Below are positions 1 through 64,000 of a stretch of 64,000 bases of DNA, piece after piece. Numbering within the stretch: the first letter of the stretch is position 1; the number at the start of each line of letters is the position of its first letter. Where the stretch lies: NCBI GenBank assembly GCA_030647005.1, contig JAUSKG010000022.1, positions 18,196-82,195 on the forward strand, written 5' to 3'. The position numbers and the translations under genes are program-made. This stretch comes from a bacterium. GTDB taxonomy: Bacteria; Patescibacteriota; Patescibacteriia; JACPHY01. The notes below the pieces were generated by a model. It saw nothing but the letters and a program-made list of their open reading frames with translations. It was not told the origin of the DNA and searched no databases.

Positions 1-1367
1 TGCTCCCGCGTCGTGATCCACACAGAGCTGCGCGAGGAGCGGCCGAAGTGCCGTCCATGATTCCACCACGTGAACGTGCGGGAGGAAGCCGTACATATTG
101 TGCAATCCGAATGAGATGACCGGCACACCGAGCACTGCGGATTCAAGGCCGAGCGTCCCAGTAATCACCGCAACCGCACGCGCGCCACGCGCGACGTCGA
201 GCGCATACGCGTACGGCGAGAGCATGATGACATTCGGAATATCGAAAAGCGTCGCGTAGAAATCCCGCGGACGCCGCCCGATTGCAGGGAGGTGCTCTTT
301 CACGACGAGTCGCACACCCGCGGGAAGATTCTTCGCAAGGAATTCAATGCATGCGAGCTGCTCGTTCATTTCGGGACTCATGAGTCCCACGGACGATTCT
401 GGCTCCACATGGAGCGGAAAAAAAACATACGCCATACCCGCAAGTGCCGAAGCATCCGCGAGGGGCATCCGCATGAGACGATGGAAATCCGCGCGGACGC
501 GCGCAAGCGCACGCAACTGCTCTCCAAGGTGGTAATTGCCCATCGTCACCACCCCGCGAACACGCCGATACACTGCATGCCGAATCTGTATCCATGCCTT
601 TTTCACCAGTGCCCGCAATGACGCTTGCCGCGCGAATGACCGATAGTACGCGTCGGTGAACGGAATGCGTCGCATCGCAGCGAGCGCATCATCCGTCACC
701 ACCGCAGCCGCCTCCGCATCGCTCATCACCGTGTACCGACTCGCAATCGCCGGCACCGCAAGATACTCATCCACGCCCCACCCGTGATATGACTGGTAGT
801 ACATCAGAAAAAGCGTTCGCGTAGGAATGCGGCGGTGCCGCGCAATGGCCACACACAACTTGCCGAGCACACTCGACGTGGTACCAATAATCAACGAGGG
901 CGCGACGCGATCGAAGTACTCTTCCCAGAACTTCGCCGCACGATTAAAAAAATTGATGGATCTTTCGTACGTTGCCTGATCGCTCAACCGCGAGCGCGCA
1001 TGACCTGGCCCCGCCGCAGCAAATCCCCGCCCAAGGTGGCGATCCGCCTGGAGCGCATCGGTCGCGAGCAGGCCATAGGTGGTCTCATGCTGACGTGCAC
1101 GCTCGTAGGCGACCGTCTCGGATTCATCCACGCTGCCGTACGCAAGAAAAAAATGATGTACGGTGGTGTATGAATCGATCACTCCATCAACGTCCTGTCG
1201 CTTCCAAAATGCAACACTCGCATCATTCGTCGTCACGAGGTGAATGGCTGCACCATGGCGGCGCTTGAGCTCCCGCGCAAGCGGCACCCAGAGCCACTGC
1301 TGGTTTGTGTAGCCCCAGATGACAATACTACGAAGATGTACGGGGTGCCGCTCCTCATGATACTGCA
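1..1367 (-). CDS. KpsC/KpsS-like (Capsule_synth family) polysaccharide biosynthesis protein, 3'-truncated at the window edge
   Basis: Open minus-strand frame from ATG ~1367 to position 1, with no stop in the window (absent from the ORF track for that reason). Translation begins MQYHEERHPVHLRSIVIWGY... and contains LVVKEHLPAIGRRPRDFY, resembling the K-x-H-P motif region of KpsS/KpsC beta-Kdo transferases. Confidence 0.5.
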
Positions 1368-1377
1368 TAGATGCGCA

Positions 1378-1623
1378 TCACTCGCTCGCCGATGTCGCCG
1401 CACGCTGCGCAAGCGTCGCCCATACTATCGGGTACGACACCATCGCGATGATCTCGGCATCCGTGAATACGACTCCATACCGCTGCTCAATAGTGGTGAC
1501 GAGCGATAAGTGACGCAACGAATCCCATACCGCAACCGTTTCCATCGCGGTCGCCGTACCGATATCCGCCACGTCAACCCCGAGCACCGATGCGAAAAGC
1601 TGTTTAAGTTCTTGTTCCTGCAT
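1378..1623 (-). CDS. acyl carrier protein (ACP-like, ~81 aa)
   Basis: MQEQELKQLFASVLGVDVADIGTATAMETVAVWDSLRHLSLV... is a phosphopantetheine attachment site (D-S-L). The true start is the internal M of ORF 1378..1836 and overlaps the end of the upstream FkbH-like gene. Confidence 0.7.
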   Translation of the reverse strand: MQEQELKQLFASVLGVDVADIGTATAMETVAVWDSLRHLSLVTTIEQRYGVVFTDAEIIAMVSYPIVWATLAQRAATSASE

Positions 1624-3448
1624 AGTGTACGGTGACGTACGGGACCGAATTGATGGTATCTGACGTGCAATCCAATGCGTACCGACGGGCACCGTCGTAC
1701 ACATCCACCCGCATGAACCCGAGACGGTCGTAAAAATCGGCGGCAGGCGCGTTCTTCGCGGAGGAGACGTATGAAGATCGCACCAGTCGCACCCCTTCCG
1801 CGCGAAGCACATCAACGATACACCGCGCGAACGCATATTCCAATGAGCGACCGATCACGCGACAGCTCATGAGGAATGTGTCGAAGTCGGCAACGTCACG
1901 GTCAATCCGTACAATACAGCATCCCGTCACTCCATACTCGCCGAACCGATCTGCCGCGTCGAACGTAAAGCACCGATACGCGGGATTGGCAACAAACGAC
2001 GTTATCTCGCCTTCCGTGTAGCGCTTCGTCGTGCAATTGAATTGGTTCGTTTTCTGAGTAAGCTGCACCATGCGTGGAATCAGCCGCGCGTCATCTACAC
2101 GCACAACGATGCGGAGATCAAGCGATTGCAGAAATTGCTCCGTGCTGACAAAGGACTGCTGTGCGACATTGCGCTGCTCCTCTACACGATACTGCTCCGT
2201 TTTCTGCGTATCCTCTATCGTCACCAAGCGACGATCGAACAACCGCGCAACTGCACGCATGCGTTGTGGATACTCGTGCAGCGCAAGAGGCACCTGCACC
2301 GCCGTCACTTCCGGGCACACCGCACGCACATGTGCAATCTCCACACTCGAATCGTCAATAAATACAACGCTCTCTAACCCCACATGGAGCGTCGAGGCAA
2401 TCGCGCGAAGGTTCGTCACTTTATCCTCCCAGTTCACCAGCTTCGCGGCAATATGTTCATCCCGCAGCACCATGTGCGGGTGTGCCCGAAGCACCGCATC
2501 GACATCTTCAGGATTGTTCTTGCTCGCAAGTGCGATGAGTACTCCACGGCGCTCAAGTGCGCGTGCGAGGTACTGTACCTCTGTATACATCGCACCGTGT
2601 GCAGTCGCAGGATCAAGCGTAATACCATCCACACCGTCCTCCCCCACCGCACCACCCCATAACGTACCGTCACAATCAAAAACGATGACCTTCTTCACAT
2701 CGCCACGCATGGCCCGAATCATTGGCACGAGACGCGCTGCATACGCATGAGCGAATGTCGGTGTATACGGTGCCAATGCGGAAGCGTAGAATCGTCGGTC
2801 GAGGGCGGTCGCGGTCCCAATCTCGGAAAAAATATTATCCACGGACACCGTGACGACATTGGGCAACGCTACGGCAGCAAGGTGCCGATTGAGACGCGCA
2901 GCAAGTTCCTCCAGGCGCCGATCACCTACTACCGCGAGCGAAAAAGCTGTTGCGGTAAACTCATGTACGATCACGAGCGGCACGCGGGCAAGTGACGAAA
3001 GCACCGTATGAAGCGTCTGCTCCGTATGCACTGCCAACGCCTCAACCGCGTCATCGGACATCATTGCAATACGATAGTGAAAACCGCTCGTGAGCCGAGC
3101 GAGCTCCCACCAAAGGATGACGCACGGCACATCACCAATGTGCGCACTCTCCTGCACGAACGCATCGAGACCGCCAGCCCGACATCGCGCAGGCACGCCA
3201 ACAGAGCGTAAATGATACTCGATAATATCAAAAAGCGGAGCAGTGATAATATTGCTCAAAACAGTAATGTCATACGCGCTTGCATCCGTAATCAAACGCC
3301 CGAGCGATCGGTTACGATCCATGAGCGCATCCAACGGAACGAGGGCATCAAATGGCGTGTCTTCATGCATACGAACGCACCGCACGCTGTGCAGTGGTTG
3401 CCTGACGAGCACTGCGAACCCTGTACGCGATCGCGTATGCAATCGCAT
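1604..3448 (-). CDS. FkbH-like HAD-superfamily IIIC phosphatase/acyltransferase (614 aa)
   Basis: KVIVFDCDGTLWGG HAD motif I; size and architecture are typical of the FkbH family. It sits immediately upstream of the ACP. Confidence 0.7.
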   Translation of the reverse strand: MRLHTRSRTGFAVLVRQPLHSVRCVRMHEDTPFDALVPLDALMDRNRSLGRLITDASAYDITVLSNIITAPLFDIIEYHLRSVGVPARCRAGGLDAFVQESAHIGDVPCVILWWELARLTSGFHYRIAMMSDDAVEALAVHTEQTLHTVLSSLARVPLVIVHEFTATAFSLAVVGDRRLEELAARLNRHLAAVALPNVVTVSVDNIFSEIGTATALDRRFYASALAPYTPTFAHAYAARLVPMIRAMRGDVKKVIVFDCDGTLWGGAVGEDGVDGITLDPATAHGAMYTEVQYLARALERRGVLIALASKNNPEDVDAVLRAHPHMVLRDEHIAAKLVNWEDKVTNLRAIASTLHVGLESVVFIDDSSVEIAHVRAVCPEVTAVQVPLALHEYPQRMRAVARLFDRRLVTIEDTQKTEQYRVEEQRNVAQQSFVSTEQFLQSLDLRIVVRVDDARLIPRMVQLTQKTNQFNCTTKRYTEGEITSFVANPAYRCFTFDAADRFGEYGVTGCCIVRIDRDVADFDTFLMSCRVIGRSLEYAFARCIVDVLRAEGVRLVRSSYVSSAKNAPAADFYDRLGFMRVDVYDGARRYALDCTSDTINSVPYVTVHYAGTRT

Positions 3449-3782
3449 GCTGGTCGCAATGAGCCATGCTCACACTCACCGTTATACCCACTGCCGCTGG
3501 ATGGTTGATACGCACCGTCGGCGCTCCACTCGCTCCACGAACAATCTCAATACGTGCAAGAGGTATCGGCTGACACCCAAGAGCACCAAGGGCCTTCACC
3601 ACCGCCTCCTTTGCACTAAACCGCGCAGCAAGACGCTGCGCGGCAGGTTGCTGCGCGTACGCATCCGCAAGCTCCCCCACCGTGAAGATGCGCGCGAGCA
3701 TTCGACCATCACGCGCGCGATCAAGCTCGTAAAACCGCGCAATGGCGACGATATCAACGCCGGCACCAACCTGCGATCGCAC
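3363..3782 (-). CDS. 4'-phosphopantetheinyl transferase (AcpS-type)
   Basis: GAGVDIVAIARF ... FSAKEAVVKALG AcpS motifs. The start is probably the GTG/V about 13 nt after the GNAT stop; the ORF-track N-terminus is likely spurious. Confidence 0.6.
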   Translation of the reverse strand: MRSQVGAGVDIVAIARFYELDRARDGRMLARIFTVGELADAYAQQPAAQRLAARFSAKEAVVKALGALGCQPIPLARIEIVRGASGAPTVRINHPAAVGITVSVSMAHCDQHAIAYAIAYRVRSARQATTAQRAVRSYA

Positions 3783-3792
3783 GGACGTCCGC

Positions 3793-4440
3793 TCAACGTG
3801 TGAGCGGGTCCACTCCTGAAGCGTGCGGAGGGTCCACTCCCGCTTGGTTCGTGGCTTGATGGGCATAATATTCACGATCAAGTAATCCGAAGAGATGGAC
3901 ATCGTGGTAGCTCCCATCTTTAAACACCTCACTGCGCCGCACGCCTTCATGCTGAAACCCAAGTGTGCGGCAGTACAATTGTGCGACTGCCTCTGATAGG
4001 GAACCGCCACCCACTCTGTGCATGTGTAATCCATTGAATGCATGCGCAAGTATGAGTTGGTGGGATTCTACAAAATTGCCAAGGTTACGATGCGTACGCT
4101 CACCAATCACGACCGCAATGGCGCACGTTTGATGGAACCAATCAATCGTATCGAGGGAAATAATCCCGATCAACACCGCGCTCGCTCGGTGCACGATGCC
4201 AAGCTGCAACTTCGTGCGGTTCCCAGCGATCGCCTCACGAAAGTATACACGCTGCGCCTCTCGAGTATTGGGAACATAGCGCTGCTGCATCGCAGCAGTC
4301 GTATCTGGATCGTTGAACCAACGATACCAATTGGTACGATCGATGAGGTCCTCGTCCATCGCGACAAGGTCGATGCTCTTGCCTGTAAGAAACACGTCGT
4401 ATTGTAGAGTATCCATACCAGCAATAGCATTCCTCACCAC
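3793..4440 (-). CDS. GNAT family N-acetyltransferase
   Basis: RimL-like GNAT fold signatures (…AIAVVIGERTHRNLGNFVESHQLILAHAF…). Confidence 0.6.
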   Translation of the reverse strand: MVRNAIAGMDTLQYDVFLTGKSIDLVAMDEDLIDRTNWYRWFNDPDTTAAMQQRYVPNTREAQRVYFREAIAGNRTKLQLGIVHRASAVLIGIISLDTIDWFHQTCAIAVVIGERTHRNLGNFVESHQLILAHAFNGLHMHRVGGGSLSEAVAQLYCRTLGFQHEGVRRSEVFKDGSYHDVHLFGLLDREYYAHQATNQAGVDPPHASGVDPLTR

Positions 4441-5783
4441 GCACGATGCCCAGATTGCTCCCCCGTCAACGCACGCTCCCCCGTGATCGCCCGCCGATGC
4501 AGGAAGACCTTTTCAAACGCCGCGACGATGTCATCGAGGTCCTGCCGCGAGAGTCCGGGGTGCATGAGTTCACTGATAAAAAGATCCGATGCGTGCATAC
4601 GCTCGGCAACGGGACAGCTCCCCGCTGCGTACGTCGCGAGCGCGCTCGGATGTGCGAGCGTGAACGGGTATCCACTGCGGCCGAATGCGATGCGCCGCTG
4701 AAAGAGGGGCAATTGATAGAGTGGTGTGCAGTACCCTCCCCATATTCGCACGCCGAGGTCCTCGTGGTTTTTGGTTGGAGCCAGCTCAGCGCGCACCGCG
4801 TCGAGGAATGCATCACGCGAGCACCCGGCAACGTCGCTCCGAAATAGGAACGGCTGCTCATAATACACGTGGACCGCATCGGGCCGAGCGACCGCCGGCA
4901 TCAGTGCAGGAATCGTACGCAGGCGCTCGGTGAGGTATGCGCAATTGTCGAGCCGCTCCCGCACGAACGCATCGAGCTTCCGGAGCTGACATCGGCTGAT
5001 CGCCGCCTCTACTTCCGTCATGCGAATGTTGCACCCAACCATGTTCACGAGATCTGTCTCGCCTTTGTCACCCACCACCGCCTCCGCGTGATTGCGGATG
5101 AGTCGCACGCGGTTTGCGAGCGCATCATCATCGGTCACGACGACCCCTCCCTCCCCGGCCTGGATGTGTTTATGGCAGTTGAGCGAGAAGACGCCAACGT
5201 CGCCGAGTGTACCCGCATGGCGTCCACGATAGCGCGCGCCGGGTGCCTGCGCCGCGTCCTCAATGACGATGAGGTGATGCTCACGCGCAATCGCGGCGAT
5301 GACATCCGCATCGTATGGCTGCCCGAAAAGGTCTACCACGATGATCGCTTTCGTTCGCGGCGTGATCCGTGCGCGCACGGATGCAGGATCGAGACAAAAA
5401 TACTCTGGCTCGATGTCCGCAAACACGGGGATACCGCCGTACCAGAGTGGCACCGTCGCAGACGCGCTCATGGTGTACGGGGAGACAATCACCTCATCGC
5501 CCGGGCTGATCCCCGCTGCCCCCACCGCAGCCATGAGTCCCGAGGTGGCAGAGTTCACCGCGATCGCGTGGCGCACGCCGAATCGCTGCGCCCACTCTTC
5601 CTCGAGCGCACGCACTTCCGGGCCGCCAAAAAACCGCGCATCCCACGAGCCGAGGAACCCGGAGAGCGTACCGCTCTCGAGCACACGCGCGACTGCCGCC
5701 TGTTCCTCCGCGCCGATGGTGCGATAATCGGGAAACGGGTGTCGCCGGACCGGAGTGCCGCCATGGAGTGCGAGTATTGACAT
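4434..5783 (-). CDS. DegT/DnrJ/EryC1/StrS-family PLP-dependent sugar aminotransferase
   Basis: AIAVNSATSGLMAA...GDEVIVSPYTMSASA...FSLNCHKHI (Lys in HK) are typical of DegT. Confidence 0.8.
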   Translation of the reverse strand: MSILALHGGTPVRRHPFPDYRTIGAEEQAAVARVLESGTLSGFLGSWDARFFGGPEVRALEEEWAQRFGVRHAIAVNSATSGLMAAVGAAGISPGDEVIVSPYTMSASATVPLWYGGIPVFADIEPEYFCLDPASVRARITPRTKAIIVVDLFGQPYDADVIAAIAREHHLIVIEDAAQAPGARYRGRHAGTLGDVGVFSLNCHKHIQAGEGGVVVTDDDALANRVRLIRNHAEAVVGDKGETDLVNMVGCNIRMTEVEAAISRCQLRKLDAFVRERLDNCAYLTERLRTIPALMPAVARPDAVHVYYEQPFLFRSDVAGCSRDAFLDAVRAELAPTKNHEDLGVRIWGGYCTPLYQLPLFQRRIAFGRSGYPFTLAHPSALATYAAGSCPVAERMHASDLFISELMHPGLSRQDLDDIVAAFEKVFLHRRAITGERALTGEQSGHRAW

Positions 5784-5795
5784 ACCTACGGAGCA

Positions 5796-6818
5796 CTATC
5801 CGTTCCTCAACACGACTCGTTTCCCATCCTTTTGCGCGCTCTGCTCAAGTGCACGAATCACCATGAGGACGCGGAGTGCATCCTCGCCTGTGCTCACCGG
5901 CACATCCCGCCCCTCAAGGCAATCCACGATGTGCGGGAGGACAGGCGTAAGGAAGCTCCGTGGCGGGCCGACGCGCTTCACGCGCTCGTCGTTGAGCTCT
6001 CGGTAGCTCGAATACTCATCGCTCGCACGGGTGCCGATGATCTCGATGGTCAGCCCCGACTCATGCTTGAGATTCATGCGCCCCTTCTCACCAAAAAAAC
6101 TCATCTCGGAGAGCGAATACTGTGCCGAATCAAAATACTGCAACGCCGCAGTGGCCCCGTCAAATCCGAGCAGCGCATCCACGCGCACATCGTGCGGATC
6201 GCGCGGATACACGGTGCTAGGAACCGCACTCACCCACCGCACGTTCCCAAGAAAATACCGCAGGAGATCAATGAAATGCGTACCCCCATGGTACAGTCCC
6301 TTATCGTACGACGCAACCGCCATGCGCACGGGCCCGAGGAACGTATCACGCACGTATCCGCCGCGGAGATTCTCGCGGAACTTCCGAATCCACGGATCAA
6401 ACCGGCGGCTGTGATTGACAAAAAGCGGAACTCGGTACGTCCGGCAGGCGCGAATGGCCTCGCGCGCCTCCTGCACATCGTGCGCAATCGGTTTCTCGCA
6501 GAGGATCGCCTGTACGCGGTGCTTTGCGGCGAGCCGCACCAGTGCGCAGTGCGATTCCGGGGACGTCGCGATGATGACAATGTCGGGTTGAACGGTCACG
6601 AGCATCCGCGCGATGTCCGAGAAGCGCGGCACATCGGGATAGAGCTGCTTCGCGCGCGCGAGCGATCGCCGATCCGTATCCGCGAGTGCCGCGAGTGACG
6701 TGCGCCGATACATCGTCGCGGCCTGCGCGTGGCTCGCCGGCGCAATACGCAACGGATCGAGCTGCGCACCGAGCCCAATCCATCCGCATCCAATAACCGC
6801 GACCGTATATTTTTTCAT
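5796..6818 (-). CDS. Gfo/Idh/MocA-family NAD(P)-dependent oxidoreductase
   Basis: N-terminal Rossmann MKKYTVAVIGCGWIG; conserved EKP motif (ILCEKPIA). Confidence 0.75.
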   Translation of the reverse strand: MKKYTVAVIGCGWIGLGAQLDPLRIAPASHAQAATMYRRTSLAALADTDRRSLARAKQLYPDVPRFSDIARMLVTVQPDIVIIATSPESHCALVRLAAKHRVQAILCEKPIAHDVQEAREAIRACRTYRVPLFVNHSRRFDPWIRKFRENLRGGYVRDTFLGPVRMAVASYDKGLYHGGTHFIDLLRYFLGNVRWVSAVPSTVYPRDPHDVRVDALLGFDGATAALQYFDSAQYSLSEMSFFGEKGRMNLKHESGLTIEIIGTRASDEYSSYRELNDERVKRVGPPRSFLTPVLPHIVDCLEGRDVPVSTGEDALRVLMVIRALEQSAQKDGKRVVLRNG

Positions 6819-7594
6819 ACCGTGTACCCCACGCGATTGATGTCCGGCTGCTGTGCCGATGTAAAAATCTCGGGGTGCGCATCCGCGAGCGCAAGGACGT
6901 CATCAATGTCAAAACTCGAATCTGTGGAATGGAACCGTTCGTAGATCGCCCGCATCATGCCGAGATCTGCTGGAGTATCAAGGAGGAGCGTAAGTGCGGG
7001 GCGATGGTATTGCGGCGGTGCAGTGTAGCGATAGATGGAAAACGCGTCCGAGTGATTCCGAATGAAGTAGTTCACGTGCTCGAAGTTATCCAGATTGTTC
7101 CGGTGTGGCTCCTCCTGTGCCATCGCATGCGCGCGTTGGAGCGCAGGGAAGCGCACCACCTGCACATCAATACCCTGTGGGAAGGTATCCTCAAGACAAT
7201 TGGAGAGGAAGTCGCACCTCCGTGCAAAGAATGCTGCAACCCCGCGATCAAGCACCATCGGCGAGATACACGGGCAATCCCCCGTCACGAGGACGAGCAC
7301 ATCCGCGCCCGCCGATGCGCCAGCACCAACGACGCGCCCGAGGACATCGGTCTCGCTCCCGCGGAACGTGCGCGCGCCAAACCGCTCCGCGATAGCGATA
7401 ATGGCATCATCGCGTTGCTCGGTGCTCGTCGCCACCACCACTTCATCAATCCGCTGTGCGCGCTGGACGCGCTCGATCACCGCGCCGAGTGCTGGCAACC
7501 CTGGGAGAAGCTCCAGGGCCATCTTCCCGGGAAGTCGCGTCGCGCCCATCCGCGCTTCGATCGTGGCAACAACCTTCGACATACTCACGCGCAC
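6815..7594 (-). CDS. CMP-sugar cytidylyltransferase (NeuA/SpsF-like) 1
   Basis: VVATIEARMGATRLPGKMA N-terminal cytidylyltransferase motif. Confidence 0.7.
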   Translation of the reverse strand: MRVSMSKVVATIEARMGATRLPGKMALELLPGLPALGAVIERVQRAQRIDEVVVATSTEQRDDAIIAIAERFGARTFRGSETDVLGRVVGAGASAGADVLVLVTGDCPCISPMVLDRGVAAFFARRCDFLSNCLEDTFPQGIDVQVVRFPALQRAHAMAQEEPHRNNLDNFEHVNYFIRNHSDAFSIYRYTAPPQYHRPALTLLLDTPADLGMMRAIYERFHSTDSSFDIDDVLALADAHPEIFTSAQQPDINRVGYTV

Positions 7595-9405
7595 GCAGCA
7601 AGAAACAACTGCGCATTGATGACGTTGAACAAAAACTTGCTGGTACTGTTGGGCAGCGGGTTCGCATCCATGAGTTCCGCGACGGCGCGACGATCCACGA
7701 GGTCAAAAATCCGGCCCGGCGCGAGGATCCGCTCGCGAACCGCACCGTCGCGCAGATCAATGAGCGATGCAAGAGAAACGTTGAATCCCTTCTTCTGGCG
7801 ATCAAGCCGCACGCGGTCGTGCAGCGTACCGCGCATGGCCTCGCGGAGCACGTACTTGCCGTACCCGTCACGAATGAGGTGCTCTGCGGGAATGCGGAAC
7901 GCGAACTCGCAGAGACGCGTGTCGAGGTATGGACTGCGGTTCTCCACCGAGTAGTACATCGAATTCAAATCGTCCTCGCGCAGAATCACCGGCACCACTT
8001 CATGAAACAACTCATTGAGCATCCGGTTACGCAGGAGCGAATCGCAAAAGATGTGTTCGCGAAATTCCTCACGGAAGTCCACGGTCACGTACTGCAGGAA
8101 CCGGTCACGTTCATCGTACACATGGCCGCGGAACTGTCTATCGGCACTGTAGAGATCGGGATCCCGCAACAGCGGATTGCGCACCATGGGTGCCACATGC
8201 GTGATGAAATCACTCCGCGCGCGTGCATACGCCGGATGATTTCGCATCTCATAGAGGTGGAGCGGAAAATGATCGTAGTAGCCCGTTACCAGCTCGTCTG
8301 CCGCAGTGCCAGAGATCGCAACGCGGTAGCCGGCATGCGCGATTGCCTCGGACAGGTAGGAATGCACGAAGTATGAAATGGTCGCAATCGGCGCATCGTG
8401 GTACGCAATGAGCTGCTCGAGGCGCTCAAAAAAACCCGGCTGCGGAAACGGGATGGCGGTGTGCACGCTCCCAATATCCGCAACGATTTCCTGAATGTTC
8501 GGCTCCTCATTATAGCGTGGATCGTGATCAATGACGGAGAATGTGGCGACGCGATATCCAAACTCCTTCGCCGCGATGGAGGCAAGTGATGCCGAGTCCA
8601 CACCGCCGCTCAAACAGAACGCGAGCGGAACATCCGCACGGAGACGGATGCGCATACTCTCGAGCAGTCGCGCACGGAATCCCTCCACTGCGTCTGCAAG
8701 CGTCATGTCTTGGAGTGTGCAGTGCGGCTGCCAGTAGCGATACGAACGCACGGCACCATCCGACTGAACAATGACGTTCGTCGCGTAAGGCACCTCGCGC
8801 ACACCCTGAAAAAACGTCTCCGACCCCTTCATGAGCGACTTGTACCCGTTCACCAGATACCGAAGCACCTGCGGCGTATTCACGACGAGACGCTGTCCAG
8901 ACAGTGCTGCAAGGAATTTGATCTCGGAGCCGAACAACACGCCTCCTGTCGTCTCGAGAAGATACAGCGGCTTCTCGCCAAACCGATCACGCGAAAGAAA
9001 CACCGTCTGCGAGCGCGCGTCGTGAATCGCAAACGCCCACATCCCCTCAAAATCATCCACGCAGCGTTCACCGAAGGTGAGGTACGATTGAAGGAGCACC
9101 TCGGAATCGGAAGTCGTACGGAACACGATACCACGCGCTTCGAGGCACTTCCGGAGCTCAAGGTAGTTGTAAATTTCACCGTTGAAAATGAGCGTGCAAC
9201 CCCCGATGGTCATGGGGAGGTGCGCGCGGGGATCGAGATCAATGATACTCAAACGCGTATGGAGGAACACGCACATGCGATCGCGCATAGGCAAGCGCAC
9301 GAAACGCTGCGCGTCCGGACCGCGACGGTGCATGGTTGCCAATGTGGCAACCGCGCGCGTGTCGTCCGGGGGTTGTGTTCCGATGTAGCCGGCGATGCCG
9401 CACAT
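7585..9405 (-). CDS. asparagine synthase (glutamine-hydrolysing)-like amidotransferase
   Basis: MCGIAGYIG N-terminal Ntn Cys; the SGGVDSA PP-loop lies in the central region. Confidence 0.85.
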   Translation of the reverse strand: MCGIAGYIGTQPPDDTRAVATLATMHRRGPDAQRFVRLPMRDRMCVFLHTRLSIIDLDPRAHLPMTIGGCTLIFNGEIYNYLELRKCLEARGIVFRTTSDSEVLLQSYLTFGERCVDDFEGMWAFAIHDARSQTVFLSRDRFGEKPLYLLETTGGVLFGSEIKFLAALSGQRLVVNTPQVLRYLVNGYKSLMKGSETFFQGVREVPYATNVIVQSDGAVRSYRYWQPHCTLQDMTLADAVEGFRARLLESMRIRLRADVPLAFCLSGGVDSASLASIAAKEFGYRVATFSVIDHDPRYNEEPNIQEIVADIGSVHTAIPFPQPGFFERLEQLIAYHDAPIATISYFVHSYLSEAIAHAGYRVAISGTAADELVTGYYDHFPLHLYEMRNHPAYARARSDFITHVAPMVRNPLLRDPDLYSADRQFRGHVYDERDRFLQYVTVDFREEFREHIFCDSLLRNRMLNELFHEVVPVILREDDLNSMYYSVENRSPYLDTRLCEFAFRIPAEHLIRDGYGKYVLREAMRGTLHDRVRLDRQKKGFNVSLASLIDLRDGAVRERILAPGRIFDLVDRRAVAELMDANPLPNSTSKFLFNVINAQLFLAACA

Positions 9406-9409
9406 AATG

Positions 9410-10453
9410 CTACACGGGCAACGAACGCTCCGGCATGCACTCTTCTATACACTGTGGATCCAAAACCGTTCCCGCCACTACGGCACGTCGAAGACGCTTC
9501 CCGATAATCCCAAGCTCCTGCCCTGGCGCAAAAGGTCCCGCGGGGCGCACCCACGTCAGGTGTGCGGCTGACAGCACGATTCCTTCCGGGAGATCTTCTG
9601 CAGCGACTACCGCCCGACGGAATGCGCTCCTACCCACTTCCTCACATGGCTGTGGCACCTTCACGCCGCTTCCCATCATCAACTCTACCGCACGGATGCG
9701 TTCGACGAGTACTCGGATCTCATCCGGAGTTGCGGAGAGCTGATGGTCGCGAAAATCTGAGTAGTCGTGCGCAAGCGTGAAATGCTTCTCGACGATCCGC
9801 GCGCCGATCGCGACCGCTGCAACCGCCGCATCATTCCCCATGGTGTGATCCGAGTATCCGATGGTGGAATGTGGAAATTGCTCCCGTAGCGTCGAGATCG
9901 CCCCAAGATTCGCCTGTCCCGGCGGTACCGGATACGATGCGACGCAATGGAGGAGCGCATGATCTCCAGATACGCCACGCGCCGCCCACGCTCCCTGTAC
10001 GTGAGCGACTGCCACACGGATCTCGTCTACCGTCGCAGCACCAGTCGAAAAAATAACTGGCTTTCCCGTATGTGCGATGACCTCGATCATCGGCAGGAAT
10101 GTCAGATCACCCGAGGCGACTTTGTATGCAGGGACGAGCGCATCAAGAAATGCCGCACTCTCACAATCGAATGGGGTTGAAAGAAAGAGCACGCCCGCCC
10201 GTTGCGCAACAGTAGCGAGATGCCGAAAGTCATCATACGAAAGCTGAAAACGGCGTAGCTGCGCAAGACGCCGCTCATCCGTGCGCGCAACAAGTCGCTC
10301 CGGAACAATGGTCTGAAACTTCACCGCGTCCACTCCTGCGAGAGCGGCGCGACCAATGAGGTCTTCTGCAAGCGCACGCGAACCCTCGTGATTATTGCCA
10401 ATCTCTGCAATCACGAATACACGCGATGCAGTATTGTGATGACCAATCATCAT
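9410..10453 (-). CDS. NeuB/PseI/LegI-family nonulosonic acid synthase 1 (with SAF domain)
   Basis: VFVIAEIGNNHEGS...AGVDAVKFQT motifs. The start was trimmed to the MMIGHH methionine, which overlaps the upstream stop by ATGA. Confidence 0.85.
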   Translation of the reverse strand: MMIGHHNTASRVFVIAEIGNNHEGSRALAEDLIGRAALAGVDAVKFQTIVPERLVARTDERRLAQLRRFQLSYDDFRHLATVAQRAGVLFLSTPFDCESAAFLDALVPAYKVASGDLTFLPMIEVIAHTGKPVIFSTGAATVDEIRVAVAHVQGAWAARGVSGDHALLHCVASYPVPPGQANLGAISTLREQFPHSTIGYSDHTMGNDAAVAAVAIGARIVEKHFTLAHDYSDFRDHQLSATPDEIRVLVERIRAVELMMGSGVKVPQPCEEVGRSAFRRAVVAAEDLPEGIVLSAAHLTWVRPAGPFAPGQELGIIGKRLRRAVVAGTVLDPQCIEECMPERSLPV

Positions 10454-10908
10454 ACCGGTAGAGAGACATCTACGTCCTGGAATGCGACCCGTACCATGTG
10501 CATATGCGCCGCGCCCTGCTCCGGTGTCAGCTCGTGCACCGCATCGAGCACCGGCGCGCGCGGCCAGCCCGGATCCGTGAACGTCATCCCACCAAACTCC
10601 CTTGCCTCGCAATACCGTGGAAGAATCGCCGCGTGCGCCTCGGGCGTTGCCATCATGAGGAACAGGAGGTTTATGCGGTCGGGTGCAAACACCCGCGCGA
10701 GCGCATGCTCGACATCGCGCATGACCTGCGCGAATTCCGTCCATGCTTCCGACGTGATTCCACCAAGCGTCGTCGCGTCATCACGATACACCACAAGGAG
10801 CGCGCCGAGGGTGAGCGGCTTCCGTTGCACAAGAACGATCCAATGCATGTACTCGCGGACGAGTGTGTCCGGGTAACCAAATTTTTCCAGAACTGCAGAT
10901 GGGACCAT
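10450..10908 (-). CDS. HIT-like domain protein (degenerate histidine triad)
   Basis: The hydrophobic pattern matches the HIT fold, but the triad position reads EAHAAILPRY in place of HxHxH. Confidence 0.4.
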   Translation of the reverse strand: MVPSAVLEKFGYPDTLVREYMHWIVLVQRKPLTLGALLVVYRDDATTLGGITSEAWTEFAQVMRDVEHALARVFAPDRINLLFLMMATPEAHAAILPRYCEAREFGGMTFTDPGWPRAPVLDAVHELTPEQGAAHMHMVRVAFQDVDVSLPV

Positions 10909-10914
10909 AACGTT

Positions 10915-11898
10915 TTAGGGCGATGTACCGCGCATCAGTGGAGGAGCAGCCACCGTCGCACGCGACTGATACCACGCGTGTACTGCTTCTCGTACGGTCG
11001 CAAGCCGATCATACCGCTGCACCGCATCACGCAACGGCGTGCCGTCGTCCGCGAATGTCGCCTGGACAATCCAAAGCGCGCGATCCGCAGCGCATATGAG
11101 CATGCCGCGCTCGGTGATACGGTAGATGCGGCCTGGCTCGCCGTACATCGGAAGCGTTGCGAGTTCCGATCGGAGCAGTTGCACCTTCCGCCCGTCCGCG
11201 TAGGTAAACGCACATGGGTATGGCGCAGTGAGCGCGCGGATGCGGTTATGCGCCTCCTGTGCGGTGAGCTGATCCCAGAGGATAAGGCCGTCATCGGGAA
11301 ACCGAAGCGGGAGATACGCAGCGCGTGCCACATCCTGTACACGCAATGCAGCAGTCCCGTGTGCGAGCTGCTCCACCGCCGCCATGAGCATGACGGGAAA
11401 CTCACGTTCTGCAATCGTATGCAGGTCCACAATCGTATCATGCGCACCAATAGGAAACGTACGATCGAGAATGACATCGCCAGCATCCACGCCGCTCGCC
11501 ACTTTGATCACCGATAGCGTGAACGATGTTTCGCCGCGAATGAGCGCCCAGTTCATGGGGGAAGAGCCGCGATACTCGGGCAGCTTCCCGCCGTGCAGAT
11601 TGATCGTCATCACGAACGGAATATCAATGATGCGCTGCGCAATAATCTTCCCGTACCCGCCAAGCACGAAGAGATCTGCCCGGTACGCGCGGAGCTGCAA
11701 TGCCACAGCATCCGCGTTCGGATTCTCCGGAGCAATCACGGGAATACCGAATGCTGCTGCGACCGACCGAACGGACGTTGGGGAGTGTCCGGCATCATCC
11801 GGATGCACAACGACGCATGCAATTTCGTCTCCATGCTGTTGGAGCGCCCGCAGACACGCGACCCCGCGCGCGCCCTTCCCCCAAAAAACGATTCGCAT
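10915..11898 (-). CDS. formyltransferase (Fmt/PurN fold) 1, putative sugar N-formyltransferase
   Basis: MRIVFWGKG...; NLHGGKLPEYRGSSPMNWAL = N-x-H-x-x-LP-x-x-RG formyltransferase motif. Confidence 0.75.
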   Translation of the reverse strand: MRIVFWGKGARGVACLRALQQHGDEIACVVVHPDDAGHSPTSVRSVAAAFGIPVIAPENPNADAVALQLRAYRADLFVLGGYGKIIAQRIIDIPFVMTINLHGGKLPEYRGSSPMNWALIRGETSFTLSVIKVASGVDAGDVILDRTFPIGAHDTIVDLHTIAEREFPVMLMAAVEQLAHGTAALRVQDVARAAYLPLRFPDDGLILWDQLTAQEAHNRIRALTAPYPCAFTYADGRKVQLLRSELATLPMYGEPGRIYRITERGMLICAADRALWIVQATFADDGTPLRDAVQRYDRLATVREAVHAWYQSRATVAAPPLMRGTSP

Positions 11899-11911
11899 AC
11901 GCGCGTCCTCG

Positions 11912-12973
11912 TCACGCGGGCACCGCCGTCCTTGTGCGGGGCATCGCCACCGCCGCTGGCACGGCGAACGCAGGATGAAATCCCTTGTACCAACCAATGT
12001 ACCGCTCGTATCCACGCTCAAGCGGATGCTGCGGTGTGTACCCAATCATGCGACGCGCCTTCGCGACATCGAGCGTTCCGCGGTCTGGCATCAATGCGTC
12101 TTTCGGCTCGTAACGGACGGTAATACCGGGGAATTCCTTACGCACGACATCCGCAAGCTCTGCGATGGAACGGCCGGTGCCGTAGGTGAGATTGAACGTC
12201 TCGTTCTTTGCCTCTGGACGCGCAAGGACACACATGATGCCGTGCACGAGATCGTGTACACAGGTGAAATCGAGCCGATCCGTCCCGTCCCCTTGCACCA
12301 CAATGTCCTGCCCTGCGATCGCATTCTCGATGAAAATCTGCCCCACGCGGCGCGAGACGCACCGCTCGCCGTAGAGCGCAGACGGACGGACGATCGTATA
12401 CGGCAATCCAAACACCTGATGATAGGACTTCACGATAAGCTCTCCGGCGAGCTTCAGCGCGCCGTAAATACCCATGGGATGACACGGCGTATCTTCGGAC
12501 GCAAATCCATCCGGGAAATTTCCGTACACCATGGACGACGAGAAGTACACGAAGTGCTGCACATTCCCACGCGAGTAGTCGAGCGCATTCTCGAGCGTGC
12601 GGAGCGAGTGGTCAAACGTGCTATGCGGGTCCTTGTTCGAACGATTCGCGTGCGCGACCGCCGCGAGCTGGACAATGGCATCCGGTTGGATGCGCTTGAG
12701 CACTGCGGTGAGCGGATGATAATCGCGCGCATCCTGCACATAGAGCGGCACACCCGCGGCCTCGAGCAGCGCAAGTCGCTCGTGCAGGATACGCGTGTAC
12801 AACGCGCGGTGCTGCGTCACGCCTTCGCCGACAAATGCGAGGAGATTGTTGATTTGCAAACTATCCACGATCGCAACTTCCGCCCCCTCCGCGCGCAATC
12901 CGAGCGCGAGGTTATGGCCGATGAACCCTGCGCCGCCAATCAACGCAATGCGCCGTCCGCTCAAGAGTGCCAT
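11912..12973 (-). CDS. NAD-dependent sugar epimerase/dehydratase (extended SDR)
   Basis: IALIGGAGFIGHNL Rossmann; YGALK catalytic YxxxK. Confidence 0.8.
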   Translation of the reverse strand: MALLSGRRIALIGGAGFIGHNLALGLRAEGAEVAIVDSLQINNLLAFVGEGVTQHRALYTRILHERLALLEAAGVPLYVQDARDYHPLTAVLKRIQPDAIVQLAAVAHANRSNKDPHSTFDHSLRTLENALDYSRGNVQHFVYFSSSMVYGNFPDGFASEDTPCHPMGIYGALKLAGELIVKSYHQVFGLPYTIVRPSALYGERCVSRRVGQIFIENAIAGQDIVVQGDGTDRLDFTCVHDLVHGIMCVLARPEAKNETFNLTYGTGRSIAELADVVRKEFPGITVRYEPKDALMPDRGTLDVAKARRMIGYTPQHPLERGYERYIGWYKGFHPAFAVPAAVAMPRTRTAVPA

Positions 12974-12986
12974 ACGAACACAAGGT

Positions 12987-14177
12987 TTATGAAACAGCTA
13001 CCCGAAGAGGTTGCTGCACGACAACCGCCGCAATTGCTTCTGTCACCATCGCCGCAATGTACGCCATGTCATCTGTCGTGAGGTGCGGACCGACGGGGAG
13101 TGCGATGCCGTGATTGCTGATGCGCGCCGCGTGCGGGAATGTGTCGAGACCGTACCCGTACTTCGTGCGGAAGTAGGTGAGGTGCGGAACCGGGTGTGGA
13201 TAGTAGATGCTCGTGCCGACGCCGCGCGCCTTGAGCGCTGCCACAATCTCAAAGCGCCTCGGCGCGAGTGCATCCGAGAGCATCACGAGGCCGCAGTAGC
13301 GACTACTGACACCGTCGCCGTCACTCGTTGCGAGGAGCGCGATGCCGGGAATACGCGCGAGCGCGACGCGGAGCGCGTCGTCATTGCGCACACGCGCAGC
13401 AAGGAATCCGGGGACGCGCGTGAGCTGCACGGTGCCGATTGCCGCCTCGATCTCGTTCATCCGGTAATTGTACCCGAGCATCGTCACATCATAGATGCCG
13501 GGGATTGCCCGCTCGGTGACGGTCTTGTCCAGACCAAACGCACGCTGGCGACGCATATGCGCCGCGAGCGCGTCGTCGTTTGTCGTCACCATGCCGCCCT
13601 CGGCGGTCGTCATGTGCTTCACGGGATAGAACGAAAAGCAGCCAACGTCCCCAAACGTCCCCGCGTGCGCACCGCGGAACCACGTGCCGATCGCGAGCGC
13701 GCAATCCTCCACGACGAAAAGGCGGTGCCGATCCGCGATGGCGCGGACGCGATCCATGTCCACCGGCATGCCGAGGTAGTGGACGAGCGAGAGCGCGCGC
13801 GTTCGGGACGTAATCGCCACCTCCACCGCATCGAGATCTATGTTCCCCGTGCGCGGCTCTGCATCCACAAACACTGGTGTCGCGCCGACGTACTCCACGG
13901 CGAACGCGGTTGCCACATGCGTCTGTGCCGGCACGATCACCTCGTCGCCACGACCGATTCCAGCCGCAAGATACGCGAGGTGCAGACCTGTGGTGCAAGA
14001 GCTCACGGCGATCGCGTGCTTCACGCCGACAAATTCTGCAAAGCGATGCTCGAACTCCTCCACGCGCGGACCATGGACGAACGTCGAACCTGCGAGGACG
14101 TCCGCAACCGCCGCACGCTCTTCCGCACCGAGCAACGGTTTCCCAAAGGGAATAATCCGCGGAGCAGTGATTTGCAT
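12987..14177 (-). CDS. DegT/DnrJ/EryC1/StrS-family sugar aminotransferase
   Basis: HAIAVSSCTTGLHLA...GDEVIVPAQTHVATA...FSFYPVKHM. Start at MQITAPR. Confidence 0.8.
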   Translation of the reverse strand: MQITAPRIIPFGKPLLGAEERAAVADVLAGSTFVHGPRVEEFEHRFAEFVGVKHAIAVSSCTTGLHLAYLAAGIGRGDEVIVPAQTHVATAFAVEYVGATPVFVDAEPRTGNIDLDAVEVAITSRTRALSLVHYLGMPVDMDRVRAIADRHRLFVVEDCALAIGTWFRGAHAGTFGDVGCFSFYPVKHMTTAEGGMVTTNDDALAAHMRRQRAFGLDKTVTERAIPGIYDVTMLGYNYRMNEIEAAIGTVQLTRVPGFLAARVRNDDALRVALARIPGIALLATSDGDGVSSRYCGLVMLSDALAPRRFEIVAALKARGVGTSIYYPHPVPHLTYFRTKYGYGLDTFPHAARISNHGIALPVGPHLTTDDMAYIAAMVTEAIAAVVVQQPLRVAVS

Positions 14178-14263
14178 AGTGGCGTAGGTACTTGTCCGCA
14201 CCTGGCGCGGGAGCACCAGAGGATCAAAAGAGTGCGCATCATGCGCACTCTCATACAACGCAT

Positions 14264-15328
14264 CTATCGTACCGTAGTTGTGTGCGCGCGGGAAACGATC
14301 CCCATCTCCCGCTCTATCTCCACAACATCCACAGGTTCTCCACAGTCGGCGGACCGTTCGATTGCGAAGCAGGCCGCCATGGTCAGAAACGCATCATCTC
14401 CCGTAATGAGCGGATCACGTCCGTCGAGCACGGCGGTGATGAAGTCCGTCAAAAGATCGTACTTCGCGCACCCGGGATACGGCTGCTCCACCGCTGTCGG
14501 CGGCACCACGGGATCGCGGGAAGTGTAGTACCGCCCGTGCGGGAGATCGTTCACGAATGTCGCCCGTGTTCCATAGAGCGCAACCGGGTGGAAATGTGGC
14601 GCGACGCACCCAAAGTGCACGCCGACGGTCCCGATGATACCACTCGCAAACGTGAGTGTCGCGGTGATGGAGTCGCGGAAATGATACGGTGTGCCACGCG
14701 AGGCGATCTGGTTCCCGACCGCGAACACGCGCGTGATGTCATCACCCGTGAACCACCGCAAGAGATCAACCACATGGATCCCGCCACCATACACGACGGA
14801 GTAGAACGGGAGCCGCCCACGCCACCCATCGGTGATCTTCTGCAAGCGTCCGTACTGATAGCTCGCTTCCACCGCGAAAAGCTGACCGAACGCGCCCGCA
14901 TCGCACTGCTCCTTCACCCACCGGAACCGCTGCGAGGTGCGCAGGATGGTATTCGTGGAGAGCCGAAGGCCGGGATGTGCCGCGAGTGCGGCGCGAATAC
15001 GACATGCTTCCTCCACCGAATAGCACAGCGGCTTCTCCGCGAACACGTGCTTCCCGTGCGCAAGCGCAGTCAGGATCTGCGCCCCGTGCGCATCGTCGTA
15101 CGTTGCGATGACCACGCAGTCCACGTCTGGATCTGTGAGTACCGCATCGGCATCGCCGATGCGGCGTACGCCCGGAAATCGCGCGCCCACCTCCGCGAGC
15201 TTCGCTGGATCCCGATCGCAGAGCACCGCGAGTGTCGCACGCGGGTGCTGCAGGACGCCGATCGCGTGCTGCTCCCCGACGCCGAGTCCAATAACACCAA
15301 CACGAAACGATTCCATACACTCCTCCAT
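14264..15328 (-). CDS. Gfo/Idh/MocA-family oxidoreductase 2
   Basis: FRVGVIGLGVGEQH Rossmann; FAEKPL motif. Start at MEEC/MESF, preceded by GGAGGAG. Confidence 0.75.
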   Translation of the reverse strand: MEECMESFRVGVIGLGVGEQHAIGVLQHPRATLAVLCDRDPAKLAEVGARFPGVRRIGDADAVLTDPDVDCVVIATYDDAHGAQILTALAHGKHVFAEKPLCYSVEEACRIRAALAAHPGLRLSTNTILRTSQRFRWVKEQCDAGAFGQLFAVEASYQYGRLQKITDGWRGRLPFYSVVYGGGIHVVDLLRWFTGDDITRVFAVGNQIASRGTPYHFRDSITATLTFASGIIGTVGVHFGCVAPHFHPVALYGTRATFVNDLPHGRYYTSRDPVVPPTAVEQPYPGCAKYDLLTDFITAVLDGRDPLITGDDAFLTMAACFAIERSADCGEPVDVVEIEREMGIVSRAHTTTVR

Positions 15329-15330
15329 GT

Positions 15331-16038
15331 TCAATGAACGCTGTGGGTGCCCCCACGCTCGCCTTCGGGCACCATCGCAAGGATTTCCTCGTAATGGTAT
15401 GCGGTGTGCGAACGCTCCATCTGCTGCACGATCCGCACGAAGCGCTCCCAATCCTCCACCGTATCCACCGCGAGCTGCGCAGTACTGTTATCGTGCGACG
15501 CGCTGAAGTTCTTGATGCGGAACTCCTCTGGGTGCTGATAATAGTACCGCGTAACATGCTCGCGATCCAACGGATCCGTCATGCGCACATGCGCGCGTCG
15601 GAATGGCTCCGTGCGCACAACCTCCACGGAAACGCCCACGGGAAAACTCCGCGGAAACGTGTTCGTGACAAGATCATACTCGCTACCGCGAAACAATGCC
15701 ACCGCAGTCGAAATGACCGCAGGATCAGTGAGCGGGCTATCCCCGCACACGCGCACGAATGCGTCGAATTCGTGCGCGTCCGCAGCGGCAAAAAATCGCC
15801 CAGCGACGTCCACAAGTGAACCACGGAAGCACGGAATGCTCTTGTCCGCACAGAACGCAGCGATGGGATCATCGCTCGTTTCGTCCGACGTTGCCACGAT
15901 CACACCATCCACGCCGTGCGCAAGTGCAACACGCTCAAGTGTGTACAGAAGCATGGGCTTCCCCCCAAGGTCACGGAGCACCTTCCCCGGCAACCGTTGC
16001 GAGCTCATCCGTGCTTGAACGATGATGCCGATCGTCAT
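15331..16038 (-). CDS. CMP-sugar cytidylyltransferase (NeuA/PseF-like) 2
   Basis: MTIGIIVQARMSSQRLPGKVL motif. ATGA overlap with the upstream methyltransferase. Confidence 0.7.
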   Translation of the reverse strand: MTIGIIVQARMSSQRLPGKVLRDLGGKPMLLYTLERVALAHGVDGVIVATSDETSDDPIAAFCADKSIPCFRGSLVDVAGRFFAAADAHEFDAFVRVCGDSPLTDPAVISTAVALFRGSEYDLVTNTFPRSFPVGVSVEVVRTEPFRRAHVRMTDPLDREHVTRYYYQHPEEFRIKNFSASHDNSTAQLAVDTVEDWERFVRIVQQMERSHTAYHYEEILAMVPEGERGGTHSVH

Positions 16039-16943
16039 ACGTATGTTTGTGGTGCGGCTGGTACCGCAACCCCTTCGGGATAATATGCAACCGTTTCTGC
16101 ATGCCACCGCTCGAAAAAATTCTGCACCGCACGGTAATCGTCGCCAGTCCAAGGGATGGTTTCGTCGACATCGCGCCGCTCCGCGATCATACACAGAACG
16201 TCATGATCAATGTAGCGATTCGTCTGTCGCACCGCGAAGTGCGCAGTAGCGAGCTGTGCCGTGAGCGTCTGGGCGCTCCACCGGAACGCGTGACTATCCG
16301 CAGCACGACCCCCGAGGTAGTAGTGGAGCGGCTTCTTGAATGGGACGAAAATGCGACTGCCCGTTGCCACCACCACCTGCCCACCGGGCCGCAACATCCG
16401 GTGTGCTGCCGCGAGCATCGCGCGCGGCGACTGACAATTCTCCATGGTCCACGCGATGACCGCGATATCATACTGCCCTGCGGATGTTCCGCTTGCCGCA
16501 TACTCCTCAATGGTGCCACGGAAATTGGGAATACCAAGGGCTGTCATGCGCGCACAGTTCGCGCGCGACGGCTCAATACCAAACACGGCGGCTCCGTACT
16601 CCGACTGCCGGAGCATCTCGAGGAATACCCCCTCCCCTGCACCGATGTCGCACACACGCTTCCCCTGCAGCCCCCCGAGCTGCTCCGCCATGAACGCCGC
16701 GACGAACGTGAGCCGCGCCCGCACTGCCGGTAGGAGCGCGGTGTACCCGTTCCCATAAATCTGCTCTGACCACTCATCCGCAATCGCGCCCGCGGAGCGG
16801 CGTTGCTTCACATACACAAACCCGCACTGTATGCAGATATGAATCGGCTGCCCGCCCGTGTATTCGCGCGCATGCGGAACCTCCACGGCATCCGTGGTAC
16901 CACAAATGTCACAGGGAAAATCCATTGGGTCAGATTGGGACAT
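16035..16943 (-). CDS. class I SAM-dependent methyltransferase with N-terminal Zn-ribbon
   Basis: CDICG...CIQCG Cys pairs; VCDIGAGEG SAM motif I. Confidence 0.7.
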   Translation of the reverse strand: MSQSDPMDFPCDICGTTDAVEVPHAREYTGGQPIHICIQCGFVYVKQRRSAGAIADEWSEQIYGNGYTALLPAVRARLTFVAAFMAEQLGGLQGKRVCDIGAGEGVFLEMLRQSEYGAAVFGIEPSRANCARMTALGIPNFRGTIEEYAASGTSAGQYDIAVIAWTMENCQSPRAMLAAAHRMLRPGGQVVVATGSRIFVPFKKPLHYYLGGRAADSHAFRWSAQTLTAQLATAHFAVRQTNRYIDHDVLCMIAERRDVDETIPWTGDDYRAVQNFFERWHAETVAYYPEGVAVPAAPQTYV

Positions 16944-16951
16944 ACATTTGT

Positions 16952-16990
16952 GTCATTGCGAGGGAGTCCGCGACCAAAGCAATCCCGACC
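16952..16990. repeat. half-copy of GTCATTGCGAGG…GCAATCCCG palindromic repeat family (intergenic)
   Basis: gtcattgcgagggagtccgcgaccaaagcaatcccgacc. It shares about 30 of 35 nt with the copies inside leuS. Confidence 0.6.
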
Positions 16991-17082
16991 ACGACCAGAT
17001 GCAGGAGCTACGGCCGTTCCCCACCAATGATATCCAGCATTGCTTCGACGCGCGCAGCCGTGCTCCTCGCAATGACATCGAA

Positions 17083-18252
17083 TTACACTGGCGGAAACCG
17101 CAGCTGCCATTCCCCTCCCTCCTGCTTCCAAATCTCGGCATTTCGGTGCCGGTCAATGAGCGCGGTGAACTCCTGATCCGTGAGGTGGAGGTACGCGAGC
17201 ATGTCCTGGTAGTACCGCGCAGGAAACTCATGATCGTATGCGCGTGCGTGCGCGAGTCCCCGCTCCCGCGTGAGTTGCTTGTTCTGGATCATGCGACTCG
17301 CATCGCGTATCGCGCGGCCAAAACCAAACTTCACGTACTGCAGGTAGTAGTAGAGGTTGTCCGATTTGTCATCCAACGAATCAAAGTCCGTGAATGTTCC
17401 CTCCGTGCGCCCCTCGGCACACGTCTGAAAATCAATCTTATCCTTGATGTATTCGTAATTCTCAAAGCTGCTCCACTTGAAGAAATACGCGAAGTAGTAT
17501 GCGCGCACGCCGACGCGCTGGATGTCCTGGATGGCAGGATACCGATACGGGTTGAGGTCACGCTCCGTCACCACGTCATCCACCCAGTTGCGCGGATCGT
17601 CACCAATTTGATGCTCGATAACCTCGGTAAAATCCCGCACTTTCGCAGAATCCTCACGAAGCACCTTGCCGCCGTACTCGCTCTCGCCGTGCTCGGCGTA
17701 CAAAACGAGCGGGATGCCGTACCGCACCGCGGCCTGTACTGGCGTTGCGTTGATACCCGCATCCCACGCAATCTTATGATTGCCGCGCTCCAGAAAGAAT
17801 CGCCGCGCGAGATGCCGGTGGATACGCTGATCTGGACGAAGGAGATGATGATCAAACCCCGCCTGAATCATCGCCTCGTAGTTGTGCAGACCGACAGCCG
17901 TCGGAAGTTGTGGCGAGAACGTGACGAGGAGCGGATTCATCCCAAACTCATGCTTGAGCTTGTACGCGATGGCACTGCTGTCCTTCCCACCGCTCCACGG
18001 CACGATGCAATCCCACGATCCATCGTCCGCACGGTACTGATCGAGCAACGCGAGAAACTCCGCACGCCGCGCCGCCCAATCAATGCCATCCCACTTCCGC
18101 TCCGCATACCGACATGCATTGCACACGCCCTCTGCATCAAAAACGATGCGCGGACGCGAGTTGGGCATGACGCAACGCGTACAGTACTGAATCGTGCGGC
18201 CCCCATGTGCTGCGATGTCTTGCCGCGTGTGCGATGTGATCGTCATGTCCAT
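17083..18252 (-). CDS. N-acetyl sugar amidotransferase (WbuX/PseA-like PP-loop ATPase)
   Basis: YCTRCVMPNSRP...CNAC Zn-ribbon followed by SGGKDS PP-loop. Start trimmed to MDMTITSH. Confidence 0.8.
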   Translation of the reverse strand: MDMTITSHTRQDIAAHGGRTIQYCTRCVMPNSRPRIVFDAEGVCNACRYAERKWDGIDWAARRAEFLALLDQYRADDGSWDCIVPWSGGKDSSAIAYKLKHEFGMNPLLVTFSPQLPTAVGLHNYEAMIQAGFDHHLLRPDQRIHRHLARRFFLERGNHKIAWDAGINATPVQAAVRYGIPLVLYAEHGESEYGGKVLREDSAKVRDFTEVIEHQIGDDPRNWVDDVVTERDLNPYRYPAIQDIQRVGVRAYYFAYFFKWSSFENYEYIKDKIDFQTCAEGRTEGTFTDFDSLDDKSDNLYYYLQYVKFGFGRAIRDASRMIQNKQLTRERGLAHARAYDHEFPARYYQDMLAYLHLTDQEFTALIDRHRNAEIWKQEGGEWQLRFPPV

Positions 18253-18256
18253 ACAG

Positions 18257-19003
18257 TTACACGCGCACCGAAATCCCCGCCTTCGCAAGGTACGCCTTCG
18301 CGCTATGGATACTCGGCTCCGTGAAGTGATAAATATTCGCAGTGCACACCGCGGACGCATGGCCGTCGCGAAATCCGTCCACAAAATCCTGCCACTTGCC
18401 CGCGCCACCGCACACGAGTACCGGAACGTCCACGGCATCGGCGACGAGCTGGTTCAACGTATTGTCGTAGCCCTCCAATGACCCGTCCTTCTCCATGGAG
18501 GTGATCATGACCTCCCCCGCTCCGCGCGCTTGCGCTTCTCGCGCCCACGCCGCTGGATTGAGCCCTGTCGGTTGCGTCCCACACTCGGTATACACCTCGT
18601 AGGTCCCCTGCGCATTCCGCCTCGCATCCAAAGAAACAACGACGCACTGCGCTCCGTATGCCTGTGCGATCTCCGTGATAAACCCAGGCCGTTGCACTGC
18701 CACCGAATTCACCACCACCTTGTCGGCACCGCTCCGCAGGAGCTGCTGCACATCCTCCATCGTACGCACTCCGCCGCCCGCTGCCAATGGCACGAAACAG
18801 CGCTCCGAGAATTGCTCCACCACTGCAAGAAAATGCTCACGCACACCCAACCCGGGACGGGTGATATCGAGGAGCACCACTTCATCTACAGACCATGCGT
18901 CCACAAAACTCGCCGTGTAGCGGTAGTCCGGTTGAAACTCCTTCGTCCGAAACAGCACGCCGTCATTGAACGTAAGGACGGTGACAACACGATTACGCAA
19001 CAT
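18257..19003 (-). CDS. imidazole glycerol phosphate synthase cyclase-subunit homolog (HisF/WbuZ-like)
   Basis: Full-length HisF-like (beta/alpha)8 signature (…VPLAAGGGVRT…VVNS…). Confidence 0.85.
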   Translation of the reverse strand: MLRNRVVTVLTFNDGVLFRTKEFQPDYRYTASFVDAWSVDEVVLLDITRPGLGVREHFLAVVEQFSERCFVPLAAGGGVRTMEDVQQLLRSGADKVVVNSVAVQRPGFITEIAQAYGAQCVVVSLDARRNAQGTYEVYTECGTQPTGLNPAAWAREAQARGAGEVMITSMEKDGSLEGYDNTLNQLVADAVDVPVLVCGGAGKWQDFVDGFRDGHASAVCTANIYHFTEPSIHSAKAYLAKAGISVRV

Positions 19004-19625
19004 ACGAGCGCGCAGGCATTTGCAACAAAAAATTCTTCAGGAACTGCAATCCATGCTGCTGACTCTTCTCCGGATGAAACTGTGTTGCGACAATGTTTTT
19101 TTGCTGGAACGCGGCCGTGAAACGCGACCCGTACTCGCATTCCCCCACAACGATTGTGGAATCATCGCATCGAATGTGAAAACTATGGACATAATAAAAC
19201 AGCGCGTCGGTAGGAATGCCATCAAACAGCGGGGACTGTTGCGTGCGGATGCAATCGTTCCATCCGACATGCGGCACGCGCAGCCCATCCGGCGGCGCAA
19301 GGCGTACTACATCCGCAGCGATCCATCCCAGTCCTTCATGGTGACCAAATTCCTCACTCGATCGCGCGAAAAGCTGCGCGCCGAGGCAGACGCCAAGGAT
19401 GGGTTTCTGCTGGTGCAAGATGAGATCGGTGAGCGGCTCCACGAGATTACGCGTGCGGAGATTCGCCATGCCATCGCCAAACGCGCCCACGCCCGGCAGG
19501 ATGAGCGCCTCGGCGCGCTGCAGCTCTGCGGGGTCCGCCGTAACGATTGGCACGAACCCTACCCGCGCAACCGCCGCCGCGACCGAACGGATATTCCCGA
19601 GACCGTAGTCAATGATGGCAACCAT
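18993..19625 (-). CDS. glutamine amidotransferase HisH/WbuY-like
   Basis: MVAIIDYGLGNIRSV...GVCLGAQL (catalytic Cys)...FHPEKS. Confidence 0.85.
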   Translation of the reverse strand: MVAIIDYGLGNIRSVAAAVARVGFVPIVTADPAELQRAEALILPGVGAFGDGMANLRTRNLVEPLTDLILHQQKPILGVCLGAQLFARSSEEFGHHEGLGWIAADVVRLAPPDGLRVPHVGWNDCIRTQQSPLFDGIPTDALFYYVHSFHIRCDDSTIVVGECEYGSRFTAAFQQKNIVATQFHPEKSQQHGLQFLKNFLLQMPARSYVA

Positions 19626-19728
19626 ACGCGCACGACGGACGACACCGTATCTTGGACCAGCGTACCGCACGAGCGCGCGCCCGCAAGAGAAACGGACGGC
19701 CCATGAGGAGCCGTCCGTTCAGACACCG

Positions 19729-20637
19729 TCAGAACACAATGAAGATAATTGCGCAGCCCGCGATGCCGATGGCGAACCGTGCGTACACCCCGCGCCCGAG
19801 GCCCTGCGCCTCCTTGAACACGATGAGGCCGACCATGGTCGGAATCACCATTTCCGCGACCTGCTTGATCGGCTGGACGACGGTGATTGGTGCCAGCGAT
19901 TGCGACCACGTCCACATGAATAGTGCAATGGCAATCGTGGAAGCGAGGAGCAGCATACCGCGGATACCGCGCGCATCGAGCGGCGCTCCTGCTTCCGCAC
20001 GTCCGAGGAGGAACCGAATGCTCAACGCGCCGACGTATGACCCAAGGTACCACGCGGCGACGAAGCTCGGCACGGACACTCCCTCGAGCGCAAACACGCG
20101 CATGGCGAAGTGCCCGAATCCCCAGATGACGCTGTACCCCGCGATCCACAGCGCGAGCTGCTTCCATGGGAATGTCGCTGCAGGTACCGCTACACCATCT
20201 GCACCGCGATACCGCGCCACGGAGATTGCCGTGCCGCCAGCGATGGCAACCGCGACGCCGGTCGCAAGCAGTGCAGAGTCGGCGAGGTGCGCATACTCGT
20301 GGAGCACGAAGTACCCGAGTGCCATCGCGATGAAGTCGTCCGCCTGCGTGAAGAGGTATGTCCGACTCACGCTGATGTCCACGGCACGCCATTGACAGTA
20401 CGCGCCCAAGCTGTTCACGAATCCGATGGCACCGATTGCAAGGGTCCATGTCCCGACGATCGGCGCACCCACGATCCACGCGAACAGCACGGCGTAGCAC
20501 GCCGCAAACCCGAACATCCACACCATGCGCCGCGTCCGCGATGGAAGCCCTGTCGCACGCTTGATGAGGATTGGATTCACGACCATCGTGAAGAGTCCCA
20601 ACGATATCGGCAATTGCCAAGGAACCACTTCCATCAC
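19729..20637 (-). CDS. EamA/DMT-family 10-TM membrane transporter
   Basis: About ten hydrophobic helices across two halves. The overlapping 436-aa Arg-rich ORF on the same strand is spurious. Confidence 0.6.
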   Translation of the reverse strand: MMEVVPWQLPISLGLFTMVVNPILIKRATGLPSRTRRMVWMFGFAACYAVLFAWIVGAPIVGTWTLAIGAIGFVNSLGAYCQWRAVDISVSRTYLFTQADDFIAMALGYFVLHEYAHLADSALLATGVAVAIAGGTAISVARYRGADGVAVPAATFPWKQLALWIAGYSVIWGFGHFAMRVFALEGVSVPSFVAAWYLGSYVGALSIRFLLGRAEAGAPLDARGIRGMLLLASTIAIALFMWTWSQSLAPITVVQPIKQVAEMVIPTMVGLIVFKEAQGLGRGVYARFAIGIAGCAIIFIVF

Positions 20638-20702
20638 GCTTCCTCCTTTTCATGCGTTGCACCGCAACACACCAACCAACTATGATACTGCTGGATGCGC
20701 TG

Positions 20703-22295
20703 TCAATCGGACGACGGGAGGAGGTACCGATCGAGAAATGCCGTGTCGGTGGGATCGGCGGGCTGTGCGACCGCATCGCACAGCGCACGCGCATCGAATA
20801 CCACTCGCGCACGATCGTCGCAGGCCGCACGGACGATACGCACGCGCCGCGCAAGGAGCGCGAGCGCATCGGGGAATGGTGGTGCGGGGTCGCCGTCCAC
20901 CAACAGTGCCACTATCGGTTTGGTCGTGCAGAGTGCGATGGGAAACGCGGTGGTGCGCATGCTCCCGAATACGAACGCATCCGCGTGGGTATGCGCGGTG
21001 TGAAAGTCCTCCGCGAGCACCTCGGCGCGCCCATCAAACATCCCTCGCACTTCCGCGAGACGATCTGGGTGCGCCTTGTAGACAACACCGTACCCGGCAT
21101 CGCGGAGTGCTTCGATGATGCGGAGTTCGAGGTCCAACTGCTGGAGCCCAAGCGACGCGGCGGCAGTGTACTTACGTTGTGCGTTCTGCGGAAATCCGAT
21201 GACCATGACGCGACGGATGCGCGCCGCTGCAGGGACCGGGCGCATGCGCTGCCGGATTGCGCGATAGATACCGCTCACGCCCGATACAATTGTGAGCGGG
21301 TTTGGCACGATGGGAAGCCGCGCGCGATGGATGCGACGGCAGAGATCGGCACTCCCATCGGTGTAGGTGACGTAGGTATCCGAGAGCGCGAACTCGGACC
21401 ATGTTGGCATCGCGGTGTTGAAGAGCCCTACGAATCCCCCGTGCGCAGCCGTCATCACGCGCCCGCCACGCTCCCGCACGGCGAGCGCGAGTGCGCGTTG
21501 GCGATGCTGCGTCGCCGATCCAAGCGCAACGTGCGCGACGGCATGGGCTGCAACGAATGCGCGCATCTGCAGCAGCATGCGGACTGCATCCACGAGCATT
21601 GCGTCCGTCCGCGTACGGAGTACATCACGGAACGCATCATCGGTAGGAATCGCGTACTGCTGAGCGATACCGGTACACGCATCCACCAACGACGCGGCAG
21701 CGATGCGCAGGGCCGCGCGTACACCAACAGGACAATCGGGCATCGGGGGAAGCGCGTCGTTGTACAGCGTCCGAACCCACTCCGGGGTGTGCGCGAGGTA
21801 CTCCGCGAGAAGCGCATGCGGTGCTCCTGCAACCCATATCCGACGTTCGGAGCGGACGCGCGCCGCCATCTTCACCGCAGTTGCATTCGCGGCAATTCCG
21901 CGCCCCCATCGCACCAGCCGAACCGCAGGCACCATCCACACGGCGCGCGCGGCACCGACGGATGCCGTAAATGATGCGGCGTGCCCGAGTGCCTCCGCAA
22001 ACCACGCGGCGGCTGGCTGGCACACGGGCTCATGCCCCGCCGCACGCACGCGCACCACCACCGCGCGCGCGTGGAGCATGTGCACGAGCGTGACCGGAAG
22101 CTCGCGCGCGATGAGCAGCGCGGCACCGACATCCCCCGGCGTGGCGGCAATGGCGGATCGCACGGATCCTTCCACTGCATCGGCTAACGCAATAAATTCG
22201 TGGTCCGGGACGGGCCACGAGCATGTCTCGCGCCAGCGATCAACGCCGAATGCTTTCACGGAGCCGATGTCGAGGGGGAACTCGCGGGTTGCCAT
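20703..22295 (-). CDS. KpsC/KpsS-like (Capsule_synth-like) putative glycosyltransferase 2
   Basis: C-terminal VVYKAHPDRLAEV...ADAFVFGSMRTTAFPIALCTTKPIVAL resembles the K-x-HP retaining keto-sugar-acid transferase core. Assignment is weak. Confidence 0.4.
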   Translation of the reverse strand: MATREFPLDIGSVKAFGVDRWRETCSWPVPDHEFIALADAVEGSVRSAIAATPGDVGAALLIARELPVTLVHMLHARAVVVRVRAAGHEPVCQPAAAWFAEALGHAASFTASVGAARAVWMVPAVRLVRWGRGIAANATAVKMAARVRSERRIWVAGAPHALLAEYLAHTPEWVRTLYNDALPPMPDCPVGVRAALRIAAASLVDACTGIAQQYAIPTDDAFRDVLRTRTDAMLVDAVRMLLQMRAFVAAHAVAHVALGSATQHRQRALALAVRERGGRVMTAAHGGFVGLFNTAMPTWSEFALSDTYVTYTDGSADLCRRIHRARLPIVPNPLTIVSGVSGIYRAIRQRMRPVPAAARIRRVMVIGFPQNAQRKYTAAASLGLQQLDLELRIIEALRDAGYGVVYKAHPDRLAEVRGMFDGRAEVLAEDFHTAHTHADAFVFGSMRTTAFPIALCTTKPIVALLVDGDPAPPFPDALALLARRVRIVRAACDDRARVVFDARALCDAVAQPADPTDTAFLDRYLLPSSD

Positions 22296-23329
22296 ACCGA
22301 TGGAGCTACTGACGATATGCGCGACGCATCCGTGCGAAGCCCGTGCGCGTCATACACCGCCTCAAATGCACGGGCGGCATCGAGCACCGATTGCGGGGTT
22401 GCGCAACGAACACCAGGACGCATGACCGGCGGCTTCTCGCCAACGATCGGACGGACGGCGCGGACGACCAGCGTACGGTCGTGCGCCGCAATCGCGATAC
22501 CGTCATCATGCACACGAATAATCAGCCCACTCATGAACGGATGGAATGCCCCATCACGATCATGCGTGGTTGCCCCATGCAACGTCACACGCGCACCACG
22601 GAGGAACGTCATCGCACCGGAGTACGGATCGTCAAACGCCGCGATGAACTGCGCAATCTCCTCGCCACTCCACCGCCAATCAACGAAACCGTGCTCTGCG
22701 GTCGCGAGCCGCGGGAAGTACGTTGCACGTGCCTCGTCTTGCGAGATGTGCGGAAAATCATCGTCCACACGAAGCCGGTCGAGAAATCGCGCAAAAAAAT
22801 CCGGCTCGTGTGCAACGTGATATGCCCGATACTCCGCAGGGGTCCGACAGGTCTCTGGGAACATGTACGACTCCATGGCGATGATGGGACCGCTATCGAC
22901 ACCTGCATCCACCTCGTGGAAGAGGAACGCGCCACGGCGATCGTCGCGCATCACCTGCCACGAAAACGTCGCCGCGCCACGATTCTCCGGCAAGCACGTC
23001 CCGTGCGCGTTGAGGAGCCGACCCGCAAACAACACGAGGTGCTCATTGCGGAAAATCCACGGCGCACCAAACGATATACCAATCGTGCGCTCGTCGACGA
23101 GCGTCTCGAGGGGGAAGGCGCGGAGATCGGTAATGGAATGGAATGGGATGCCCATATCCCGCAGGTGCTGCTCGACCGTCACCGTCGTGCCGTCGAGTAC
23201 CGCCGTGAGGAGTCGCGGCGCGGAACACACGATCACGCCGTACCCGCGCGCGATCGCGTGCTGCGCGAATGCGGCGAGACGCGTCCCACCGCCGAAGAGC
23301 ACAAATCGGTTGATGGGGCCAAATCGCAT
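22256..23329 (-). CDS. formyltransferase 2 (Fmt-like, with C-terminal domain)
   Basis: LLNAHGTCLPENRGAA = N-x-H-x-x-LP-x-x-RG motif. The real start is MRFGPINRFVLFGGG. The 220-aa Arg-rich N-terminal part of ORF 22256..23995 is spurious and overlaps the PIG-L gene in another frame. Confidence 0.7.
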   Translation of the reverse strand: MRFGPINRFVLFGGGTRLAAFAQHAIARGYGVIVCSAPRLLTAVLDGTTVTVEQHLRDMGIPFHSITDLRAFPLETLVDERTIGISFGAPWIFRNEHLVLFAGRLLNAHGTCLPENRGAATFSWQVMRDDRRGAFLFHEVDAGVDSGPIIAMESYMFPETCRTPAEYRAYHVAHEPDFFARFLDRLRVDDDFPHISQDEARATYFPRLATAEHGFVDWRWSGEEIAQFIAAFDDPYSGAMTFLRGARVTLHGATTHDRDGAFHPFMSGLIIRVHDDGIAIAAHDRTLVVRAVRPIVGEKPPVMRPGVRCATPQSVLDAARAFEAVYDAHGLRTDASRISSVAPSVWQPASSPSTSAP

Positions 23330-23330
23330 A

Positions 23331-24029
23331 CTATGACGCAATGATGCGCACCACCTCAAACGCCTCGGCCGCACGCAAGCCAGCCGTCGCGCCGCGCCAG
23401 CATGCGAGCGCATCAATCGCCTCATGCGACCGCGGATGCGGAAAGGGGCGCATCTCCCGCTCGTAGTGCCGGAGCGCTTCATGTTTCGTTGCGAGTGTGT
23501 CGGTGATGTCCACAAAGAGCGTCGGCGCAAAGGCAGCGGGGCTGTTCCACTCGGTTGCGGACGGCGTCTCAAATGAGAGAATCGTCCGCACGCACATGCC
23601 AGGGAGCGGCCGACACGCGGTGAGCACTGCTGCGAACGTTGCGCGATGGTCCACATTGAGGTCGCCGCGGTGATGCGTGAGAATCGTGTCGGGACGATGC
23701 TCCGCAACCGCCGCCTCCACGGCCTTCGCAATGTCGAGGAGCGGAACGGTATCAAAACGGTTATCCGGAAAATCGAGGACACGTACGGAAGCAACCGCCA
23801 ATGCTGCTGCCGCACCCTGTGCCGCCGCTTGAAGCCCATCAACCACTGCGTGTTGCGCAAGCCCCACAGCGCGCGTCGCATGCCGCGCGGTCTCACCTTC
23901 TCCGAGAACGAGCACATGCGCGGTCGCGCCCGCACGCACCCACTTTGCAACCGTCCCCGCACAACCGAGTACTTCGTCATCGGGATGCGCGGCAACGATG
24001 AGTACGCTCCGCGGTATTGAAAATGCCAT
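23331..24029 (-). CDS. PIG-L/LmbE-family N-deacetylase
   Basis: LIVAAHPDDEVLGCAG motif. Confidence 0.7.
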   Translation of the reverse strand: MAFSIPRSVLIVAAHPDDEVLGCAGTVAKWVRAGATAHVLVLGEGETARHATRAVGLAQHAVVDGLQAAAQGAAAALAVASVRVLDFPDNRFDTVPLLDIAKAVEAAVAEHRPDTILTHHRGDLNVDHRATFAAVLTACRPLPGMCVRTILSFETPSATEWNSPAAFAPTLFVDITDTLATKHEALRHYEREMRPFPHPRSHEAIDALACWRGATAGLRAAEAFEVVRIIAS

Positions 24030-24035
24030 ATATGG

Positions 24036-24758
24036 TTACCGACGCCCTCCGCTCACGAGCACGGTCTCACCGGAAATGTACCGCGCTGCGTCGGATGCGA
24101 GGAACGCGACGACGCTCGCGACATCATCCGGCGTACCAACGCGCCCGAGCGGGGTTTGTGCGATGATCCGATCCGTACGATCGGCAGTGGAATGACGCGC
24201 TTGAAAATCCGTCGCAATCACGCTTGGCGCGACGCCAACAACACGCACGCCACGTGGCCCGAGCTCCTTCGCGAGGCCGATCGTAAATGCGTCTACCCCG
24301 GCCTTCGCCACTGCATAGTGGAGCGAATCACCGGACCCGCCGGTGCGTGCAGCAATGGACGATACATTCACAATGACCGCGTGTGTTGATGCAGTGAGCA
24401 ACGAGAGGAGTGCGTGCGTTGTGCGTACCGTCGAAAGGAGATTGGTATCGAGCGCCGCGCGCCAGAGCGTATCATCCGATGCGGTAAACGATGACCGCCG
24501 CACCGCATCGCCAACATTGTTCACCAGGATGTCCAATGATGCACACTCGCCACCGAGATGATCGGCGAGTGCGGCGATGGCGGCGGGATCAACCGCGTCG
24601 CACACGATCACCGCACTCGTAGACACCGCAGGCATCGTGCGCGCGGTGACCCACACGCGCGCACCCGCGCTCGTGAGCGCATCGGCGATCGCGCGACCGA
24701 TGCCTTTGGTGCCACCGGTCACGAGTGCCGTACGGCCGTGAAGCGTGCTCGTGGTCAT
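24036..24758 (-). CDS. SDR-family short-chain dehydrogenase/reductase
   Basis: ALVTGGTKGIGRAIA; NVSS...YAVAKAG (YxxxK). Confidence 0.75.
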   Translation of the reverse strand: MTTSTLHGRTALVTGGTKGIGRAIADALTSAGARVWVTARTMPAVSTSAVIVCDAVDPAAIAALADHLGGECASLDILVNNVGDAVRRSSFTASDDTLWRAALDTNLLSTVRTTHALLSLLTASTHAVIVNVSSIAARTGGSGDSLHYAVAKAGVDAFTIGLAKELGPRGVRVVGVAPSVIATDFQARHSTADRTDRIIAQTPLGRVGTPDDVASVVAFLASDAARYISGETVLVSGGRR

Positions 24759-25888
24759 ACGGATGCAGTGCGTATGGACGCCGGCTCGCGCCGCGCTTCC
24801 GACTGCGACGCGACGATTGCGGCGGTGTGCGCAGCGAACCGGAGCGCATGAAGAAAGAGCAGCGTGCTCGCGTGACGGAACGCAGTTGCCTCGCCATCCA
24901 CGAACTCCACCGCCCGCTCGTAGTTTGCGGACACGCCACGGAGGAGGCACTGCAGGTACGAGAGTCGAAACCGAAGGCGCATGCGTCCATCGGCAAACCG
25001 CGGATCGAGCGCGACGAGCGCATCGTCCGTCGGAGCAACGAATGGCGCAAATTGTTCGACGTAGTGGCGGTATGCAACTTCGGGCCAGAGGAACGTGATG
25101 CGGAAATCGGGCGCACCGGACGTGTAGAGCGACGAGCGGATGAGGTACTGCTGGTAATCCGCGGTGTCATGGGGGAACGTGTATGCGAACCGTGCGACGC
25201 CGTAGAGCGGATCCGCCGTCGCCATACGCACGTCCGGATCAATCACCCGAAACGCGGCGGCACGCGCGAGGTCTTCGAGCACAAGATTGTCGCCGTGGAA
25301 ATTCCAGTGGCCAAGGGATGCGATATCCGACGGCCCGGTGTCGAGTGCGCCCACCGCATTGGAGGTGAGGATGCGATCCACGAGCACGGCGAGCGGCGCG
25401 TACCGGACGCCGTCCAAGGTCACTCCGTCCGCAGCGAGGAGGTACGGAAACGGCTCCAATGCGCGGACGGCATCAAGCTCGCCGCGGAGCGCCGTGCGAA
25501 AATAGCGACCCGTTCCGCCGTCGTACGCGGGATCCGGACAATGCTCTGCGGCGATGTCGAGGAGCGCCGCGAGCACGGTGCGAAATGCAGCGGCAAGCTC
25601 GTCGGATGCCGTGAGCACGCTCTGCGTGTGCTCCGAAAACGTACGTCCGGCGAGCCGGGGCATGACGTAGGATTCTTTTCCGCGGAAGACCCCCGCAGTG
25701 CACACCCCCGCCGCGAGGATGGGCGGGAGCCGGTAACGGAGCGACGTATACGCACCGAGAGCGCGGATGCGTGCCACCTCCGCGCGGAGCTGCGCACCAT
25801 CGCCGAGCGCAATCTTCACGACGCGCTCACCGCCTGGCACACCAACCACCGCAATGCAGTACTTGTCAGACGATTTGAGAATGCGCAT
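24755..25888 (-). CDS. phosphotransferase (APH/choline-kinase-like) family protein
   Basis: HWNFHGDNLVL and VIDPD match the H-x-D catalytic loop and DxD motif. Confidence 0.5.
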   Translation of the reverse strand: MRILKSSDKYCIAVVGVPGGERVVKIALGDGAQLRAEVARIRALGAYTSLRYRLPPILAAGVCTAGVFRGKESYVMPRLAGRTFSEHTQSVLTASDELAAAFRTVLAALLDIAAEHCPDPAYDGGTGRYFRTALRGELDAVRALEPFPYLLAADGVTLDGVRYAPLAVLVDRILTSNAVGALDTGPSDIASLGHWNFHGDNLVLEDLARAAAFRVIDPDVRMATADPLYGVARFAYTFPHDTADYQQYLIRSSLYTSGAPDFRITFLWPEVAYRHYVEQFAPFVAPTDDALVALDPRFADGRMRLRFRLSYLQCLLRGVSANYERAVEFVDGEATAFRHASTLLFLHALRFAAHTAAIVASQSEARREPASIRTASV

Positions 25889-27080
25889 GCATGGGGGCAA
25901 CAGACGGCATCGTACGCGCGGCGCGCGACAGCGTCGTGAAACACTCGGGACGAGTAGCGGTGGTGAGGTACCGAACGGCGTCGAGCACACTCCGGCAGTA
26001 CCCGCGAACATTGTGCACATACGCTTGCACGAGCAGCTCGCTCACCGGGTTTCCACCGATCCCGAACGCATCATCGCTCCACTGGAGGAACCGCTCACTC
26101 GCAAGGACCACTGCGGATGCACGACATCGCTCAAACCCGCGGCTCCCGAGCGGCACATCCGCCATGCGCAGCGTGTGCGGGAGACGCACCGCAGTGTCCG
26201 CAAACGCCGCTGCGACATCGCGGTGCGTGATACGAACGCCGCTCGCGGTCCGGTAGCGGAGGAAAAATCGCGAGAGCTGGTACCCTGGCGGCATGATGAG
26301 CGTCCGAAGGGCGACGGTGTTCACGCCGGGCACTTCGGGAAAGAGTGTCGCCATCGCCATCTCGAGCTGCGAAAAACTCGGCCGGAGATTGTTCCGAGCA
26401 TCTTGGCTCCGCGCCTCAAATGATTTGGTCCCGAGGCGTCCGGTCGGTGTATCCGGGTGCACGATATCTACCTCGAGCCGACGGATATCCCACTGGGAGA
26501 CATCCATGCGCTCCGCGAGTTCGAGTAGTCCGCGGAGTTGCGCCGCCCACCCGTTGCTCTGACAAGACCCCAGTGCGAAGACGCGATCCGCACCAATCGA
26601 CCGCAACGGGTTCGGGAGGAACCGCGACGGCGCGCCGATGAGGTTGATGTACAGCGACGGGAGCTGTGCTGCCTCGGCAACGCCCACAACGAATCGCGCC
26701 ACGTCCGTGAACCGGCGGATGACGGCGTCGTCCCCGATCTCCTTCTTTGAAGTCGCCAGGATCGCAACGGCGTACCGCTCGCCCAGTGCAGTGAGGTCCG
26801 CCGTCTGGCTATCGCCCCACACAACACGAATGAGATGACCGCGGACGACGAGCGCCTGCTGCACGCGATCGACGCGGACGACATCAAGAAGCTCCGGCTC
26901 CGCGAGCACAATGCGCGCGTAGAGGGCATCGAGCGCATCGAGGTGCGGGTGCTTTGTATCGCCCTCAATGGGATGCGTCAGGATCGTCGTGATGCGGAAG
27001 CCGTCTGCCGCGGGATCGTTCATCGCAACGAGCGACGCGCCGATTTCGGCACCGCAGCCAATGAGGAGGACACGGTTCAT
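25866..27080 (-). CDS. GAPDH/semialdehyde-dehydrogenase-like NAD(P)-binding dehydrogenase
   Basis: N-terminal VLLIGCGAEIG Rossmann; GSCQSNGWAAQL resembles the catalytic Cys loop (SCTTNCLAP) of GAPDH/ASADH. Confidence 0.45.
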   Translation of the reverse strand: MNRVLLIGCGAEIGASLVAMNDPAADGFRITTILTHPIEGDTKHPHLDALDALYARIVLAEPELLDVVRVDRVQQALVVRGHLIRVVWGDSQTADLTALGERYAVAILATSKKEIGDDAVIRRFTDVARFVVGVAEAAQLPSLYINLIGAPSRFLPNPLRSIGADRVFALGSCQSNGWAAQLRGLLELAERMDVSQWDIRRLEVDIVHPDTPTGRLGTKSFEARSQDARNNLRPSFSQLEMAMATLFPEVPGVNTVALRTLIMPPGYQLSRFFLRYRTASGVRITHRDVAAAFADTAVRLPHTLRMADVPLGSRGFERCRASAVVLASERFLQWSDDAFGIGGNPVSELLVQAYVHNVRGYCRSVLDAVRYLTTATRPECFTTLSRAARTMPSVAPMHAHSQIV

Positions 27081-28159
27081 AGCACGGGAACCCGCGCGGG
27101 CACTGATGCCGCGATGACGGGCGCAAAGTGCGCAACGGGGTACATTACAAGACCATCATGCACCGCCTCCGGACGTGCCGGATACCCAAGCAGCACACGA
27201 ACAACCGCGGCTGGCACATTGGCGCCGGCGACCACCGCGGCGCCAACTGCGCCACTCATGCGCACGCTGGCATCGAGGAGGCGCGGGGCACCATCCGCAT
27301 CGCGCGCAATGTCAAAATCGCACGCACCGTGGATGCCGAACGCGCGCACGATCGCGCCGACGTATTCCATGATATCGGGTTCGCACGCGACGCGACACCC
27401 AGCGTTCACCGGGAGCAATGGATCGTACAACCGCAGCCGCGGAATCACCTGCTCCGGGATACCGCCACGCGCCACCACGTCCACATCGTAGACCGCGCCG
27501 CCGTAGTAGGGCATCGCGAGATATCCTGCGAGCGCGATGCCCTGCGCCACGGCCGCGTCGAGCGATCCGGTCCCGCACGCGCGCTCCGGGAGGTCGGGAA
27601 GGAGCGAACGGAACGTGCGCACACGAGCATCGAGGATAATAACCCCGCGCGATCCCGTGCTCCGTCCGGGTTTGAGCACGACACGCCGATCCGGATACCC
27701 GAGACGCGCCGCCGCTTCGCGCGCCACACACCAATCGTCCACCACGGCAAATGCACCCACTGCGATGCCGCGCGCCGCGAGAAACGCGAGCGTCGCACGC
27801 TTATCCGTGAGACAGGACACGATGTCGTGCGCCGGAACCGCGGGGATTATTCCCGCCGCGAGGAGCGCATCACGGTGTGCAGCAAGCACACGACACTCGG
27901 CCTCCGATCCCGGCAGAATGACATCGAGGCGCTCGCGTGCGTGGAGTGCGAAAAGCGCCGCAATGTAGCGCTCGGGATCCTCCTCGGCCATCGGGAGCAC
28001 CGCGAACACATCAACAAATCGCCTGCCAGCCGCATCGGCATTTGCATCAATACCCACGATGAACGCATCGAGATCATCCGCGGTGCGCAGCGCGGTGCAG
28101 AGATCGTACGTGTAGCGACCGCCGATGCAGGTGACGGCGATGTGGGTGCGCCGCATCAT
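27077..28159 (-). CDS. ATP-grasp domain ligase
   Basis: VVLKPGRSTGSRGV and downstream acidic residues match a PylC/CarB-like ATP-grasp architecture. Confidence 0.6.
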   Translation of the reverse strand: MMRRTHIAVTCIGGRYTYDLCTALRTADDLDAFIVGIDANADAAGRRFVDVFAVLPMAEEDPERYIAALFALHARERLDVILPGSEAECRVLAAHRDALLAAGIIPAVPAHDIVSCLTDKRATLAFLAARGIAVGAFAVVDDWCVAREAAARLGYPDRRVVLKPGRSTGSRGVIILDARVRTFRSLLPDLPERACGTGSLDAAVAQGIALAGYLAMPYYGGAVYDVDVVARGGIPEQVIPRLRLYDPLLPVNAGCRVACEPDIMEYVGAIVRAFGIHGACDFDIARDADGAPRLLDASVRMSGAVGAAVVAGANVPAAVVRVLLGYPARPEAVHDGLVMYPVAHFAPVIAASVPARVPVL

Positions 28160-29184
28160 ACGACAGCAATCGCATCTGCGGTAACCGGCGCATCTTTCGC
28201 GACTGCGCGGACGAGACGGCGGCCGAGGAGCGTGTCATACTCCCGCGCGTCAATGCCCGGCGTTGCGGCGCGCTTCGCGGTCACGACATCCGGCGTCAGC
28301 GTGGTCCCCGCAGGGAGATCGCGCGCCGCAACAATGGTTCGCCGATACTGCGCACGGAGCGGCACCTCGGCCGTCACCGGCACCTTCACGCCAGACCCGA
28401 GGGCTGCCTCGGTGGCCCGCACGGCGCGGATGAGGTCTGCGAATTCCTCCATTGTCGCGGAGAAATGGTGATCAGGGCCCGAGAGCGCCCGGTCAAGCGT
28501 CACATGCTTCTCGATAATCTGTGCGCCAAGCGCAACTGCCGCAATCGCACAGGTTGCACCAATGCTGTGATCGGAGTATCCCACCGGATATGGAAACACG
28601 TCACGAAGCGTCGTGATCACACGGAGGTTGGCATCCTCAGGGGGTAATGGGTAGCGCGCGGTGCAGTGGAGGATTGCAAGCTGGCGACACCCCGCCTCCT
28701 CCACCGTCCGTACGGTCCATGCAACCTCTTCCTGGGTGCTCATCGCGGTCGAAATGATGAGCGGCAATCCAGACGTCGCGGCCGCACGGAGGAGCGGAAG
28801 GTTGGTGAGATTCCCGGAGGAAATCTTTATCGCAGGAAAGCCGAGCGCGCGAATCGTGGCGATGTCTTCTGGCATCGCAAAGGACGCAAACACCGAAATG
28901 TGGACGTCTGCGGCTGCACGGGCAATGCGCTCCCACGCCCCGGGCGGCAACGCAATGTGCCGAAACAACTCGTACGATGGCGTCCCCGGCGCATAGTCGC
29001 GCGCCGCGTCCACGAGCTGAAACTTCACCGCGTCCGCACCCGCCGCGGCCGACCGTCGCACCATCTCCATTGCGAGGTCGAGATTCCCGTTGTGGTTGAT
29101 GCCAATCTCGGCGATGACGTACACCGGGCACGCATCGCCAATACGAGACGTCGCAATCGTGAGCGAACGATAATCCATGGTCAT
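28156..29184 (-). CDS. NeuB/PseI/LegI-family nonulosonic acid synthase 2
   Basis: VYVIAEIGINHNGN...AGADAVKFQL; C-terminal SAF domain. ATGA overlap with the upstream gene. Confidence 0.85.
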   Translation of the reverse strand: MTMDYRSLTIATSRIGDACPVYVIAEIGINHNGNLDLAMEMVRRSAAAGADAVKFQLVDAARDYAPGTPSYELFRHIALPPGAWERIARAAADVHISVFASFAMPEDIATIRALGFPAIKISSGNLTNLPLLRAAATSGLPLIISTAMSTQEEVAWTVRTVEEAGCRQLAILHCTARYPLPPEDANLRVITTLRDVFPYPVGYSDHSIGATCAIAAVALGAQIIEKHVTLDRALSGPDHHFSATMEEFADLIRAVRATEAALGSGVKVPVTAEVPLRAQYRRTIVAARDLPAGTTLTPDVVTAKRAATPGIDAREYDTLLGRRLVRAVAKDAPVTADAIAVV

Positions 29185-29963
29185 ACAATACCCGTTGCTC
29201 CGGGAGCAGTAGTATTCATATACCACGCCCTGCCGACGCCAGCATCAATCCAATTATTCACCCGATTGATCTCCGGATGCGCGTCAAGGAAGGATATGAT
29301 GCGCGGGAAGTCCAGCGGTACCGCTGGCGACAACCCAATCCCCGCATAGATGGCCCGCATCACCACCAAATCCTCCGGCCAATCCACGGTGAGCCGATAC
29401 CGCTGCGGATCAATGGACAGCGGTGCGGGATGGTTCATGACGTGAAATTCCTCCGGATGTTCACGGATGTAAAGCCCGCAGAGCTCGCTCCGATGCCGCT
29501 CGTCCCCCTTTTCCCACGATGCGCGCAGGGCATCGGTACGAATAATCTGAAATGATGCCCCATCCGGCAACCCGAACACCCCAGAATAATCCAAGGCGTG
29601 CTCCTGATGGTACTGCCACACGCTCGGTAAACACCCGAGATATGGAAATGGACTCTCCGTCGTCACACGGAACACATGATCCGCACCCACGCGCTCGGCC
29701 CCCAGGATGAGCCGACGCAATACATCACGCTCATCGCCAACCACAAATGGGATCCCATACGCTGCGCTCTTCTGCCGATACACCGCGTTCTCTTCGCGCT
29801 CGGAAATACAGAGCACGATGTCGTCAATCTCGAGCCGCTGCTGCAGCTGCGCAACGAGATAATCGAGAATCGAAACGCCGCGCTCCACGTCGAGGTTCTG
29901 GAGTGGCTTCGCATACAATCGCGACGACTGGTTGCGACACGCGAGGATGGCGGCAAGTTTCAT
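29181..29963 (-). CDS. cytidylyltransferase-like (SpsF/NeuA family) 3
   Basis: MKLAAILACRNQSSRLYAKPL cytidylyltransferase N-terminal motif. Confidence 0.65.
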   Translation of the reverse strand: MKLAAILACRNQSSRLYAKPLQNLDVERGVSILDYLVAQLQQRLEIDDIVLCISEREENAVYRQKSAAYGIPFVVGDERDVLRRLILGAERVGADHVFRVTTESPFPYLGCLPSVWQYHQEHALDYSGVFGLPDGASFQIIRTDALRASWEKGDERHRSELCGLYIREHPEEFHVMNHPAPLSIDPQRYRLTVDWPEDLVVMRAIYAGIGLSPAVPLDFPRIISFLDAHPEINRVNNWIDAGVGRAWYMNTTAPGATGIV

Positions 29964-30964
29964 ACAAGATCACCAGCTGCAATGATCGTGTCCGATGCGA
30001 TTGCACGACGCGCACGCTTTCCTATAACATCCGCAACTGCGGTGATGGTATTAATCTTGCTCGTGCGCTTCAGGATAAGATCCTCGGCACACATCACCTC
30101 GCCCGGCGCGATGTCTCGGTACGCGCACACCGTCCGCTGCAGCTTCTTGCGGTACGCCCACTCCCGATCGGTGAGTGCCCACTCCTGCGAACCGAGCGCA
30201 GCGTATGCGGTTTTTACTTTCTGGGAAAAATCGAGAAACTCTTCCGGGGTGAGCGCAGACACCCAATCTTCCATACCCGCCCTGCGGGAGAGCGTCAGGT
30301 GCTTCTCAATCACGGTCGCCCCCAATCCGATCGCCATGAACGCCGTGAACGGCGCGAGATCGGAATCACCAGCGGTGTGATCCTGAAACCCGATGGACGC
30401 ACGATACCGCTCTGCCAGCGTCGTGATTCTTCGAAGATTGTTATCTGCAATATCGGTTGGTTCTGCCTGAAACCCATGCATGATCGTGATCGGATGCCCG
30501 GCGAAAAGTGCAACGGCGGCATCCACTTCATCGGGGAGACACCCGCCCGTTGAAATGAGCATGTGCCGCTCGCGACTGCTCTGTGCGGCGACCACATGGA
30601 GGAGCGGGGTGTTCGCAATGTTGCTCGTATGCACTTTGTAGCCATCAACGCCGATCCGCTCTAACATCGCAAAGGACGCGCGACCGATAGCATCGGCGTA
30701 AAACGCCATACCTCGCGCGTGCGCATCGGCAACTGCCCGCTCCCACACCGCAGGCGGAAGCTCGAGCTGCTTGTACAGCGCGTAGTGCGTGTAATCGGGG
30801 AATGCCGACTCGTCCGCGTAGAAAATCTGAAACTTCACCGCGTCCGCTCCCGCGGCGGCAGCGGCCTGCACGAACAATGCAACAAGTTTTTCGCTCCCTT
30901 CGTATCCTTGCGCAACCTCCGCAATGAGGAATGGCGGCGCAGCGGTCACAAATGTGGTGCTCAT
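29960..30964 (-). CDS. NeuB/PseI-family nonulosonic acid synthase 3 (divergent)
   Basis: FLIAEVAQGYEGS...AGADAVKFQI, a NeuB TIM-barrel plus SAF domain. Start trimmed to MSTTF. Confidence 0.75.
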   Translation of the reverse strand: MSTTFVTAAPPFLIAEVAQGYEGSEKLVALFVQAAAAAGADAVKFQIFYADESAFPDYTHYALYKQLELPPAVWERAVADAHARGMAFYADAIGRASFAMLERIGVDGYKVHTSNIANTPLLHVVAAQSSRERHMLISTGGCLPDEVDAAVALFAGHPITIMHGFQAEPTDIADNNLRRITTLAERYRASIGFQDHTAGDSDLAPFTAFMAIGLGATVIEKHLTLSRRAGMEDWVSALTPEEFLDFSQKVKTAYAALGSQEWALTDREWAYRKKLQRTVCAYRDIAPGEVMCAEDLILKRTSKINTITAVADVIGKRARRAIASDTIIAAGDLV

Positions 30965-32085
30965 AGGGATTGCGTGGTGCGCGTGAGCATCACAAATTGC
31001 CCACGACGACCGACCGCACGAAACCCAGCTGACGCGAAGAGTGCGAGCGACGCCGCATTCTCTTCGGCAATCTCCGCGGTGATGGAACGCACGTCGGGGA
31101 ATGCGGTCCGGCACGCCGCACCCGCCTCACGCAACGCGGCCGCGCCCAATCCCTTGCCGCGATGCTCGGCGGCGATCGCAAGCGTGATCTCCGCGGTATC
31201 CGCGTGCTGATCAAAGCGCACCTGCCCTACCGGCATCCCATCGGTGCTGACGATGTACAGCGCACGCGTAGGATCCGCGAGTACGGATGCCACCCATGCG
31301 ACGTGCGCATCCCATGGGACCGCATGCGGTGTACGGTAAAACTGGTACGCAGAAGGATCATTTCGCCACGCGAAGAGCGTCGCCGCATCCGCGAGCGTCG
31401 CGGGCCGGAGCGTCACCACACGCGACATGCGCGCGGCAAGATGCCGTTCGGCATCGGCGGGCGCTGCGACGTGCGCGGCATACGCACGGATCTTCGCGTA
31501 CTCCAGTATGACGGCTGCGGCAGCGGTATCCCGGCGTTCGCTCGGCACCGCACCCCACGGCAACTCCGCGGGCTGGTTCACGATACGCCCAAACCACCCG
31601 ACCTCCTGCGCGCGCTTCAGGAACGTGAGAAACGCGCGGAGCTGGTGGTGTGGGGAGGCGACGAGGAGAAGTGTACGCCATTGATACTCCTGCGCGAGCG
31701 CGAGCACATGAACGGCCTGATCGCGCGTATGCATCGCATTGGCATCGAGTACGATGGCCGATACGGGCACCGCGCGTTCGCAGAGCCACCCCGCGAGATG
31801 GTCCACGGTCACCGGAGAGCGAACACGATTGCCCGTAATCGCGACCTGCGCAGCAAAACCGCCGCGAAACAACGCAAGAACCTTCGCTCCCCTATCGTAT
31901 CCGTTGCCCTGGAGCCACACAATCGCATCCGCACGCTCCGGTGCCTGCGTCAGGATACGCGCGTGGATCGCGTCGAGCGCGGGATTACCCGACAGCGGCA
32001 TGCCATCGCGTGGGGTCCACGAGGCCGCTGGTTCCTGGAGGGACATACTGTTCAAGGATAGCAGCACATGCACCGCACGGCGCAT
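30961..32085 (-). CDS. DUF218(YdcF/SanA-like)–GNAT acetyltransferase fusion
   Basis: The N-terminal half reads ADAIVWLQGNGYDRGAKVLALF (DUF218-like). The C-terminal half reads RFDQHADTAEITLAIAAEHRGKGLGAAAL (GNAT motif A). Start is uncertain (32046–32247). Confidence 0.5.
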   Translation of the reverse strand: MRRAVHVLLSLNSMSLQEPAASWTPRDGMPLSGNPALDAIHARILTQAPERADAIVWLQGNGYDRGAKVLALFRGGFAAQVAITGNRVRSPVTVDHLAGWLCERAVPVSAIVLDANAMHTRDQAVHVLALAQEYQWRTLLLVASPHHQLRAFLTFLKRAQEVGWFGRIVNQPAELPWGAVPSERRDTAAAAVILEYAKIRAYAAHVAAPADAERHLAARMSRVVTLRPATLADAATLFAWRNDPSAYQFYRTPHAVPWDAHVAWVASVLADPTRALYIVSTDGMPVGQVRFDQHADTAEITLAIAAEHRGKGLGAAALREAGAACRTAFPDVRSITAEIAEENAASLALFASAGFRAVGRRGQFVMLTRTTQSL

Positions 32086-32869
32086 TCCACGCTGCTGCGA
32101 GTTCCGCAACCTGCAATGCCGTCTCTGCGCCAACGAGCACGTCCGCAGCAGGGCATCGTTCACGCACGTACGCAAGTGCCAGCGCGATCGGCGAAACCGC
32201 ACGGTCATCACACACACGCCGAATACCCGCGAGTGCCTCGCGTGCACCCGGAATCGGCGGCGCGTCGTCCGGCGCCATCGTCAGGAGCCCTTGGAGCAGC
32301 ACGCTCCGCACGACGATACGCTTTCCCAACGCGGCAGCGCGATCGAATATCTCGGCTGTGAGAAACCGACGATCCACGATGCTCGTGGGTACCTGCACGA
32401 ATGTGACATCCGTGAGCGCCAACGCAGCCAACGCCTCCTCCGGAGTGTAGACCGATATCCCGATATGCTCAACGACGCCGCCACCGATCATCTGCACGAG
32501 TGCAGGACGAACCGTGCCCCACCGCGCGAGGAGCGTCCGCCGCACCAGGAGACCATCGAGTCGCGCAACGCCAAGGCGCTCCCGCGATGCACCCACGCTC
32601 TGCACGATCGCCGCCGCATCCGCGCCGTCACCTTCCGCCCCCAGTTTCGTCGTGACCCGCGCGGCATCAGCGATGTCGAGCGTACGGAATGCCGCTCCCA
32701 TTCGCTCCTCGGCATCCCCGTAGTCCGGCGCCGTATCGAACGCACGAACTCCCGCCCCCCACGCTGCCGCGATAATCGCATGCGCGCCAACCATATCTGG
32801 CTGCCCGACACGATTGGCAATGCCGTACCGCTGCCCAAGTTGAGCCGTACCGAGCATGAGATTACCCAT
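31985..32869 (-). CDS. aldo/keto reductase
   Basis: LGTAQLGQRYG...FDTAPDYGDAEE AKR signature. Confidence 0.75.
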   Translation of the reverse strand: MGNLMLGTAQLGQRYGIANRVGQPDMVGAHAIIAAAWGAGVRAFDTAPDYGDAEERMGAAFRTLDIADAARVTTKLGAEGDGADAAAIVQSVGASRERLGVARLDGLLVRRTLLARWGTVRPALVQMIGGGVVEHIGISVYTPEEALAALALTDVTFVQVPTSIVDRRFLTAEIFDRAAALGKRIVVRSVLLQGLLTMAPDDAPPIPGAREALAGIRRVCDDRAVSPIALALAYVRERCPAADVLVGAETALQVAELAAAWNAPCGACAAILEQYVPPGTSGLVDPTRWHAAVG

Positions 32870-32944
32870 ACATAGCCATTGCAGTCCGTATCCCCTGCGC
32901 TGTCAAACGAAACGCCGCCCGGGATATCGGGCGGCGCACTGGTA

Positions 32945-33991
32945 TCATACGGGGCCGCGTGCGTCGAGGTACCGCGCCCGGAAGTCCGCAATGATGCGCT
33001 CAGCGGACCACTGACGGAACGGAATTTCGAGGCAAACAATTTCCATGGTCTTGAGCGCGTCGCGGATCGGCGCTGGAGCCGGCGCGTCCATGTAGTCGCT
33101 CACATCAATAAGTGTCGGCGGGATGCCAGAGAAGTGACAGATGGGCCAGTGCGGCAGCGCGAGGTACGCCGCAATGGAGCGATCAAACCAATCGAGCACC
33201 GAGCACGTCGGGGATTCCTTTGCCAGCACGGTGTACTGATTTACAGCAACCGCAACGTGTGTGAAATCAATGAGGCAGCGCCACCCGGACCCGAGGGCGA
33301 CGAGGAGCATCTCCATGTCCTCCGGCGTACCACCGAACCCCCAAAACATATCCCGACTCCAGGACGTGCGCGCACCAATCACGGCCTCGTACCACTCCCG
33401 CTTGACGACAGGGGGCACGTTCTCCACCGCGAGACACGACCCATCATCGAGACCACCGAGTGCGTCCATCATCCGCCGCCGCGCCTCGCCGTCATCGTGG
33501 TACTGCCCGTACCCGGGATGCACCACGCCCATGGGGATGCCATGCGGGCGCACTGCTGCGCGTGCGACGCATTTCCCCCACACGATGGTTTCCGCGCACC
33601 ATTCCGCCCAGCTGCGATCGAGCGGTCTCCCGCGTATCGCGTAGGAACCGGTCTCGTCGAATCGCTCCGCAAAATCCACCCCGCAGTTCTCGGCACCGAA
33701 GTGCACAAACACTGGCATTCCGGTGGGCAGTCGAGCCACGATGCCCGGCAGATCATCCGTGGTGACCCCAGGTGTGTAGCTCGAATGTGCGACGCGCATC
33801 TGAATACCCTGTATGATGCCACGCTCGAAGAGCACGCACTGGAGTACGAAGTGCTGATCCTGTGCGACGAGATTCTCAAACCACAATCCACCGTAGACAT
33901 CTACCATCACTATTCTCCATGGAAAAGAACCACGCCGCAACAGTATCCTGCTGCGGCGAAAGACGCAAGTATCTGCGGTACCACACGTCAA
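32945..33991 (-). CDS. hypothetical protein (348 aa)
   Basis: Long ORF in the operon frame pattern. Its start overlaps the upstream stop by ATGA. No family recognised. Confidence 0.4.
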   Translation of the reverse strand: MTCGTADTCVFRRSRILLRRGSFPWRIVMVDVYGGLWFENLVAQDQHFVLQCVLFERGIIQGIQMRVAHSSYTPGVTTDDLPGIVARLPTGMPVFVHFGAENCGVDFAERFDETGSYAIRGRPLDRSWAEWCAETIVWGKCVARAAVRPHGIPMGVVHPGYGQYHDDGEARRRMMDALGGLDDGSCLAVENVPPVVKREWYEAVIGARTSWSRDMFWGFGGTPEDMEMLLVALGSGWRCLIDFTHVAVAVNQYTVLAKESPTCSVLDWFDRSIAAYLALPHWPICHFSGIPPTLIDVSDYMDAPAPAPIRDALKTMEIVCLEIPFRQWSAERIIADFRARYLDARGPV

Positions 33992-36513
33992 TTGTACCTC
34001 CGGAACACCGGCTTCACTGCGGGTCCCACGAGATACCGATCACGGTGCGCGGTATCATTGAGCGCGCGCGAATACGCGGGGAGCACGCGCTCCACTGCGG
34101 CGAGCGTCTCGGCAATCTCCGCGTCGCCGTGTGAGAAGGAAAGCACAAACGCACCTTGGAAGAGCATCCGCTCCTTGATCATCTCCTGCAGGAGTATCGT
34201 CTTCAGTACGAGCGAAACCGTCCCATCGCGCTCGGTGCACTGTACCATCGTGTTGCATGGGAAACCGATGACGCGGATGGAATCGGTAAGCCCTGCGGCG
34301 GCAAGGCGGCTACGAAGACCGTTCTGGAGCTGCACCCCGCGCTCCCAGAGGTGCCGTGCAACATCCTCGCGCTCGACCGTGATGATCGCTGCATACGCTG
34401 CCGCAAGCGCAATCGTTTCTGCGCCGTGGGTCGTCGAAATAAGAAACACGCGCGGCTTATCGTGATGGAGACCGCCGAGCTCCATGACATCGCGCCGTCC
34501 GGCGAGCACTGCGCACGAGTATCCGTTGGCAATGCCCTTGCCGTACGTCGAAAGATCCGGATGGATCTTGTACCGCGCCTGCGCGCCACCGATACCAAAC
34601 CGGAAGCCCGTAATCATCTCGTCCATGATGAGCAACGCGCCCTCGCGTGCAGTAATCGCGCGCACGCCCTCCAAAAACCCAGGCGCCGGATCTTCCGTGG
34701 TCATCGCCTCCATAATGACGCACGCAATCTCTCCGGGATGCTCCGCGAAAAGCTGCTCGACACTCGCGAGATCGTTATAGGCGAACTTTAATGTCAATCC
34801 CTTAATCTCCTCGGGGACGCCTGCGTCGCATGCAGTGGTGCCAATGAACCAATCGTCGTAACTGAAGAACGGCTGATTGCACGCGGCGATGTACTTCCGT
34901 CCGGTAAACGCCCGCGCGAGCTTCGTTGCCGCCGTCGTCACTGTGGAACCATTCTTTGCAAACTTGACCATGTCCGCGTGCGGAAGTTTCGCGGTGAGGA
35001 GATCTGCAAGCTCAAACTCGACAACGTGCGGGCGTCCAAAATTGGTGCCCATGTCCATCTGCGCGCGCACGGCCTCCTGCACCGCCGGGTAGCAGTGCCC
35101 AAGGAGCACGGAGCGCAACCCCATGCACCAGTCCACATACTCCACGCCGTCGCTACCGATCACGCGCGCACCATTCCCGCGCACGATGGCCGCGGGCGCA
35201 TTGGCGGAGAACTGATCATCGCCTTTCGAATTCGTATGCGCACCACCGGGGATAAGATCATGGCGGCGAGCGAGGAGCGCATCGAGTGACGCGCTGGTGC
35301 GCGGAGAGACATCACGACGTGCAGGGAGTGCGGAATAGTGTTGGATGCATTGCGTGACGGTGGCGATGACACGCTGCACGTCGTCATCACTCATGGCAGG
35401 GAAGAGCGGAATCGTGAGGCAGTGGTCGTAGTACGCCTCGGCGCTCGGACACCGCACGGCAGCGTACGCGGACTGCGCACGGTAGTACGGGTGACGGTAC
35501 ACGGGGAGATAGTGTACTTGCGTCCCAACCCCGCGAGCAGCGAGGTCCGCAACGACTGCCGCGCGCGTCGTCCCGAGCGCGGCAAAATCACACTGGAGGA
35601 CATACAGGTGCGCGTTCGTCACGCGATCGGGCAGCCATGTCGGCGGCGTGAGGTGTGGGATACCGGAAAACGCCGCATCGTACGCCGCGACGATCGCGCG
35701 ACGGCGCGCCATGAACTGCGGGAGCTTCTGGAGCTGCGAAATGCCGAGTGCCGCCTGGAGATCCGTGAGGAAGTAGTTGTACCCCAATGCAATCTCCTCG
35801 TGATACCACGGCCCGTCAGCCGGTGATCGAAACTGAAGCGGGTCTTTCGTGATGCCGTGACCGCGGAGCAGCGCGATGCGATCGCGGAGCGCCGCATCGC
35901 GCGCGGTGACTGCGCCGCCTTCCCCAGTCGTAATGTGCTTCACGGGATGAAAGCTGAACACCGCGAAATCGCTCTGCGTGCACGCACCGATGATCTGCCC
36001 GCGATAGACGGACCCGAGCGTATGGCACGCGTCCTCAATAATCCAAACCTTCTTGCCAAATCGCCGCTCCGCATCGCGCGCGATCATGGCGATTGCGTCC
36101 ATGTCCGCGCTCTGTCCGGCAAAGTGCACGGGAATGATCGCGCGCGTCCGTGCAGTCACCTTCCGTGCAACATCCGCGACATCCACGCATGTCGTCGCGG
36201 GGTCAACGTCCGCGAACACCGTCACCGCACCGCAGTATGCAACGCAGTTTGCACTTGCTGCGAAGGTGATCGCAGGAACAATAACCTCATCGCCCGTACC
36301 AATTCCTGCCGCGAGACAAGCGAGGTGCAGTCCCGCAGTTCCGGAAGAGCATGCGACGACGTGCGGCGTACCAACGACCGGGACGAGCGCGCGCTCAAAT
36401 GCGGCAATCGTCGGCCCGCGGGCGATCGTCGCAGACCGGAGGACCGCAGCTACCGCCGCGATGTCGTCCGCATCCACCATCTGGCGTCCGTACGGAATGA
36501 TCTGCTCGTTCAT
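33988..36513 (-). CDS. bifunctional DegT-type aminotransferase / glutamate-1-semialdehyde-2,1-aminomutase-like (class III aminotransferase) fusion (841 aa)
   Basis: The N-terminal half reads VVACSSGTAGLHLA...GDEVIVPAITFAASA...FSFHPVKHI (DegT). The C-terminal half reads GGAHTNSKG...DEMITGFRFG...TYGKGIANG (HemL-like PLP fold). Confidence 0.75.
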   Translation of the reverse strand: MNEQIIPYGRQMVDADDIAAVAAVLRSATIARGPTIAAFERALVPVVGTPHVVACSSGTAGLHLACLAAGIGTGDEVIVPAITFAASANCVAYCGAVTVFADVDPATTCVDVADVARKVTARTRAIIPVHFAGQSADMDAIAMIARDAERRFGKKVWIIEDACHTLGSVYRGQIIGACTQSDFAVFSFHPVKHITTGEGGAVTARDAALRDRIALLRGHGITKDPLQFRSPADGPWYHEEIALGYNYFLTDLQAALGISQLQKLPQFMARRRAIVAAYDAAFSGIPHLTPPTWLPDRVTNAHLYVLQCDFAALGTTRAAVVADLAARGVGTQVHYLPVYRHPYYRAQSAYAAVRCPSAEAYYDHCLTIPLFPAMSDDDVQRVIATVTQCIQHYSALPARRDVSPRTSASLDALLARRHDLIPGGAHTNSKGDDQFSANAPAAIVRGNGARVIGSDGVEYVDWCMGLRSVLLGHCYPAVQEAVRAQMDMGTNFGRPHVVEFELADLLTAKLPHADMVKFAKNGSTVTTAATKLARAFTGRKYIAACNQPFFSYDDWFIGTTACDAGVPEEIKGLTLKFAYNDLASVEQLFAEHPGEIACVIMEAMTTEDPAPGFLEGVRAITAREGALLIMDEMITGFRFGIGGAQARYKIHPDLSTYGKGIANGYSCAVLAGRRDVMELGGLHHDKPRVFLISTTHGAETIALAAAYAAIITVEREDVARHLWERGVQLQNGLRSRLAAAGLTDSIRVIGFPCNTMVQCTERDGTVSLVLKTILLQEMIKERMLFQGAFVLSFSHGDAEIAETLAAVERVLPAYSRALNDTAHRDRYLVGPAVKPVFRRYN

Positions 36514-37565
36514 ACTGGTGCGCCGGACGGCGTTGCAATCGGTATGTGCAGGTGCTCGGCATGCTGTGCGCCATCGAGTACCGCAATGGCCTGCCGAAGA
36601 TGCGACACATCAAAGAACCAGGAGTTACTGTCTGAACTGTACTCAAACCCATCGCGACAACGCGCTGCGTCCCGGTACGCTGCAGCGCGCTGTGCAAAAC
36701 GATCCTGCGGGAGGAGCATGTAGTACCCACGGAATTCCAGCGTGTTCCGGGAGTCATCACGACCAATGAGCACTTCGTGGATCTTTTCTCCCGGACGAAT
36801 ACCGACATGCTCCTGTCGAACGCCTGGCGCAATCGCTTCCGCGAGATCAGAAATTTTCATCGAGGGAATCTTCGGCACGAAAATCTCATACCCCTTTGCG
36901 GCCATGAGCACGCCGAGCACAAACCGCGCCGCCTGATCGAGCGTAATCCAGAACCGCGTCATGCGGGGGTCTGTAACCGGAATAACACCCTGTACCGCGC
37001 ACTGCCGGAAGTACGGAATGACTGACCCACGGGAACCTATGACATTTCCATACCGTACAACCGTAAAAACCTTCTCATGTCCACTGCCGTACGCGTTCGC
37101 GGCAATGAAAAGCTTGTCCGAGCAGAGCTTCGTTGCGCCGTAAAGATTGATCGGGTTACACGCCTTGTCTGTCGAGAGCGCAATAACACGCTTCACGCCA
37201 TTCTCCAACGCAGCATCAATGACATGCATAGCACCCATGACGTTCGTGCGAATGCACTCCGCGGGATTGTACTCCGCGGCCGGAACCTGCTTCAATGCCG
37301 CTGCGTGCACGACGTAGTCCACTCCATGGAATGCACGGATGAGCCGCTCGCGATCACGCACGTCACCGATGAAGTACCGGAGACAGGGGTACCGCTCGGT
37401 GCTCAACTGTTGCTGCATCTCATATTGCTTGAGCTCATCGCGGCTGAAGATGATGAGTTTCTTCGGTTTCCAATTCGCGAGGATGTACTGGGTGAGTTGC
37501 TTACCCAGTGAACCGGTGCCGCCGGTAATGAGAATGGTGCTGCCGTCGAACTCCGCGTATGGCAT
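36510..37565 (-). CDS. pseB: UDP-N-acetylglucosamine 4,6-dehydratase (inverting), PseB/FlaA1/CapD-like
   Basis: ILITGGTGSLGK, YFIGDVRDRERL, IHAAALKQVPAAEYNP, NPINLYGATKLCSDKLF and VRYGNVIGSRGSVIP are near-identical in pattern to H. pylori FlaA1/PseB. Confidence 0.85.
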   Translation of the reverse strand: MPYAEFDGSTILITGGTGSLGKQLTQYILANWKPKKLIIFSRDELKQYEMQQQLSTERYPCLRYFIGDVRDRERLIRAFHGVDYVVHAAALKQVPAAEYNPAECIRTNVMGAMHVIDAALENGVKRVIALSTDKACNPINLYGATKLCSDKLFIAANAYGSGHEKVFTVVRYGNVIGSRGSVIPYFRQCAVQGVIPVTDPRMTRFWITLDQAARFVLGVLMAAKGYEIFVPKIPSMKISDLAEAIAPGVRQEHVGIRPGEKIHEVLIGRDDSRNTLEFRGYYMLLPQDRFAQRAAAYRDAARCRDGFEYSSDSNSWFFDVSHLRQAIAVLDGAQHAEHLHIPIATPSGAPV

Positions 37566-37574
37566 AGATGATCG

Positions 37575-38276
37575 TTACCGATTTTCCGATGATGCCGGTG
37601 CGCGCATGTAGGAGGTCATGGTACTCCCAGCGAGAGCGTGCGCAGCGAGTCCGGGAAGACGACTCACGAGAAACAACGCGTTACCAGCTGCGGAGGGAAA
37701 GCCGAGCGCGAGCGCGAGCGCCGCAAGGCATCCGTCCACATTCAGAGGGATACGACGACCCTTCGCCGTCGCGAGTGCCTCCGAGAGCGCACGAGCACGC
37801 TCCAAAGGAGGCCCTGCGATCCCGAGCGTCGAGGCGCGAATAAAAAGTGCGGTGGTCCGCGGGTCCTCCTCCGTATACACCTTATGCCCAAAACCGGGGA
37901 GACGTTCGTCTGCGGCGATGGCTGCATGCACAACCGCGACCGGATCGCCCGCGCGCGCTAACAACTCCATCGCCGCACTCACCGCGCACCCGTGCCGCGG
38001 CCCCATGGTGAGAATGCCGGCGGCGATCGCGGTGTGGAGCGCGTTCCCCGTCGAAGCCGAGACCCGCGCCGCCACGGTGGATGGTGGCTCCTCTCCGTGA
38101 TCGCACGCAGCGACGAGCATCGCATCGAGCATGGCGCGCTCGCGCTCAAGCGGCCGCGATCCGCGAAGGAGGAGAAACACCACATCCACGAACGATGCCT
38201 CGGCGATGAGGGACGCGAGCGGAACGCCGACAACGTCGGGTGCATGCTCATGATGCGTGGAATTCATAGTATGCAT
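37575..38276 (-). CDS. citrate synthase-family small protein (citryl-CoA lyase-like)
   Basis: GFGHKVYTEEDPR, the canonical citrate-synthase catalytic His motif. Only the ~230-aa small-domain form is present. First gene of the long minus-strand array. Confidence 0.55.
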   Translation of the reverse strand: MHTMNSTHHEHAPDVVGVPLASLIAEASFVDVVFLLLRGSRPLERERAMLDAMLVAACDHGEEPPSTVAARVSASTGNALHTAIAAGILTMGPRHGCAVSAAMELLARAGDPVAVVHAAIAADERLPGFGHKVYTEEDPRTTALFIRASTLGIAGPPLERARALSEALATAKGRRIPLNVDGCLAALALALGFPSAAGNALFLVSRLPGLAAHALAGSTMTSYMRAPASSENR

Positions 38277-38425
38277 ACCACTGCTCCGCGACGAACAGCG
38301 TGCATCTCTCCAAGCTCCTGAAGAGTGCCGCAACATCCGTATCCCCATCATTGCGAAACAACGAGAGCGTGTCCAATGAACGAAATGCAGCCCCCAGAAG
38401 AGGGGCTGCACGTACTCCACCAACG

Positions 38426-42400
<3,975 letters not shown>

Positions 42401-42442
42401 CACGTCCTCCGTCGTTCCGTTGTTCTGTTGTGAAGGAGCTCC

Positions 42443-42490
42443 TCTTCCCCGCTCAACCCCATGTTGCCATGGGGTTGAGCGGGGAAGAGG
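42443..42490 (-). terminator. perfect ~20-bp-stem hairpin between two minus-strand genes (candidate terminator/attenuator; no U-tract)
   Basis: TCTTCCCCGCTCAACCCCAT-gttgcc-ATGGGGTTGAGCGGGGAAGA, located between the stop of gene 42507..43475 and the start of the giant repeat protein. Confidence 0.35.
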
Positions 42491-42506
42491 CGCGTCGCAA
42501 CGCGCC

Positions 42507-43475
42507 TCATGGAGCAGCTCCACCGGTGTCCTCATCTTCCATGATGAGGAGGACGATCGCGGTGATCGCAACGCTCGCACCAACTCCCAAGAGGATGTTC
42601 GCTCGCACGCCGGCAGCTTCGCCCTGCTCCTTCGCCGCGACCGCCTCGAGCTGTGTCGCGGCAATCGAGAATCCCTCCTGCGCAGACACCGTCTCCCATC
42701 CCTGCCACGCGCCGAGTCCGATTCCCGCGAGTCCGAGCGCGACACCGGACCACTCGGCGATCACGAGGCCGTAGGATGGTTTCTCCGGCACGTCAAAGTC
42801 ACGGAATGGAGGTGTCAACGGTGCGCGCGAAGGGTCGGAATGATCCACGTCCGTTGCGGGTGGCGGATCGTCCTGACGAGATGGCGGGACAGTCATCACC
42901 GCATTGTTCGGCGGAGATGGGAGGTCCTCGACAGCAGGAACGATGTGCTCGTCCGACGCATCTGCTCCCTGCGTGCGCATCGTGCGAAAGAATTGCTCCG
43001 CCTGTCGCTTGAATTCCCGCGTGAGCACTCCCGCACCACCGGAAACCTCGAAGGTTGCTCGGTCGCTCACCGTCGAGCTCGCGACACGCACGCGGAACAG
43101 CGTCGCCTGGAACACCGTCACCTCCAGCCGATCAATGGAGACCATGACGATGGACTGCACGCGCAGCGTGCTGCCGATCTGCGCGAGGCACAGGATATCC
43201 ATTGCGCATCCTTGGACGGCAACGACTGGCGAGAAGCCGAGCAGGCGTTCCGCATCGGTGATGGAAACGATATCGCCAAGCTGTCCCTCAAGGTGCGCGG
43301 TTACGAGGAGGATAGACGAGAGCTCCTCCGCCGTCGCTCCGGCAATCGCACCGTTCGCTATGACTGGCACCACGAAGGTGCGCTCGCGGGGTTCTTTCGC
43401 CTCAGCACTGCCGATCACGCTCGTCATGAAGACGAGGGCGATTGTACGCGCACACCACGTTCGCAGAAACTGCAT
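42507..43475 (-). CDS. hypothetical secreted/membrane-anchored protein
   Basis: Start MQFLRTWCARTIALVFMTSVIGSAEA (signal peptide; GGAGGA SD). The C-terminus is hydrophobic (GVALGLAGIGLGAW…ITAIVLLIM). The upstream 65 aa in the ORF track are spurious. Confidence 0.45.
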   Translation of the reverse strand: MQFLRTWCARTIALVFMTSVIGSAEAKEPRERTFVVPVIANGAIAGATAEELSSILLVTAHLEGQLGDIVSITDAERLLGFSPVVAVQGCAMDILCLAQIGSTLRVQSIVMVSIDRLEVTVFQATLFRVRVASSTVSDRATFEVSGGAGVLTREFKRQAEQFFRTMRTQGADASDEHIVPAVEDLPSPPNNAVMTVPPSRQDDPPPATDVDHSDPSRAPLTPPFRDFDVPEKPSYGLVIAEWSGVALGLAGIGLGAWQGWETVSAQEGFSIAATQLEAVAAKEQGEAAGVRANILLGVGASVAITAIVLLIMEDEDTGGAAP

Positions 43476-43545
43476 GGAAATCCTCCTCTCCGTACTCTCT
43501 CCTCCAAAGGACTTGCGCTGAGGATACCCTGCGTGCGGCGCATCG

Positions 43546-44373
43546 TCAAACGCGCGCCTGCGCGGCGCGGACGGTCTGCGCGAGGAGCATGGCGACGGTG
43601 ACGGGTCCCACGCCACCCGGGACCGGCGTGAGTGCGCCTGCGACCTCCGCGACATCCAGCGCGACGTCACCGACGACCTTCCCGTTCACGCGCGCCCACC
43701 CGACATCAATGACCGTTGCGCCTGCGGCAACCATCTCGCGTGTCACCATCCCGGGCTTGCCAGAGGCCACGATGAGGAGCTCGGCGTTGCGGCATGCATC
43801 GGCGAGCGCGGCCGTCTTCGTGTGTGCAATCGTCACCGTCGCATCGCGGGCTAAGAGCATCCCTGCGAGCGGGAGACCGACAAGACGCGACCTCCCAACG
43901 ATCGTGGTGCGTACTCCGACAATCGGTATGTGGTAAAAATCGAGGATGCTGAGTACCGCCGCAGCGGTTGCTGCGCGAAATCCCGGCTCGTTGAGGTACG
44001 CTGCAGCGATATTCGCGGAGGTAAGTCCATCCACATCCTTTGATGGATCAATAGCATCGAGAACGGCGTGCATGGCGATGGCACGAACGAGCGGGAGCTG
44101 TACGATGATGCCGTCCACCGAATCGTCATCGCTCCAACGCCGCACCCGTGCGACGAGTGCATCGGTCGTGCGCGATTGCTCTGGTACTGCGTCCACCGTG
44201 CAGCGCATGCCGACCTGCTCGACCATGCTCATTTTCTTTGCCACGTACGTCCGTGACTCCTCCCGATCTGTGGCGAGTACGACCACGAGATGTGGCGGTC
44301 GCACACACACCGATACGTCCGCGCGCACGCGCGCGAGTATCGCATCTGCAACGGGTTGACCACGAAGTACGGT
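43546..44373 (-). CDS. folD: bifunctional methylenetetrahydrofolate dehydrogenase/cyclohydrolase
   Basis: The body reads MTVLRGQPVADAILARVRADV...GIIVQLPL...IVGRSRLVGLPLAGML...VASGKPGMV. The N-terminal 145 aa of the ORF are spurious. Confidence 0.85.
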   Translation of the reverse strand, partial: TVLRGQPVADAILARVRADVSVCVRPPHLVVVLATDREESRTYVAKKMSMVEQVGMRCTVDAVPEQSRTTDALVARVRRWSDDDSVDGIIVQLPLVRAIAMHAVLDAIDPSKDVDGLTSANIAAAYLNEPGFRAATAAAVLSILDFYHIPIVGVRTTIVGRSRLVGLPLAGMLLARDATVTIAHTKTAALADACRNAELLIVASGKPGMVTREMVAAGATVIDVGWARVNGKVVGDVALDVAEVAGALTPVPGGVGPVTVAMLLAQTVRAAQARV

Positions 44374-44452
44374 CATAGAGCGATCGCTGCACCGATCTCG
44401 CAAATAGTGCGCAGATACATGCACGTATACGGCGACAAACAACTTAGGACAC

Positions 44453-44896
44453 CTACGAATGATCTGTGCGAATCTGCGCAGTGATCTCCTTAAACGCCCA
44501 CACACGGTACATGGTGAAATTCCAAAGCACGACGAGCGGTGCCGCGAGTAGCTTTGCGAGAAGGTCGAGGATCCCGAGCGTGGCAACACCAAGCGCGAGC
44601 ATCCCCTGCTCGATCCCAAGACCCACGACGGTGACGAGTATGAATTTCGCATACTGCACTCCGTAGCGCCGCTCGCGGTTCCCAAAACTCCATCGTTTGT
44701 TCCAGAAGAAACTCCACGTGACAGCCACAACGAACGCGAGCGCGTTCGCGGCGAGGTAATGCGCACGCCAGAACGTGGTTCCCCGCGTGAGCGCAGCGTA
44801 CATACCAAAATTCAGCGCCGTATTGCTGACGCCGATCGTCGCGTAGCGAATAAATGATCTGCGCAGTTCAGCGTTTACCAAGTCGGCGATACGCAT
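44453..44896 (-). CDS. GtrA-family membrane protein (polysaccharide-synthesis associated)
   Basis: RYATIGVSNTALNFGMYAAL...FFWNKRWSF... four TM segments, GtrA-like. Confidence 0.6.
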   Translation of the reverse strand: MRIADLVNAELRRSFIRYATIGVSNTALNFGMYAALTRGTTFWRAHYLAANALAFVVAVTWSFFWNKRWSFGNRERRYGVQYAKFILVTVVGLGIEQGMLALGVATLGILDLLAKLLAAPLVVLWNFTMYRVWAFKEITAQIRTDHS

Positions 44897-45212
44897 AGTG
44901 GACGATGAGTGCAATACATGCCAGTGTGACCGTCACGAGTGCGAGGAGCACAAAGAGCTGCTGCGTTGCGTGCGGACCGGCAGTCCGTGCGATCCGTGGT
45001 GCCGCAACCGCCACCACTCCCGACGTCACCAGTATTGATCCGAGCACGGTGAGTGTTGCGCGTTCAATCCAATCCATACCGCGATGGCTCGACTCGCTGA
45101 ACCGATCGTGGAAAGGAAACGCAATGTACGAAAGTGCAACACCCGGCAGCACGAACGTGAGGAGGACACCAACGACCACTTTGCCGACACGGAGCAGCAC
45201 GGGAATATCCAT
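44868..45212 (-). CDS. small hypothetical membrane protein
   Basis: Three hydrophobic helices; no recognisable family. Confidence 0.35.
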   Translation of the reverse strand: MDIPVLLRVGKVVVGVLLTFVLPGVALSYIAFPFHDRFSESSHRGMDWIERATLTVLGSILVTSGVVAVAAPRIARTAGPHATQQLFVLLALVTVTLACIALIVHYAYRRLGKR

Positions 45213-45251
45213 AGGTTCTCTCACACGAGACGCAACAACCGCCGCACACCG

Positions 45252-46205
45252 TCAGGCATGCACGATCAACCCATCAGCGTGCACGCGCAAGCTGGGGGCA
45301 AGATGACGTGCATACGTGAGCTGATGCAGGAGGATGGGAATTTCTTCCAACCGATCAGCAATGCGTACACCGGCATCGGCGAACGCAGCGACTTTTGACC
45401 GATAACTCCCACAACCAGCCGCAACGATCGCTCCCGCGTGGCCGAGGGTCGTCCCGATCGGCAGGGTCTCCGTAAAACGTCCCGCAACGACGGCCACGAC
45501 CGGCTTCGTCCATACACCGGAAGCGAGATACGCTGCTGCAAGCTCCTCGTAGGCACCGCCGATCTCACCAAAGAGCACGACAGCATCCGTATCTTCATCA
45601 TCCCGAAATGCACGGAGCATGTCCACGAAATCCGATCCAATGAGCACGTCGCCACCGATACCGACGGCCGTCGAGATACCGAGGCCCGCTCGCCGAAGCG
45701 TGACGGCAATCTCTGCGGTCATGCCACCACTCTTGGAGAGCACCCCCGTACGCCCAGGCGTAAACACCTCCGCAATCTCCGATGAACCGATGGCACCCAC
45801 CTTGCCCTTCCCCGGTGAAATGATCCCGACCGAACTTGGACCAACGACGCGTACCTGTGCGATCCGCGATGCCGCGATGATGCGCGCGCTATCCGCAACT
45901 GGTACGTGCTCGGTCATAATGACGATGAGCGGAATGCCCGCCGCAATCGCCTCGATCGCGGCGGCGTAGACGTGCGATGCCGGAACCACAATGAGCGATG
46001 TCGTGATCGCAGGATGCACACGAAGTGCATCGATCACCGTGTCAAAAACCGGTACGCCGTGGACGCGCTCGCCCGCCTTGCCAGGCCGTACGCCTGCGAG
46101 CACCACGGTTCCGTACGCGAGCATCTCTTTCGTCGCTCGACTCCCCTCACTCCCCGTGATGCCTTGAACGAGCACGCGTGTGTGTTCATGCACGAGAATA
46201 GCCAT
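45252..46205 (-). CDS. sucD: succinyl-CoA synthetase alpha subunit (CoA-binding/ligase-CoA domains)
   Basis: VLVQGITGSEG, SKSGGMT and GHAGAI (phospho-His loop) motifs. Confidence 0.8.
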   Translation of the reverse strand: MAILVHEHTRVLVQGITGSEGSRATKEMLAYGTVVLAGVRPGKAGERVHGVPVFDTVIDALRVHPAITTSLIVVPASHVYAAAIEAIAAGIPLIVIMTEHVPVADSARIIAASRIAQVRVVGPSSVGIISPGKGKVGAIGSSEIAEVFTPGRTGVLSKSGGMTAEIAVTLRRAGLGISTAVGIGGDVLIGSDFVDMLRAFRDDEDTDAVVLFGEIGGAYEELAAAYLASGVWTKPVVAVVAGRFTETLPIGTTLGHAGAIVAAGCGSYRSKVAAFADAGVRIADRLEEIPILLHQLTYARHLAPSLRVHADGLIVHA

Positions 46206-46214
46206 ATCCTGCTC

Positions 46215-47282
46215 CTATTGGTACGCGAGCTTACACATGATACGCGCGCTCTCCTCCATGGGCGTGGCGGAATCAAACGTATACATCTGATACCCTTCAT
46301 GCGCCGCGGCATCCTGAAGCATGGCGAACGCCTCCGTCTTTCGCGGGCCATCGCGACGCACGACGATGGGATACGTCGGCCGTGGCAGTATCCTGCGTAA
46401 CCCATCGAGGAACCCCTGCATCGTTCCGAGGATATCGGTGAAATTCGCCGTCCCACCAATAACCCAGCACCCGCGCAGTCCTTCTTGTGCAAGGACACGT
46501 ATCGTGAGATCACGCACGACATCGGCGGATGGATTCCCGGAGTACTCAGCGTAATTCGCGGGGCGACCGCCGTGTGCCATGAGTGCATCAACGTTGAGGA
46601 GTGAAGCACCGCCGCCGGACGCGATGATGGCGATATCGCCACCCAGCGAAAGGAAGCGTCGCTCCTGCGGCCGCAGGATATCATCGTCAACGATCACCTT
46701 CGCATCGCCCGCGATACACCGTCCATCTGGTGTCATGAAGAGCGGATTGATCTCTGCGAGGAGCAGTCGCTCCTCGGTGAAACACGTCCAGAGCCGTGCG
46801 ATACACTCCGCGAGCACCGCACGGTGCGCCGTTGGCACACCCGCACGATCCATGACATCCGCGATCGCCGTCGGCGCAATGGGTGCATCTGCCGTAATCG
46901 GCACGATGGTCGCGGCCTCGATCGCAACGCCACCGCTGACGCTCATCGCGAGCACGGGACCACGGGTCCGCGTATCATAGCTCGCGCTCACGTAGTACTC
47001 ACGTTCCGCAGACACGAAGTCCTCAATGAGCACCCGCTCAGCGCGCATACCGGCAATGTCCGCTTCAACGCACCGCGCAAACGCAGGCAGGAACGATGCT
47101 ACATCCTGCGCTACCTGGACCCCACCGGCCCTGCCGCGGCCACCGCTGCGCACCTGTGCCTTCATCACCGCCGGATACCGCCGCGCGGCCGGCACTACGC
47201 CACGATCCACGAGCACCCCATCGGGCACCGCGATACCGTAGCGCTGCAGAAGCAGCTTTCCTTCATATTCCATGAGGTCCAT
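46215..47282 (-). CDS. sucC: succinyl-CoA synthetase beta subunit-like (ATP-grasp)
   Basis: MDLMEYEGKLLLQRYGIAVP...VMKAQVRSGGRGRAGGV ATP-grasp N-terminus; C-terminal ligase-CoA domain. Confidence 0.75.
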   Translation of the reverse strand: MDLMEYEGKLLLQRYGIAVPDGVLVDRGVVPAARRYPAVMKAQVRSGGRGRAGGVQVAQDVASFLPAFARCVEADIAGMRAERVLIEDFVSAEREYYVSASYDTRTRGPVLAMSVSGGVAIEAATIVPITADAPIAPTAIADVMDRAGVPTAHRAVLAECIARLWTCFTEERLLLAEINPLFMTPDGRCIAGDAKVIVDDDILRPQERRFLSLGGDIAIIASGGGASLLNVDALMAHGGRPANYAEYSGNPSADVVRDLTIRVLAQEGLRGCWVIGGTANFTDILGTMQGFLDGLRRILPRPTYPIVVRRDGPRKTEAFAMLQDAAAHEGYQMYTFDSATPMEESARIMCKLAYQ

Positions 47283-47342
47283 AGATGAGTATCACGATAC
47301 CATGCACTCCACCGCGGAGCAATCATCGCGTGGACGAACGGA

Positions 47343-47876
47343 TCATCCGGCCTGGATGTCCCAGAACATCGGTCCGAAAATATCTGGAGGAAGTCGGTAC
47401 TCATCACCAGTATCCGACTCTGGATCGAACTGTTCGGTGACGAAGTAGATGAGCGACATCGGTCGCTCATACGGATTGGCCACCCCGTGCGCAACACCGG
47501 GCGGAATGCGGACCATGCGCGGACGCGCGGCGCCAAGCACAAACCGCATCTGCATACCCTGCGTGGGGGATCCCGTCCGGAGGTCCTTGAGACCCACGAG
47601 GAGCCGATCAGCAGATGGCACAAACCAAAAATCCGTCTGCTTCCGATGGAGATGCGTCGCTTTCACTGCGCCCGGAACGATCGTTGAGTAATTCACCTGT
47701 CGGATCTCCGCGTTTGCAGCACACTGGAGCATGCCAGCATCCAGACGACCAAGCTCAAGGAACGACCCCCCGTCATCTGCAAATTCCTTGAGCTCCAGCA
47801 TCTCCACACCGACGATCCTCTCACTGGGACCGTAGTGCTGTTTGGTGAGTTGTGCTTCTATGTGTGGATCGAACAT
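47343..47876 (-). CDS. dTDP-4-dehydrorhamnose 3,5-epimerase-like cupin (RmlC family)
   Basis: GVEMLELKEFADDGGSF...ATHLHRKQTDFWFVPSADRLLVGLKDLR matches the RmlC core. Confidence 0.6.
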   Translation of the reverse strand: MFDPHIEAQLTKQHYGPSERIVGVEMLELKEFADDGGSFLELGRLDAGMLQCAANAEIRQVNYSTIVPGAVKATHLHRKQTDFWFVPSADRLLVGLKDLRTGSPTQGMQMRFVLGAARPRMVRIPPGVAHGVANPYERPMSLIYFVTEQFDPESDTGDEYRLPPDIFGPMFWDIQAG

Positions 47877-47929
47877 ACGTGTTTCGCGGATAAACATGGT
47901 CGCACACCACATCTCCCGTCCCCGCCACA

Positions 47930-50497
47930 TTACTCCCTAATGAAATTCACGATCTTGTCCGGCACAAAAACAACGCGCACAGGATCGCGCTCCCCGAGGT
48001 GCTTGCGGACATTCGCCTCCCCGAGCGCACGCGCCCGCGCATCCTCCTCGCTCGTACCCGCAGGGACACGGATCGTCGCGCGGTGCTTGCCGTTCACCTG
48101 CACGACGAGGTTCACCTCCTCATCCACGATCAACGTGGGGTCATAGTGCGGCCAAGGGTGAGCAAGAACACTTTTTTTGTTCCCGAGCTTCTCCCACAGT
48201 TCCTCGGCGAGATGCGGCGCGAACGGCGCGAGGAGACGCAGAAAATCCGAGCGTATCGGTGAACCATCCGCAGCAAACTCTCGCGGATCGCGCGCAACCA
48301 AGTTCATGAATTCCATCATCGCGGCAATCGCCGTATTGAACCGCATTGCCTCAATATCCTCACTCACCTTCTTCATCGTCTTATGGAGTGCACGCTTCAA
48401 TGTTTTTTCTGACACTTCCTCAACGACGTGTTGAATTGGTCCGGTTGCATACGTCCAAACCTTTTCCAAAAACCGCCGACACCCCTTCAGCCCATCCGTG
48501 GACCACGGGACGGCCTGATCGAAAGGTCCAATGAACATCTCGTACAGACGCACGGCATCCGCGCCGTACTGCGCGATAATGTCGTCCGGATTCACAACGT
48601 TCCCACGCGACTTGGACATCTTCTCACCGTTTGCCGCCAAGATCATGCCGTGTGATGTGCGCTTCTGATACGGCTCCGCTACCGGCACAACGCCGATGTC
48701 GTGCAAAAACAGGTTCCAAAATCGCGAGTAGAGCAGGTGGAGCGTCGTGTGCTCCATGCCGCCGTTGTACCAGTCCACGGGGAGCCAGTGTTGCAGGAGC
48801 TCTTGGGACCATCGTCCCTGCCTGTCATTGCGAGGAGTCCGCGACGCGGCAATCCCGGTCAATGGAGTACGCGGAAACAACTCCCCATGCATCGCATACG
48901 CTAGGAAGTACCACGACGATCCCGCCCAGTTCGGCATGACATCGGTCTCACGTTTCGCCGGTCCACCGCACCGGGGACAATTGGTGTTCACGAACGAAGC
49001 AATATTCGCAAGCGGCGACTCCCCCGTATCCGTCGGCTCATACCGTTCCACCTCGGGCAACAAGATGGGGAGCTGATCCTCCGGTACAGGCACCGTCCCG
49101 CACGCCGCACAGAACACCACCGGAATGGGCTCACCCCAGTACCGCTGCCGCGAGAACACCCAATCGCGAAGCTTGTATGTCACGGTCATCGTGCCGCCGA
49201 CGGCTTCCGTAATCGCTGCGCGGGCCTCATCGCTGCGCATGCCGTCAAACGCTCCGCTGTTCGTGAGCAGGCCATCGCCGGTATAGACCTCTTCATTGGC
49301 CGGGATTGCCACGTCGCTCGCGGATTCACTCCTCGCAATGACCGTCGTGATATGCAACCCATACTTCTGTGCAAAACCAAAATCCCGCTCATCATGCGCG
49401 GGTACCGCCATAATGGCACCAGTGCCATAGGAACCGAGGACGTAGTCGGCGACCCAGACGGAAATCTCCTCGCCGTTCGCGGGGTTCACGGCGGTGATGC
49501 CGGCGGCAACACCGGTCTTCTCGCGCGCATCTGCGGCGCGGTCCATGTCGGTCACCTTTCGCGCGGCCGCGACGTACGCGCGCACGTCATCGGACGCTTG
49601 CCAACCGGCATCCATCCACCGCTGCGCGAGCTCGGGTGACACGACGAGGAACGTCGCACCAAAGAGCGTGTCCGGACGCGTCGTGAAGACGGAAATCACC
49701 ATGTCATTGCGAGGAGTCTGCGACGTGGCAATCCCGGCGTTTACTGTTGATGGCCAGGATTGCTTCGCCCCGACCAGAGCGCCGGGGCTCGCAATGACAG
49801 AAAACGTGATGTTCGCTCCCTCGGAACGCCCGATCCAGTTGCGCTGCTGCGCCTTCGCGGCTTCGATGTAGTCCACGTGGTGAAGACCATCCAAGAGCTG
49901 CTCGGCGTACGCGGTGATCTTGAGCATCCACTGTTCCTTCTCGCGCTTGTCCACGACGCCACCGCACCGCTCGCACCGTCCGCCGACGACCTCCTCGTTC
50001 GCCAAGCCAATCTTGCACGAGGGACACCAGTTGATCGGCACCCGCGCCTTGTACGCCAAGCCGCGCTCAAGGAGCTTGAGAAAAATCCACTGCGTCCACC
50101 GGTAGTACGCGGGGTCGGTCGTGTTCACCTCGCGCGACCAGTCAAAGGAAAAGCCGGCGGCCATGAGCTGCCGCTTGAAGTTCGCGATGTTCCGCTCGGT
50201 CGTCACGCGCGGGTGCTCACCGGTCTTGATCGCGTAGTTCTCCGCCGGAAGACCGAACGCATCCCACCCCATGGGGTAGAGGACGTTCTTCCCCTCCATC
50301 CGGTGCTTGCGCGCGATAACATCCATCGCCGTGTACGAGCGCAGATGCCCCACGTGGAGCCCGTCGCCGGACGGGTACGGAAACTCGACGAGGAGGTACT
50401 CCTCCTCGCCTCGTGCATCGTCGGCCGCGTGCGCGCGCTGCTCGTTCCACACGCGCTGCCACCGTTCCTCCATGGCTCCGTGATCGTATTTCGCCAT
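47930..50497 (-). CDS. leuS: leucine--tRNA ligase
   Basis: PYPSGDGLHVGHLRSYT (HIGH), KMSKSRGNVV (KMSKS) and the editing domain are present. Repeat-element insertions lie in-frame (see repeats). Confidence 0.95.
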   Translation of the reverse strand: MAKYDHGAMEERWQRVWNEQRAHAADDARGEEEYLLVEFPYPSGDGLHVGHLRSYTAMDVIARKHRMEGKNVLYPMGWDAFGLPAENYAIKTGEHPRVTTERNIANFKRQLMAAGFSFDWSREVNTTDPAYYRWTQWIFLKLLERGLAYKARVPINWCPSCKIGLANEEVVGGRCERCGGVVDKREKEQWMLKITAYAEQLLDGLHHVDYIEAAKAQQRNWIGRSEGANITFSVIASPGALVGAKQSWPSTVNAGIATSQTPRNDMVISVFTTRPDTLFGATFLVVSPELAQRWMDAGWQASDDVRAYVAAARKVTDMDRAADAREKTGVAAGITAVNPANGEEISVWVADYVLGSYGTGAIMAVPAHDERDFGFAQKYGLHITTVIARSESASDVAIPANEEVYTGDGLLTNSGAFDGMRSDEARAAITEAVGGTMTVTYKLRDWVFSRQRYWGEPIPVVFCAACGTVPVPEDQLPILLPEVERYEPTDTGESPLANIASFVNTNCPRCGGPAKRETDVMPNWAGSSWYFLAYAMHGELFPRTPLTGIAASRTPRNDRQGRWSQELLQHWLPVDWYNGGMEHTTLHLLYSRFWNLFLHDIGVVPVAEPYQKRTSHGMILAANGEKMSKSRGNVVNPDDIIAQYGADAVRLYEMFIGPFDQAVPWSTDGLKGCRRFLEKVWTYATGPIQHVVEEVSEKTLKRALHKTMKKVSEDIEAMRFNTAIAAMMEFMNLVARDPREFAADGSPIRSDFLRLLAPFAPHLAEELWEKLGNKKSVLAHPWPHYDPTLIVDEEVNLVVQVNGKHRATIRVPAGTSEEDARARALGEANVRKHLGERDPVRVVFVPDKIVNFIRE
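48824..48858. repeat. half-copy of GTCATTGCGAGG…GCAATCCCGG repeat, in-frame inside leuS
   Basis: gtcattgcgaggagtccgcgacgcggcaatcccgg. It is translated in LeuS as GIAASRTPRND. Confidence 0.6.
49703..49798. mobile_element. complete 96-bp palindromic miniature element with 11-bp terminal inverted repeats GTCATTGCGAG/CTCGCAATGAC, inserted in-frame in leuS
   Basis: gtcattgcgaggagtctgcgacgtggcaatcccggcg…ccaggattgcttcgcc…ggggctcgcaatgac. Length is 96 nt (32 codons) and encodes VIASPGALVGAKQSWPSTVNAGIATSQTPRND, absent from E. coli LeuS at this position. A nested GGCAATCC/GGATTGCC pairing lies inside. Confidence 0.7.
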
Positions 50498-50583
50498 ACC
50501 CCTGCATCGTAGCACGGGTGTGCGCGCATGGCAGTACCGCTCCGATGTCCATCGGAGCGGTACTGCGCGGTTCCTGTTTTTTC

Positions 50584-51222
50584 TTACTCTCCTGCGGATG
50601 CATCGGCGGCGGACGGCGCAGCATCGGGTGCTCCCGTGCCTTCCGGTGCCTGCTCCAACGGGTTCGGCTCCTCCGCGACGCGCTGTTCTGCCGACGCGGC
50701 GAGGATGCCCTGAACGACGGTGCTGTTGTCGCGGAGGGACTCCGTGAAGAGCACATGCTCACGATTGATCTGCATCTCGTCCGTGGGACCATGGAGCTCG
50801 CTGCCGAGCTTCACGAGTGCGACATTCGGTGGCGGCTCCGGTTGCCCGGCGTCGCGCTGCTGGAGTGACGGCGAGACCTGGAGGTAGTACACGTCACGGA
50901 GCACGAGCGATTCGCGCGTCCGTTCCGTCAGGTGCCCAAAGTACACCTGCCCGTTCGTGAGAAACACCGCGCTCCAGGCACTCGGCGGCGTCGCTCCGGG
51001 CACGGACACCACGCCGAAGACCACGAGCGCAAGCACGACGACCGCTGCCACCGCAACCGCCCACGGCGTGAGCGCATGGACCGACGCAGGCGCTGCGGAC
51101 GGTTTCATAACCGACGCAGTGCCAAACGCCCCCACCCGCTTCGCTGGCACGCGCCGGCGCGGGGCCTTCTGTGACGACTGCATCCCATACTCCTGTTGTT
51201 CTTCCATAGCATCAAGCATCAT
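50584..51222 (-). CDS. hypothetical single-pass membrane protein
   Basis: One TM (WAVAVAAVVVLALVVFGVVSV) plus an extracytoplasmic domain; acidic, Pro-rich C-terminus. Confidence 0.35.
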   Translation of the reverse strand: MMLDAMEEQQEYGMQSSQKAPRRRVPAKRVGAFGTASVMKPSAAPASVHALTPWAVAVAAVVVLALVVFGVVSVPGATPPSAWSAVFLTNGQVYFGHLTERTRESLVLRDVYYLQVSPSLQQRDAGQPEPPPNVALVKLGSELHGPTDEMQINREHVLFTESLRDNSTVVQGILAASAEQRVAEEPNPLEQAPEGTGAPDAAPSAADASAGE

Positions 51223-51306
51223 GACGACGAATCAGCAGCACGTCGCTGCGCGACTCGACATGATGGTTACGGTTACCCACATCGCTTCCATTGTACCACA
51301 GCACGA

Positions 51307-52605
51307 TCATCCGTGTGCACGGTACGCACGATCAATCCGCTCGAGCGCGAGCGCATACGCGGCAATGCGGAGCGTGCGTGCGCCACGCGCGCGTGCAAAA
51401 ACCTCGCGCGTCTCGCGGCACAGCTTCGCGCTGAGCTTGCGGAGCACGTCGCGCTCGCTCCAGTGCTCGCCGTCCATGTTCTGCTTCCACTCGAAATACG
51501 ACGTCGCCACACCACCCGCGTTCGCGAGGACGTCTGGGATGACGGGAATGCCACGCTCCGTCAAAATCGCTTCCGCCTCCGGTGTGACGGGTCCGTTCGC
51601 GAGTTCGAGCACGACCTTCGCCTTGATCCGCCGCGCGTTCGCCGCGGTGATCGCGCCCTCGAGCGCAGCGGGGATGAGCACGTCGCACTCCTGCTCCAGG
51701 ATACTCGCATTCGTGACGACCTTCCCACCGCTCACCGCCGCGCAGTCCACCACGCTCCCACGTTCTCGCTTGCACGCCATGACGACCGCAGCACTCATCT
51801 CCTGGGCTTGCAGCTGTCGGCTTGCAGCTGTCGGCTTCCTCACAATGCCTCCCCGCGAATCCGAGAGTCCGACGACACGCATCCCCGCATCTTCCGCGCT
51901 CCGTGCAGCCCAGTACCCCACGTTGCCAAAACCCTGGACGACCACGGACGGGGACGCACCAACCCCCCACCGTCGCCCGCGCTGCCGAAGCGCCTCGCGC
52001 AGCACGACAATGCCACCGTACCCCGTCGCCTGTTCCCGCCCCGCGCTGCCGCCCATCGCTATCGGCTTGCCCGTGAACGTCGCGCGCCATTCCTTCGCGC
52101 TTGCGGCTTGCAGCTGTCGGCTTGTGACTCTTCGCCATTCATCCACCATCCACCCCATGATCGTCGCGTTCGTGTGCACGTCCGGCGCCGGAACATCCGT
52201 GCGCGGGCCGATGACCGGACCGAGCGCGCGCACGAACCCGCGGCTCAGCCGCTCGAGCTCGCCGCTCGACAGCAACGTGGAATCCACCGTCACGCCGCCC
52301 TTCCCACCGCCGAACGGGATGTTCACGACCGCGCACTTCATCGTCATCCAGAACGCGAGCGCGCGCACCTCGTCCATGTCCACGTTCGGGTGAAACCGTA
52401 TCCCACCCTTGTACGGCCCACGGAGCGACGAGTGCTGGACGCGGTACCCACGGAATAGACGCGTCGTCCCGTCATCCATCCGCACCGAAAACTGTACGTC
52501 AATCGTGCGCTCCGGCTCACGCAACCTTCCGAGGACATCCTCGCGCACCCGCACAACTGCGGCGGCCTGATCCAACTGCGCGAGTGCTGCGTGCCAGGGA
52601 GACAT
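51307..52605 (-). CDS. gdhA: NAD(P)-specific glutamate dehydrogenase
   Basis: GPYKGGIRFHP, FGGGKGGV, QGFGNVG and the Glu/Leu/Phe/Val DH fold are present. It contains two short in-frame repeat insertions. Confidence 0.9.
   Translation of the reverse strand: MSPWHAALAQLDQAAAVVRVREDVLGRLREPERTIDVQFSVRMDDGTTRLFRGYRVQHSSLRGPYKGGIRFHPNVDMDEVRALAFWMTMKCAVVNIPFGGGKGGVTVDSTLLSSGELERLSRGFVRALGPVIGPRTDVPAPDVHTNATIMGWMVDEWRRVTSRQLQAASAKEWRATFTGKPIAMGGSAGREQATGYGGIVVLREALRQRGRRWGVGASPSVVVQGFGNVGYWAARSAEDAGMRVVGLSDSRGGIVRKPTAASRQLQAQEMSAAVVMACKRERGSVVDCAAVSGGKVVTNASILEQECDVLIPAALEGAITAANARRIKAKVVLELANGPVTPEAEAILTERGIPVIPDVLANAGGVATSYFEWKQNMDGEHWSERDVLRKLSAKLCRETREVFARARGARTLRIAAYALALERIDRAYRAHG
51806..51837. 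repeat. GCTTGCAGCTGTCGG tandem repeat (x2) in-frame in gdhA
   Basis: gcttgcagctgtcggcttgcagctgtcggctt. It encodes …KPTAASRQLQA… on the gdhA strand. Confidence 0.55.
52098..52128. repeat. GCTTGC(G/A)GCTTGCAGCTGTCGGCTTG repeat in-frame in gdhA
   Basis: gcgcttgcggcttgcagctgtcggcttgtgac. It encodes …TSRQLQAASAKE…, about 9 aa more than E. coli GDH has between the conserved flanks. Confidence 0.55.
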
Positions 52606-52647
52606 AGAATGCTATTCTACCACGCATCCACATGCGCACTATGCACA

Positions 52648-52676
52648 TTGACCGTCGCTACGCCCGCACCTATACT
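52648..52676 (+). promoter_or_regulatory. sigma70-like promoter TTGACC-N17-TATACT for a leaderless small gene
   Basis: cattgaccgtcgctacgcccgcacctatactccagagacATG. The -10 hexamer ends 8 nt before the ATG at 52685, which implies a leaderless or near-leaderless mRNA. Confidence 0.55.
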
Positions 52677-52684
52677 CCAGAGAC

Positions 52685-53080
52685 ATGGAGGAACCCATCA
52701 CCAAATCATACTTCGACGAAAAGTTCGACGGCTTCACCCGAGCGGTGGACGAAAAGATCGGCGGCCTCGCTCGAACGATGGACGAAAAGATCGGCGGTCT
52801 TGCTCGAGCGATGGACGAACAGATCGGCGGCCTCGCCCGAGCGGTGAAGGAGGGATTTGATCGTGTTGATGAGCGATTTGATGCAGTGGATGAGCGATTC
52901 AACACGATAGAGGGTGACATCGCCGACCTCAAATACCGCATGCGTCTCATGGAGGGCGAAATCCAAGCACTGAGCGCGAACATGGTGACGAAGCAGTACC
53001 TCGATGCAAAAACGGCGCGTTGGCGCCGTCCTGAGGACGTCTTCGGCCGAAGGATCTCGTACGCGTCGTGTTCCCGTTGA
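52685..53080 (+). CDS. small coiled-coil protein with three tandem 11-aa repeats (A/T)(V/M)DEKIGGLAR
   Basis: MEEPITKSYFDEKFDGFTRAVDEKIGGLARTMDEKIGGLARAMDEQIGGLARAVKEGFDRVDERFDAVDERF…. The 33-nt DNA tandem repeats lie at ~52729–52838. It is the only plus-strand gene before 61.6 kb. Confidence 0.5.
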   Translation: MEEPITKSYFDEKFDGFTRAVDEKIGGLARTMDEKIGGLARAMDEQIGGLARAVKEGFDRVDERFDAVDERFNTIEGDIADLKYRMRLMEGEIQALSANMVTKQYLDAKTARWRRPEDVFGRRISYASCSR

Positions 53081-53225
53081 TGCGAACATCCTCTCACCGG
53101 AGACCCGGGCGAAACTCGAACAGCTCATCCCCGCAATCACCCTCAACGGGTGACCCGTCAACGCTCCGCACAAAGGAAAAGGCCCTGGACGCATATCGCG
53201 TCCAGGGCCTCGTGGTGCCACGCAC

Positions 53226-55898
53226 TCAGTTCTTCTGTCCCTCCGTTGCATCAACGATCGCTGCGATCTCCTGGAGCTCGCGCAGATTAACGACAGATGG
53301 GAGTGTCTCCGGTTGGAGCACTGCCCGTGCATCGGCGATGATCCGCTCGATGTCATCCGGCAGCGACCGACGGGAGTTCGCGGCGGCGACGGCGGCGAGC
53401 GTCATCTTGGCATCCTGCAGGCGATCCGCGGATGGCACCGCATCGGCAATCGCGTCGGCGAGCGACTGCGTGGTGATGGTCCCGCCACCAAACTGGTAGG
53501 CGCGACGGCAGCAGTTGAGGATGCCCGCACCGGAGAACCCGCGTGCGCGGACCTGCGCCACGAACGGCGTGAAGTCCGCAACCGTGCACGGGAACTGCTC
53601 GCGCGCAACGTACACCGGGAACAACCCCGAGTACTCCGCGTCGCCCGTGATGACGACGATACGCTCGTCCGCGCGACCGTCGCGCTTCATCGCGGGGTCC
53701 ATGAGGTCTGGCCGATTCGTCGCCTTGACGAACAGCACGCAACCGCGAATGCGCTCGTCCGCCTCGAACTCCATGAGCCGCTGACGGATGCGATTGGAGA
53801 CACCGGTGTCGCCCTGTGGCATATCGCGGCCGCTGTCCTCCTGGTCCGTCTCATCGCGGAAGACGATGCACGGTGCGAGGTCGAGGAGTGCCTGGCAGAC
53901 CTCCTCGACGCGCTGCTCGGAGTTCCCCACGAACATGCTCCGCAGGTTTCGGAACTTCACGAGGAGCATGTCGCACTCCCGCGCGAACGCCTCCGCGATC
54001 GCGGTCTTGCCCGTTCCCGGCGGGCCCATGAGGAGCACGCCCTGGGGTACGGCCTTCACGTCTCCGCTGCGCATCGCGTCTCGCGCAGCAATGAGCACGC
54101 GCTTGACGTGACCGAGGCCGGCGAGGCCGGCAAAGCCGTAGCGGGGCTCCACGATGGTGAGGAGATGCCCGTACGCACGGTGGAGAAGCGCGACGCGCCG
54201 TTCGGCAATCGTTGCCGCGTCGAGCGTTGGATCGCGGAGCAACGCGGCGATGTCGCGGTAGCTCATGCCCTGGGTGTGTCGCACGAAGGCGGAGATGCCC
54301 ATCTTCGGCGTGGAGAGCTGACCGCCGCTCTCTGCCGCCGCGAGCGCGGCATTCGCCTGCTCGTGTGTTGCGCGAGCAGCACGGATCTCCGGAGTATCCG
54401 GATGCTCCGCGCGCGCGGCGAGCGGCGCGATCTGCTGTGCGATGCGGTCGCGCTCACGCTCCCAACGGACGAGTGCATGGCCGTGCGCATGCTGCACGGC
54501 ATCCGTTGCCTTTCGGTACGCCTCCTGTGCCTTGCGCACTGCGCGGGGAACAACGTCTGCCTCGTCTGTGCACGCGCTGCGCTGCTCGGTGAGCGACCGC
54601 AGCTCATCCTCAAGCGCAAAACGTCGCTTCGGCACGCGGAGCACTGCGCGAAGTCCGTCCGGGAGCGGAAGCGGACTCGCATCGTAGAGGTCCGTGCTGA
54701 CGATGAAACCGTTCTGGTGCGTGTACAGCATCGCCGACAGCTCCGATGCCCCGCCGGGGAGCGTGAAACGATACACGCCACTGCGCTCGCGCTGCGCCAC
54801 GACGAACGTGTACACATGGAAGACCCCGCTCGCCTCTACGAACTCCACACGCACGCCATCACCCACACCGAGCTGCTTCCAAACCGTCGCGCTCATCGGT
54901 ACGCACGCGATGTCCGGAGCGGTGAGCGTGCGCTCGATCGTTGCGATTGCTGCGTCGAGTGTATGACGTCGCTGGTGCGCAACCGCGTTTTGCTTCCGCT
55001 CCGCCTCGTCGCGCTCCAATGTGGCGCGCTCACGCGCAGTCACGGCTTTCCGGTACGTCCGATCGTCGGCGAGGGTCCTCTCGCGCACTGCGTCGTGCGC
55101 GCGCCGCGCATCGTACAGCGGATCGAGCGTGACAAACACACGCTCGCGCTCCGCCTCCTCAAGCGCTGCGAGCGCCTCCGCAGCGGTATGCACCGCCGTG
55201 CGGAGATCAACCACACCTCCGCAGCACCGCCGAACGAACGCACAACGCTCCTCTTCCGTGGGTCTGCCGATGGCGATGGTCGTCAGCGGCCCATCCGGCC
55301 TGCGGAGAAGCTCATCCACGGATGCGGCAGTTGGCGCAGCGCACGCGATGAGGTGCCCGGCGCGCCGAAACCGATCCATGGACAACAGCTGGAGGAGCGC
55401 GAGTGCGGCGGCGCGACGCTCCGGCAGCGCGGCAGCGCCGGACTCGGCCGGCAGCACCACGTCAAGCGCGGGGAGGAGCGCGATGCACCGCTTTGGCGCG
55501 TCACTGCGTGCGGCGGATACGAAGACATCGCGCATGGCTAAGGTCGCGGAGAGCGGGCTGCGCGGGAGCGCGGCCGCATCGGCCGCGACGCGCTCCGCCG
55601 CTGCAGTCGCATCATTGGCTGGCGACGCACCGCCACCGCTCGCATCGAGCAGTGCCCGAAAACGCTCCTCATGGACATCGTGCGGGAATGTGAACCCGCG
55701 CGCCGCATCGTACACCCAGCAGAGCACGCTATCGTCATCCGCAGTGAGATGCGCGAAGAGCACTTCCTCGAACGCCGCGAGCGCGTCCACCGGCTGGTCT
55801 CCTGCATGGATGGGAAATCCATCCCCAATCCCGCCCGTGAACAGAAACGCGTGCACGCCACGCTGACGCGCTTCGTCCAACGCCTGAAGCCAGTGCAT
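53226..55898 (-). CDS. AAA+ ATPase with large N-terminal domain of unknown function
   Basis: GVLLMGPPGTGKTA (Walker A), CIVFRDETD (Walker B) and a classic AAA second region of homology. The ~550-aa N-terminal region is unassigned. Confidence 0.7.
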   Translation of the reverse strand: MHWLQALDEARQRGVHAFLFTGGIGDGFPIHAGDQPVDALAAFEEVLFAHLTADDDSVLCWVYDAARGFTFPHDVHEERFRALLDASGGGASPANDATAAAERVAADAAALPRSPLSATLAMRDVFVSAARSDAPKRCIALLPALDVVLPAESGAAALPERRAAALALLQLLSMDRFRRAGHLIACAAPTAASVDELLRRPDGPLTTIAIGRPTEEERCAFVRRCCGGVVDLRTAVHTAAEALAALEEAERERVFVTLDPLYDARRAHDAVRERTLADDRTYRKAVTARERATLERDEAERKQNAVAHQRRHTLDAAIATIERTLTAPDIACVPMSATVWKQLGVGDGVRVEFVEASGVFHVYTFVVAQRERSGVYRFTLPGGASELSAMLYTHQNGFIVSTDLYDASPLPLPDGLRAVLRVPKRRFALEDELRSLTEQRSACTDEADVVPRAVRKAQEAYRKATDAVQHAHGHALVRWERERDRIAQQIAPLAARAEHPDTPEIRAARATHEQANAALAAAESGGQLSTPKMGISAFVRHTQGMSYRDIAALLRDPTLDAATIAERRVALLHRAYGHLLTIVEPRYGFAGLAGLGHVKRVLIAARDAMRSGDVKAVPQGVLLMGPPGTGKTAIAEAFARECDMLLVKFRNLRSMFVGNSEQRVEEVCQALLDLAPCIVFRDETDQEDSGRDMPQGDTGVSNRIRQRLMEFEADERIRGCVLFVKATNRPDLMDPAMKRDGRADERIVVITGDAEYSGLFPVYVAREQFPCTVADFTPFVAQVRARGFSGAGILNCCRRAYQFGGGTITTQSLADAIADAVPSADRLQDAKMTLAAVAAANSRRSLPDDIERIIADARAVLQPETLPSVVNLRELQEIAAIVDATEGQKN

Positions 55899-56047
55899 GG
55901 CTCCTCCTCTCGTGAGTTGTCCAAAGAATCGTCGGGACATCCCGACGCTGCACCATAGCACTGGAGCGCGTAGCTGTCAAACAAACACACAAGAGAATCC
56001 CCCACCCTTCTGAAAGGATGGGGGATCAAAGTATCAAAGTACAAATC

Positions 56048-56812
56048 TCATGGTTTGACTGGGTCCGAGGCGCGCGAACCCCAGCCAACGGAGGAGGAAC
56101 CGAGATCGGCAGCATCCCACCCGCGCACGCACACGCGACCGGCGGCCCCGTCCGCGCGGAGAGCACCAGAGGCACGAGGGCCGAAGCGGGTGCGGAGCAA
56201 ACACCAGGTGGGAACATCGAACATGCGGTTGTGCTCGTGGCGGGTCGCGTGCCAGGAGAGGGTGTACTCCTCGAGGGAGGGCATACGGAATCCGGGCAGG
56301 GCGGTGAGGTCGTTCCAGGAGGTGCCGGTGCGTGGGCATGCGTCAGGGGTTTCCACCCATGACCAGCGGGGGAAGGCGACATCCTCCCATACGATCTGCG
56401 CGCGGTTGGGGTCTCCATCTTTTGCCGTCCAGTGATCGCGCTGCCCCACGGCTGCCATGAAGCGGTCGTAGGCGAGGGAGGGACTCGCCTTGCTCGTGTA
56501 CAGGGAGCTCGGTGTCTGGAGGATGAGCGTTTGCGGGGCGCGGTGCCTCGCGGGGTGCTCATCCGTGCAGAACGTGCCTGCGGTGCGTTGCTCGTACTCC
56601 TCGTCCGTGATGTTCGGGGGGAGAAGGTCTGCGAGCGCGCTCGCTGGCAGGAGGGCGAGGACTGGCGTTAGGTACTGCACCCACCAGTCCCTGCGGGCTT
56701 GTGCCATGGGACCGGCGCGGAGGCCGCGCATGTGCGCGACGGCGCGCGCGATCTCGCGGGCGATGGCCGGGTGCTTCGGATCGGTGTTGATCACCTGCTT
56801 CTGCGGGGGCAT
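56048..56812 (-). CDS. hypothetical protein
   Basis: Starts MPPQKQVINTDPKHPAIAREIARA and is preceded by AGGAGC. No family recognised. Confidence 0.4.
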   Translation of the reverse strand: MPPQKQVINTDPKHPAIAREIARAVAHMRGLRAGPMAQARRDWWVQYLTPVLALLPASALADLLPPNITDEEYEQRTAGTFCTDEHPARHRAPQTLILQTPSSLYTSKASPSLAYDRFMAAVGQRDHWTAKDGDPNRAQIVWEDVAFPRWSWVETPDACPRTGTSWNDLTALPGFRMPSLEEYTLSWHATRHEHNRMFDVPTWCLLRTRFGPRASGALRADGAAGRVCVRGWDAADLGSSSVGWGSRASDPVKP

Positions 56813-56922
56813 GGGGGAGCTCCTTTCGTGGGGGGTTGGTTGGTGAAGGAACAATGAGGCATCGGCCTCCCCGCCGCCTCGGAGCCGAAAGATGGCGCGC
56901 GGGAAGAGCGCGCCGCGGGGAA

Positions 56923-57540
56923 CTACAGCGTTGCGTCTGCAAGATCGAGCACCACACGAACGAGCTCGTAGTCCGTCACACCAGTAACGAGAGTACCGTC
57001 GGGTGCCACTACCACTTCGACTTCCGTGTGCAGGAACTCGTCCAGTGTGTGGCGGCCGGTGAGCAGATGCATGCGCTGGTTGCTCGAGCCACGGAGCGGA
57101 TCGCCTGCTGCGAGACGTTGGACGAACCGTCCGTCAATGAGCACGTCGAGTTGCTCCAGAAGTGCTTGGGCGCCAACTGGTGCATGCTCGCTGCGAAGCT
57201 CACGGAGTGTATAGCCCGACCACGCGAGCGTGGAGAGACCTCGCACTCGCGCATGGCGCGCGATCTCGACGAGTGCTGGTGCCTGCGCGAACGGATCACC
57301 ACCGGAGAAGGACACGCCGTCAATGCCGTGCTCTGCCTTCGCACGATCAATCCACGCACTGACCTGCGCGACGGTGTGCTGTTCCGACCCACGCCCGTCA
57401 CGCGCGAACGCTTGGAGCTCCGGCGTGGCGCACCCGCGACATCGAAACGGACAACCGCGCATCCAGAGGCACGCGCGCAACCCGGGCCCCATGGCGCGGG
57501 TTGCCTCTTGGAAGCGACCGACGGAGCAGAACGCACTCAT
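56923..57540 (-). CDS. small radical-SAM activating-enzyme-like protein (NrdG/QueE-like 4Fe-4S, CxxxCxxC)
   Basis: GLRACLWMRGCPFRCRGCATPE cluster motif; SFSGGDPF glycine-rich SAM-binding motif. About 205 aa. Confidence 0.6.
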   Translation of the reverse strand: MSAFCSVGRFQEATRAMGPGLRACLWMRGCPFRCRGCATPELQAFARDGRGSEQHTVAQVSAWIDRAKAEHGIDGVSFSGGDPFAQAPALVEIARHARVRGLSTLAWSGYTLRELRSEHAPVGAQALLEQLDVLIDGRFVQRLAAGDPLRGSSNQRMHLLTGRHTLDEFLHTEVEVVVAPDGTLVTGVTDYELVRVVLDLADATL

Positions 57541-57755
57541 GTGCCACCTCCGATCTTCACGCCGTGTCGCACACCGTTCGGCACCGCCGGCGGGTCCTCC
57601 ACGCGCTCGTCCGTGAGGCGAACGCCGCCGATCTCGAGTATCGCGCGGAGCAACGCTGCGGCATCATCGCACTCGGTGCTCCCATCCGGCATGTTGATGT
57701 CCACGCGCGTCGTTCCGTCGGGAAGCAATGTGACACGGATGACTTCGTCGCTCAT
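57537..57755 (-). CDS. small hypothetical protein (72 aa) ending VKIGGGT
   Basis: Start MSDEV, preceded by GGGAGGTGG. ATGA overlaps at both ends. Confidence 0.4.
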   Translation of the reverse strand: MSDEVIRVTLLPDGTTRVDINMPDGSTECDDAAALLRAILEIGGVRLTDERVEDPPAVPNGVRHGVKIGGGT

Positions 57756-58279
57756 ACGCCACCTCCCACCTTGACGGTGAAGCGCACCGAGCCGTCCGAT
57801 GCCTGCTCCTCCGTACTCGTTCCACGGAGGTATGCGCCGAGGATGCGCATCGCGCGCCGCACGAACGCGACGCGGTACGCCTCGCGCAGGCGATCTTCCA
57901 TCTCCGTGAGATCGCCCGCATGGTCTTTCGGAGCAACACCGTGGAGTTGCATCGTGCCGTTCTCCCGCTGCACGATGCCGAGCTGACGATCGCCGGAGAG
58001 CGTGAGGACACCGATGACATCGCCGACCGGCGGATGCCACTCCCCGCTCCAAAAGTCATGCGGACGCGAGAAGGTGGCGGCAGTCGCGCACCTGAGCTCC
58101 TCGGCGAGCTGATGCACGGCTTCTGCGGCTGCCTCACGCACAATATCGTTCCATGCAACGCGGTGCAGCAAACGGCCGACTGCCGGACGCTGTGCCGCGT
58201 ACTTCGCGATGATCTCCTGCAGTGAAGCCGACACACCGTCGAGCACGCGCTGGCGTGCAATGAAATGCAACGACATGCT
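57752..58279 (-). CDS. hypothetical protein (175 aa) ending VKVGGGV
   Basis: Start MSLHFIARQ, preceded by GGGAGGT. Confidence 0.4.
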   Translation of the reverse strand, partial: SMSLHFIARQRVLDGVSASLQEIIAKYAAQRPAVGRLLHRVAWNDIVREAAAEAVHQLAEELRCATAATFSRPHDFWSGEWHPPVGDVIGVLTLSGDRQLGIVQRENGTMQLHGVAPKDHAGDLTEMEDRLREAYRVAFVRRAMRILGAYLRGTSTEEQASDGSVRFTVKVGGGV

Positions 58280-58396
58280 ACCTCCCTTTCCGCTCAGTTC
58301 TCCAATGAACAACCGGGGGGACCCCCAGCCCTGCACCATACACAAAAAAAACGGGTGTGTCAAATAGCACTCGCCACCATCATACCGTGATGCTGC

Positions 58397-59404
58397 CTAC
58401 CGTTTCTCCGACGTGTCCCAGTCAATCATCACGGCCGGTTTGCCCGCGTGCGTCTGGAGGTACTTGAACACCTGGAACGCGGCTTTCACGCCCTCACCCA
58501 CCGATACCGCGGCTTGCTTGTACGCAATGTCGCAGAGGTCGCCGGCTGCGAACACACCGGGCGTGCTCGTCTCGCAATCGCGCGTGATGACTACCTCGCG
58601 CTTCGTGTTCAAGGTGACGATGTCCGAGAGCCACGTCGTGTGCGCGCGGAAACCGATCTGCACGAAGACGGAGTCCACGTCGAGCACGCGGAGGTCGCCC
58701 GCAACCGGCTCGCCGGTCTTTGGATCGGTCGGAGCGAGCATGACTTGCGCGACACGCCCATCGCCGCGCACCTCGACCACCTTCCGCGCGGTGAGCTGCT
58801 CAACGCCCGTCATCTCAGCGAGCCGATCGAGGAGCGGCCGCTCCGCGCTGAACGCCGCGCGACGATGGATGAGGTACACCTTCGCCGCACGCGGTGCGAG
58901 CGCGAGCGCGGCGGTGACCGCCGAGCTCCCGCCACCGACCACCGCAACGACCTTGCCGTCCTGCGTGGGCGCGTCATCAACCGCCGAGTAGTACACGCCC
59001 TTGCCGACGAATTCCTGCTCACCGTCTGCACCGAGGTCATTCGGCGTGAGCCCGAACGCGAGAATGATGGCTTTCGTCTCGAGCGGTGCACCTTGGCGGA
59101 GCGACACGACGAACCCCGCGGTACTCCGCTGGATCCCTGTCACCTCGCCGAGGAGCACCCGTGCGCCGTCGCGCTTCGCCTGCATGAGCATCCGATCGAC
59201 AAGCGCACGACCGCCAATGCGATCAACACCCGGGTAGTTCTCAATCCACTCGGTGAGTGCGAGCTGTCCGCCGATGTCCTTCGAGATGATCTGCGTCGTG
59301 AGACCGCGCCGCGCCGCGAACATCGCCGCCGCGAGGCCGGCCGGACCAGCACCGACGACCACGACATCGAGATGCTCCTGCATTTTGCGTTTTACGTTCG
59401 TCAT
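58397..59404 (-). CDS. thioredoxin-reductase-like FAD/NAD(P) flavoprotein lacking the CxxC redox motif (YumC/FNR-like)
   Basis: VVVVGAGPAGLAAA and VAVVGGGSSA dinucleotide motifs. YYSAVDDA stands at the position of the TrxB CAVC active site. Confidence 0.7.
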   Translation of the reverse strand: MTNVKRKMQEHLDVVVVGAGPAGLAAAMFAARRGLTTQIISKDIGGQLALTEWIENYPGVDRIGGRALVDRMLMQAKRDGARVLLGEVTGIQRSTAGFVVSLRQGAPLETKAIILAFGLTPNDLGADGEQEFVGKGVYYSAVDDAPTQDGKVVAVVGGGSSAVTAALALAPRAAKVYLIHRRAAFSAERPLLDRLAEMTGVEQLTARKVVEVRGDGRVAQVMLAPTDPKTGEPVAGDLRVLDVDSVFVQIGFRAHTTWLSDIVTLNTKREVVITRDCETSTPGVFAAGDLCDIAYKQAAVSVGEGVKAAFQVFKYLQTHAGKPAVMIDWDTSEKR

Positions 59405-59411
59405 TCTGCGT

Positions 59412-61418
59412 TTATCCCAGTTTCTTCTTCTTCACCGTCACGCGGATGAACTTCAGCACGTCGCCCACTTCCGTGTCCACGATCCCCTTCACCTTCACGC
59501 CGCACTCCTGACTCTCCACGACCTCGCGGACATCCTCCCTGCCGGATTGGAGCGCCTGGAGCGTGCCCTCGGCACCATCGCGGTCGCGGATGATCTGCAC
59601 GGTAGGGTCCATGATGATCGCACCGCGCTCGACCCGCCCGCCGAGAATCTGCCAGTGCTCGGACGCACGGAAGAGCGCGAGGACCTTGAGCTGCCCGAGT
59701 TCCTCGACGATACGCTCTTCCGGGAGCCGCGCCTCAAGCGCACGGCGCACCTCCTTGAGGAGCTCGTAGATGACCTTGTGCGTGACGACTGAGACCTTCT
59801 CCTCGCGCGCGAGTGTTTCGATGTGGTCGGGCGCGCGCACGCCGAACCCAAAGATCACCGCCGAGACCGCCGCGGCCTGCTTCACGTCATTCTCCGTAAT
59901 CGTCCCCAGTCCCTTCGCGATCACGCGCACGCGCGCGATGGGAGTGCTGATCTTCTCAATCTCCGACGCGAAGGCCTCGAGCGACCCAAGCACGTCTGCG
60001 CGGATCATCACCGGTAGGATCGTCGCGGGCTCCTCACCCTCGTCCTCCGCACGTGCGGGCATCGTCACCGGTGAAGGCGCAGCGTCGCGCTTCGTCGCTT
60101 TCTGCCGCTTCGTTCTCGTGAGGAGCTTGGCGTCGGCCGCCACCGACACGACGTCGCCTACCTCCGGAAGCACCTTGAACCCCAAGATGCGCGCTGGCAT
60201 GGACGGTGTCGCTGCGAGGATCGCATCGCCGTTGTAGTTCGTCATCGCGCGCACCTTTCCGACGAACGCACCGGCATCCGCGAGAACATCGCCCACGCGA
60301 AGCGTCCCGCGCTGGACGAGGAGCGTCGCAACTGGCCCCTCCTGCTTGTCTACATGCGACTCCACGGTGACGGTCGTTGCATACCCTCCCGCCTCGACGC
60401 GACGCCGCGCCTCATCAATATCCGCAACGAGGAGGATGACCTCGAGGAGCGTCTCGATGCCGGTCCCCTCCTTGGCGGACACGGGCACGAACGGCGTCTT
60501 CCCACCCCAGTCCTCCGGCGTCACGCCGAGTGCGCCGAGCTCGGACCTCACCGTGTCGAGGTTCGCGTCCGGCTTGTCCATCTTGTTCACGGCGACAACG
60601 AACGGCACCTTCGCCGCCTGGATAATCTTGAGTGCTTCTCGCGTCTGCGGTTGCACGCCGTCATCCGCCGCCACCACGAGAATGGCGACGTCCGCGATAC
60701 GCGCACCACGCGAGCGCATGGTCGTGAAGGCCTCATGCCCGGGCGTATCAATGAACGTGACGAGTCGGTCACCGTACTGTGTTTGATACGCGCCAATGTG
60801 CTGCGTGATCCCACCGGCTTCACCTGCTGCGACGTGTGTAGAGCGGATGCGGTCAAGAATCGCCGTCTTCCCGTGGTCCACGTGCCCCATGACCACGACG
60901 ACTGGTGGTCGCGTCATCCCATCTGCCGTACTCACCACCGGAACGTCTGTTTCATCGGCAACTGCCTCTGCAATCGCATCTTCCATGCGCGTGTCCACCT
61001 TCGGATGGGGCTTGAACCCCAGGTCTTCCGCGATGATCGCCGCGGTTGCGTAGTCAATCGGCTCGTTGAGGTTCGCGAGGATGCCGTTGCGCAGGAGCTC
61101 CTGGAGGACCTCGGAGACCGTCATGCCGAGGAGCGACGCAAAATCGCGCACGGTGATGATCGCGGGAATGGCAACGGTCTTCGCGGTGCCCTCCGCCACG
61201 GCAGTGCGGCGCTTCTCGCGCAGCTCTTCCTCATGCTCTTTCTCGCGCTGCCGTTGAATCTCTCGACGGATGCGTGGCCACTGCTTGAGGAACCGTTGCG
61301 CGAGCCGGTCGTCAATCTTGATCGCACGCCGACCGATATCAAAACCATACCGCGGGAGCAGCTCGTACAGCTCCTGCGGCGGGACGTTACATCGTCGTGC
61401 GAGTTCGGTGACGTTCAT
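59412..61418 (-). CDS. infB: translation initiation factor IF-2 (short form, 668 aa)
   Basis: VVVVMGHVDHGKTAILD (G1), DTPGHEAF, NKMD and C-terminal beta-barrel domains. Confidence 0.95.
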   Translation of the reverse strand: MNVTELARRCNVPPQELYELLPRYGFDIGRRAIKIDDRLAQRFLKQWPRIRREIQRQREKEHEEELREKRRTAVAEGTAKTVAIPAIITVRDFASLLGMTVSEVLQELLRNGILANLNEPIDYATAAIIAEDLGFKPHPKVDTRMEDAIAEAVADETDVPVVSTADGMTRPPVVVVMGHVDHGKTAILDRIRSTHVAAGEAGGITQHIGAYQTQYGDRLVTFIDTPGHEAFTTMRSRGARIADVAILVVAADDGVQPQTREALKIIQAAKVPFVVAVNKMDKPDANLDTVRSELGALGVTPEDWGGKTPFVPVSAKEGTGIETLLEVILLVADIDEARRRVEAGGYATTVTVESHVDKQEGPVATLLVQRGTLRVGDVLADAGAFVGKVRAMTNYNGDAILAATPSMPARILGFKVLPEVGDVVSVAADAKLLTRTKRQKATKRDAAPSPVTMPARAEDEGEEPATILPVMIRADVLGSLEAFASEIEKISTPIARVRVIAKGLGTITENDVKQAAAVSAVIFGFGVRAPDHIETLAREEKVSVVTHKVIYELLKEVRRALEARLPEERIVEELGQLKVLALFRASEHWQILGGRVERGAIIMDPTVQIIRDRDGAEGTLQALQSGREDVREVVESQECGVKVKGIVDTEVGDVLKFIRVTVKKKKLG

Positions 61419-61549
61419 AGGTTGACCATGTAGAAAAAGATGTAGTGGAGGCCTTCAGGCCTCCATCCCTCCTCCTATGGGATATTTTCTACGGTCTCAG
61501 GTTGACCATCTCCTCTCAACATAGCGGAAAGGTGGAAAACGTCAAGGAC

Positions 61550-61578
61550 TTGCTCGCGCGTGTGTCTCCTGCTATGCT
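61550..61578 (+). promoter_or_regulatory. candidate sigma70-like promoter TTGCTC-N17-TATGCT upstream of rny
   Basis: acttgctcgcgcgtgtgtctcctgctatgctcc, in the 420-nt divergent infB/rny intergenic region. It would give a ~260-nt 5'UTR. Confidence 0.3.
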
Positions 61579-61841
61579 CCAAGCATGGAGGCCCGAGCAT
61601 CGGGACCCTCCGCATAACGGAACACGAGACGTACTCCAGCGGTGAGCTTTTCGGCACATGACCTGCACCATTGCTGTCTCTTCCTCGACATCGGTACACG
61701 CTCCCCGACCATCAATGGACGGGAGCGTTCGCGTGGTTGCATCCGCTCCCCCGATGGCCTGAACGACCGCAAACGCCGCTCACGCTCACTCCCCTGGATG
61801 ACCCGCTCTCCCGAGCGGTTGTACGCCTCGTGCACAATTCT

Positions 61842-63374
61842 ATGAACGAGGCATTATTTATTCCTCTCATCGGCGGCATCGTACTCGTCGGTGTCGGCGC
61901 AGCCGGCGGCTATGCGTACCGGCACCTCGCCGCAACGCACCGCGCGCACGGCGCCGAGCAGAAAGCCGAGGCGATCATGGCGGAGGCAAAGCGCCGCGAG
62001 CGCGAGTTCCTCCTCAAAGCGAAGGACAAGGGGTTGAAGATCATTGACGACGCGAAGCGCGAGGAGACGGAGCGCCGGAAAGAACTCCAGCAGCTCCAGC
62101 AGCGTCTCGAGCAGCGCGAGACGAAGTTCGACGGCAAGCTCCTTGAACTCGAAGAGAAGCAGACGAAGCTCGACCAGGCCCGCGAGAAGCTCGTCGTGGC
62201 GAAGGATCGCCTCGAGGTGCTGCACGGTGAGGAGGAGCGCAAACTCGCGGAGATCGCCCAGCTCTCGCGCGCGGACGCGGAGCTGCGCCTCCTCGCAAAC
62301 GTGGAGACACAGGTCCAGGATTCGCTCATGAGCCGCGTGCGGAAGCTCGAGGCGATGAGCACGGAAGAGATTGAACGCAGGGCGCACATCGAGCTCGCGA
62401 GCGCGATGCAGCGCGTCGCATCGTCGCACTCCGTTGAGACCACGACGACCTCGGTGAAGCTCCCGTCCGATGACATGAAGGGGCGCATCATCGGCAAGGA
62501 GGGACGCAACATCAAGGCGATCGAGCACCTCACGGGGTGTGAGATTGTCGTGGATGAGACGCCGATGACGATCACCATTTCCGGCTTCTCACCCGTCCGG
62601 AGGCAGGTGGCACGTCGCGCACTCGAGGACCTCATCAAGGACGGCCGCATCCACCCCGCACGCGTGGAGGAAGCGGTTGCGACCGCGAAGAAGGACCTCG
62701 CGTCTGACATCAAAAAGGCGGGCGAGGACGCGCTCTACGAGCTCGGCATCGCGGGCGTTGACCCCAAGCTCGCGCAGATCCTCGGTCGGCTCAAGTACCG
62801 GACGAGCTACGGCCAGAACGTCCTCCACCACTCCATCGAGGTGGCGAACCTCGCCGGGCTCATGGCCGCGGAGCTCAAGCAGAACGTCCGCGAGGCGAAA
62901 CTCGGCGGGCTCATGCACGACATCGGCAAGGCCGTGGACCACGACATCCAGGGCACGCACATCGAGATCGGCTACAACATCCTCAAGAAGTTCAACATGC
63001 CGGAGGAGGTATGCTACGCGCCGATCGCCCACCATGAGGATAAGCCCACGACGGTGCTTGGCTGCATCATCAAGTCGGCGGATGCCATGTCCGGCGCGCG
63101 CCCGGGCGCGCGGAAGGACAGCTACGAGAACTACCTCAAGCGCCTCACGGAGCTTGAGAGCGTCGCGACCTCCTTCGAGGGTATCGAGCGCGCATACGCG
63201 ATCCAGGCAGGCCGCGAGATCCGCATCTTCATCTCGCCAAAAATCGCCGACGACTACCGCATGTACCAGCTCGCGAAGGACGTCGCGCAGAAGATCGAGC
63301 AGGAGCTCACGTACCCGGGCGAGATCAAGGTGACCGCCATCCGCGAGTCACGCGCGGTGGAGTACGCACGATAA
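61842..63374 (+). CDS. rny: ribonuclease Y
   Basis: N-terminal TM (IPLIGGIVLVGVGAAGGYAY), coiled coil, KH domain (IGKEGRNIKAIE) and HD domain (HHSIEVANLAG…MHDIGK). Start trimmed from ORF 61671. Confidence 0.9.
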   Translation: MNEALFIPLIGGIVLVGVGAAGGYAYRHLAATHRAHGAEQKAEAIMAEAKRREREFLLKAKDKGLKIIDDAKREETERRKELQQLQQRLEQRETKFDGKLLELEEKQTKLDQAREKLVVAKDRLEVLHGEEERKLAEIAQLSRADAELRLLANVETQVQDSLMSRVRKLEAMSTEEIERRAHIELASAMQRVASSHSVETTTTSVKLPSDDMKGRIIGKEGRNIKAIEHLTGCEIVVDETPMTITISGFSPVRRQVARRALEDLIKDGRIHPARVEEAVATAKKDLASDIKKAGEDALYELGIAGVDPKLAQILGRLKYRTSYGQNVLHHSIEVANLAGLMAAELKQNVREAKLGGLMHDIGKAVDHDIQGTHIEIGYNILKKFNMPEEVCYAPIAHHEDKPTTVLGCIIKSADAMSGARPGARKDSYENYLKRLTELESVATSFEGIERAYAIQAGREIRIFISPKIADDYRMYQLAKDVAQKIEQELTYPGEIKVTAIRESRAVEYAR

Positions 63375-63382
63375 ATACGTAA

Positions 63383-63462
63383 GCCGCAAGCTGACAGCCA
63401 ACAGCTGCAAGCTGGAAAACAAAACGAATATTTCTCTCTCACGCTTGCAGCTTGCAGCTAAC
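63383..63462. repeat. intergenic imperfect inverted repeat built from the GCTTGCAGCTG motif (same family as the gdhA insertions)
   Basis: agccgcaagctgacagccaacagctgcaagctgg …40 nt… cgcttgcagcttgcagcta, between the rny stop and the next start. Confidence 0.5.
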
Positions 63463-63464
63463 GT

Positions 63465-64000
63465 ATGCGTTTCCTCATCTTCGGTGATGTCGTCGCAAAG
63501 ATCGGCCGGCGGGCGCTCGCAGAGACGCTCCCGGAGCTCCGCGCGACCTACGCACCCGACCTCATCCTCGCGAACGTCGAGAACCTCGCGCACGGGCTCG
63601 GCATCACCGCGAGCACGATCCGCGAAGTGTTCACCGCGGGCGTGGATATCGCGACCGGCGGCAACCACATCTGGCGCAAGCCGGAGGGCGTGGAGCTCAT
63701 TCGCGCGGGGGAACTCCCCATCGTGCGACCGGCAAACTACCCCGAGGGGGCACCGGGCAAGGGGTGGTACGTCCGCTCGGTTGCGGGCACGGATGTGCTC
63801 GTGGTAAACTTGCTGGGACGGGTGTTCATGAATAACCTCGTGGACGATCCCTTCCGTACGTTCGATACCATTCTTGCGGAGCACCCCGCACCCATCGTCC
63901 TCGTGGACTTCCATGGCGAGACCACGTCGGAGCGCGGTGCGTTTGGCTGGTACGTTGATGGACGCGCGAGCGTCGTGTACGGCACGCACACGCATGTCCC
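63465..64000 (+). CDS. YmdB-like TIGR00282-family metallophosphoesterase (2',3'-cyclic-nucleotide phosphodiesterase), 3'-truncated
   Basis: MRFLIFGDVVAKIGRRAL…LILANVENLAHGLGIT…GGNHIW… The rny–ymdB gene order is conserved in Firmicutes and other lineages. It runs off the window end. Confidence 0.75.
   Translation, partial: MRFLIFGDVVAKIGRRALAETLPELRATYAPDLILANVENLAHGLGITASTIREVFTAGVDIATGGNHIWRKPEGVELIRAGELPIVRPANYPEGAPGKGWYVRSVAGTDVLVVNLLGRVFMNNLVDDPFRTFDTILAEHPAPIVLVDFHGETTSERGAFGWYVDGRASVVYGTHTHV

Follow-up and report, generated by a model that had tools for sequence, protein, structure and literature searches.

Genes at the Locus

The stretch of DNA analyzed here, a window of 64 kb, contains a large sugar island, read here as one for nonulosonic acids (nine-carbon sugars resembling sialic acid), in which two genes for proteins of the Fmt fold, designated FT1 and FT2, lie on the (-) strand. 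An earlier note on this DNA had placed two such open reading frames at 10915–11898 and 22256–23329 in a sugar operon rather than beside def, and all of this holds: both are present on the (-) strand and match Pfam models, their neighbors are sugar genes, and no def is found in the window. The features discussed are listed below. The FT1 synteny sample comprised 80 metagenome loci, and its per-family tally covered 26 loci of at least 9 kb (the long FT1 loci).

7585–9405 (-): AsnB-like glutamine amidotransferase after NeuB (Pfam; TIGR01536, 373 bits; in 18/26 long FT1 loci)
9410–10453 (-): NeuB-type nonulosonic acid synthase (PF03102, 3e-68; start revised to the ATG at 10453)
10450–10908 (-): HIT-domain open reading frame between FT1 and NeuB, 152 aa (PF01230, 9.7e-5, 23.4 bits vs a cut-off of 21.5)
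10915–11898 (-): FT1, two-domain ArnA/Fmt-fold formyltransferase, 327 aa (ATG start and stop codon)
11912–12973 (-): epimerase-like extended SDR directly upstream of FT1, 13-nt gap (PF01370)
12987–14258 (-): DegT-family sugar aminotransferase (PF01041, 6.4e-114; in 24/26 long FT1 loci)
14264–15451 (-): GFO/IDH/MocA sugar oxidoreductase (Pfam; in 19/26 long FT1 loci)
15331–16194 (-): CTP_transf_3 cytidylyltransferase, head of the FT1 cassette (PF02348, 1.9e-29; in 19/26 long FT1 loci)
17083–19670 (-): WbuX, HisF, and HisH, a PseA-like acetamidino-forming amidotransferase set (TIGR03573, 330 bits, above 203; Pfam His_biosynth and GATase)
22256–23329 (-): FT2, divergent two-domain formyltransferase-family protein, 357 aa (ATG start and stop codon)
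23331–24029 (-): PIG-L/LmbE-type N-acetyl-sugar deacetylase, 1 nt upstream of FT2 (PF02585, 2.1e-25)
28156–37565 (-): Pse-type sub-cluster upstream of FT2 (Pfam and NCBIfam models)
33988–36513 (-): PseC fused to a GSA-aminomutase-like class-III aminotransferase (PseC, 450 bits, above 423.5; PRK06209, 550 bits, above 486)
36510–37565 (-): PseB (equivalog, 486 bits, above the cut-off of 407.75)
43546–44376 (-): FolD (both THF_DHG_CYH domains, 5.2e-50 and 8.6e-27)

The coordinates of the GFO/IDH/MocA gene are those of its longest open reading frame, and the real start is probably later. The WbuX, HisF, and HisH set is located between FT1 and FT2.

FT1 and FT2 as Formyltransferase-Fold Proteins

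Both proteins contain the Formyl_trans_N core, the Asn-His-Asp triad, and the LPxxRG folate-site motif. FT1 matches Formyl_trans_N (PF00551) at 5.9e-23 and Formyl_trans_C (PF02911) at 1e-14. FT2, which NCBI labels a hypothetical protein (Q7S96_02985, MDO8463211.1), matches Formyl_trans_C at 1.6e-12 and has a very divergent N-terminal subdomain, with a weak Formyl_trans_N match (6.7e-6, 26.4 bits vs a cut-off of 26.1) that covers residues 97–154 only. The motif that the earlier note wrote as N-x-H-x-x-LP-x-x-RG is found in both, with one more residue in the spacing (N-x-H-x-x-x-L-P-x-x-R-G); it reads N100-L-H102-GGK-LP-EY-RG in FT1 and N107-A-H109-GTC-LP-EN-RG in FT2. The catalytic triad, which had been proposed as a check, is complete in each protein: N100/H102/D138 in FT1, invariant across 82 FT1 homologues, and N107/H109/D145 in FT2, with D145 invariant within the FT2 family.

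The AF2 models of FT1 and FT2 have pLDDT values of 94.8 and 93.4, respectively. The comparison to sugar N-formyltransferases that had also been suggested gave matches throughout, with Fmt matching equally. Foldseek aligned the FT1 model with ArnA-FT at E values of 1e-27 to 3e-29 (TM 0.83/0.91 and rmsd 2.3 Å for 2bln) and the FT2 model with ArnA-FT and Fmt at E values of about 1e-20 to 1e-21 (TM 0.70–0.85 for ArnA-FT), but the search cannot tell ArnA-type from Fmt-type proteins and the scores of Fmt equal those of ArnA-FT. QdtF, FdtF, WlaRD, and WbkC were matched at E values of 1e-14 to 1e-19.

The N-terminal domain of ArnA, the E. coli UDP-4-amino-4-deoxy-L-arabinose N-formyltransferase (2bln, 1yrw, 5j63), has the same two-domain architecture and N-H-D triad as FT1 and FT2. 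FT1 resembles it further in a short loop 1 without a basic patch, in the ArnA-type motifs P-x-N-W after the RG and R-x-P-D-D in the linker, and in acting after an SDR and an aminotransferase of the DegT type. However, identity to ArnA is only ~28% for FT1 and ~19% for FT2, neither is fused to a decarboxylase, and the neighboring genes encode NeuB and cytidylyltransferases rather than ArnBCDT. Assignment as ArnA orthologues, judged by the PRK08125 cut-off of 777 bits and a fused UDP-GlcA decarboxylase domain, was rejected for both, which score 156.3 (FT1) and 57.6 bits (FT2) and are stand-alone proteins of 327 and 357 aa. Membership in the PseJ family was likewise rejected. PseJ (6ci2, 6ci4) has the catalytic core in common with FT1 and FT2, with E values of 4.4e-4 and 3.2e-7 over ~85 residues only, but it is a single-domain protein (chains of 192–217 residues), whereas FT1 and FT2 carry an additional C-terminal domain and fall into other families.

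The FT1 Cassette

FT1 lies in a cassette with the order CTP_transf_3, GFO oxidoreductase, DegT, epimerase-like SDR, FT1, NeuB, and AsnB-like protein. This synteny is also found in relatives L005–L007, and among FT1 homologues at metagenome loci the upstream neighbor is an SDR at 41/48 and the downstream neighbor is NeuB at 39/50. The HIT-domain open reading frame occurs in the closest relatives only (L007 and L090, 68–74% identical). Homologues 50–60% identical to FT1 come from Planctomycetes, Acidobacteriota, and one archaeon (P0208), and the cassette is often accompanied by the AsnB-like gene and a second formyltransferase with a CE4 deacetylase. The DegT protein scores best with the models for PseC (299 bits) and ArnB (254 bits) but stays under the cut-off of each. 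No GNAT or PglD-type acetyltransferase was detected in the cassette among the 26 long loci, and FT1 therefore probably formylates the amine installed by DegT. In such a scheme, DegT would install the amine and FT1 would then probably take the place of PseH/LegH in the classical pathways, giving a formamido nonulosonic acid that would be N7-formylated if the chemistry parallels that of Pse/Leg.

Other parts of the cassette fit the classical pathways less well. The SDR carries the motif SSS...YGALK and not the TDE dehydratase motif, and among the 26 long loci a PseG-like NDP-sugar hydrolase occurs in none and Epimerase_2 in one. Because the SDR is epimerase-like rather than a 4,6-dehydratase and no NDP-sugar hydrolase is recognizable, the classical scheme does not account for how the NeuB substrate arises, and the amine assigned to FT1 is a tentative one. 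It is conceivable, though not likely, that formamido nonulosonic acids are made here by a widespread pathway that has not been described before and whose product is neither Pse nor Leg. Such a route would need neither the canonical 4,6-dehydratase nor the N-acetyltransferase nor the NDP-sugar hydrolase known from the Pse/Leg pathways, and the sugar could, for example, be oxidized, aminated, and formylated at a different stage, possibly while CMP-linked.

FT2 and Its Deacetylase Neighbor

The PIG-L protein encoded next to FT2 has an AHPDDE metal-binding motif and is related, among PDB entries, to diacetylchitobiose deacetylase and BshB. PIG-L is followed directly by FT2 in the window and in two relatives with 60% identity, L088 and L089; these three make up the whole of the closest clade. 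The Pse-type sub-cluster upstream runs in the order PseB, PseC fusion, a protein of unknown function (348 aa), AKR, DUF218+GNAT, NeuB, CTP_transf_3, and NeuB, and the PseB and PseC equivalogs and an ATP-grasp gene belong to the same operon run as FT2. The FT2 family is a distinct one of ~100 proteins, followed by a gap to an E value of 1e-8, where true Fmt begins. FT2 itself is of the canonical "NH" subtype, next to a large sister subfamily that lacks the Asn as well as the His. Like the FT1 family, the FT2 family has archaeal members, found in Halobellus, Halovenus, Natronomonas, and Micrarchaeota. In a synteny sample of 80 genome loci with flanks of ±10 kb, the family occurs in NeuB-containing nonulosonic acid (NulO) clusters at 52, and it does so in relatives L001–L003 as well.

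The presence of the PIG-L–FT2 pair beside a PseB/PseC pathway suggests an acetyl-to-formyl swap. FT2 is translationally coupled to PIG-L, and most likely the pair would replace an N-acetyl group by a formyl group, the predicted substrate being a sugar of the Pse type or the nucleotide-linked compound that precedes it.

Alternative Functions

Fmt is a housekeeping enzyme, not known outside bacteria and organelles and commonly encoded adjacent to def. Whether FT1 is simply the organism's genuine methionyl-tRNA formyltransferase, placed in a sugar island, has to be considered since NCBI annotates it as such (MDO8463200.1), neither of the two Fmt domains is missing, and its top PDB sequence match is the Fmt of P. 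aeruginosa (2.6e-32), with ArnA (7e-32) on a par. Moreover, a tblastn search of the 64-kb window with E. coli Fmt and Def sequences, which served as queries only, returned FT1 and FT2 as the sole Fmt-like genes, with no other fmt to be seen in the window and no def. The fold, triad, and C-terminal beta-barrel are all shared with Fmt (TIGR00460; 1fmt, 2fmt), and structural matches rank equally. What separates the proteins from Fmt is found elsewhere. Taking the NCBIfam equivalog TIGR00460 and its cut-off of 201.5 bits as the definition of Fmt, FT1 scores 136.8 bits, which is lower than its own scores with PRK06988 (167.5) and ArnA (156.3), and FT2 scores 62.5 bits; both fall under every curated NCBIfam cut-off, including those of ArnA and PRK06988. 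The loop-1 insertion of Fmt (E. coli residues ~34–49) bears the basic patch PAGRGKK, which touches the acceptor stem of the initiator tRNA. In FT1, this loop is 5 residues shorter (HPDDA---GHS--PTS), has no Arg or Lys, and lacks the RGKK patch, while the linker and NW motifs are ArnA-like; in FT2, the region is a segment unrelated to that of Fmt. The homologues of FT1 in Planctomycetes, Acidobacteriota, and an archaeon are set between SDR and NeuB, and archaea are not known to formylate initiator tRNA. We therefore consider it very unlikely that FT1 is the genuine Fmt. For both proteins, the cut-offs, the loop anatomy, the archaeal homologues, and the conserved synteny with nonulosonic acid genes argue against a genuine Fmt.

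Modification of ordinary 6-deoxy-amino-hexoses of the Qui4NFo or Fuc3NFo type for a glycan chain, as with VioF, WlaRD, and FdtF, is another function to weigh. The remote similarity to WbkC, QdtF, FdtF, and WlaRD in sequence and fold is compatible with it, as is the lack of a recognized hydrolase in the FT1 cassette to free the sugar for NeuB. This proposal is improbable, however, given that NeuB directly follows FT1 in most loci, that a CMP-type cytidylyltransferase is present in most of the long ones, and that relatives of FT2 lie in NeuB-containing clusters; furthermore, none of the genes identified in the island belongs to a dTDP- or GDP-sugar pathway (RmlA/RmlB, GMD). For FT2, the target could also be something other than a deacetylated ring amine. 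Canonical NH-type relatives outside the CPR-like clade adjoin PIG-L in only 5/27 long loci and far more often adjoin a class-III aminotransferase and CTP_transf_3, with or without an AKR, so the acceptor amine could come from the class-III aminotransferase. In the window, such an aminotransferase is fused to PseC and shares the gene run of FT2 with an AKR and the ATP-grasp protein, which might add an aminoacyl or other side chain for formylation. Alternatively, FT2 might be a 10-formyl-THF hydrolase or binding subunit, as FDH hydrolase domains have the same triad and fold and the sister subfamily has lost its Asn and His. We regard these options as unlikely, though they deserve more weight than the preceding ones: FT2 in the window keeps the full triad, PIG-L and FT2 are adjacent and coupled throughout the closest clade, and in Kuenenia a deacetylase with a formyltransferase correlates with a formylated CMP-NulO.

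Both FT1 and FT2 are encoded together with an oxidoreductase that would form a sugar ketone and with an aminotransferase of the DegT type. The two proteins are probably 10-formyl-THF-dependent N-formyltransferases of nonulosonic acid biosynthesis and not Fmt, as judged from sequence and structure models. The fold, the complete triad, the departures from Fmt, and the conservation of the neighboring genes are observed, and from them we infer the formyl donor, the acceptor sugars, the modified nitrogen, and the stage of the pathway.

A Distant folD

The earlier note had used the nearness of FolD, given as 43546–44373, as an argument for formylation. The gene, its strand (that of FT2), and its distance of 20.2 kb agree with that description, but its start is the ATG at 44376, and the argument itself fails. 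FolD homologues number 7774 at E <= 1e-10. The gene belongs to a backbone block of LeuRS, MopE-repeat proteins, GtrA, and FolD that is kept in relative L170. A folD within ±10 kb of FT2-family genes was found at 1/80 genome loci, as a partial 38% match, and for the 26 long FT1 loci the per-family tally does not include FolD. Because the backbone block is conserved and FolD is essentially never near either formyltransferase family elsewhere, its proximity is meaningless. On this genomic evidence, FolD is an unrelated housekeeping neighbor in a coincidental position and not part of the island, and it would supply the 10-formyl-THF pool as in any cell.

Precedents and Implications

An N-formyltransferase in a nonulosonic acid pathway has precedents. 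PseJ of Anoxybacillus kamchatkensis, from the Pse5Ac7Fo pathway, is the only biochemically established formyltransferase of such a pathway (PMC11040635). Halorubrum PV6 is proven to make Leg5Fo, and its predicted formyltransferase, likened here by gene context rather than sequence, is co-transcribed with legB/C/F/G (PMC6137143). FT2-family genes occur in other haloarchaea, Halobellus and Halovenus, and the PIG-L of Halobellus (L039) is 44% identical to that of the window. Ca. Kuenenia stuttgartiensis has a CMP-NulO with a formylated amine and a Leg-like cluster with a deacetylase and a formyltransferase (SugarBase preprint, 10.64898/2026.04.20.719630). That cluster follows the same logic as PIG-L and FT2 with a different gene order; the Kuenenia assignment was likewise made by gene context only, and the likeness is one of description rather than of protein families. 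By analogy with these systems, N-formylated nonulosonic acids are plausible as the class of products that FT1 and FT2 would help to make. The FT1 cassette is widespread yet uncharacterized, and the acetyl-to-formyl swap proposed for PIG-L and FT2 would parallel the recent inference for Ca. Kuenenia.

Two Formyltransferases Probably Distinct from Fmt

The two Fmt/ArnA-fold formyltransferases, FT1 (327 aa) and FT2 (357 aa), are both reading frames that begin with ATG and end at a stop codon, as the earlier note had described them.

10915-11898, minus strand: FT1
22256-23329, minus strand: FT2
23331-24029, minus strand: PIG-L deacetylase
43546-44376, minus strand: FolD

The motif attributed to both proteins is present, with one residue more in its spacing (N-x-H-x-x-x-L-P-x-x-R-G) than the note had given. 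The Asn-His-Asp triad that it proposed to check is found as N100/H102/D138 in FT1, where all three residues are invariant in 82 homologues (50-74% identity), and as N107/H109/D145 in FT2, where D145 is invariant within the FT2 family. FT1 matches the Pfam domains Formyl_trans_N (5.9e-23) and Formyl_trans_C (1e-14), and FT2 matches Formyl_trans_C (1.6e-12) and, over the catalytic core only (residues 97-154), Formyl_trans_N (6.7e-6).

The proposal that these proteins are sugar formyltransferases rather than Fmt is supported by equivalog scores, the anatomy of FT1, and archaeal homologues. Neither FT1 (136.8 bits) nor FT2 (62.5 bits) reaches the TIGR00460 cut-off of 201.5; FT1 scores higher on PRK06988 "formyltransferase" (167.5) and ArnA (156.3), again below the respective cut-offs. 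In an alignment with the Fmt proteins of P. aeruginosa and E. coli and the ArnA formyltransferase domain, loop 1 of FT1 lacks five residues and all basic residues of the Fmt insertion, and two of its segments are of the ArnA type: PMNWALIRGET (PLNWVLVNGET in ArnA, PIQRSLWAGDA in Fmt) and LRFPDDGLILW (RRTPDDSFLEW in ArnA, KLSKEEARIDW in Fmt). The N-terminal subdomain of FT2 is unrelated in the same alignment and carries a 15-residue insertion. Both families have archaeal members (e.g., P0208, Halobellus ordinarius, Halovenus rubra, Natronomonas, and Micrarchaeota), and archaea are not known to formylate their initiator tRNA. Structure comparison was given up as a means of separating ArnA-type from Fmt-type enzymes because both predicted models (pLDDT 94.8 for FT1 and 93.4 for FT2) match the ArnA formyltransferase domain and Fmt with equal significance; since the fold alone does not discriminate, the distinction was drawn from loop and motif anatomy and from synteny. 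A tblastn search with E. coli Fmt and Def sequences used only as probes found no def gene in the 64-kb window and no Fmt-like genes there other than FT1 and FT2. Public annotation labels members of the two families "methionyl-tRNA formyltransferase" or "hypothetical protein", and the former label on FT1 (MDO8463200.1) and most of its homologues is probably a systematic misannotation.

The Nonulosonic Acid Island

Nearly all genes of the window, which has a G+C content of ~60-65%, lie on the minus strand, and a nonulosonic acid (NulO) island occupies one long minus-strand run from ~1.4 to 37.6 kb.

1378-4440, minus strand: ACP-like ORF, FkbH-domain protein (TIGR01686, 239 bits, above 146.65), phosphopantetheinyl transferase, and GNAT, together
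9410-10453, minus strand: NeuB paralogue
17083-19670, minus strand: WbuX (TIGR03573, 330 bits), HisF, and HisH, a PseA-like amidotransferase set
28156-29226, minus strand: NeuB paralogue
29960-31114, minus strand: NeuB paralogue
33988-36513, minus strand: 841-aa fusion of PseC (equivalog 450 bits against a cut-off of 423.5) with a GSA-aminomutase-like class-III aminotransferase (PRK06209, 550 bits)
within the island, minus strand: bona fide PseB (486 bits against a cut-off of 407.75)
within the island: ATP-grasp protein

Three NeuB paralogues and four CTP_transf_3 cytidylyltransferase genes in one island imply that two or three distinct nonulosonic acids are made, in an organism for which the closest named relative of FT2 (60% identity) belongs to a CPR lineage, Ca. 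Uhrbacteria. The WbuX/HisF/HisH set is expected to convert an N-acetyl to an acetamidino group. The ACP/FkbH/phosphopantetheinyl transferase/GNAT set is expected to perform carrier-protein glyceryl loading and sugar N-acylation, for which Pse5Am7Gra and the di-O-methylglyceroyl Pse of Campylobacter offer a comparison. The class-III aminotransferase of the PseC fusion is instead fused to a cytidylyltransferase in the loci L001 and L002. An ORF at 19559-20869 was dropped for one at 19729-20637, with the gene call on a Logan contig as guide. At the island edge, a stand-alone citrate-synthase-like C-terminal domain (37575-38423, minus strand) lies 7 kb from ATP-grasp/citrate-binding and CoA-ligase subunits (45252-47282, minus strand), so that the ATP-citrate-lyase-like parts are split.

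The FT1 Cassette

Three homologue loci from unrelated sources keep the gene order of the window (cytidylyltransferase, GFO oxidoreductase, DegT aminotransferase, SDR, FT1, and NeuB, often followed by an AsnB-like gene). Relatives of FT1 are encoded by 343 metagenome stretches; among 80 metagenome loci, the upstream neighbor is an SDR in 41/48 and the downstream neighbor NeuB in 39/50. The 26 FT1 loci of at least 9 kb hold SDR (25), DegT (24), NeuB (22), CTP (19), GFO (19), and AsnB (18) genes. These 26 loci yielded no GNAT or PglD-type acetyltransferase, which suggests that FT1 fills the slot of the missing N-acetyltransferase and would formylate the corresponding acceptor amine.

A reading of the cassette SDR as a LegB-type 4,6-dehydratase found no support: it scores 76 bits against a TIGR04180 cut-off of 475, and its motif is an epimerase-like SSS...YGALK with SSS in place of the dehydratase TDE. 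Because of this epimerase-like SDR and because no hydrolase is evident in the 26 loci (PseG-like 0/26, Epimerase_2 1/26), the chemistry toward the NeuB substrate departs from the textbook Pse/Leg route. Between FT1 and NeuB lies one additional ORF, which has counterparts in the closest relatives (L007 and L090) only and might be the missing nucleotide-sugar hydrolase.

10450-10908, minus strand: HIT-domain ORF, 152 aa, degenerate histidine triad

A longer NeuB ORF reaching 10744 was rejected; its 108-residue N-terminal "extension", rich in Arg, Gly, and Ala and lying in space occupied by the HIT-like ORF, is probably read-through.

Directly after NeuB, ~40% of long FT1 cassettes have a short WbkC-like formyltransferase, their second, and then a CE4 polysaccharide deacetylase, which makes two formyltransferases per island a recurring design.

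9930-11551 of locus L005, also L093, L099, L111, L116, L117, and L122: WbkC-like formyltransferase and CE4 pair

Like PIG-L and FT2 in the window, this pair combines a deacetylase with a formyltransferase, but the two pairs are not orthologous.

The FT2 Family and Its Partners

The family of FT2 is discrete and comprises ~100 proteins, beyond which a gap extends to true Fmt at E 1e-8. Its genes occur in NulO clusters across many bacterial phyla, CPR groups, and archaea, with NeuB in 52, cytidylyltransferase in 50, and WbuX in 42 of 80 genome loci. The family has two subtypes: a canonical "NH" type (34 loci), which includes FT2 of the window, and a "DM" type with Asp in place of the catalytic Asn, Met in place of the catalytic His, and Gln in place of His138.

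10001-11041 of locus L001, 10001-11080 of L002, L065, L066, L076, and 42 others (47 loci, none in the window): DM-subtype genes

The DM subtype is probably not a formyltransferase. A DUF4910/DUF2172 (Cj1295/CA_C2195-like) gene lies within 3 kb in 47/47 DM loci, usually with a 185-aa GNAT alongside, and the combination has the look of a pseudo-formyltransferase module belonging to Pse clusters. Such a module is not mentioned in the main text of the paper on the DUF4910 structure, which reports the absence of the peptidase catalytic residues (PMC4000134). DUF4910 (M28-like) was rejected as a general deacetylase partner of FT2, since it pairs with only 5/34 NH genes and reportedly lacks the catalytic residues; it is absent from the window.

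FT2 is accompanied by a PIG-L deacetylase. PIG-L, which carries the metal motif AHPDDE and is similar to deacetylases of N-acetyl sugars, lies immediately upstream of FT2, an arrangement shared by the two closest relatives (L088 and L089, 60% identity); in the window the gap is 1 nt. This pairing is consistent with an acetyl-to-formyl exchange, in which PIG-L would expose an amine for FT2. The same logic has been suggested for Ca. Kuenenia, in which CMP-NulOs carrying a formylated amine were found (10.64898/2026.04.20.719630). Alternatively, FT2 may act on the amine installed by a class-III aminotransferase, which is the commonest neighbor of NH-type genes and, with a cytidylyltransferase, their usual company.

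FolD as a Neighbor

FolD makes 10-formyl-THF, and the earlier note linked it to the formyltransferases by proximity. The gene is real, with its start at 44376 instead of 44373, and the linkage did not hold up: FolD is near FT2-family genes in 1/80 genome loci (a partial hit) and is missing from the tally of 26 FT1 loci. FT2 is 20 kb and FT1 32 kb away from it, past the citrate-synthase-like gene and a 1439-aa protein (38426-42745, minus strand) with at least eight MopE-type putative metal-binding repeats (PF11617, 3.5e-73). A backbone block of LeuRS, MopE-repeat proteins, GtrA, and FolD is kept in a relative (L170), where similar MopE-type repeat proteins flank FolD. A homologue search intended as a taxonomic guide showed only an ordinary, ubiquitous FolD (7774 homologues at E ≤ 1e-10). 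Its proximity is uninformative beyond its general role as a source of 10-formyl-THF.

Implications

N-Acyl groups of sialic-acid-like sugars set surface charge, phage and antibody recognition, and glycosyltransferase specificity, and few of the enzymes that add groups other than acetyl are known. N-Formylated NulOs are established, namely Pse5Ac7Fo and Pse7Fo5(3RHb) (PMC11040635) and Leg5Fo (PMC6137143). PseJ, the one characterized dedicated NulO formyltransferase, is a single-domain protein with weak similarity to FT1 and FT2. FT1 would resemble the ArnA formyltransferase domain in its mode of action, though it is no orthologue of ArnA, and FT2 stands in a family apart, without a characterized member. 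Because formylated NulOs and PseJ were already known, current understanding is not overturned. FT1 and FT2 represent two uncharacterized formyltransferase families common in environmental bacteria and archaea. Their correct assignment would improve annotation, provide candidates for the enzymatic synthesis of formylated Pse/Leg derivatives, and add to what little is recorded of the cell-surface chemistry of this lineage, which has Ca. Uhrbacteria as its nearest named relative.

Follow-up and report, generated by a model that had tools for sequence, protein, structure and literature searches.

A HisH-like, HisF-like and NASAT gene trio, very probably an acetamidino synthase, in a nonulosonic-acid gene island of an uncultured bacterium

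In the stretch of DNA analysed here (64,000 nucleotides, hereafter the window), two genes resembling the glutaminase and cyclase subunits of imidazole glycerol phosphate synthase lie directly beside a gene for a sugar amidotransferase. This raises the question of whether the three proteins act together on a sugar and, if so, on which sugar and toward which product. Three contiguous minus-strand reading frames were found exactly where an earlier note on this DNA had placed a WbuX/WbuY/WbuZ-type trio, and all three of its family assignments hold in terms of model scores and PDB matches. The contiguity it described stands, whereas the order it gave does not, since transcription runs from the hisH-like gene through the hisF-like gene to the amidotransferase:

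18993-19625, minus strand: HisH-like (WbuY-type) class-I glutamine amidotransferase, 210 aa, starting MVAIIDYG; predicted NH3-releasing glutaminase
18257-19003, minus strand: HisF-like (beta/alpha)8 barrel without the cyclase Asp11, 248 aa; proposed ammonia conduit
17083-18252, minus strand: N-acetyl sugar amidotransferase (NASAT) of the WbuX/WbpG/PtmG/PseA family, 389 aa, starting MDMTITSH; PP-loop and Zn ribbon

The hisF-like start lies within the hisH-like gene, an overlap of 11 nt, and 4 nt separate the hisF-like stop from the NASAT start codon. Genes called independently on an identical Logan contig have the same products of 210, 248 and 389 aa. An alternative upstream GTG start is possible for the hisH-like gene at 19670, and the mechanical NASAT reading frame reaches 18438, its extra part overlapping the hisF-like gene. 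Given the observed family membership, motifs, loss of Asp11, separation from the histidine enzymes, synteny and fusion, the trio is very probably a glutamine-dependent acetamidino (acetimidoyl) synthase.

The NASAT protein passes the WbuX model TIGR03573 with 331.1 bits (cut-off 203.2, E 9e-99), covering model positions 2-343 of 344. The Pfam search of this protein returned zero matches, and its identification comes from NCBIfam and the PDB only. The closest solved structure is LpNASAT of Legionella pneumophila (8WEX; E 4e-68, 39.9% identity over 351 columns), which has the same PP-loop and Zn tetracysteine; LpNASAT is longer, at 468 aa, and has both an extension at its N-terminus and a disordered insert at 55-69 that is not found in other family members. 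The motifs of the family are an SGGxDS PP-loop and a tetracysteine Zn site (PMC10607449). Both are present, as the earlier note had seen: the former as SGGKDS, and the latter, of the form CxxC-Xn-[GN]xCxxC, as CTRC...GVCNAC (CTRCVMPNSRPRIVFDAEGVCNAC), with the same spacing in close relatives.

The HisH-like protein likewise bears out its assignment as a glutaminase. It scores 232.2 bits against TIGR01855 (cut-off 105.4), a model that does not tell WbuY-type proteins from histidine-pathway HisH, and it also matches GATase PF00117. Its best solved match is the HisH structure 4GUD (E 2e-43), and the Cys-His-Glu triad is present, with the cysteine in GVCLGAQ and His-Pro-Glu-Lys in QFHPEKS.

In order to place the trio among its relatives, 28 related loci (L002-L029) were considered, from Omnitrophota, Desulfobacterota, Elusimicrobiota, Fibrobacterota, Chloroflexota, Proteobacteria and one Thermoplasmatota archaeon. 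HisH, HisF and NASAT adjoin in most of them, and in L028 and L029 the HisF-like protein and NASAT form a single fused protein of ~686 aa. This synteny and the two fusions indicate the three genes are functionally tied. A close relative, L002, has NASAT and the methyltransferase described below but neither HisH nor HisF closer than 8 kb, which suggests that this ammonia supply can be dispensed with or replaced. In L006, what looked like an AsnB-HisH fusion, along with a long HisF reading frame, was rejected as a stop-free alternative-frame artefact of high-GC DNA. A scan of genome contigs returned no relative above 85%, and the nearest one was partial only.

Two characterised systems provide the closest parallels for the trio as a whole. 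In E. coli O145, WbuX/WbuY/WbuZ match the trio protein type by protein type, lie side by side in a glycan locus and are involved in L-FucNAm formation. Compared by means of the family models TIGR03573 and TIGR03572, NASAT passes as WbuX, whereas the HisF-like protein scores best on WbuZ yet remains below its cut-off (232.7 against 299.7 bits); furthermore, the order here is hisH-hisF-NASAT, and the context is one of nonulosonic-acid genes rather than the FucNAc pathway. In P. aeruginosa O5, WbpG is likewise a NASAT with a dedicated HisH2/HisF2 paralogue pair. A HisF2-WbpG contact was found by co-immunoprecipitation, and ammonia delivery was proposed (PMC11445079); the HisF-NASAT fusions make the same point. 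The differences are that the WbpG substrate is UDP-ManNAc3NAcA (PMC10607449), and that the HisF-like protein of the window fails the AglZ/HisF2 model NF038364 (188 bits, cut-off 310).

Directly downstream of NASAT, 139 nt past its stop codon, lies a fourth gene:

16035-16943, minus strand: Zn-ribbon class-I SAM methyltransferase, 302 aa (296 aa with NCBI's start), with Methyltransf_23, Methyltransf_11 and Methyltransf_12 matches

This partner is absent from the earlier note. A methyltransferase directly follows NASAT in 13 of the 28 related loci, its homologues share contigs with HisF-like homologues, and its CxxC..CxxC motif is invariant. In Campylobacter jejuni and C. coli (PtmG, Cj1324; PtmH, Cj1325; PseA), a NASAT is followed by a methyltransferase among leg/neuB genes, as it is here. 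PtmG converts CMP-Leg5Ac7Ac to CMP-Leg5Am7Ac, and the adjoining PtmH N-methylates that product, so that Leg5Am7Ac is followed by Leg5AmNMe7Ac (PMC3766260; bioRxiv 10.64898/2026.04.20.719630). Since the order of NASAT and methyltransferase mirrors ptmG-ptmH, an N-methyl-acetimidoyl product is hinted at: by this analogy, the methyltransferase probably modifies the same nucleotide sugar as NASAT, and possibly N-methylates the amidine as PtmH does. We know of no dedicated HisH/HisF pair beside the ptmG, ptmH or pseA genes of Campylobacter.

The methyltransferase might instead spare the amidine, to which we give a little less than an even chance; it would then C- or O-methylate the nucleotide sugar or serve an unrelated step, and the product would be a plain acetamidino sugar. 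The fold search of its structural model (pLDDT 88.8) against the PDB returned only NDP-sugar C-methyltransferases and generic class-I methyltransferases. The best matches are the NDP-sugar C-3-methyltransferases MtmC, KijD1 and TcaB9 (TM 0.63-0.70, 15-19% identity), which have the N-terminal Zn ribbon in common with it, and O-methylated nonulosonic acids have been reported (bioRxiv 10.64898/2026.04.20.719630). Yet the ~100-aa C-terminal domain of the C-3-methyltransferases is missing (296 against ~405 aa), the gene keeps to NASAT in the loci and contigs counted above, and genes adjoining in this way give N-methyl-acetimidoyl groups in C. jejuni and Legionella (PMC3766260). As modelled, the fold matches point to a nucleotide-sugar-type architecture and are silent on the site of methylation.

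As for the substrate, the sugar block that accompanies the trio in other phyla spans 4434-16038 on the minus strand. Its genes, according to Pfam and NCBIfam matches, are:

15331-16038, minus strand: CTP_transf_3
14264-15316, minus strand: GFO oxidoreductase
12987-14258, minus strand: DegT aminotransferase
11912-12973, minus strand: SDR dehydratase-like
10915-11898, minus strand: formyltransferase
10450-10908, minus strand: HIT
9410-10453, minus strand: NeuB3
7585-9405, minus strand: AsnB amidotransferase
6815-7594, minus strand: second CTP_transf_3
5796-6818, minus strand: second GFO
4434-5783, minus strand: second DegT

The same set flanks the HisH-HisF-NASAT-methyltransferase genes in L004, L006, L010, L011 and L015, among others. 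The earlier note had related the trio to NeuB and PseB genes, and both are found in the window; the conserved partner of the trio is the third NeuB gene, with formyltransferase, AsnB, SDR, DegT and GFO, and not the distant PseB/PseC. The Pse5Ac7Am-like or Leg5Am-like product the earlier note predicted is plausible. Given the NeuB3, CTP_transf_3, SDR, DegT and formyltransferase genes, the substrate would most likely be a CMP-activated 5,7-diamino nonulosonic acid.

The nearby GFO/DegT pairs are as close to hexuronic-acid chemistry of the WbpB/WbpE kind as to that of nonulosonic acids, and it could be argued that the synthase acts on a UDP-linked hexosamine or hexuronic acid, like WbuX (FucNAm) or WbpG (ManNAc3NAmA). 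The characterised WbuX and WbpG do work in hexose pathways (PMC10607449), the co-transferred block has two such WbpB/WbpE-type pairs of GFO_IDH_MocA and DegT, and acetimidoyl UDP-HexNAc forms are reported in the SugarBase preprint (bioRxiv 10.64898/2026.04.20.719630). We consider this improbable, however: in the conserved cassette a NeuB-family synthase and CTP_transf_3 cytidylyltransferases are always beside the trio, the sole solved homologue comes from Legionella, whose O-antigen is Leg5Am7Ac (PMC3766260), and the order of NASAT and methyltransferase copies that of the legionaminic acid pathway.

Whichever sugar is modified, the HisF-like barrel has to be set apart from that of histidine biosynthesis. 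Its match to His_biosynth PF00977 is strong (E 1.5e-51), and the HisF/HisH model check proposed in the earlier note succeeded in that respect and for HisH, yet the barrel stays below both the WbuZ and the hisF cut-offs. WbuZ is its best-scoring NCBIfam model, only 9 bits above hisF TIGR00735 (223.9 bits, cut-off 294.55), which T. maritima HisF, taken as a control, passes with 355.8 bits. Of six other NASAT-associated HisF-like proteins that were scanned, four from the loci and two close homologues, none reaches the WbuZ cut-off, while all NASAT-adjacent copies scanned score higher on WbuZ than on hisF. Hence, given scores below the WbuZ, AglZ/HisF2 and hisF cut-offs, the term WbuZ-type stands for analogous function inside the same clan of paralogues and not for equivalog membership.

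The residues are more telling. Asp11 in T. maritima numbering, which we take to be the catalytic residue of the HisF cyclase, is replaced by threonine in the HisF-like protein; its 120 closest homologues have threonine at this position in 116 cases and aspartate in none, and T, L, V or I occupies it in 22 of 23 NASAT-adjacent HisF-like proteins from L003-L029. The ammonia-gate residues R5/E46/K99/E167 are kept, nearly invariant among the 120 homologues, together with D98 and D130. Most phosphate-binding loops are also retained, and differences from T. maritima HisF occur at K19, S201, L222 and S225. In a neighbour-joining tree of 108 HisF domains, the 47 proteins with Asp11 make up a single clan without any intruder, and the HisF-like protein lies outside it; 46 of 50 bootstraps recover this clan exactly, and the remainder admit no more than three intruders. 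Asp11 is present in all HisA-HisF and HisH-HisA-HisF fusions among the representatives, and these fall inside the clan. The separation is less clean in the HisH tree: the HisH-like protein is at distances of 0.61 and 0.96 from NASAT-adjacent copies, against 1.14 from HisH domains fused to an Asp11 HisF, with an unstable clan boundary (1-6 intruders across 100 bootstraps). Finally, the annotated open reading frames of the 64-kb window include neither hisA nor hisB nor any other his gene.

Judged by its sequence, the HisF-like protein does not belong to the histidine enzymes, and the outcome the earlier note had named as refuting, a grouping with true histidine enzymes together with nearby his genes, was not observed for it. 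That the pair is a genuine imidazole glycerol phosphate synthase lying beside a sugar gene by chance was rejected as extremely improbable: an identical protein bears the public annotation "imidazole glycerol phosphate synthase cyclase subunit", its matches to solved HisF structures have E-values of 1e-49 to 1e-59, the hisF model gives it 223.9 bits, and HisH passes TIGR01855, but the hisF cut-off is missed, Asp11 is lost throughout the close clade, the tree places the protein outside the clan of the histidine fusions, other his genes are absent from the annotated reading frames of the window, and the barrel adjoins NASAT across phyla and is fused to it in two loci. Close homologues are, in addition, labelled Uhrbacteria and Woesearchaeota, lineages that to our knowledge usually lack histidine biosynthesis, and the bacterium itself, being probably CPR, may have no histidine pathway whatsoever.

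In comparison with the imidazole glycerol phosphate synthase HisH/HisF (T. maritima 1GPW), the HisH-like and HisF-like pair has the same folds, glutaminase triad, gate quartet and Asp98, and presumably the same channelling logic. The differences are the missing Asp11, the separate clan, and an ammonia acceptor that is proposed to be another enzyme in place of PRFAR. What we infer in this reading is that ammonia is channelled and ATP spent, which sugar is the substrate and where the methyl group goes. The HisH-like subunit would hydrolyse glutamine via its Cys-His-Glu triad, and the ammonia set free would pass along the channel at the core of the HisF-like barrel, with Asp98 as the putative contact to HisH. 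Since the gate and Asp98 are kept and Asp11 is lost, the barrel would be a conduit and docking adaptor rather than an imidazole-glycerol-phosphate cyclase. The PP-loop of NASAT would then spend ATP, giving AMP and PPi, to activate the carbonyl of the sugar N-acetyl group, and ammonia would displace the activated oxygen to yield sugar-NH-C(=NH)CH3. On the use of ATP, the authors of 8WEX "speculate", and our literature search returned no report of a reconstituted NASAT reaction.

Asp130 and most phosphate-binding loops being retained, the barrel may have a role beyond passive channelling. We tentatively entertain, as a doubtful extension, that the trio is the core of a horizontally spread cassette of ~13 genes (GFO, DegT, SDR, formyltransferase, NeuB, AsnB, HisH, HisF, NASAT, Zn-ribbon methyltransferase, DegT, CTP_transf_3, GFO) present in many uncultured lineages, including CPR/Patescibacteria and archaea. 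The product of such a cassette would be a nonulosonic-acid derivative not described before, bearing for instance N-formyl and N-methyl-acetimidoyl substituents and perhaps one more amino or amide group, and its Asp11-less barrel would do more than conduct ammonia, for instance helping to hold the CMP-sugar.

The trio is a module of a well-known kind, found here within a large island of genes for sialic-acid-like sugars; the bacterium is uncultured and probably belongs to the CPR. The locus adds little to the mechanism. The island exceeds 33 kb and comprises three NeuB paralogues and genes for acetimidoyl, methyl, formyl and possibly glyceroyl tailoring; the genome is probably of Patescibacteria, the neighbours of its LeuRS, a single marker, pointing to Uhrbacteria/Patescibacteria. 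Our literature search found nothing on nonulosonic acids in Patescibacteria, which is no proof of novelty. An acetamidino group is positively charged, and with it an acidic surface sugar becomes zwitterionic and net-neutral; such groups alter hydrophobicity, phage binding and antigenicity in Campylobacter and Legionella. The locus also concerns annotation: a very large clade of 248-aa proteins, including those of CPR and DPANN bins, is publicly labelled HisF or cyclase subunit. Given this clade is without Asp11 and belongs to sugar amidation, it should not count as evidence of histidine biosynthesis in metabolic reconstructions. The natural HisF-NASAT fusions, in turn, provide a handle for structural work on the route of ammonia to NASAT.

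A minor observation concerns the upstream end of the trio. Pfam and NCBIfam returned no match for the proteins encoded at 19729-20637 (302 aa, membrane-like), 20703-22295 (530 aa) and 32945-33991, and in a scan of 11-24 kb for sigma-70 promoters and terminators, the terminators were not above shuffle expectation. By eye, one feature was spotted in the gap that separates the membrane-protein gene upstream from the start of the hisH-like gene:

19685-19719, minus strand: G+C-rich hairpin with a U-rich tail

The surrounding 61 nt (19672-19732) fold with -31.1 kcal/mol, a z of -3.3 against shuffles, and the hairpin is a possible candidate for a transcription-unit boundary.

Three contiguous minus-strand reading frames lie exactly where the earlier note had placed a WbuX/WbuY/WbuZ-type trio for acetamidino sugar formation. 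The contiguity it described stands; the order does not, given the genes are transcribed as hisH, hisF, amidotransferase.

19625..18993, minus strand: HisH-like glutaminase gene, 210 aa, with an alternative GTG start at 19670
19003..18257, minus strand: HisF-like barrel gene, 248 aa
18252..17083, minus strand: PP-loop N-acetyl sugar amidotransferase (NASAT) gene, 389 aa; the mechanical ORF reaches 18438, the extra part overlapping hisF

The HisH-like and HisF-like genes overlap by 11 nt, the NASAT ATG lies 4 nt past the HisF stop, and independent gene calls on an identical Logan contig yielded products of 210, 248 and 389 aa. The profile searches proposed beforehand place the NASAT (331 bits against TIGR03573, WbuX; cut-off 203) and the HisH-like protein (232 bits against TIGR01855; cut-off 105) above their cut-offs, and the HisF-like protein matches PF00977 with an E of 1.5e-51. 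The NASAT carries both predicted motifs, the SGGKDS PP-loop and the Zn-ribbon tetracysteine CTRC...GVCNAC, and is a member of its family by all sequence criteria. A strong hairpin with a U-rich tail (19685-19719, minus strand) closely follows the stop codon of the upstream gene (302 aa, membrane-like) and precedes the hisH-like ATG by about 60 nt; the 61-nt stretch 19672-19732 folds at -31.1 kcal/mol (z -3.3), and a consensus terminator scan did not pick the hairpin up.

The HisF-like protein falls below the curated score of the WbuZ, AglZ/HisF2 and HisF equivalogs alike, with NCBIfam scores of 232.7 bits for WbuZ (cut-off 299.7), 223.9 for hisF (294.55) and 188 for AglZ/HisF2 (310). The control, a T. 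maritima HisF sequence that acts as a true HisF in these searches, scores 355.8 with hisF and 271.6 with WbuZ. The WbuZ score exceeds the hisF score in four NASAT-adjacent HisF-like proteins from other loci and in two close homologues, none of the six reaching either cut-off. When aligned to solved HisF structures, the protein has Thr (VLTFNDG versus CLDVKDG) at the position of Asp11 (T. maritima numbering), the catalytic residue of the HisF cyclase. In the 120 nearest cluster representatives, which are 66-83% identical, this position is Thr in 116 and Asp in none; R5, E46, K99, E167, D98 and D130 show little or no variation, and S225 is usually replaced by Asn. Of the 23 NASAT-adjacent HisF-like proteins of related loci in other genomes (L003-L029), 22 have T, L, V or I at the Asp11 position.

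A full-library search with the HisF-like protein returned 12,637 relatives with E no higher than 0.001. A neighbour-joining tree was computed from the window protein, T. maritima HisF, six locus copies and full-length domains of 100 representatives. It gathers the 47 sequences that have Asp11 into a single clan free of Asp-less intruders; 46 of 50 bootstraps recovered this clan exactly, and the others admitted three intruders at most. Because the HisA-HisF and HisH-HisA-HisF fusions among the representatives all have Asp11, this clan represents the genuine histidine pathway. The window protein lies on the opposite side of the tree with 60 Asp-less sequences. Members of that clan retain the four gate residues, D98, D130 and the glycine-rich loops that bind phosphate, and vary at K19, S201, L222 and S225. 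HisH gives a weaker signal: in its tree, the window copy is nearer to copies beside a NASAT than to HisH domains that form part of a fusion with Asp11-bearing HisF, and the clan boundary is unstable. Among the annotated ORFs of the 64-kb window, the HisF, HisH and NASAT of the trio are the sole copies, and further his genes are absent. A histidine-pathway HisF is rejected on the sub-cut-off hisF score, the Thr at Asp11, the tree and the absence of other his genes from the annotated ORFs. Grouping with histidine enzymes near his genes, which the earlier note had named as the outcome contrary to its reading, was not found, because the protein lies outside the Asp11 clan and the annotated ORFs hold no other his gene. 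By sequence, it is a member of the same Asp11-less paralogue clan, in a sub-clade missed by all three models (WbuZ, AglZ/HisF2, HisF). The public label on this Asp11-less clade (the window protein and its 120 closest homologues, P0001-P0120, Uhrbacteria and Woesearchaeota bins included) is [quoted passage not shown], likely a systematic mis-annotation, which could inflate predicted histidine biosynthesis.

A scan for NASAT relatives, with one genome per species, yielded 28 loci, the closest 59-70% identical and one partial at 85%. Their hosts are Omnitrophota, Desulfobacteraceae, Desulfovibrionaceae, Elusimicrobiota, Fibrobacterota, Dehalococcoidia, Neomarinimicrobiota, Alpha- and Betaproteobacteria and a Thermoplasmatota archaeon, a scatter that marks horizontal transfer. 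Where the flank is long enough, the NASAT nearly always has HisH and HisF homologues next to it, and in two loci HisF and NASAT are fused.

L028, 7083-9176: HisF-NASAT fusion in a Rhodoferax bin, one ORF of about 686 aa
L029, 3092-5263: HisF-NASAT fusion in a Sulfuritalea bin, one ORF of about 686 aa

These fusions match WbuZ (270 bits) and WbuX (292 bits), have Leu at the Asp11 position and a linker of about 50 aa, and can serve directly as constructs for structural work on how ammonia is handed over. The acetamidino-sugar reading of the trio is thus supported by family matches, Asp11 loss, tree, synteny and fusions. In L026 (5255-9266) and L027 (5164-9257), a single HisH-HisF pair lies between two NASAT genes (28% and 33% identical to the window NASAT), as if one ammonia supply served two amidotransferases. 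L002 (Omnitrophota chromosome CP070797.1, 8001-11156) has a close NASAT (69% identity) and a methyltransferase; the 8 kb flanking them on each side contain neither a HisH nor a HisF homologue. Evidently, the ammonia-supply pair is not essential. Taken together, the shared pair and the locus lacking one fit a dispensable, shareable ammonia-supply module. Locus L015 has an additional, distant NASAT (14897-15946).

The trio belongs to an already known type of system, and would work like E. coli O145 WbuXYZ, P. aeruginosa O5 WbpG/HisH2/HisF2 and methanogen AglXYZ; together with the adjacent methyltransferase, it resembles PtmG/PtmH. The NASAT is 39.9% identical to the Legionella enzyme 8WEX, for which the PP-loop and Zn tetracysteine were described as defining the family and a conversion of ATP to AMP + PPi was proposed, not demonstrated (PMC10607449). 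In P. aeruginosa, co-immunoprecipitation showed HisF2 binding WbpG, which backs the older proposal that HisH2/HisF2 feed ammonia to WbpG (PMC11445079). Because of the likeness to 8WEX with its ATP proposal and of the HisF2-WbpG interaction, the most likely mechanism is one in which the HisH-like subunit would hydrolyse glutamine, the ammonia would transit the putatively cyclase-dead HisF-like barrel, and the NASAT would form an amidine on the sugar N-acetyl group in an ATP-dependent manner.

16035-16943, minus strand: Zn-ribbon class-I methyltransferase (METHYLTRANSFERASE), 302 aa, directly after the NASAT

A methyltransferase follows the NASAT in 13 of the 28 related loci, as it does in the window, and its homologues share contigs with HisF-like homologues. 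The best fold matches of its model (pLDDT 88.8) are NDP-sugar C-3-methyltransferases with the same Zn-ribbon N-domain (TM 0.63-0.70, 15-19% identity), which points to a nucleotide sugar as substrate, the fold leaving the methylated atom undefined. The gene order is that of C. jejuni ptmG-ptmH and follows the logic of Legionella ORF28/ORF8, where PtmH and the Legionella methyltransferase N-methylate the acetimidoyl group, yielding Leg5AmNMe7Ac (PMC3766260; bioRxiv 10.64898/2026.04.20.719630). The odds that the product here is N-methyl-acetimidoyl are put at roughly even.

One large glycan island, more than 33 kb in size, spans 1378-37565 of the window (about 1.4 to 37.6 kb).

Further genes of the glycan island and its border
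1378-1641, minus strand: acyl carrier protein (ACP)
1604-3448, minus strand: FkbH-like HAD protein
3363-4049, minus strand: phosphopantetheinyl transferase
3793-4440, minus strand: GNAT
6815-7594, 15331-16038 and 29181-29963: CTP_transf_3 cytidylyltransferases
9410-10453 (NeuB3), 28156-29226 and 29960-31114: NeuB paralogues
10450-10908, minus strand: HIT-domain protein, between SDR and NeuB3
10915-11898, minus strand: formyltransferase (Formyl_trans_N + Formyl_trans_C), between SDR and NeuB3
19729-20637 (302 aa), 20703-22295 (530 aa), 25866-27080 (404 aa) and 32945-33991 (348 aa), minus strand: ORFs without Pfam or NCBIfam match
33988-36513, minus strand: PseC fused to a glutamate-1-semialdehyde-2,1-aminomutase-like class-III aminotransferase, 841 aa
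within the island: PseB (above the TIGR03589 cut-off), DUF218+GNAT protein, ATP-grasp protein, AsnB-type amidotransferase, two pairs of GFO_IDH_MocA oxidoreductase (GFO) and DegT, SDR
38426-42745, minus strand: protein of 1439 aa, carrying 8 or more Cu-binding_MopE repeats (PF11617, 242 bits), immediately beyond PseB

The PseC fusion passes both TIGR03588 (450 bits) and NF004856 (550 bits). The NeuB paralogues at 29960-31114 and 28156-29226 score below both curated NCBIfam cut-offs (NeuB, PseI) and NeuB3 is assigned by Pfam, none of the three being confirmed as NeuB or PseI. In the relatives, the cassette runs GFO, DegT, SDR, formyltransferase, NeuB, AsnB, HisH, HisF, NASAT, methyltransferase, DegT, CTP_transf_3, GFO (fullest in L006, L011 and L015). 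Since this order is conserved and every cassette gene is present at 4434-19625 of the window, with the trio and methyltransferase shifted upstream of CTP_transf_3, the evolutionary partner of the trio is, judging by gene order, NeuB3 with its neighbours, not PseB/PseC. The PseB/PseC genes are about 15 kb away.

The best guess for the trio's substrate, by analogy, is a nonulosonic acid, probably in its CMP-activated form as in Campylobacter; the stereochemistry of this acid and its remaining N-acyl groups are beyond what sequence can tell. The formyltransferase, kept in the cassette of the same three fullest loci, suggests an N-formyl group on the sugar. An FkbH-like/ACP/phosphopantetheinyl transferase/GNAT set typically serves to form glyceroyl-ACP; the one here could place an N-glyceroyl-type acyl group onto a nonulosonic acid, as in Pse5Am7Gra. 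The island's gene content suggests several differently tailored nonulosonic acids. The four unmatched ORFs are candidates for glycosyltransferase, transporter or PseG-like steps otherwise missing, and the MopE-repeat protein may be a surface protein and a target of glycosylation.

In the library searched, no paper treats Patescibacteria together with nonulosonic acids. The residual value of the locus lies in the HisF mis-annotation, in the naturally occurring fusions of HisF with NASAT, and in the as yet unexplored nonulosonic-acid chemistry of what is probably a CPR organism. The best named relatives of the LeuRS (47930-50515) are Candidatus Uhrbacteria and other Patescibacteria, at 55-64% identity, and by this single marker the host is probably a CPR bacterium. 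The G+C content of the window is about 61%, unusually high for CPR.

Follow-up and report, generated by a model that had tools for sequence, protein, structure and literature searches.

On the minus strand of the window, the 64,000-nucleotide stretch of patescibacterial DNA analysed here, a single open reading frame starting at an ATG (33988-36513) encodes one 841-aa polypeptide in which a complete PseC domain is followed by a complete class-III PLP domain. Our preferred reading, held with moderate confidence, is that the protein is a bifunctional PLP enzyme serving a non-canonical nonulosonic-acid pathway of the pseudaminic-acid type, with a transaminase for a later carbonyl as its second domain. 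The joining of a PseC/DegT aminotransferase to a HemL-like class-III PLP domain, the core of the original prediction, was confirmed by the continuous reading frame and by the matches in NCBIfam and Pfam (DegT_DnrJ_EryC1 at residues 14-386, E 2.8e-114; Aminotran_3 at residues 438-753, E 8.3e-40). The PseC domain (residues 6-389; 35347-36498, minus strand) matched positions 2-379 of the 380-position profile TIGR03588 at 450 bits and so passed the PseC equivalog cut-off of 423.5 bits; its Schiff-base lysine is K192, in the motif SFHPVK, and its structure model matched ArnB and PseC structures with TM 0.87-0.91. The class-III (HemL-like) domain (residues 413-841; 33991-35277, minus strand) scored 550 bits against NF004856 (PRK06209), exceeding the cut-off of 486 bits. 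The motifs previously quoted for this half are present, GGAHTNSKG at residues 423-431, DEMITGFR at 631-638 and TYGKG at 656-660; the second contains the cofactor-binding aspartate, D631, and the third the PLP lysine, K659, both of which are invariant in the NF004856 family alignment. The description of the protein as combining "two different PLP folds" did not hold: we take both halves to be fold-type-I (aspartate-aminotransferase-like) enzymes of different families, an assignment accompanied by the structural matches of both models.

Directly upstream of the fusion lies the gene for PseB, the inverting UDP-GlcNAc 4,6-dehydratase (36510-37565, minus strand; TIGR03589, 486 bits, cut-off 407.75). 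Its TGA stop overlaps the ATG of the fusion as ATGA, in keeping with the proposed coupling of the two genes, and PseB is predicted from these matches to supply the 4-keto sugar to the PseC domain.

Since the sequence derives from a metagenome-assembled genome, we considered whether an assembly or sequencing error had joined two genes that are separate in the organism. A missed stop codon or frameshift had been suspected near 35.2 kb; no stop codon and no change of frame occur at the junction. The closest relatives do keep two genes. In locus L003, the nearest, the PseC gene ends in TAG, and a distinct class-III gene begins at an ATG after a spacer of 104 nt; its 442-aa product is 83% identical to the C-terminal domain of the fusion. 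L004 and L005 share this gene order (PseB, PseC, HemL-like), the gap there being 42 nt. The DNA alignment with these three loci shows that the window lacks the stop codon, the spacer of about 100 nt and the start codon that they possess, and that the two frames meet in phase. The fusion thus arose when everything from the stop codon of pseC to the start codon of the neighbouring class-III aminotransferase gene, spacer included, was deleted in phase. What remains is an inter-domain linker of about residues 390-412 (35278-35346, minus strand), made up of the old tails of the two enzymes, C-terminal for PseC and N-terminal for the class-III protein; the predicted model has pLDDT <50 across residues 399-431. 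Run SRR13727527, assembled independently by Logan, contains an identical 841-aa protein. The same run also holds a related population with separate genes, its class-III protein being 83% identical. This population, like the two-gene arrangement of the closest relatives, could be cited in favour of an artefact; it is diverged, however, and both assemblers placed the two populations on separate contigs. In addition, the loss of about 100 nt in phase is unlike a 1-nt indel, the two assemblies agree exactly, the coding statistics are unbroken (codon-position GC of 0.67/0.50/0.72 and 0.64/0.46/0.72 in the two halves, uniform across the junction), and two other lineages from unrelated samples share the architecture. 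An artefact is therefore, in our judgement, exceedingly improbable.

The architecture is as atypical as had been supposed: a search for the same fusion recovered only 8 protein clusters among 5.8 billion. Counting that of the window, the PseC fusions fall into three independent lineages, because their C-terminal domains are less similar to each other (31-44% identity) than to a stand-alone protein (54%) and because the linkers of the other fusions are of unrelated sequence (31-56 aa, measured between conserved domain boundaries). Two of the PseC fusions likewise stand directly after PseB. By far the commoner partner of PseC is PseB itself, PseB::PseC proteins of about 700 aa making up most of the best 120 matches. 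Two loci, L001 and L002, encode all six canonical Pse functions together with the class-III domain and a Gfo gene; since they are complete for Pse, the class-III and Gfo pair supplements the pathway and replaces no part of it. The fusion is rare, yet an ordinary merger of two adjacent pathway genes, and its benefit is probably no more than that two enzymes of the same pathway are made together and in a fixed ratio.

In GenBank the protein (MDO8463223.1) is labelled glutamate-1-semialdehyde 2,1-aminomutase. We rejected the identification of the C-terminal domain as HemL, as it reached only 210.6 bits against TIGR00713, whose cut-off is 527.3. GSA aminomutases are its best solved relatives in sequence (E 1e-50), with a structural match of the modelled domain at TM 0.79; another solved relative is the class-III 6'-epimerase/C-6' aminotransferase 9aue (E 1e-21). 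In the alignment, Arg32 of GSA aminomutase is replaced by an invariant Lys (K430) and Glu406 by Gln (Q786), the latter position being Gln, Asn or absent across the family. Glu406 of GSA aminomutase is thought to exclude 2-oxoacid co-substrates. No family member stood beside haem genes in the loci examined, all of which were glycan clusters, and a literature search found no biochemically characterised member. Near homologues are frequent in Patescibacteria MAGs. Judged by profile scores and gene context, the haem-pathway name is wrong for this domain, which belongs to a widespread family occurring in gene clusters for sugar synthesis.

The genes downstream of the fusion all lie on the minus strand. 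The first is a conserved 320-aa gene (32945-33907; ATG at 33907 with GGAG upstream) that had no match in Pfam or NCBIfam, PF01261 being detected in 2 of the 42 members of its family. Its structure model (pLDDT 95.5) is a xylose-isomerase-like TIM barrel, for which Foldseek gave D-tagatose/D-psicose 3-epimerases as best matches (E 8e-7). It fills the slot held in relatives by a CN-hydrolase and, from its position, may belong to the same pathway. An aldo/keto reductase (AKR) follows (31985-32869; PF00248, E 2.9e-28); as an AKR also comes after the HemL-like gene in L003, L004, L005 and L006, we take it to be the class-III enzyme's conserved oxidoreductase partner. Neither a CN-hydrolase nor a Gfo gene adjoins the fusion in the window, their places being taken by the unrelated TIM-barrel gene and the AKR. 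Beyond it lies a two-domain gene, DUF218 plus a PseH-like GNAT (30961-32247; PF02698, PF13302), which scored only 50 bits against TIGR03585 (PseH), under the cut-off. Because the listed frame overlaps the AKR gene, its true start probably lies downstream of 32247, and the Logan gene call does begin later; in L006, DUF218 is fused to the AKR. The first of three NeuB-family nonulosonate synthases in the window (29960-31114; PF03102, E 3e-40) fell under the PseI and NeuB equivalog cut-offs, and is followed by a CTP_transf_3 cytidylyltransferase, a PseF-like CMP-sugar synthetase (29181-29963; PF02348). The cluster also contains a PIG-L deacetylase, an ATP-grasp ligase, a citryl-CoA-lyase-like gene, an SDR and formyltransferase-like genes.

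A genome scan for the NF004856 family yielded at least 594 confirmed loci, 80 of which were sampled for context. Many were CDP-hexose cassettes, with glucose-1-P cytidylyltransferase in 49 of the 80, an RfbC-like gene in 46, PIG-L in 41, DUF4910 in 39, a methyltransferase in 37 and an SDR in 36. DegT was absent from the CDP-hexose cassettes among these sampled loci; since the class-III enzyme is the sole aminotransferase there, it needs an external amino donor. About 20 of the 80 were nonulosonic-acid clusters, where the class-III gene has a cytidylyltransferase gene and an oxidoreductase gene, Gfo or aldo-keto, as neighbours (CTP_transf_3 or Gfo directly adjoins it in 17). The gene immediately 3' of the class-III gene encodes a CN-hydrolase in 8 of the 80, as it does in L005, L006 and L009-L011. 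CTP_transf_3 is the commonest neighbour and also the commonest fusion partner elsewhere: among the best matches listed, 19 family representatives were multi-domain, comprising 10 CTP_transf_3 fusions, one Gfo::CTP_transf_3::HemL-like protein, one Gfo fusion, two with GNAT (P0309 and P0322), two with DUF4910, and one each with a C-methyltransferase, an unrecognised N-terminal domain and PseC. The genes fused to the class-III enzyme elsewhere are those that flank its stand-alone copies.

Taken together, the failure of the HemL model, the CDP-hexose and nonulosonic-acid contexts and the fusions to partner enzymes argue for a transaminase that acts on a different, later carbonyl. The PseC domain would convert the 4-keto sugar made by PseB to UDP-4-amino-4,6-dideoxy-beta-L-AltNAc. 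The class-III enzyme would act together with a cytidylyltransferase and an NAD(P) oxidoreductase, either an AKR or a Gfo/Idh/MocA protein; the CN-hydrolase, where present, as it often is, may serve as the omega-amidase for a glutamine donor. In this scheme the oxidoreductase would convert a hydroxyl to a carbonyl on a later, probably cytidine-nucleotide-linked, intermediate; the class-III domain would aminate that carbonyl, the new amine would then be acylated, and the product would be a pseudaminic-acid derivative with an extra or altered amino substituent. That the domain is a transaminase and not a mutase, which way the reaction runs, that the substrate is nucleotide-linked and where it is aminated are all inferred from gene context. 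A literature search found no natural nonulosonic acid bearing a third amino group.

Should the domain instead be an aminomutase, an amino group would move to an adjacent carbonyl within one sugar with no external donor, for instance turning a 4-amino-3-keto sugar into its 3-amino-4-keto isomer after oxidation or, once de-N-acetylation has occurred, a 2-amino-aldose into a 1-amino-ketose. This is essentially the idea originally put forward, and we give it a slim chance. The closeness to GSA aminomutases in sequence and structure, the N-terminal motif GGxxxS/T-K/R kept in modified form, the constant proximity of an oxidoreductase able to make an alpha-amino-ketone and the PIG-L deacetylase within the cluster all fit such a reaction. 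The wide margin by which the HemL equivalog was missed and the variation at the Glu406 position do not; nor do the CDP-hexose cassettes that contain no other aminotransferase, and the frequent CN-hydrolase neighbour fits only a glutamine-dependent intermolecular transamination. Aminomutase steps on the 4-keto sugar of PseB, as initially envisaged, found no support. It is also conceivable, if unlikely, that the domain adds no nitrogen and instead removes or inverts an amino group, so altering the stereochemistry or substitution of Pse, either by turning an amine into a ketone that the AKR reduces to a hydroxyl or by PLP-dependent epimerisation like that of the GenB2-type C-6' epimerases. AKRs usually reduce carbonyls, so deamination followed by reduction fits as well as oxidation followed by amination. 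The presence of 9aue among the solved relatives, the resemblance of the TIM-barrel neighbour to ketose epimerases, enzymes that work at positions adjacent to a carbonyl, and the direct fusion, which would suit the amine product of PseC as substrate, are consistent with this. The partner in most loci is, however, Gfo/Idh/MocA, and the Gfo/Idh/MocA enzymes of WbpB/WbpE, GnnA/GnnB and NtdC/NtdA work in the oxidising direction; moreover, the GNAT::HemL-like fusions and CN-hydrolase neighbours suggest an amine that is made and then acylated, and in the CDP-hexose cassettes the class-III enzyme must aminate.

Finally, the sugar skeleton might remain untouched. The domain would then make a small amine substituent (amino-acyl or amino-alkyl, for example) from an aldehyde or keto-acid, to be activated by the cytidylyltransferase or else attached by an ATP-grasp or GNAT enzyme encoded in the cluster; phosphonate tailoring pathways, with their cytidylyltransferase-aminotransferase fusions, offer an analogy. 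Omega-aldehydes are typical class-III substrates, as the solved relatives also illustrate; cytidylyltransferase::aminotransferase is the commonest fusion architecture; and the ATP-grasp, citryl-CoA-lyase-like, SDR and formyltransferase-like genes suit N-acyl decorations. We nevertheless assign this a low probability, as the minimal loci (L001, L002, L085 and L082) lack a ligase for attachment, having the class-III enzyme and an oxidoreductase as the only additions to the Pse core, and a keto-sugar is the only plausible acceptor in the CDP-hexose cassettes.

The preferred reading, a later-carbonyl transaminase joined to PseC, can be set against several known systems. The N-terminal 389 residues are like PseC of Helicobacter pylori (HP0366; PDB 2fn6, 2fni, 2fnu), with the SFHxxK lysine and PseB directly before, and differ from it by the 430-residue second PLP enzyme at the C terminus. 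With HemL (PDB 2gsa, 4e77, 3k28) the C-terminal domain shares the fold-type-I class-III scaffold at about 35% identity, the positions of the PLP lysine and aspartate and a related N-terminal substrate-loop motif; it differs in the replacements of Arg32 and Glu406 and in its glycan-cluster setting. The logic of a dehydrogenase and a PLP transaminase followed by N-acylation is shared with WbpB/WbpE, GnnA/GnnB and NtdC/NtdA, but WbpE, GnnB and NtdA belong to the DegT family whereas the enzyme of the window is class III, and modules of the window's type are tied, unlike those three, to a CMP-sugar-synthetase-type cytidylyltransferase. The aminoglycoside C-6' aminotransferases (PDB 7lm0, 7lld) provide a precedent for class-III enzymes acting on sugar carbonyls. 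The pairing of the class-III gene with a CN-hydrolase in many relatives recalls the glutamine transaminase/omega-amidase couple (MtnV-type with the nitrilase-superfamily MtnU); the window differs in having the TIM-barrel gene in that slot, and glutamine is a putative donor. The closest parallel in gene content comes from the group I polar-flagellin islands of 96 Aeromonas strains, which are reported to contain, in this order, pseB, pseC, an AKR gene, pseF, a class III aminotransferase gene, pseG and pseI, and whose flagellins carry pseudaminic acid derivatives; no function was assigned to the AKR and aminotransferase pair (Forn-Cuni et al. 2021, PMC7874193). A similar GSA-aminomutase-like gene, also with no function assigned, is listed in the O-antigen locus of Legionella pneumophila serogroups 6 and 12 (PMC3694923). 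As NF004856 members in L082 and L085 lie in a gene order identical to that of the Aeromonas islands, the Aeromonas enzyme presumably belongs to the same family. Aeromonas and Legionella share with the window the combination of pse genes, AKR and class-III aminotransferase; in those loci the aminotransferase is separate and follows pseF, whereas in the window it is fused to pseC.

The open reading frame encoding the fusion lies, as predicted, at 33988..36513 on the minus strand, starts with ATG and specifies 841 amino acids; the exact protein is present in GenBank as MDO8463223.1. A Pfam search bore out its composition, placing DegT_DnrJ_EryC1 at residues 14-386 (E 2.8e-114) and Aminotran_3 (PF00202) at residues 438-753 (E 8.3e-40). 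Against NCBIfam, the N-terminal domain matched the PseC equivalog TIGR03588 (residues 6-389; 450 bits, above the cut-off of 423.5; profile positions 2-379 of 380), and the C-terminal domain matched NF004856/PRK06209 (residues 413-841; 550 bits, above the cut-off of 486; profile positions 14-441 of 450), a family named glutamate-1-semialdehyde (GSA) 2,1-aminomutase in databases and called HemL-like here. Since these matches span essentially the whole profiles, both domains are complete. The Schiff-base lysine of the PseC domain, K192, sits in the motif SFHPVK at 187-192 and is kept in 8/8 PseC fusions, while the PLP lysine K659 (TYGKG) and the cofactor aspartate D631 of the C-domain are invariant in the family alignment. 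Judged by its sequence and context, in which every feature of PseC is present, the N-domain is PseC; the C-domain, with active-site lysine and aspartate intact, is a class-III PLP enzyme. In an AlphaFold model the N-terminal half superposes on ArnB/PseC (TM ~0.9) and the C-terminal half on GSA aminomutase (TM 0.79); the inter-domain linker has a pLDDT < 50 and is predicted to be disordered, and the pTM of the whole model is 0.49. The original prediction was thus partly right: the fusion stands, whereas the claim of two different PLP folds does not, both halves being of fold type I and of two different families. The upstream neighbor is PseB (36510..37565, minus strand; TIGR03589, 486 bits vs a cut-off of 408), and its TGA stop and the ATG of the fusion overlap as ATGA. 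NeuB genes follow downstream in the same operon-like array.

At the junction near 35.2 kb we found neither a missed stop nor a frameshift; the reading frame runs on unbroken, and the two halves have equal codon-position GC. The nearest relatives of the C-domain are stand-alone proteins of ~440 aa with 83%, 71% and 69% identity. In two loci of such relatives (L004, L005) PseB and PseC (379 aa) are followed, after 42 nt, by the HemL-like gene (440 aa), (CN-hydrolase) and an aldo/keto reductase (AKR) gene; in a third (L003) a spacer of 104 nt separates a PseC tail from the HemL-like gene (442 aa), behind which lies AKR. The gene order of the window is that of these three loci. Nucleotide alignment showed that L003 carries the TAG of PseC, the spacer and the ATG of the second gene, and that the window lacks this whole segment, so that PseC's C-terminal tail continues in phase into the second enzyme's N-terminal tail. 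The junction is therefore a deletion of ~100 nt and not a single-base error. An independent Logan assembly of SRR13727527 contains an identical 841-aa protein on its own contig. The continuous frame, the in-phase loss of ~100 nt and the identical second assembly eliminate a frameshift or missed stop, and we consider it extremely improbable that the fusion is an assembly artefact; almost certainly it is a real bifunctional fusion. The L003 locus, with separate genes, comes from the same run, SRR13727527. Together, L003 and L092 (also SRR13727527) represent two related populations, one with separate pseC and class-III genes and the other with the fused gene. This coexistence in one metagenome suggests that the fusion is evolutionarily recent.

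The database search called for in the original prediction returned seven other protein clusters with the same fusion (P0002-P0008; 791-875 aa). In the two with readable DNA (loci L001 and L002), the fusion lies directly after PseB and before NeuB. The C-domain of the window protein is 44% identical to that of P0002 and 38% to that of P0004, P0002 and P0004 share 31%, and the stand-alone protein P0009 is closer to the window protein (54%). The linkers of the PseC fusions, 31-56 aa between conserved domain boundaries, are unrelated in sequence. Taken together, the C-domain identities and the unrelated linkers show three lineages and thus at least three separate origins of the PseC fusion. The fusion is a rare but ordinary type of event, in which two adjacent pathway genes merged.

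Despite its database name, the C-domain does not behave as a HemL. It failed the HemL equivalog TIGR00713 (210.6 bits vs a cut-off of 527.3) and scored far below the cut-offs of the other HemL models NF000818, NF009055 and NF001864. The substrate-site residues of GSA aminomutase are replaced: in HMMER alignments to the solved enzymes 4e77 and 3k28, Arg32 (Synechococcus numbering) aligns with K430, an invariant lysine in the family, and Glu406 with Q786, where the family consensus is Q, N or a gap. Homologues of the C-domain at ~60% identity come from Patescibacteria MAGs, and to our knowledge Patescibacteria lack the haem pathway. Genomic context was considered next. A pattern scan covering a single genome for each species gave at least 594 confirmed family matches in many phyla, and the best 80 of these loci were annotated by tblastn with proteins from annotated loci as references. 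The setting was a glycan cluster in the window and in 76 of these best 80 loci; in the remaining four (L073, L080, L083, L088) no reference family lay nearby. A true HemL is excluded by the model scores, the active-site residues and the genomic context together, and we are confident that the C-domain is not one. In the literature we found no experimental work behind the NF004856 family name, and on the function of the family we found two descriptive mentions only and no biochemical study; a Thaumarchaeota hit had no bearing on it.

Two kinds of glycan cluster account for this context. A CDP-hexose cassette was present in ~55 of the best 80 loci. Within 10 kb, glucose-1-P cytidylyltransferase occurred in 49/80, RfbC-like proteins in 46/80, PIG-L in 41/80, DUF4910 in 39/80, C-methyltransferase-like proteins in 37/80 and SDR in 36/80. 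None of the CDP-hexose cassettes among these loci had a DegT aminotransferase, which leaves the HemL-like enzyme as the only candidate for aminating the keto-sugar. PGAP-annotated cassettes of this kind are found on Shinella and Tsukamurella plasmids. In full, the cassette has seven genes (glucose-1-P cytidylyltransferase, PIG-L, HemL-like, SDR, a ~420-aa methyltransferase, RfbC-like and DUF4910); it is tightly conserved (~55 loci within L013-L091; also L007, L008) and recurs in Acidobacteriota, Planctomycetota, Gemmatimonadota, Cyanobacteria, Bacteroidota, Proteobacteria and Actinomycetota. Plasmid-borne family members at ~46% identity also occur on nine Escherichia plasmids and on several Rhizobium/Sinorhizobium megaplasmids, including pNGR234b (1341736-1343016).

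The second kind, nonulosonic-acid clusters, made up ~20 of the best 80 loci, with DegT in 18, the PseF-like cytidylyltransferase CTP_transf_3 in 17, NeuB in 15, a Gfo/Idh/MocA oxidoreductase (Gfo) in 11, CN-hydrolase in 8 and AKR in 3. The HemL-like gene directly flanks CTP_transf_3 or Gfo in 17 of the ~20, and Gfo or AKR is present in 14; AKR is also found in the window and in the loci of stand-alone relatives (L003-L006). Three Pfam-annotated loci (L009-L011) carry CTP_transf_3, HemL-like, CN-hydrolase, Gfo and NeuB, and a CN-hydrolase gene adjoins the family gene in L005, L006, L009-L011 and 8/80 of the best loci. The family is thus tied to a cytidylyltransferase and an NAD(P) oxidoreductase, often to an N-acetyltransferase and often to a nitrilase-superfamily amidase. 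A PseC fusion was seen in 0/80 of these loci. The two PseC-fusion loci L001 and L002 encode PseB, PseC, PseG-like, PseI and PseF::GNAT, that is, all six canonical pseudaminic acid (Pse) functions, together with the class-III domain and a Gfo gene. Since the Pse set is complete, the transaminase and the oxidoreductase are additions to the pathway and not substitutes.

Further fusions of the family were sought in an exhaustive library of 1.84 billion representatives. Of the best 150 hits, 55 matched the C-domain, 19 of them multi-domain. In Pfam scans of these 19, CTP_transf_3::HemL-like was the commonest arrangement (10/19). Two each were GNAT::HemL-like and DUF4910::HemL-like; single cases were Gfo::HemL-like, C-methyltransferase::HemL-like, PseC::HemL-like, a protein with an unrecognised N-terminal domain, and the trifunctional Gfo::CTP_transf_3::HemL-like protein P0418 (1026 aa). 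Occurring in different lineages, these fusions indicate that the enzyme has been joined to each of its cassette neighbors, the cytidylyltransferase most often; the PseC fusion is a rare case in the series. Besides P0418, library examples of multi-domain proteins are P0363, P0309, P0322, P0289, P0291 and P0308, and the DUF4910 form also has HTH_47. Two candidates for further or reversed fusions, P0286 (778 aa) and P0293 (777 aa), turned out to be double aminotransferases of the DegT-DegT type, each with a tandem of full DegT_DnrJ_EryC1 domains.

In the window, the fusion stands at the upstream end of a ~35-kb glycan super-cluster (3793-38423, minus strand, as are all genes described here). It contains three NeuB-family synthases (9410-10744, 28156-29226, 29960-31114), three CTP_transf_3 cytidylyltransferases (6815-7594, 15331-16194, 29181-29963), three DegT-type aminotransferase domains, two Gfo oxidoreductases and two formyltransferase-like genes, as well as an Asn-synthase-type amidotransferase, a HisF-like gene, PIG-L, an ATP-grasp gene and methyltransferases. 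Two copies of a CTP_transf_3, Gfo, DegT triad (15331 down to 12987; 7594 down to 4434) mirror the cassette of CTP_transf_3, Gfo/AKR and HemL-like. No Gfo gene lies beside the fusion, the Gfo genes of the window being confined to two other nonulosonate modules; the oxidoreductase in the cluster of the fusion is the AKR at 31985-32869. Directly upstream of PseB is a citryl-CoA-lyase-like gene (37575-38423), an unusual neighbor for a nonulosonic-acid operon, which encodes no more than a C-terminal citrate-synthase domain (NF004869, 195 bits, just below the cut-off of 212). Immediately upstream of the glycan cluster, 38426-42745 encodes a cysteine-rich protein of 1439 aa with many MopE-type repeats (motif CDGxDNDCDGxxDE; PF11617, 242 bits), possibly a surface protein.

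The ORF after the fusion (listed with 348 aa) had been considered as a divergent CN-hydrolase and as a homologue of the post-NeuB genes of L001 and L002; it is a xylose-isomerase-like TIM barrel instead, and those post-NeuB genes look PseG-like (GT28 C-terminal motif). This conserved gene, of 320 aa at 32945-33907 (GenBank hypothetical Q7S96_03040), has no Pfam or NCBIfam hit. The fold was seen in its AlphaFold model (pLDDT 95.5), for which D-tagatose/D-psicose 3-epimerases are the nearest structures; its family comprises only 42 proteins, several of them from Patescibacteria, the nearest named homologues being from Uhrbacteria (62%). Together with the Patescibacteria homologues of the C-domain, this makes it probable that the window itself comes from that group. 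One homologue, P0250 (locus L093), lies among housekeeping and not glycan genes, which indicates that this family is not restricted to glycan clusters. Neither a canonical PseG nor a CN-hydrolase was found in the whole 64-kb window. A gene fusing DUF218 to a PseH-like GNAT is listed at 30961-32247; given an overlap of 263 nt between this ORF and the AKR gene, translation probably begins further downstream than listed. Since a canonical PseG is missing from the window, DUF218 might act in the pathway, possibly in place of the nucleotide-sugar hydrolase PseG. In L006, DUF218 is fused to AKR (3402-4832).

What, then, might the C-domain do? By the standard route, a dehydrogenase, a transaminase and an acyltransferase together turn a sugar hydroxyl into an N-acyl-amine (WbpB/WbpE/WbpD, GnnA/GnnB, NtdC/NtdA), and a transaminase paired with a CN-hydrolase is the glutamine-transaminase/omega-amidase arrangement, which makes amination irreversible. 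Both context classes involve a sugar carried by a cytidine nucleotide, namely CDP-hexose in the cassettes and, in the nonulosonic-acid clusters, the CMP-nonulosonate that CTP_transf_3 makes, and a glycosidically locked CMP-nonulosonate would hide its C-2 keto group from the transaminase; both points argue for amination by the C-domain of a later, probably CMP-linked intermediate. By analogy with the standard route, the AKR (31985-32869) would generate a carbonyl on such a Pse-type intermediate, C-8 or C-4 being the available hydroxyls on the Pse skeleton, the C-domain would aminate it, and the new amine would then be acylated. We lean slightly towards this proposal as a whole. PseC and class-III enzymes are both expected to be homodimers and the linker is predicted to be disordered; the fusion therefore need not mean consecutive reactions, and its simplest benefit would be co-expression.

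Other roles can be set against amination of an AKR-generated carbonyl. GSA aminomutases are the closest structural relatives of the C-domain, as would be expected of a true intramolecular aminomutase; such an activity, however, fits neither the CDP-hexose cassettes, where the HemL-like enzyme is the sole aminotransferase, nor a CN-hydrolase partner, and we think it quite improbable. The C-domain might instead deaminate or epimerise, with the AKR acting as a reductase: carbonyl reduction is what AKRs usually catalyse, a 6'-epimerase is known among class-III enzymes (9aue) and the TIM-barrel neighbor resembles ketose 3-epimerases, yet we regard this as unlikely. Similar doubt attaches to the making of a non-sugar amine substituent to be attached later, for which the window offers an ATP-grasp ligase and other tailoring genes. 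Beyond our preferred reading, amination of a Pse-type intermediate, lies a broader and rather doubtful one, in which HemL-like, Gfo/AKR and CTP_transf_3 would form an unrecognised three-enzyme module, in some lineages a single polypeptide, that adds a further amino group to a cytidine-nucleotide-activated sugar. Its products might be undescribed tri-amino nonulosonic acids or, in the CDP-hexose cassette, which occurs in dozens of phyla, a CDP-linked branched amino sugar, and its transaminase might be the first nucleotide-sugar aminotransferase of the class-III fold. A literature search for triamino nonulosonic acids found none.

The fusion itself is a modest finding. Its independent recurrence ties the class-III enzyme functionally to the pseudaminic-acid pathway, and more interesting than the fusion is the family to which it points, a widespread group of systematically mis-named glycan-pathway PLP enzymes. 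Thousands of entries annotated as "glutamate-1-semialdehyde 2,1-aminomutase", this one included, are carbohydrate-pathway enzymes, in at least 594 genomes of many phyla. The function of the module, once worked out, would explain unassigned pseudaminic acid derivatives on bacterial surfaces and could bring to light novel chemistry of nonulosonic acids that bears on serotyping, phage receptors and immune recognition.

Compared with known systems, the omega-amidase pairing is seen in relatives, where an amidase gene lies beside the transaminase, but such a gene is absent from the whole 64-kb window. The conserved neighbor of an oxidoreductase-transaminase module is present, as the AKR. We put the reach of the family to the O-antigen loci of Legionella, by annotation, and to the flagellin islands of Aeromonas, by gene order. 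The O-antigen locus of Legionella pneumophila serogroups 6 and 12 has a "GSA aminomutase" beside pseG, a cytidylyltransferase and an AKR-like gene (PMC3694923). In 96 Aeromonas strains the islands run in the order pseB, pseC, AKR, pseF, a class III aminotransferase, pseG and pseI; these strains have flagellins modified with pseudaminic acid derivatives, and the AKR/aminotransferase pair has no assigned function (PMC7874193). Family members in L082 and L085 reproduce this gene order. The pairing of an AKR with a class III aminotransferase inside pse clusters is, in Aeromonas, already known.

Follow-up and report, generated by a model that had tools for sequence, protein, structure and literature searches.

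We find that the 96-bp segment inserted into the leucine–tRNA ligase gene (leuS) of a Patescibacteria/Uhrbacteria-like MAG is probably a pair of inverted single-strand hairpin repeats of the REP type, which selection would have let pass as neutral or near-neutral in-frame loops of the enzyme; a part of an Ssn-type nuclease in this is less secure. The repeat family is an example of a known phenomenon and does not represent a new kind of system.

Repeat copies in leuS and in the window

The window analysed here is a 64-kb stretch of DNA. Its leuS gene (47930–50515, minus strand) is an unbroken 861-aa ORF that matches Thermus thermophilus LeuRS (1h3n) with E = 5e-225 and keeps the HIGH (HVGH, residues 54–57), KMSKS (632–636) and TTRPDT motifs. 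In-frame copies of one family of hairpin units, called arms here, are present at three sites of the gene: a full dimer (element B) and two solo arms (C and D).

Element B (49702–49799, minus strand; core 49703–49798, 96 bp) consists of two inverted arms and has the form TGTCATTGCGAG...CTCGCAATGACA with flanking T/A. As the initial annotation had stated, it is bounded by inverted repeats (GTCATTGCGAG at 49703, with the reverse complement ending at 49798), has an internal GCAATCC/GGATTGC pairing and occupies exactly 32 in-frame codons (96 nt), which are LeuRS residues 240–271 with the peptide VIASPGALVGAKQSWPSTVNAGIATSQTPRND. Its description as a perfect palindrome does not hold, since no more than 40 of its 96 positions are the same in the reverse complement. 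Inverted ends without mismatch extend over 12 nt (TGTCATTGCGAG/CTCGCAATGACA, at 49702–49713 and 49788–49799), an inner block of 11 nt pairs besides them, and nothing else does. The inner segments of the two arms differ, i.e. the element is a heterodimer. Arm B-left (49702–49737, plus strand, the 3' arm in the sense of the gene) reads TGTC-ATTGC-GAGGAGTCTGCGACGTG-GCAAT-CCCGG, and arm B-right (49754–49799, minus strand), with an inner GC hairpin unlike that of B-left, reads TGTC-ATTGC-GAG-CCCCGgcgctctggtCGGGG-CGAA-GCAAT-CCTGG. The fold of B-right combines the outer ATTGC/GCAAT stem with an inner 8-bp stem (−10.9 kcal/mol), and the predicted RNA fold of a 112-nt stretch holding the whole element is stable (−53.9 kcal/mol, z = −5.2).

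The half-copy that had been noticed further downstream in the gene is indeed a solo arm, arm C (48823–48858, core 48824–48858, plus strand; TGTCATTGCGAGGAGTCCGCGACGCGGCAATCCCGG), which on the minus strand reads TGIAASRTPRND and encodes LeuRS residues 553–564. Arm D (49303–49343, arm 49303–49342, minus strand; (G)GTCATTGCGAGGAGTGAATCCGCGAGCGACGTGGCAATCC(CGG)), a third leuS copy absent from the initial annotation, encodes the peptide VIARSESASDVAIP at residues 392–405. Outside leuS there is element A (16951–17077, core 16952–17076, 125 bp, no strand assigned) with two inverted arms and a 51-nt spacer. It occupies the 139-nt gap between a 451-aa ORF (17083–18438, minus strand) and a methyltransferase gene (16035–16943, minus strand). 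The copy at 16952–16990 had been correctly placed between genes but wrongly taken for a half-copy; it is the left arm of this full element. The spacers of the two window dimers are 51 nt and 22 nt, and the six arms of the window have the head TGTC in five cases and GGTC in one, with CCC or CCT tails. The arm pattern CATTGCGAG-N5-35-GCAATSC has six matches in the window, while 0.00 were expected from 100 shuffles. Weaker fuzzy matches (at 824, 7889, 13380, 37328 and 51819) look like chance, as do family-like heads in a GDH gene of the closest relative (L001). We also note that a single 2.6-kb gene has three of the four loci with elements in the 64 kb, a clustering that random insertion does not account for.

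All three leuS copies lie where the protein varies. Between ...ILFPV and ...VFTTRPDT, element B adds 27–30 residues or so without counterpart in T. thermophilus LeuRS, which bears out the earlier estimate of about 27 extra residues. Arm C falls in an 18-aa gap relative to the same protein and adds 12 aa in comparison with the nearest 'LAYAMH' orthologues, and arm D belongs to a loop of the editing domain that differs in length between orthologues. In the AF2 model of the leuS product (pLDDT 83 overall) all three inserts are low-confidence coil: residues 242–271 of element B have pLDDT 38–65, residues 545–565 around arm C are below 50, and around arm D (residues ~392–410) the values fall from 75 to 58. 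The leuS copies are thus in length-variable loops modelled as disordered coil, and the catalytic and editing motifs are untouched.

Inserts in LeuRS orthologues

Most of the 59 aligned LeuRS orthologues have no insert at any of the three sites. The nearest relative of the window protein (P0002, 70% amino acid identity) has inserts at two of these sites, B and D, each at the codon used in the window gene and in its frame; the insert at site B is a related element with intact palindromic ends, and that at site D is an arm. The 12 terminal codons common to the two inserts are identical at 36 of 36 nt, as compared with 52.5% identity of same-amino-acid codons gene-wide (P about 4e-4). The interior of the peptide has diverged between the two proteins while the ends of the DNA have been kept. 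The initial annotation had named an ancestral insertion domain as the alternative, recognisable by relatives having the same residues on divergent, non-palindromic DNA; the ends of the P0002 insert are palindromic, and this refutation therefore fails. Arm B-left also matches a solo arm in a distant orthologue (P0050) at 31 of 32 nt.

The one oddity is the recurrence of the insert at a single LeuRS codon across scattered CPR lineages. The signature is found at site B in 9 of 119 CPR orthologues that belong to at least seven scattered clades. One further orthologue (P0008) holds a sister family there in a different frame, and this copy must therefore come from an independent event. In CPR LeuRS the same site takes other inserts too, whole domains included. 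Simple vertical inheritance of the common sites was considered and rejected: the NJ tree puts the insert-free orthologues P0003, P0013 and P0020 inside the same clade. The protein database has no relative above 70% LeuRS identity in which an empty site could be seen, the nearest LeuRS being 64–70% identical.

Anatomy and distribution of the arm family

Across genomes the arm has a common plan, which runs from a YGTC head through a 5-bp outer stem ATTGC/GCAAT to a CC tail. The stem encloses a conserved internal loop (GAG...(C)GAA/GTG), and inside this lies an inner hairpin that is GC-rich and variable. Among 127 distinct arms the base 5' of GTC is C or T in 119, and 111 tails read CCA (76) or CCC (35). 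The outer stem is seen in the MFE fold of 110 of the 127, its halves being 10–38 nt apart and enclosing the second, variable hairpin. Compensatory variants of the outer stem are common, as 27 of 107 non-ATTGC heads are perfectly closed where about one is expected. Support for the hairpin is drawn from these variants, since an arm by itself folds no better than its shuffled versions (z −1.6 to +0.8), and the notion of arms as REP hairpins with strong folding of their own was given up. In other genomes 44 inverted dimers are 73–125 bp long with spacers of 12–58 nt. Their lengths modulo 3 are distributed 17:16:11, so that an element length built in as a multiple of three is rejected.

The arm was found in at least 120 stretches from species-representative genomes. 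These cover Alpha-, Gamma- and Deltaproteobacteria, Rickettsiales, Bacteroidota, Chloroflexota, Cyanobacteria, Firmicutes, Planctomycetota, Spirochaetes and Patescibacteria, and the CPR-type arm is present in 84 metagenome stretches. The ATTGCGAG family occurs in Rickettsiales genomes (L055, L079, L102). Elsewhere arms are in-frame in UvrA, PurL, TGT and a large fn3-domain protein. Searches of existing collections gave little. Rfam has no family at the gathering threshold in the window and, at relaxed thresholds, nothing on the leuS region and only spurious miRNA matches to another hairpin on element-rich Bradyrhizobium, Rickettsiales and Solimonas loci. NCBIfam and Pfam do not match the encoded peptides even at E ≤ 10, and a literature search by raw sequence returned unrelated primers only.

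It could be argued that the insert is an ancient, vertically inherited LeuRS peptide with a protein-level function at the junction of the catalytic core and the editing domain, and that its likeness to a repeat is secondary. The identical codon and frame of the inserts in the window protein and P0002 at sites B and D fit such a peptide, and so does the acceptance of other inserts, even whole domains, at site B. Against this, the same DNA arm lies between genes in the window, in unrelated genes and in many phyla, it is the DNA ends and not the peptide interior that are conserved between the two proteins, members of the same clade have no insert, and the model shows coil of low pLDDT. The ancient-peptide reading is largely refuted, and we regard it as extremely improbable. 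The intergenic copy, the spread over many phyla, the copies in UvrA, PurL and TGT, the insert-free orthologues and the coil all agree with the first impression of an RPE-like miniature repeat that invades genes in-frame.

Relation to known repeat systems

By anatomy the arm family can be assigned to the superfamily of CGTC/TGTC-tagged REPs, families CGTC-1 to -4 of Di Nocera, De Gregorio and Rocco (2013, BMC Genomics 14:522, PMC3733652). According to that paper, the CGTC head of these repeats is often TGTC or CCTC, the stem starts with A–T/T–A and the CCA tail is unpaired. They are chiefly inverted dimers with outward heads and spacers of 20–100 bp, and singletons look like remnants of dimers; intragenic dimers encode 20–30 aa, and their hosts include aminoacyl-tRNA synthetases, UvrA and FGAM synthase (PMC3733652). 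The YGTC head, A–T-initiated stem, CC tail, inverted dimers with comparable spacers and in-frame gene copies are all shared with the family described here. The stem and loop differ: the four described families have a stem of 8–9 bp and a loop of 4–5 nt, whereas here a 5-bp outer stem encloses a long interior, and the window arm therefore fits the design of the superfamily but none of its four described families. The insertion had been called unusual for an aminoacyl-tRNA synthetase, yet E. litoralis GlyRS-beta and IleRS carry CGTC-1 dimers (PMC3733652) and provide a precedent.

The intragenic-REP table of Di Nocera et al. does not have the peptides VIAS/R...PRND, SLRG...LAMT and HCEE..., and the five phyla that they report do not include Patescibacteria (PMC3733652). 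The ATTGCGAG sequence family was found in neither published catalogue (Di Nocera 2013 and SRM, see below), and both seem to have missed it.

Rickettsia palindromic elements (RPEs; Ogata et al. 2000/2002; Claverie & Ogata 2003, as cited in PMC3733652) are small palindromic repeats that lie in-frame in functional genes. They resemble the copies described here in that essential genes are also among their hosts and the repeats are kept as peptide segments at permissive positions. RPEs have Rickettsia as host, the present element a CPR lineage that is free-living or epibiotic. RPE-1 has a greater length than this element and no sequence relationship to it. No numbered RPE family matches, and the peptides of RPE-4 and RPE-6 (VIPWLDHGI, VIPAKAGI/SFPRKRES) are unlike VIAS...PRND. 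According to Di Nocera et al., CGTC-1 equals RPE-6 and dRS3 and CGTC-4 equals RPE-4, which places R. conorii RPE-4 and RPE-6 in the CGTC superfamily (PMC3733652). As the present element has the anatomy of this superfamily, its likeness to RPEs goes beyond analogy.

Two other types of mobile repeat have to be weighed. The first is a classical MITE, that is a deletion derivative of an IS whose 12-bp TG...CA terminal inverted repeats are recognised by a DDE transposase acting in trans. Element B has perfect 12-bp ends (TGTCATTGCGAG/CTCGCAATGACA) and the sizes of 96–125 bp are typical of MITEs, but no target-site duplication surrounds element A, element B or the P0002 copy. Besides, solo arms are common and each arm is a conserved hairpin of its own with compensatory variants, the ends are conserved across phyla, unlike those of IS-derived MITEs, the genes enriched near arms are GIY-YIG genes, and no parent IS was noticed, although there was no systematic search for one. 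We consider a MITE very unlikely.

The second is a strict REPIN, i.e. a REP doublet copied by a RAYT (an IS200/IS605-like Y1 transposase) with precise excision and insertion at a short target. Like REPINs (Bertels & Rainey; Nunvar et al.; Ton-Hoang et al., as cited in PMC11893778 and PMC3733652), the present family probably has the inverted doublet of short hairpins as its unit, along with singletons that resemble remnants and long-term persistence in genomes, and precise excision with targeted insertion would explain the patchy presence at one codon. However, the head is YGTC here and GTAG in REPINs with their Y1 transposase. CGTC REPs came without a dedicated transposase in the survey of Di Nocera et al. 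(PMC3733652), and the one gene family tested for adjacency to arms, GIY-YIG, is enriched there. These points leave little probability for a strict REPIN as well.

Link to Ssn-type GIY-YIG nucleases

Another close system is formed by the dRS3/NTS repeats of Neisseria and the Ssn-related motifs (SRM), which are paired with ssDNA nucleases of the GIY-YIG type, SsnA (Chenal et al. 2025, Nat Commun 16:2388, PMC11893778). SsnA cuts ssDNA at the CGTC-1/NTS hairpin; for cleavage it depends on the 3 nt that precede the palindrome on its 5' side, and for binding on the C that directly follows it (PMC11893778). The repeats of this system occur in clusters, and often a single-domain GIY-YIG gene of ~95–105 aa lies between them in an IS-like arm–gene–arm arrangement (PMC11893778).

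The arm family is like SRM/NTS in the HGTC head and the A–T-initiated palindrome followed by C, and the GIY-YIG adjacency is reproduced in other genomes. Of 10 small single-domain GIY-YIG ORFs at their loci, 9 have an arm no more than 220 nt away, as compared with 640 of 4332 control ORFs (Fisher p = 3e-7). Four such ORFs were scanned and have PF01541 as sole domain, and one locus (L097) has the arm–gene–arm arrangement. There are also differences. The SRM pattern HGTCWYN(0-2)YYVSBRHN(0-5)WNVSBRGN(0-2)RNCYNB matches none of 459 arms and nothing in the window, while the NTS positive control does match, and tblastn finds no GIY-YIG protein in the 64-kb window. The closest relative (L001) has a small GIY-YIG gene 2.2 kb upstream of its leuS, which was rejected as the cognate nuclease, since its CPR homologues (P0122, P0124, P0133) are found among housekeeping genes with no arms nearby. 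The association with Ssn-like genes in other genomes carries the pairing of Ssn and repeat beyond the published search motif.

Origin and maintenance of the leuS copies

The leuS copies are free of stops in the reading frame and the dimer is a multiple of three nucleotides long. We suggest that translation turns the repeats into surface loops of LeuRS that are neutral or nearly so, and that selection would act as a filter, with only insertions that keep the frame, bring no stop and fall in a permissive loop surviving in an essential gene. Less securely, the arm may be the target, as an ssDNA hairpin, of a small GIY-YIG nuclease of the Ssn type, a proposal drawn from the position of such genes next to arms in other genomes. 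Repair triggered by the nuclease, gene conversion between copies or precise re-insertion could then give identical ends, and the same process might lead to occupation of one LeuRS codon in scattered lineages; both steps share this lower security.

One may ask whether the leuS copies have been co-opted, either as an mRNA hairpin for leuS translation or decay or as Ssn sites that limit replacement of leuS by incoming ssDNA in a competent CPR cell. The ends of the element are conserved beyond coding needs, leuS has four arms in both orientations while the other ~61 kb have one element, the RNA hairpin is very stable, and SsnA/NTS lowers transformation in Neisseria (PMC11893778). Conserved ends are, however, expected from renewal by repeat copying alone, as the family consensus is conserved everywhere. 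Moreover, Rfam gives no match, SsnA is inactive on RNA (PMC11893778), the window has no GIY-YIG gene by tblastn and most CPR LeuRS have no inserts. Co-option appears quite unlikely.

A further, unlikely but conceivable reading takes the LeuRS loop before TTRPDT as a hotspot in CPR, where repeated insertion or renewal by gene conversion at one codon would be driven by an Ssn-type ssDNA nuclease acting on the hairpins, and the four arms of this leuS might also, as cleavage sites, restrict recombination of incoming DNA at an essential gene. If this is true, CGTC-type repeats would be a nuclease-driven, homing-like mobile system that protects the genome in naturally competent ultra-small bacteria.

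Conclusions

Regarding the dimer of REP-type repeats as the best explanation, the following can be said. "Protein-coding palindromes" of the REP/RPE type are not confined to Rickettsia and a few Proteobacteria but are also found in essential enzymes of streamlined CPR genomes, and a very widespread hairpin family (ATTGCGAG...GCAAT) is flagged.

For annotation, the repeats account for odd low-complexity peptides (VIAS..KQS, IATS..PRND, SLRG, LAMT) in proteins of CPR and other bacteria and for length variation in LeuRS. The single LeuRS codon at which the insert recurs could be a natural test bed for repeat movement.

Results

The leucine-tRNA ligase gene leuS occupies 47930-50515 on the minus strand as an 861-aa ORF (E = 5e-225 against T. 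thermophilus LeuRS, 1h3n); its HIGH, KMSKS and TTRPDT motifs are all intact. An identical protein is found in the database record 'MAG: leucine--tRNA ligase [bacterium]'. The closest orthologues are just 64-70% identical, and several of them are labelled Candidatus Uhrbacteria or Patescibacteria; the host, with a G+C content of ~60%, is therefore a CPR bacterium.

Inside leuS, the 96-nt element B (49703-49798, GTCATTGCGAG...CTCGCAATGAC) makes up 32 codons. In the leuS frame it encodes VIASPGALVGAKQSWPSTVNAGIATSQTPRND, and both other sense frames contain stops. The initial annotation described it as a perfect palindrome. However, the perfect inverted ends are 12 nt long (TGTCATTGCGAG/CTCGCAATGACA), an inner 11-nt block pairs too (GCAATCCCGGC/GCCAGGATTGC), and, since the inner segments of the two arms differ, only 40 of the 96 positions match their own reverse complement. 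RNA folding had been suggested as a check on the 96-mer; the 112-nt stretch around element B folds at -53.9 kcal/mol (z = -5.2).

Each arm is a hairpin unit with a YGTC head, an ATTGC/GCAAT outer stem and a CC tail, and two inverted arms make a dimer. The pattern CATTGCGAG-N5-35-GCAATSC has six matches in the window against 0.00 expected, and these six arms form four loci, three of them in leuS. Outside leuS, element A is a complete intergenic dimer of 125 bp (16952-17076), which fills the gap between a methyltransferase gene and the upstream 451-aa ORF in a polysaccharide-biosynthesis cluster; what had been taken for an intergenic half-copy at 16952-16990 is its left arm. Besides element B, leuS carries two solo arms, C (48824-48858, TGIAASRTPRND) and D (49303-49342, VIARSESASDVAIP). 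Element B and the half-copy now called arm C had been noted before; arm D was overlooked. A looser scan gave five weak extra arm matches (~1 expected), judged on inspection to be chance, and no copies of the sister family occur in the window.

Three other features of the window should be mentioned. A perfect 17-bp palindrome (GCAGTACCGCTCCGATG-ga-CATCGGAGCGGTACTGC, 50531-50566) is situated after the stop of the upstream ORF (50584-51222, minus strand) and before the leuS start at 50515; it has no T-run after it and no relation to the arm family, and could be a regulatory or processing hairpin. The longest inverted repeat, also not related to the arms, is a 26-bp hairpin at 42438-42493 (96% complementary, 4-nt loop, GCTCCTCTTCCCCGCTCAACCCCATG/CATGGGGTTGAGCGGGGAAGAGGCGC). 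A 131-aa ORF at 52685-53080 (plus strand) has internal tandem peptide repeats (DEKIGGLARTMDEKIGGLARAMDEQIGGLARAV...) and no Pfam match.

Relative to T. thermophilus LeuRS, the position of element B (site B) adds ~27-30 residues to the stretch that links the final strand of the catalytic core to the editing domain's TTRPDT motif. In the same comparison arm C falls within an 18-residue gap, and the loop holding arm D is about equally long in both proteins. Of 59 aligned CPR orthologues, most show a loop of 10-14 residues at site B with nothing like the element, as expected of an insertion. Site C is 12 aa longer than in the closest 'LAYAMH' subgroup of these orthologues, and the site D loop ranges among CPR orthologues from 34 to >150 residues. 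In an AlphaFold2 model built from 50 sequences (mean pLDDT 83, pTM 0.80) residues 242-271 (pLDDT down to 38), 545-565 (below 50) and ~392-410 (58) are coil. The repeat-derived peptides at all three sites are therefore predicted to behave as surface loops rather than folded modules.

Whole additional domains occupy the same two loops, B and D, in other CPR LeuRS: an alpha/beta-hydrolase before TTRPDT (P0011, P0064, P0071, P0091) and a NUDIX or unannotated ~120-aa module in the editing-domain loop (P0038, P0050, P0062 and others, also P0007, P0008 and P0023). These loops are general insertion hotspots.

The nearest orthologue, P0002 (70% amino acid identity), has a 117-bp (39-codon) element at site B in exactly the codon and frame of the window's LeuRS, and a solo arm at site D, again in the same codon and frame. 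The interiors differ from those in the window while the ends are identical: over the 12 terminal codons 36 of 36 nucleotides agree, whereas gene-wide 52.5% of codons for the same amino acid are identical (P ~4e-4). An ancestral LeuRS domain, which would show the same residues in a relative over divergent, non-palindromic DNA, is less well supported; P0002 keeps identical element ends at the same codon.

Further copies were found in other orthologues. In P0012 the same site B codon carries an element that has partly decayed, P0050 and P0062 have a solo arm with 31 of 32 nucleotides identical to an arm of element B, and P0071, P0073 and P0107 have at least one copy at site B. In P0008 a sister-family element (ATTCT...AGAAT) is inserted two codons further on and in a different frame, which is clearly an independent event. 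Nine of 119 orthologues bear a site B copy; on a rough NJ tree they are spread over at least seven clades, and the insert-free P0003, P0013 and P0020 lie inside the clade of the window's LeuRS. So either the site has been hit repeatedly or the elements are lost frequently and precisely; under both, the ends stay at the family consensus. In the leuS locus of the closest relative (L001, 12675-12704, minus strand) a sister-family arm (TGTCATCCTGAGGCGAAGCCGAAGGATCTC) overlaps the leuS stop codon, and this leuS therefore has three repeat-derived pieces of its own.

Native residues at two of the sites resemble element ends. Many orthologues have D-P-(K/R)-N-D exactly where the end of arm C (48823-48834) encodes P-R-N-D, and at site D a native V-I precedes the arm, whose own first codons, GTC ATT, also encode V-I. 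Microhomology-guided insertion, a tolerance filter or coincidence could explain the resemblance.

Searching one genome per species, we found at least 120 stretches matching GTCATTGCGAG-N5-35-GCAATCC. Among the matches listed are Alpha-, Gamma- and Deltaproteobacteria, with many Bradyrhizobium and sphingomonads as well as Rickettsiales including a Tisiphia endosymbiont; also listed are Bacteroidota, Chloroflexota, Cyanobacteria, Firmicutes, Planctomycetota, Spirochaetes, Gemmatimonadota and three Patescibacteria. The CPR-type arm alone occurs in 84 metagenome stretches. The canonical form is (C/T)GTC-ATTGC-GAG-[variable hairpin, often GCGAAGC]-(C)GAA-GCAAT-CCAG, followed by a spacer and the inverted partner. 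Among 127 distinct arms 119 have the YGTC head, 111 a CCA or CCC tail, and 110 form the outer stem in the MFE fold. Where a head of this design has a different stem sequence, a perfectly complementary 5-mer closes it in 27 of 107 cases (~1 expected), for example ATCGC/GCGAT, ATTCT/AGAAT and ATCCC/GGGAT. These compensatory variants are evidence that the hairpin itself is conserved. Folded singly, arms are not significantly more stable than shuffled sequence. A co-opted RNA or DNA element, with which the stable fold around element B would agree, is less well supported. The arm family matches no Rfam family, and the encoded peptides match no curated protein model.

For 44 complete dimers of 73-125 bp, length modulo 3 is distributed 17:16:11; thus the 3n length of the leuS dimer is a product of selection and not a property of the element. 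Full dimers are in-frame in UvrA of a gammaproteobacterial MAG (L082) and in a tRNA-guanine transglycosylase (L179), and family copies in PurL of a Bacteroidales MAG (L117) and a 2409-aa fn3-domain protein (L202). At most 71 of 395 arms are inside ORFs of at least 250 aa, an upper bound because spurious ORFs arise in GC-rich DNA. Five metagenome contigs (L162, L170, L202, L154, L158) hold dense arrays of 6-15 arms in a few kb, resembling the NIME/BIME-like clusters described for Neisseria and Wolbachia; some adjoin small GIY-YIG genes.

Discussion

SsnA, a 94-aa single-domain GIY-YIG nuclease, binds and cuts the Neisseria CGTC-1 repeat (NTS, CGTCATTCCCGCGMAVGCGGGAATCYRG) as ssDNA only; cleavage needs three bases 5' of the palindrome and binding needs a C right after it (Chenal et al. 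2025, PMC11893778). Homologues of ssn across bacteria have their own hairpin repeats (SRMs) on their flanks in an IS-like layout, and the SsnA/NTS system reduces transformation by repeat-bearing DNA, its mobility being put forward as a hypothesis only (PMC11893778). The published SRM search pattern matches the NTS control and none of 459 ATTGCGAG arms. With an iterated HMM search over all ORFs of 209 fetched loci (1.57 Mb) we found 11 small GIY-YIG ORFs; four were scanned against Pfam and match PF01541 only, and the closest solved structure is the UPF0213 protein 1zg2. Outside L001, nine of ten have an arm within 220 nt, as compared to 15% of other 80-140-aa ORFs (Fisher p = 3e-7), and L097 has inverted arms on both sides of the gene. 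From these loci, all outside the window's organism, an Ssn-like subfamily appears to have the arm family as its cognate repeat. That the arm is an Ssn-type ssDNA substrate we suggest with moderate confidence, the odds being about even.

No GIY-YIG gene is present in the window. On the closest relative's contig a small GIY-YIG gene stands beside GDH, at the place equivalent to the window ORF 52685-53080. This gene near leuS was rejected as the cognate nuclease, its subfamily being housekeeping-embedded without arms nearby. A 93-aa single-domain GIY-YIG gene of a housekeeping-embedded CPR subfamily is conserved in Ca. Kaiserbacteria (L211/L212, 5001-5282), where it stands between genes for a NusB/NUDIX fusion and RNase III and is free of surrounding hairpin repeats.

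CGTC-tagged REPs have a CCA tail, occur mostly as inverted dimers with 20-100 bp spacers and are without a dedicated transposase; CGTC-1 is Neisseria dRS3 and R. conorii RPE-6, and CGTC-4 is RPE-4 (Di Nocera et al. 2013, PMC3733652). The arms agree with them in head, A-T stem start, CC tail and dimer geometry. The four described CGTC families have stems of 8-9 bp and loops of 4-5 nt, whereas the arm has a 5-bp stem and a long structured interior. Such inverted dimers might also be a DDE-mobilised MITE or a RAYT REPIN, but both are less well supported than a repeat of CGTC-superfamily design. A minority of CGTC-tagged REPs are intragenic, with dimers encoding 20-30 residues, in UvrA/B/C, DNA polymerases, FGAM synthase, tRNA-modifying enzymes, and GlyRS-beta and IleRS of E. 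litoralis (PMC3733652); the peptide signature of the arm family is not in the intragenic-REP table of that study. The RPE-like character initially proposed is borne out: the window element is a dispersed hairpin-repeat dimer of CGTC-superfamily design, in-frame in loops of an intact gene. Its location had been called unusual for an essential aminoacyl-tRNA synthetase, but REP/RPE repeats in essential genes, these enzymes included, have been documented since 2000-2013.

We infer with good confidence that the repeats are translated as a tolerated LeuRS loop. An element would survive in leuS because the reading frame is kept, no stop codon is introduced and the site is permissive. More speculatively, nuclease-triggered repair or conversion might account for the uniformity of the ends and for the repeated use of a single site; the copies in leuS may also be co-opted.

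While REP/RPE repeats within essential genes are already known, added interest lies in the CPR host, the recurrent LeuRS hotspot and an arm family that is very widespread, apparently uncatalogued and statistically associated with Ssn-like nucleases.
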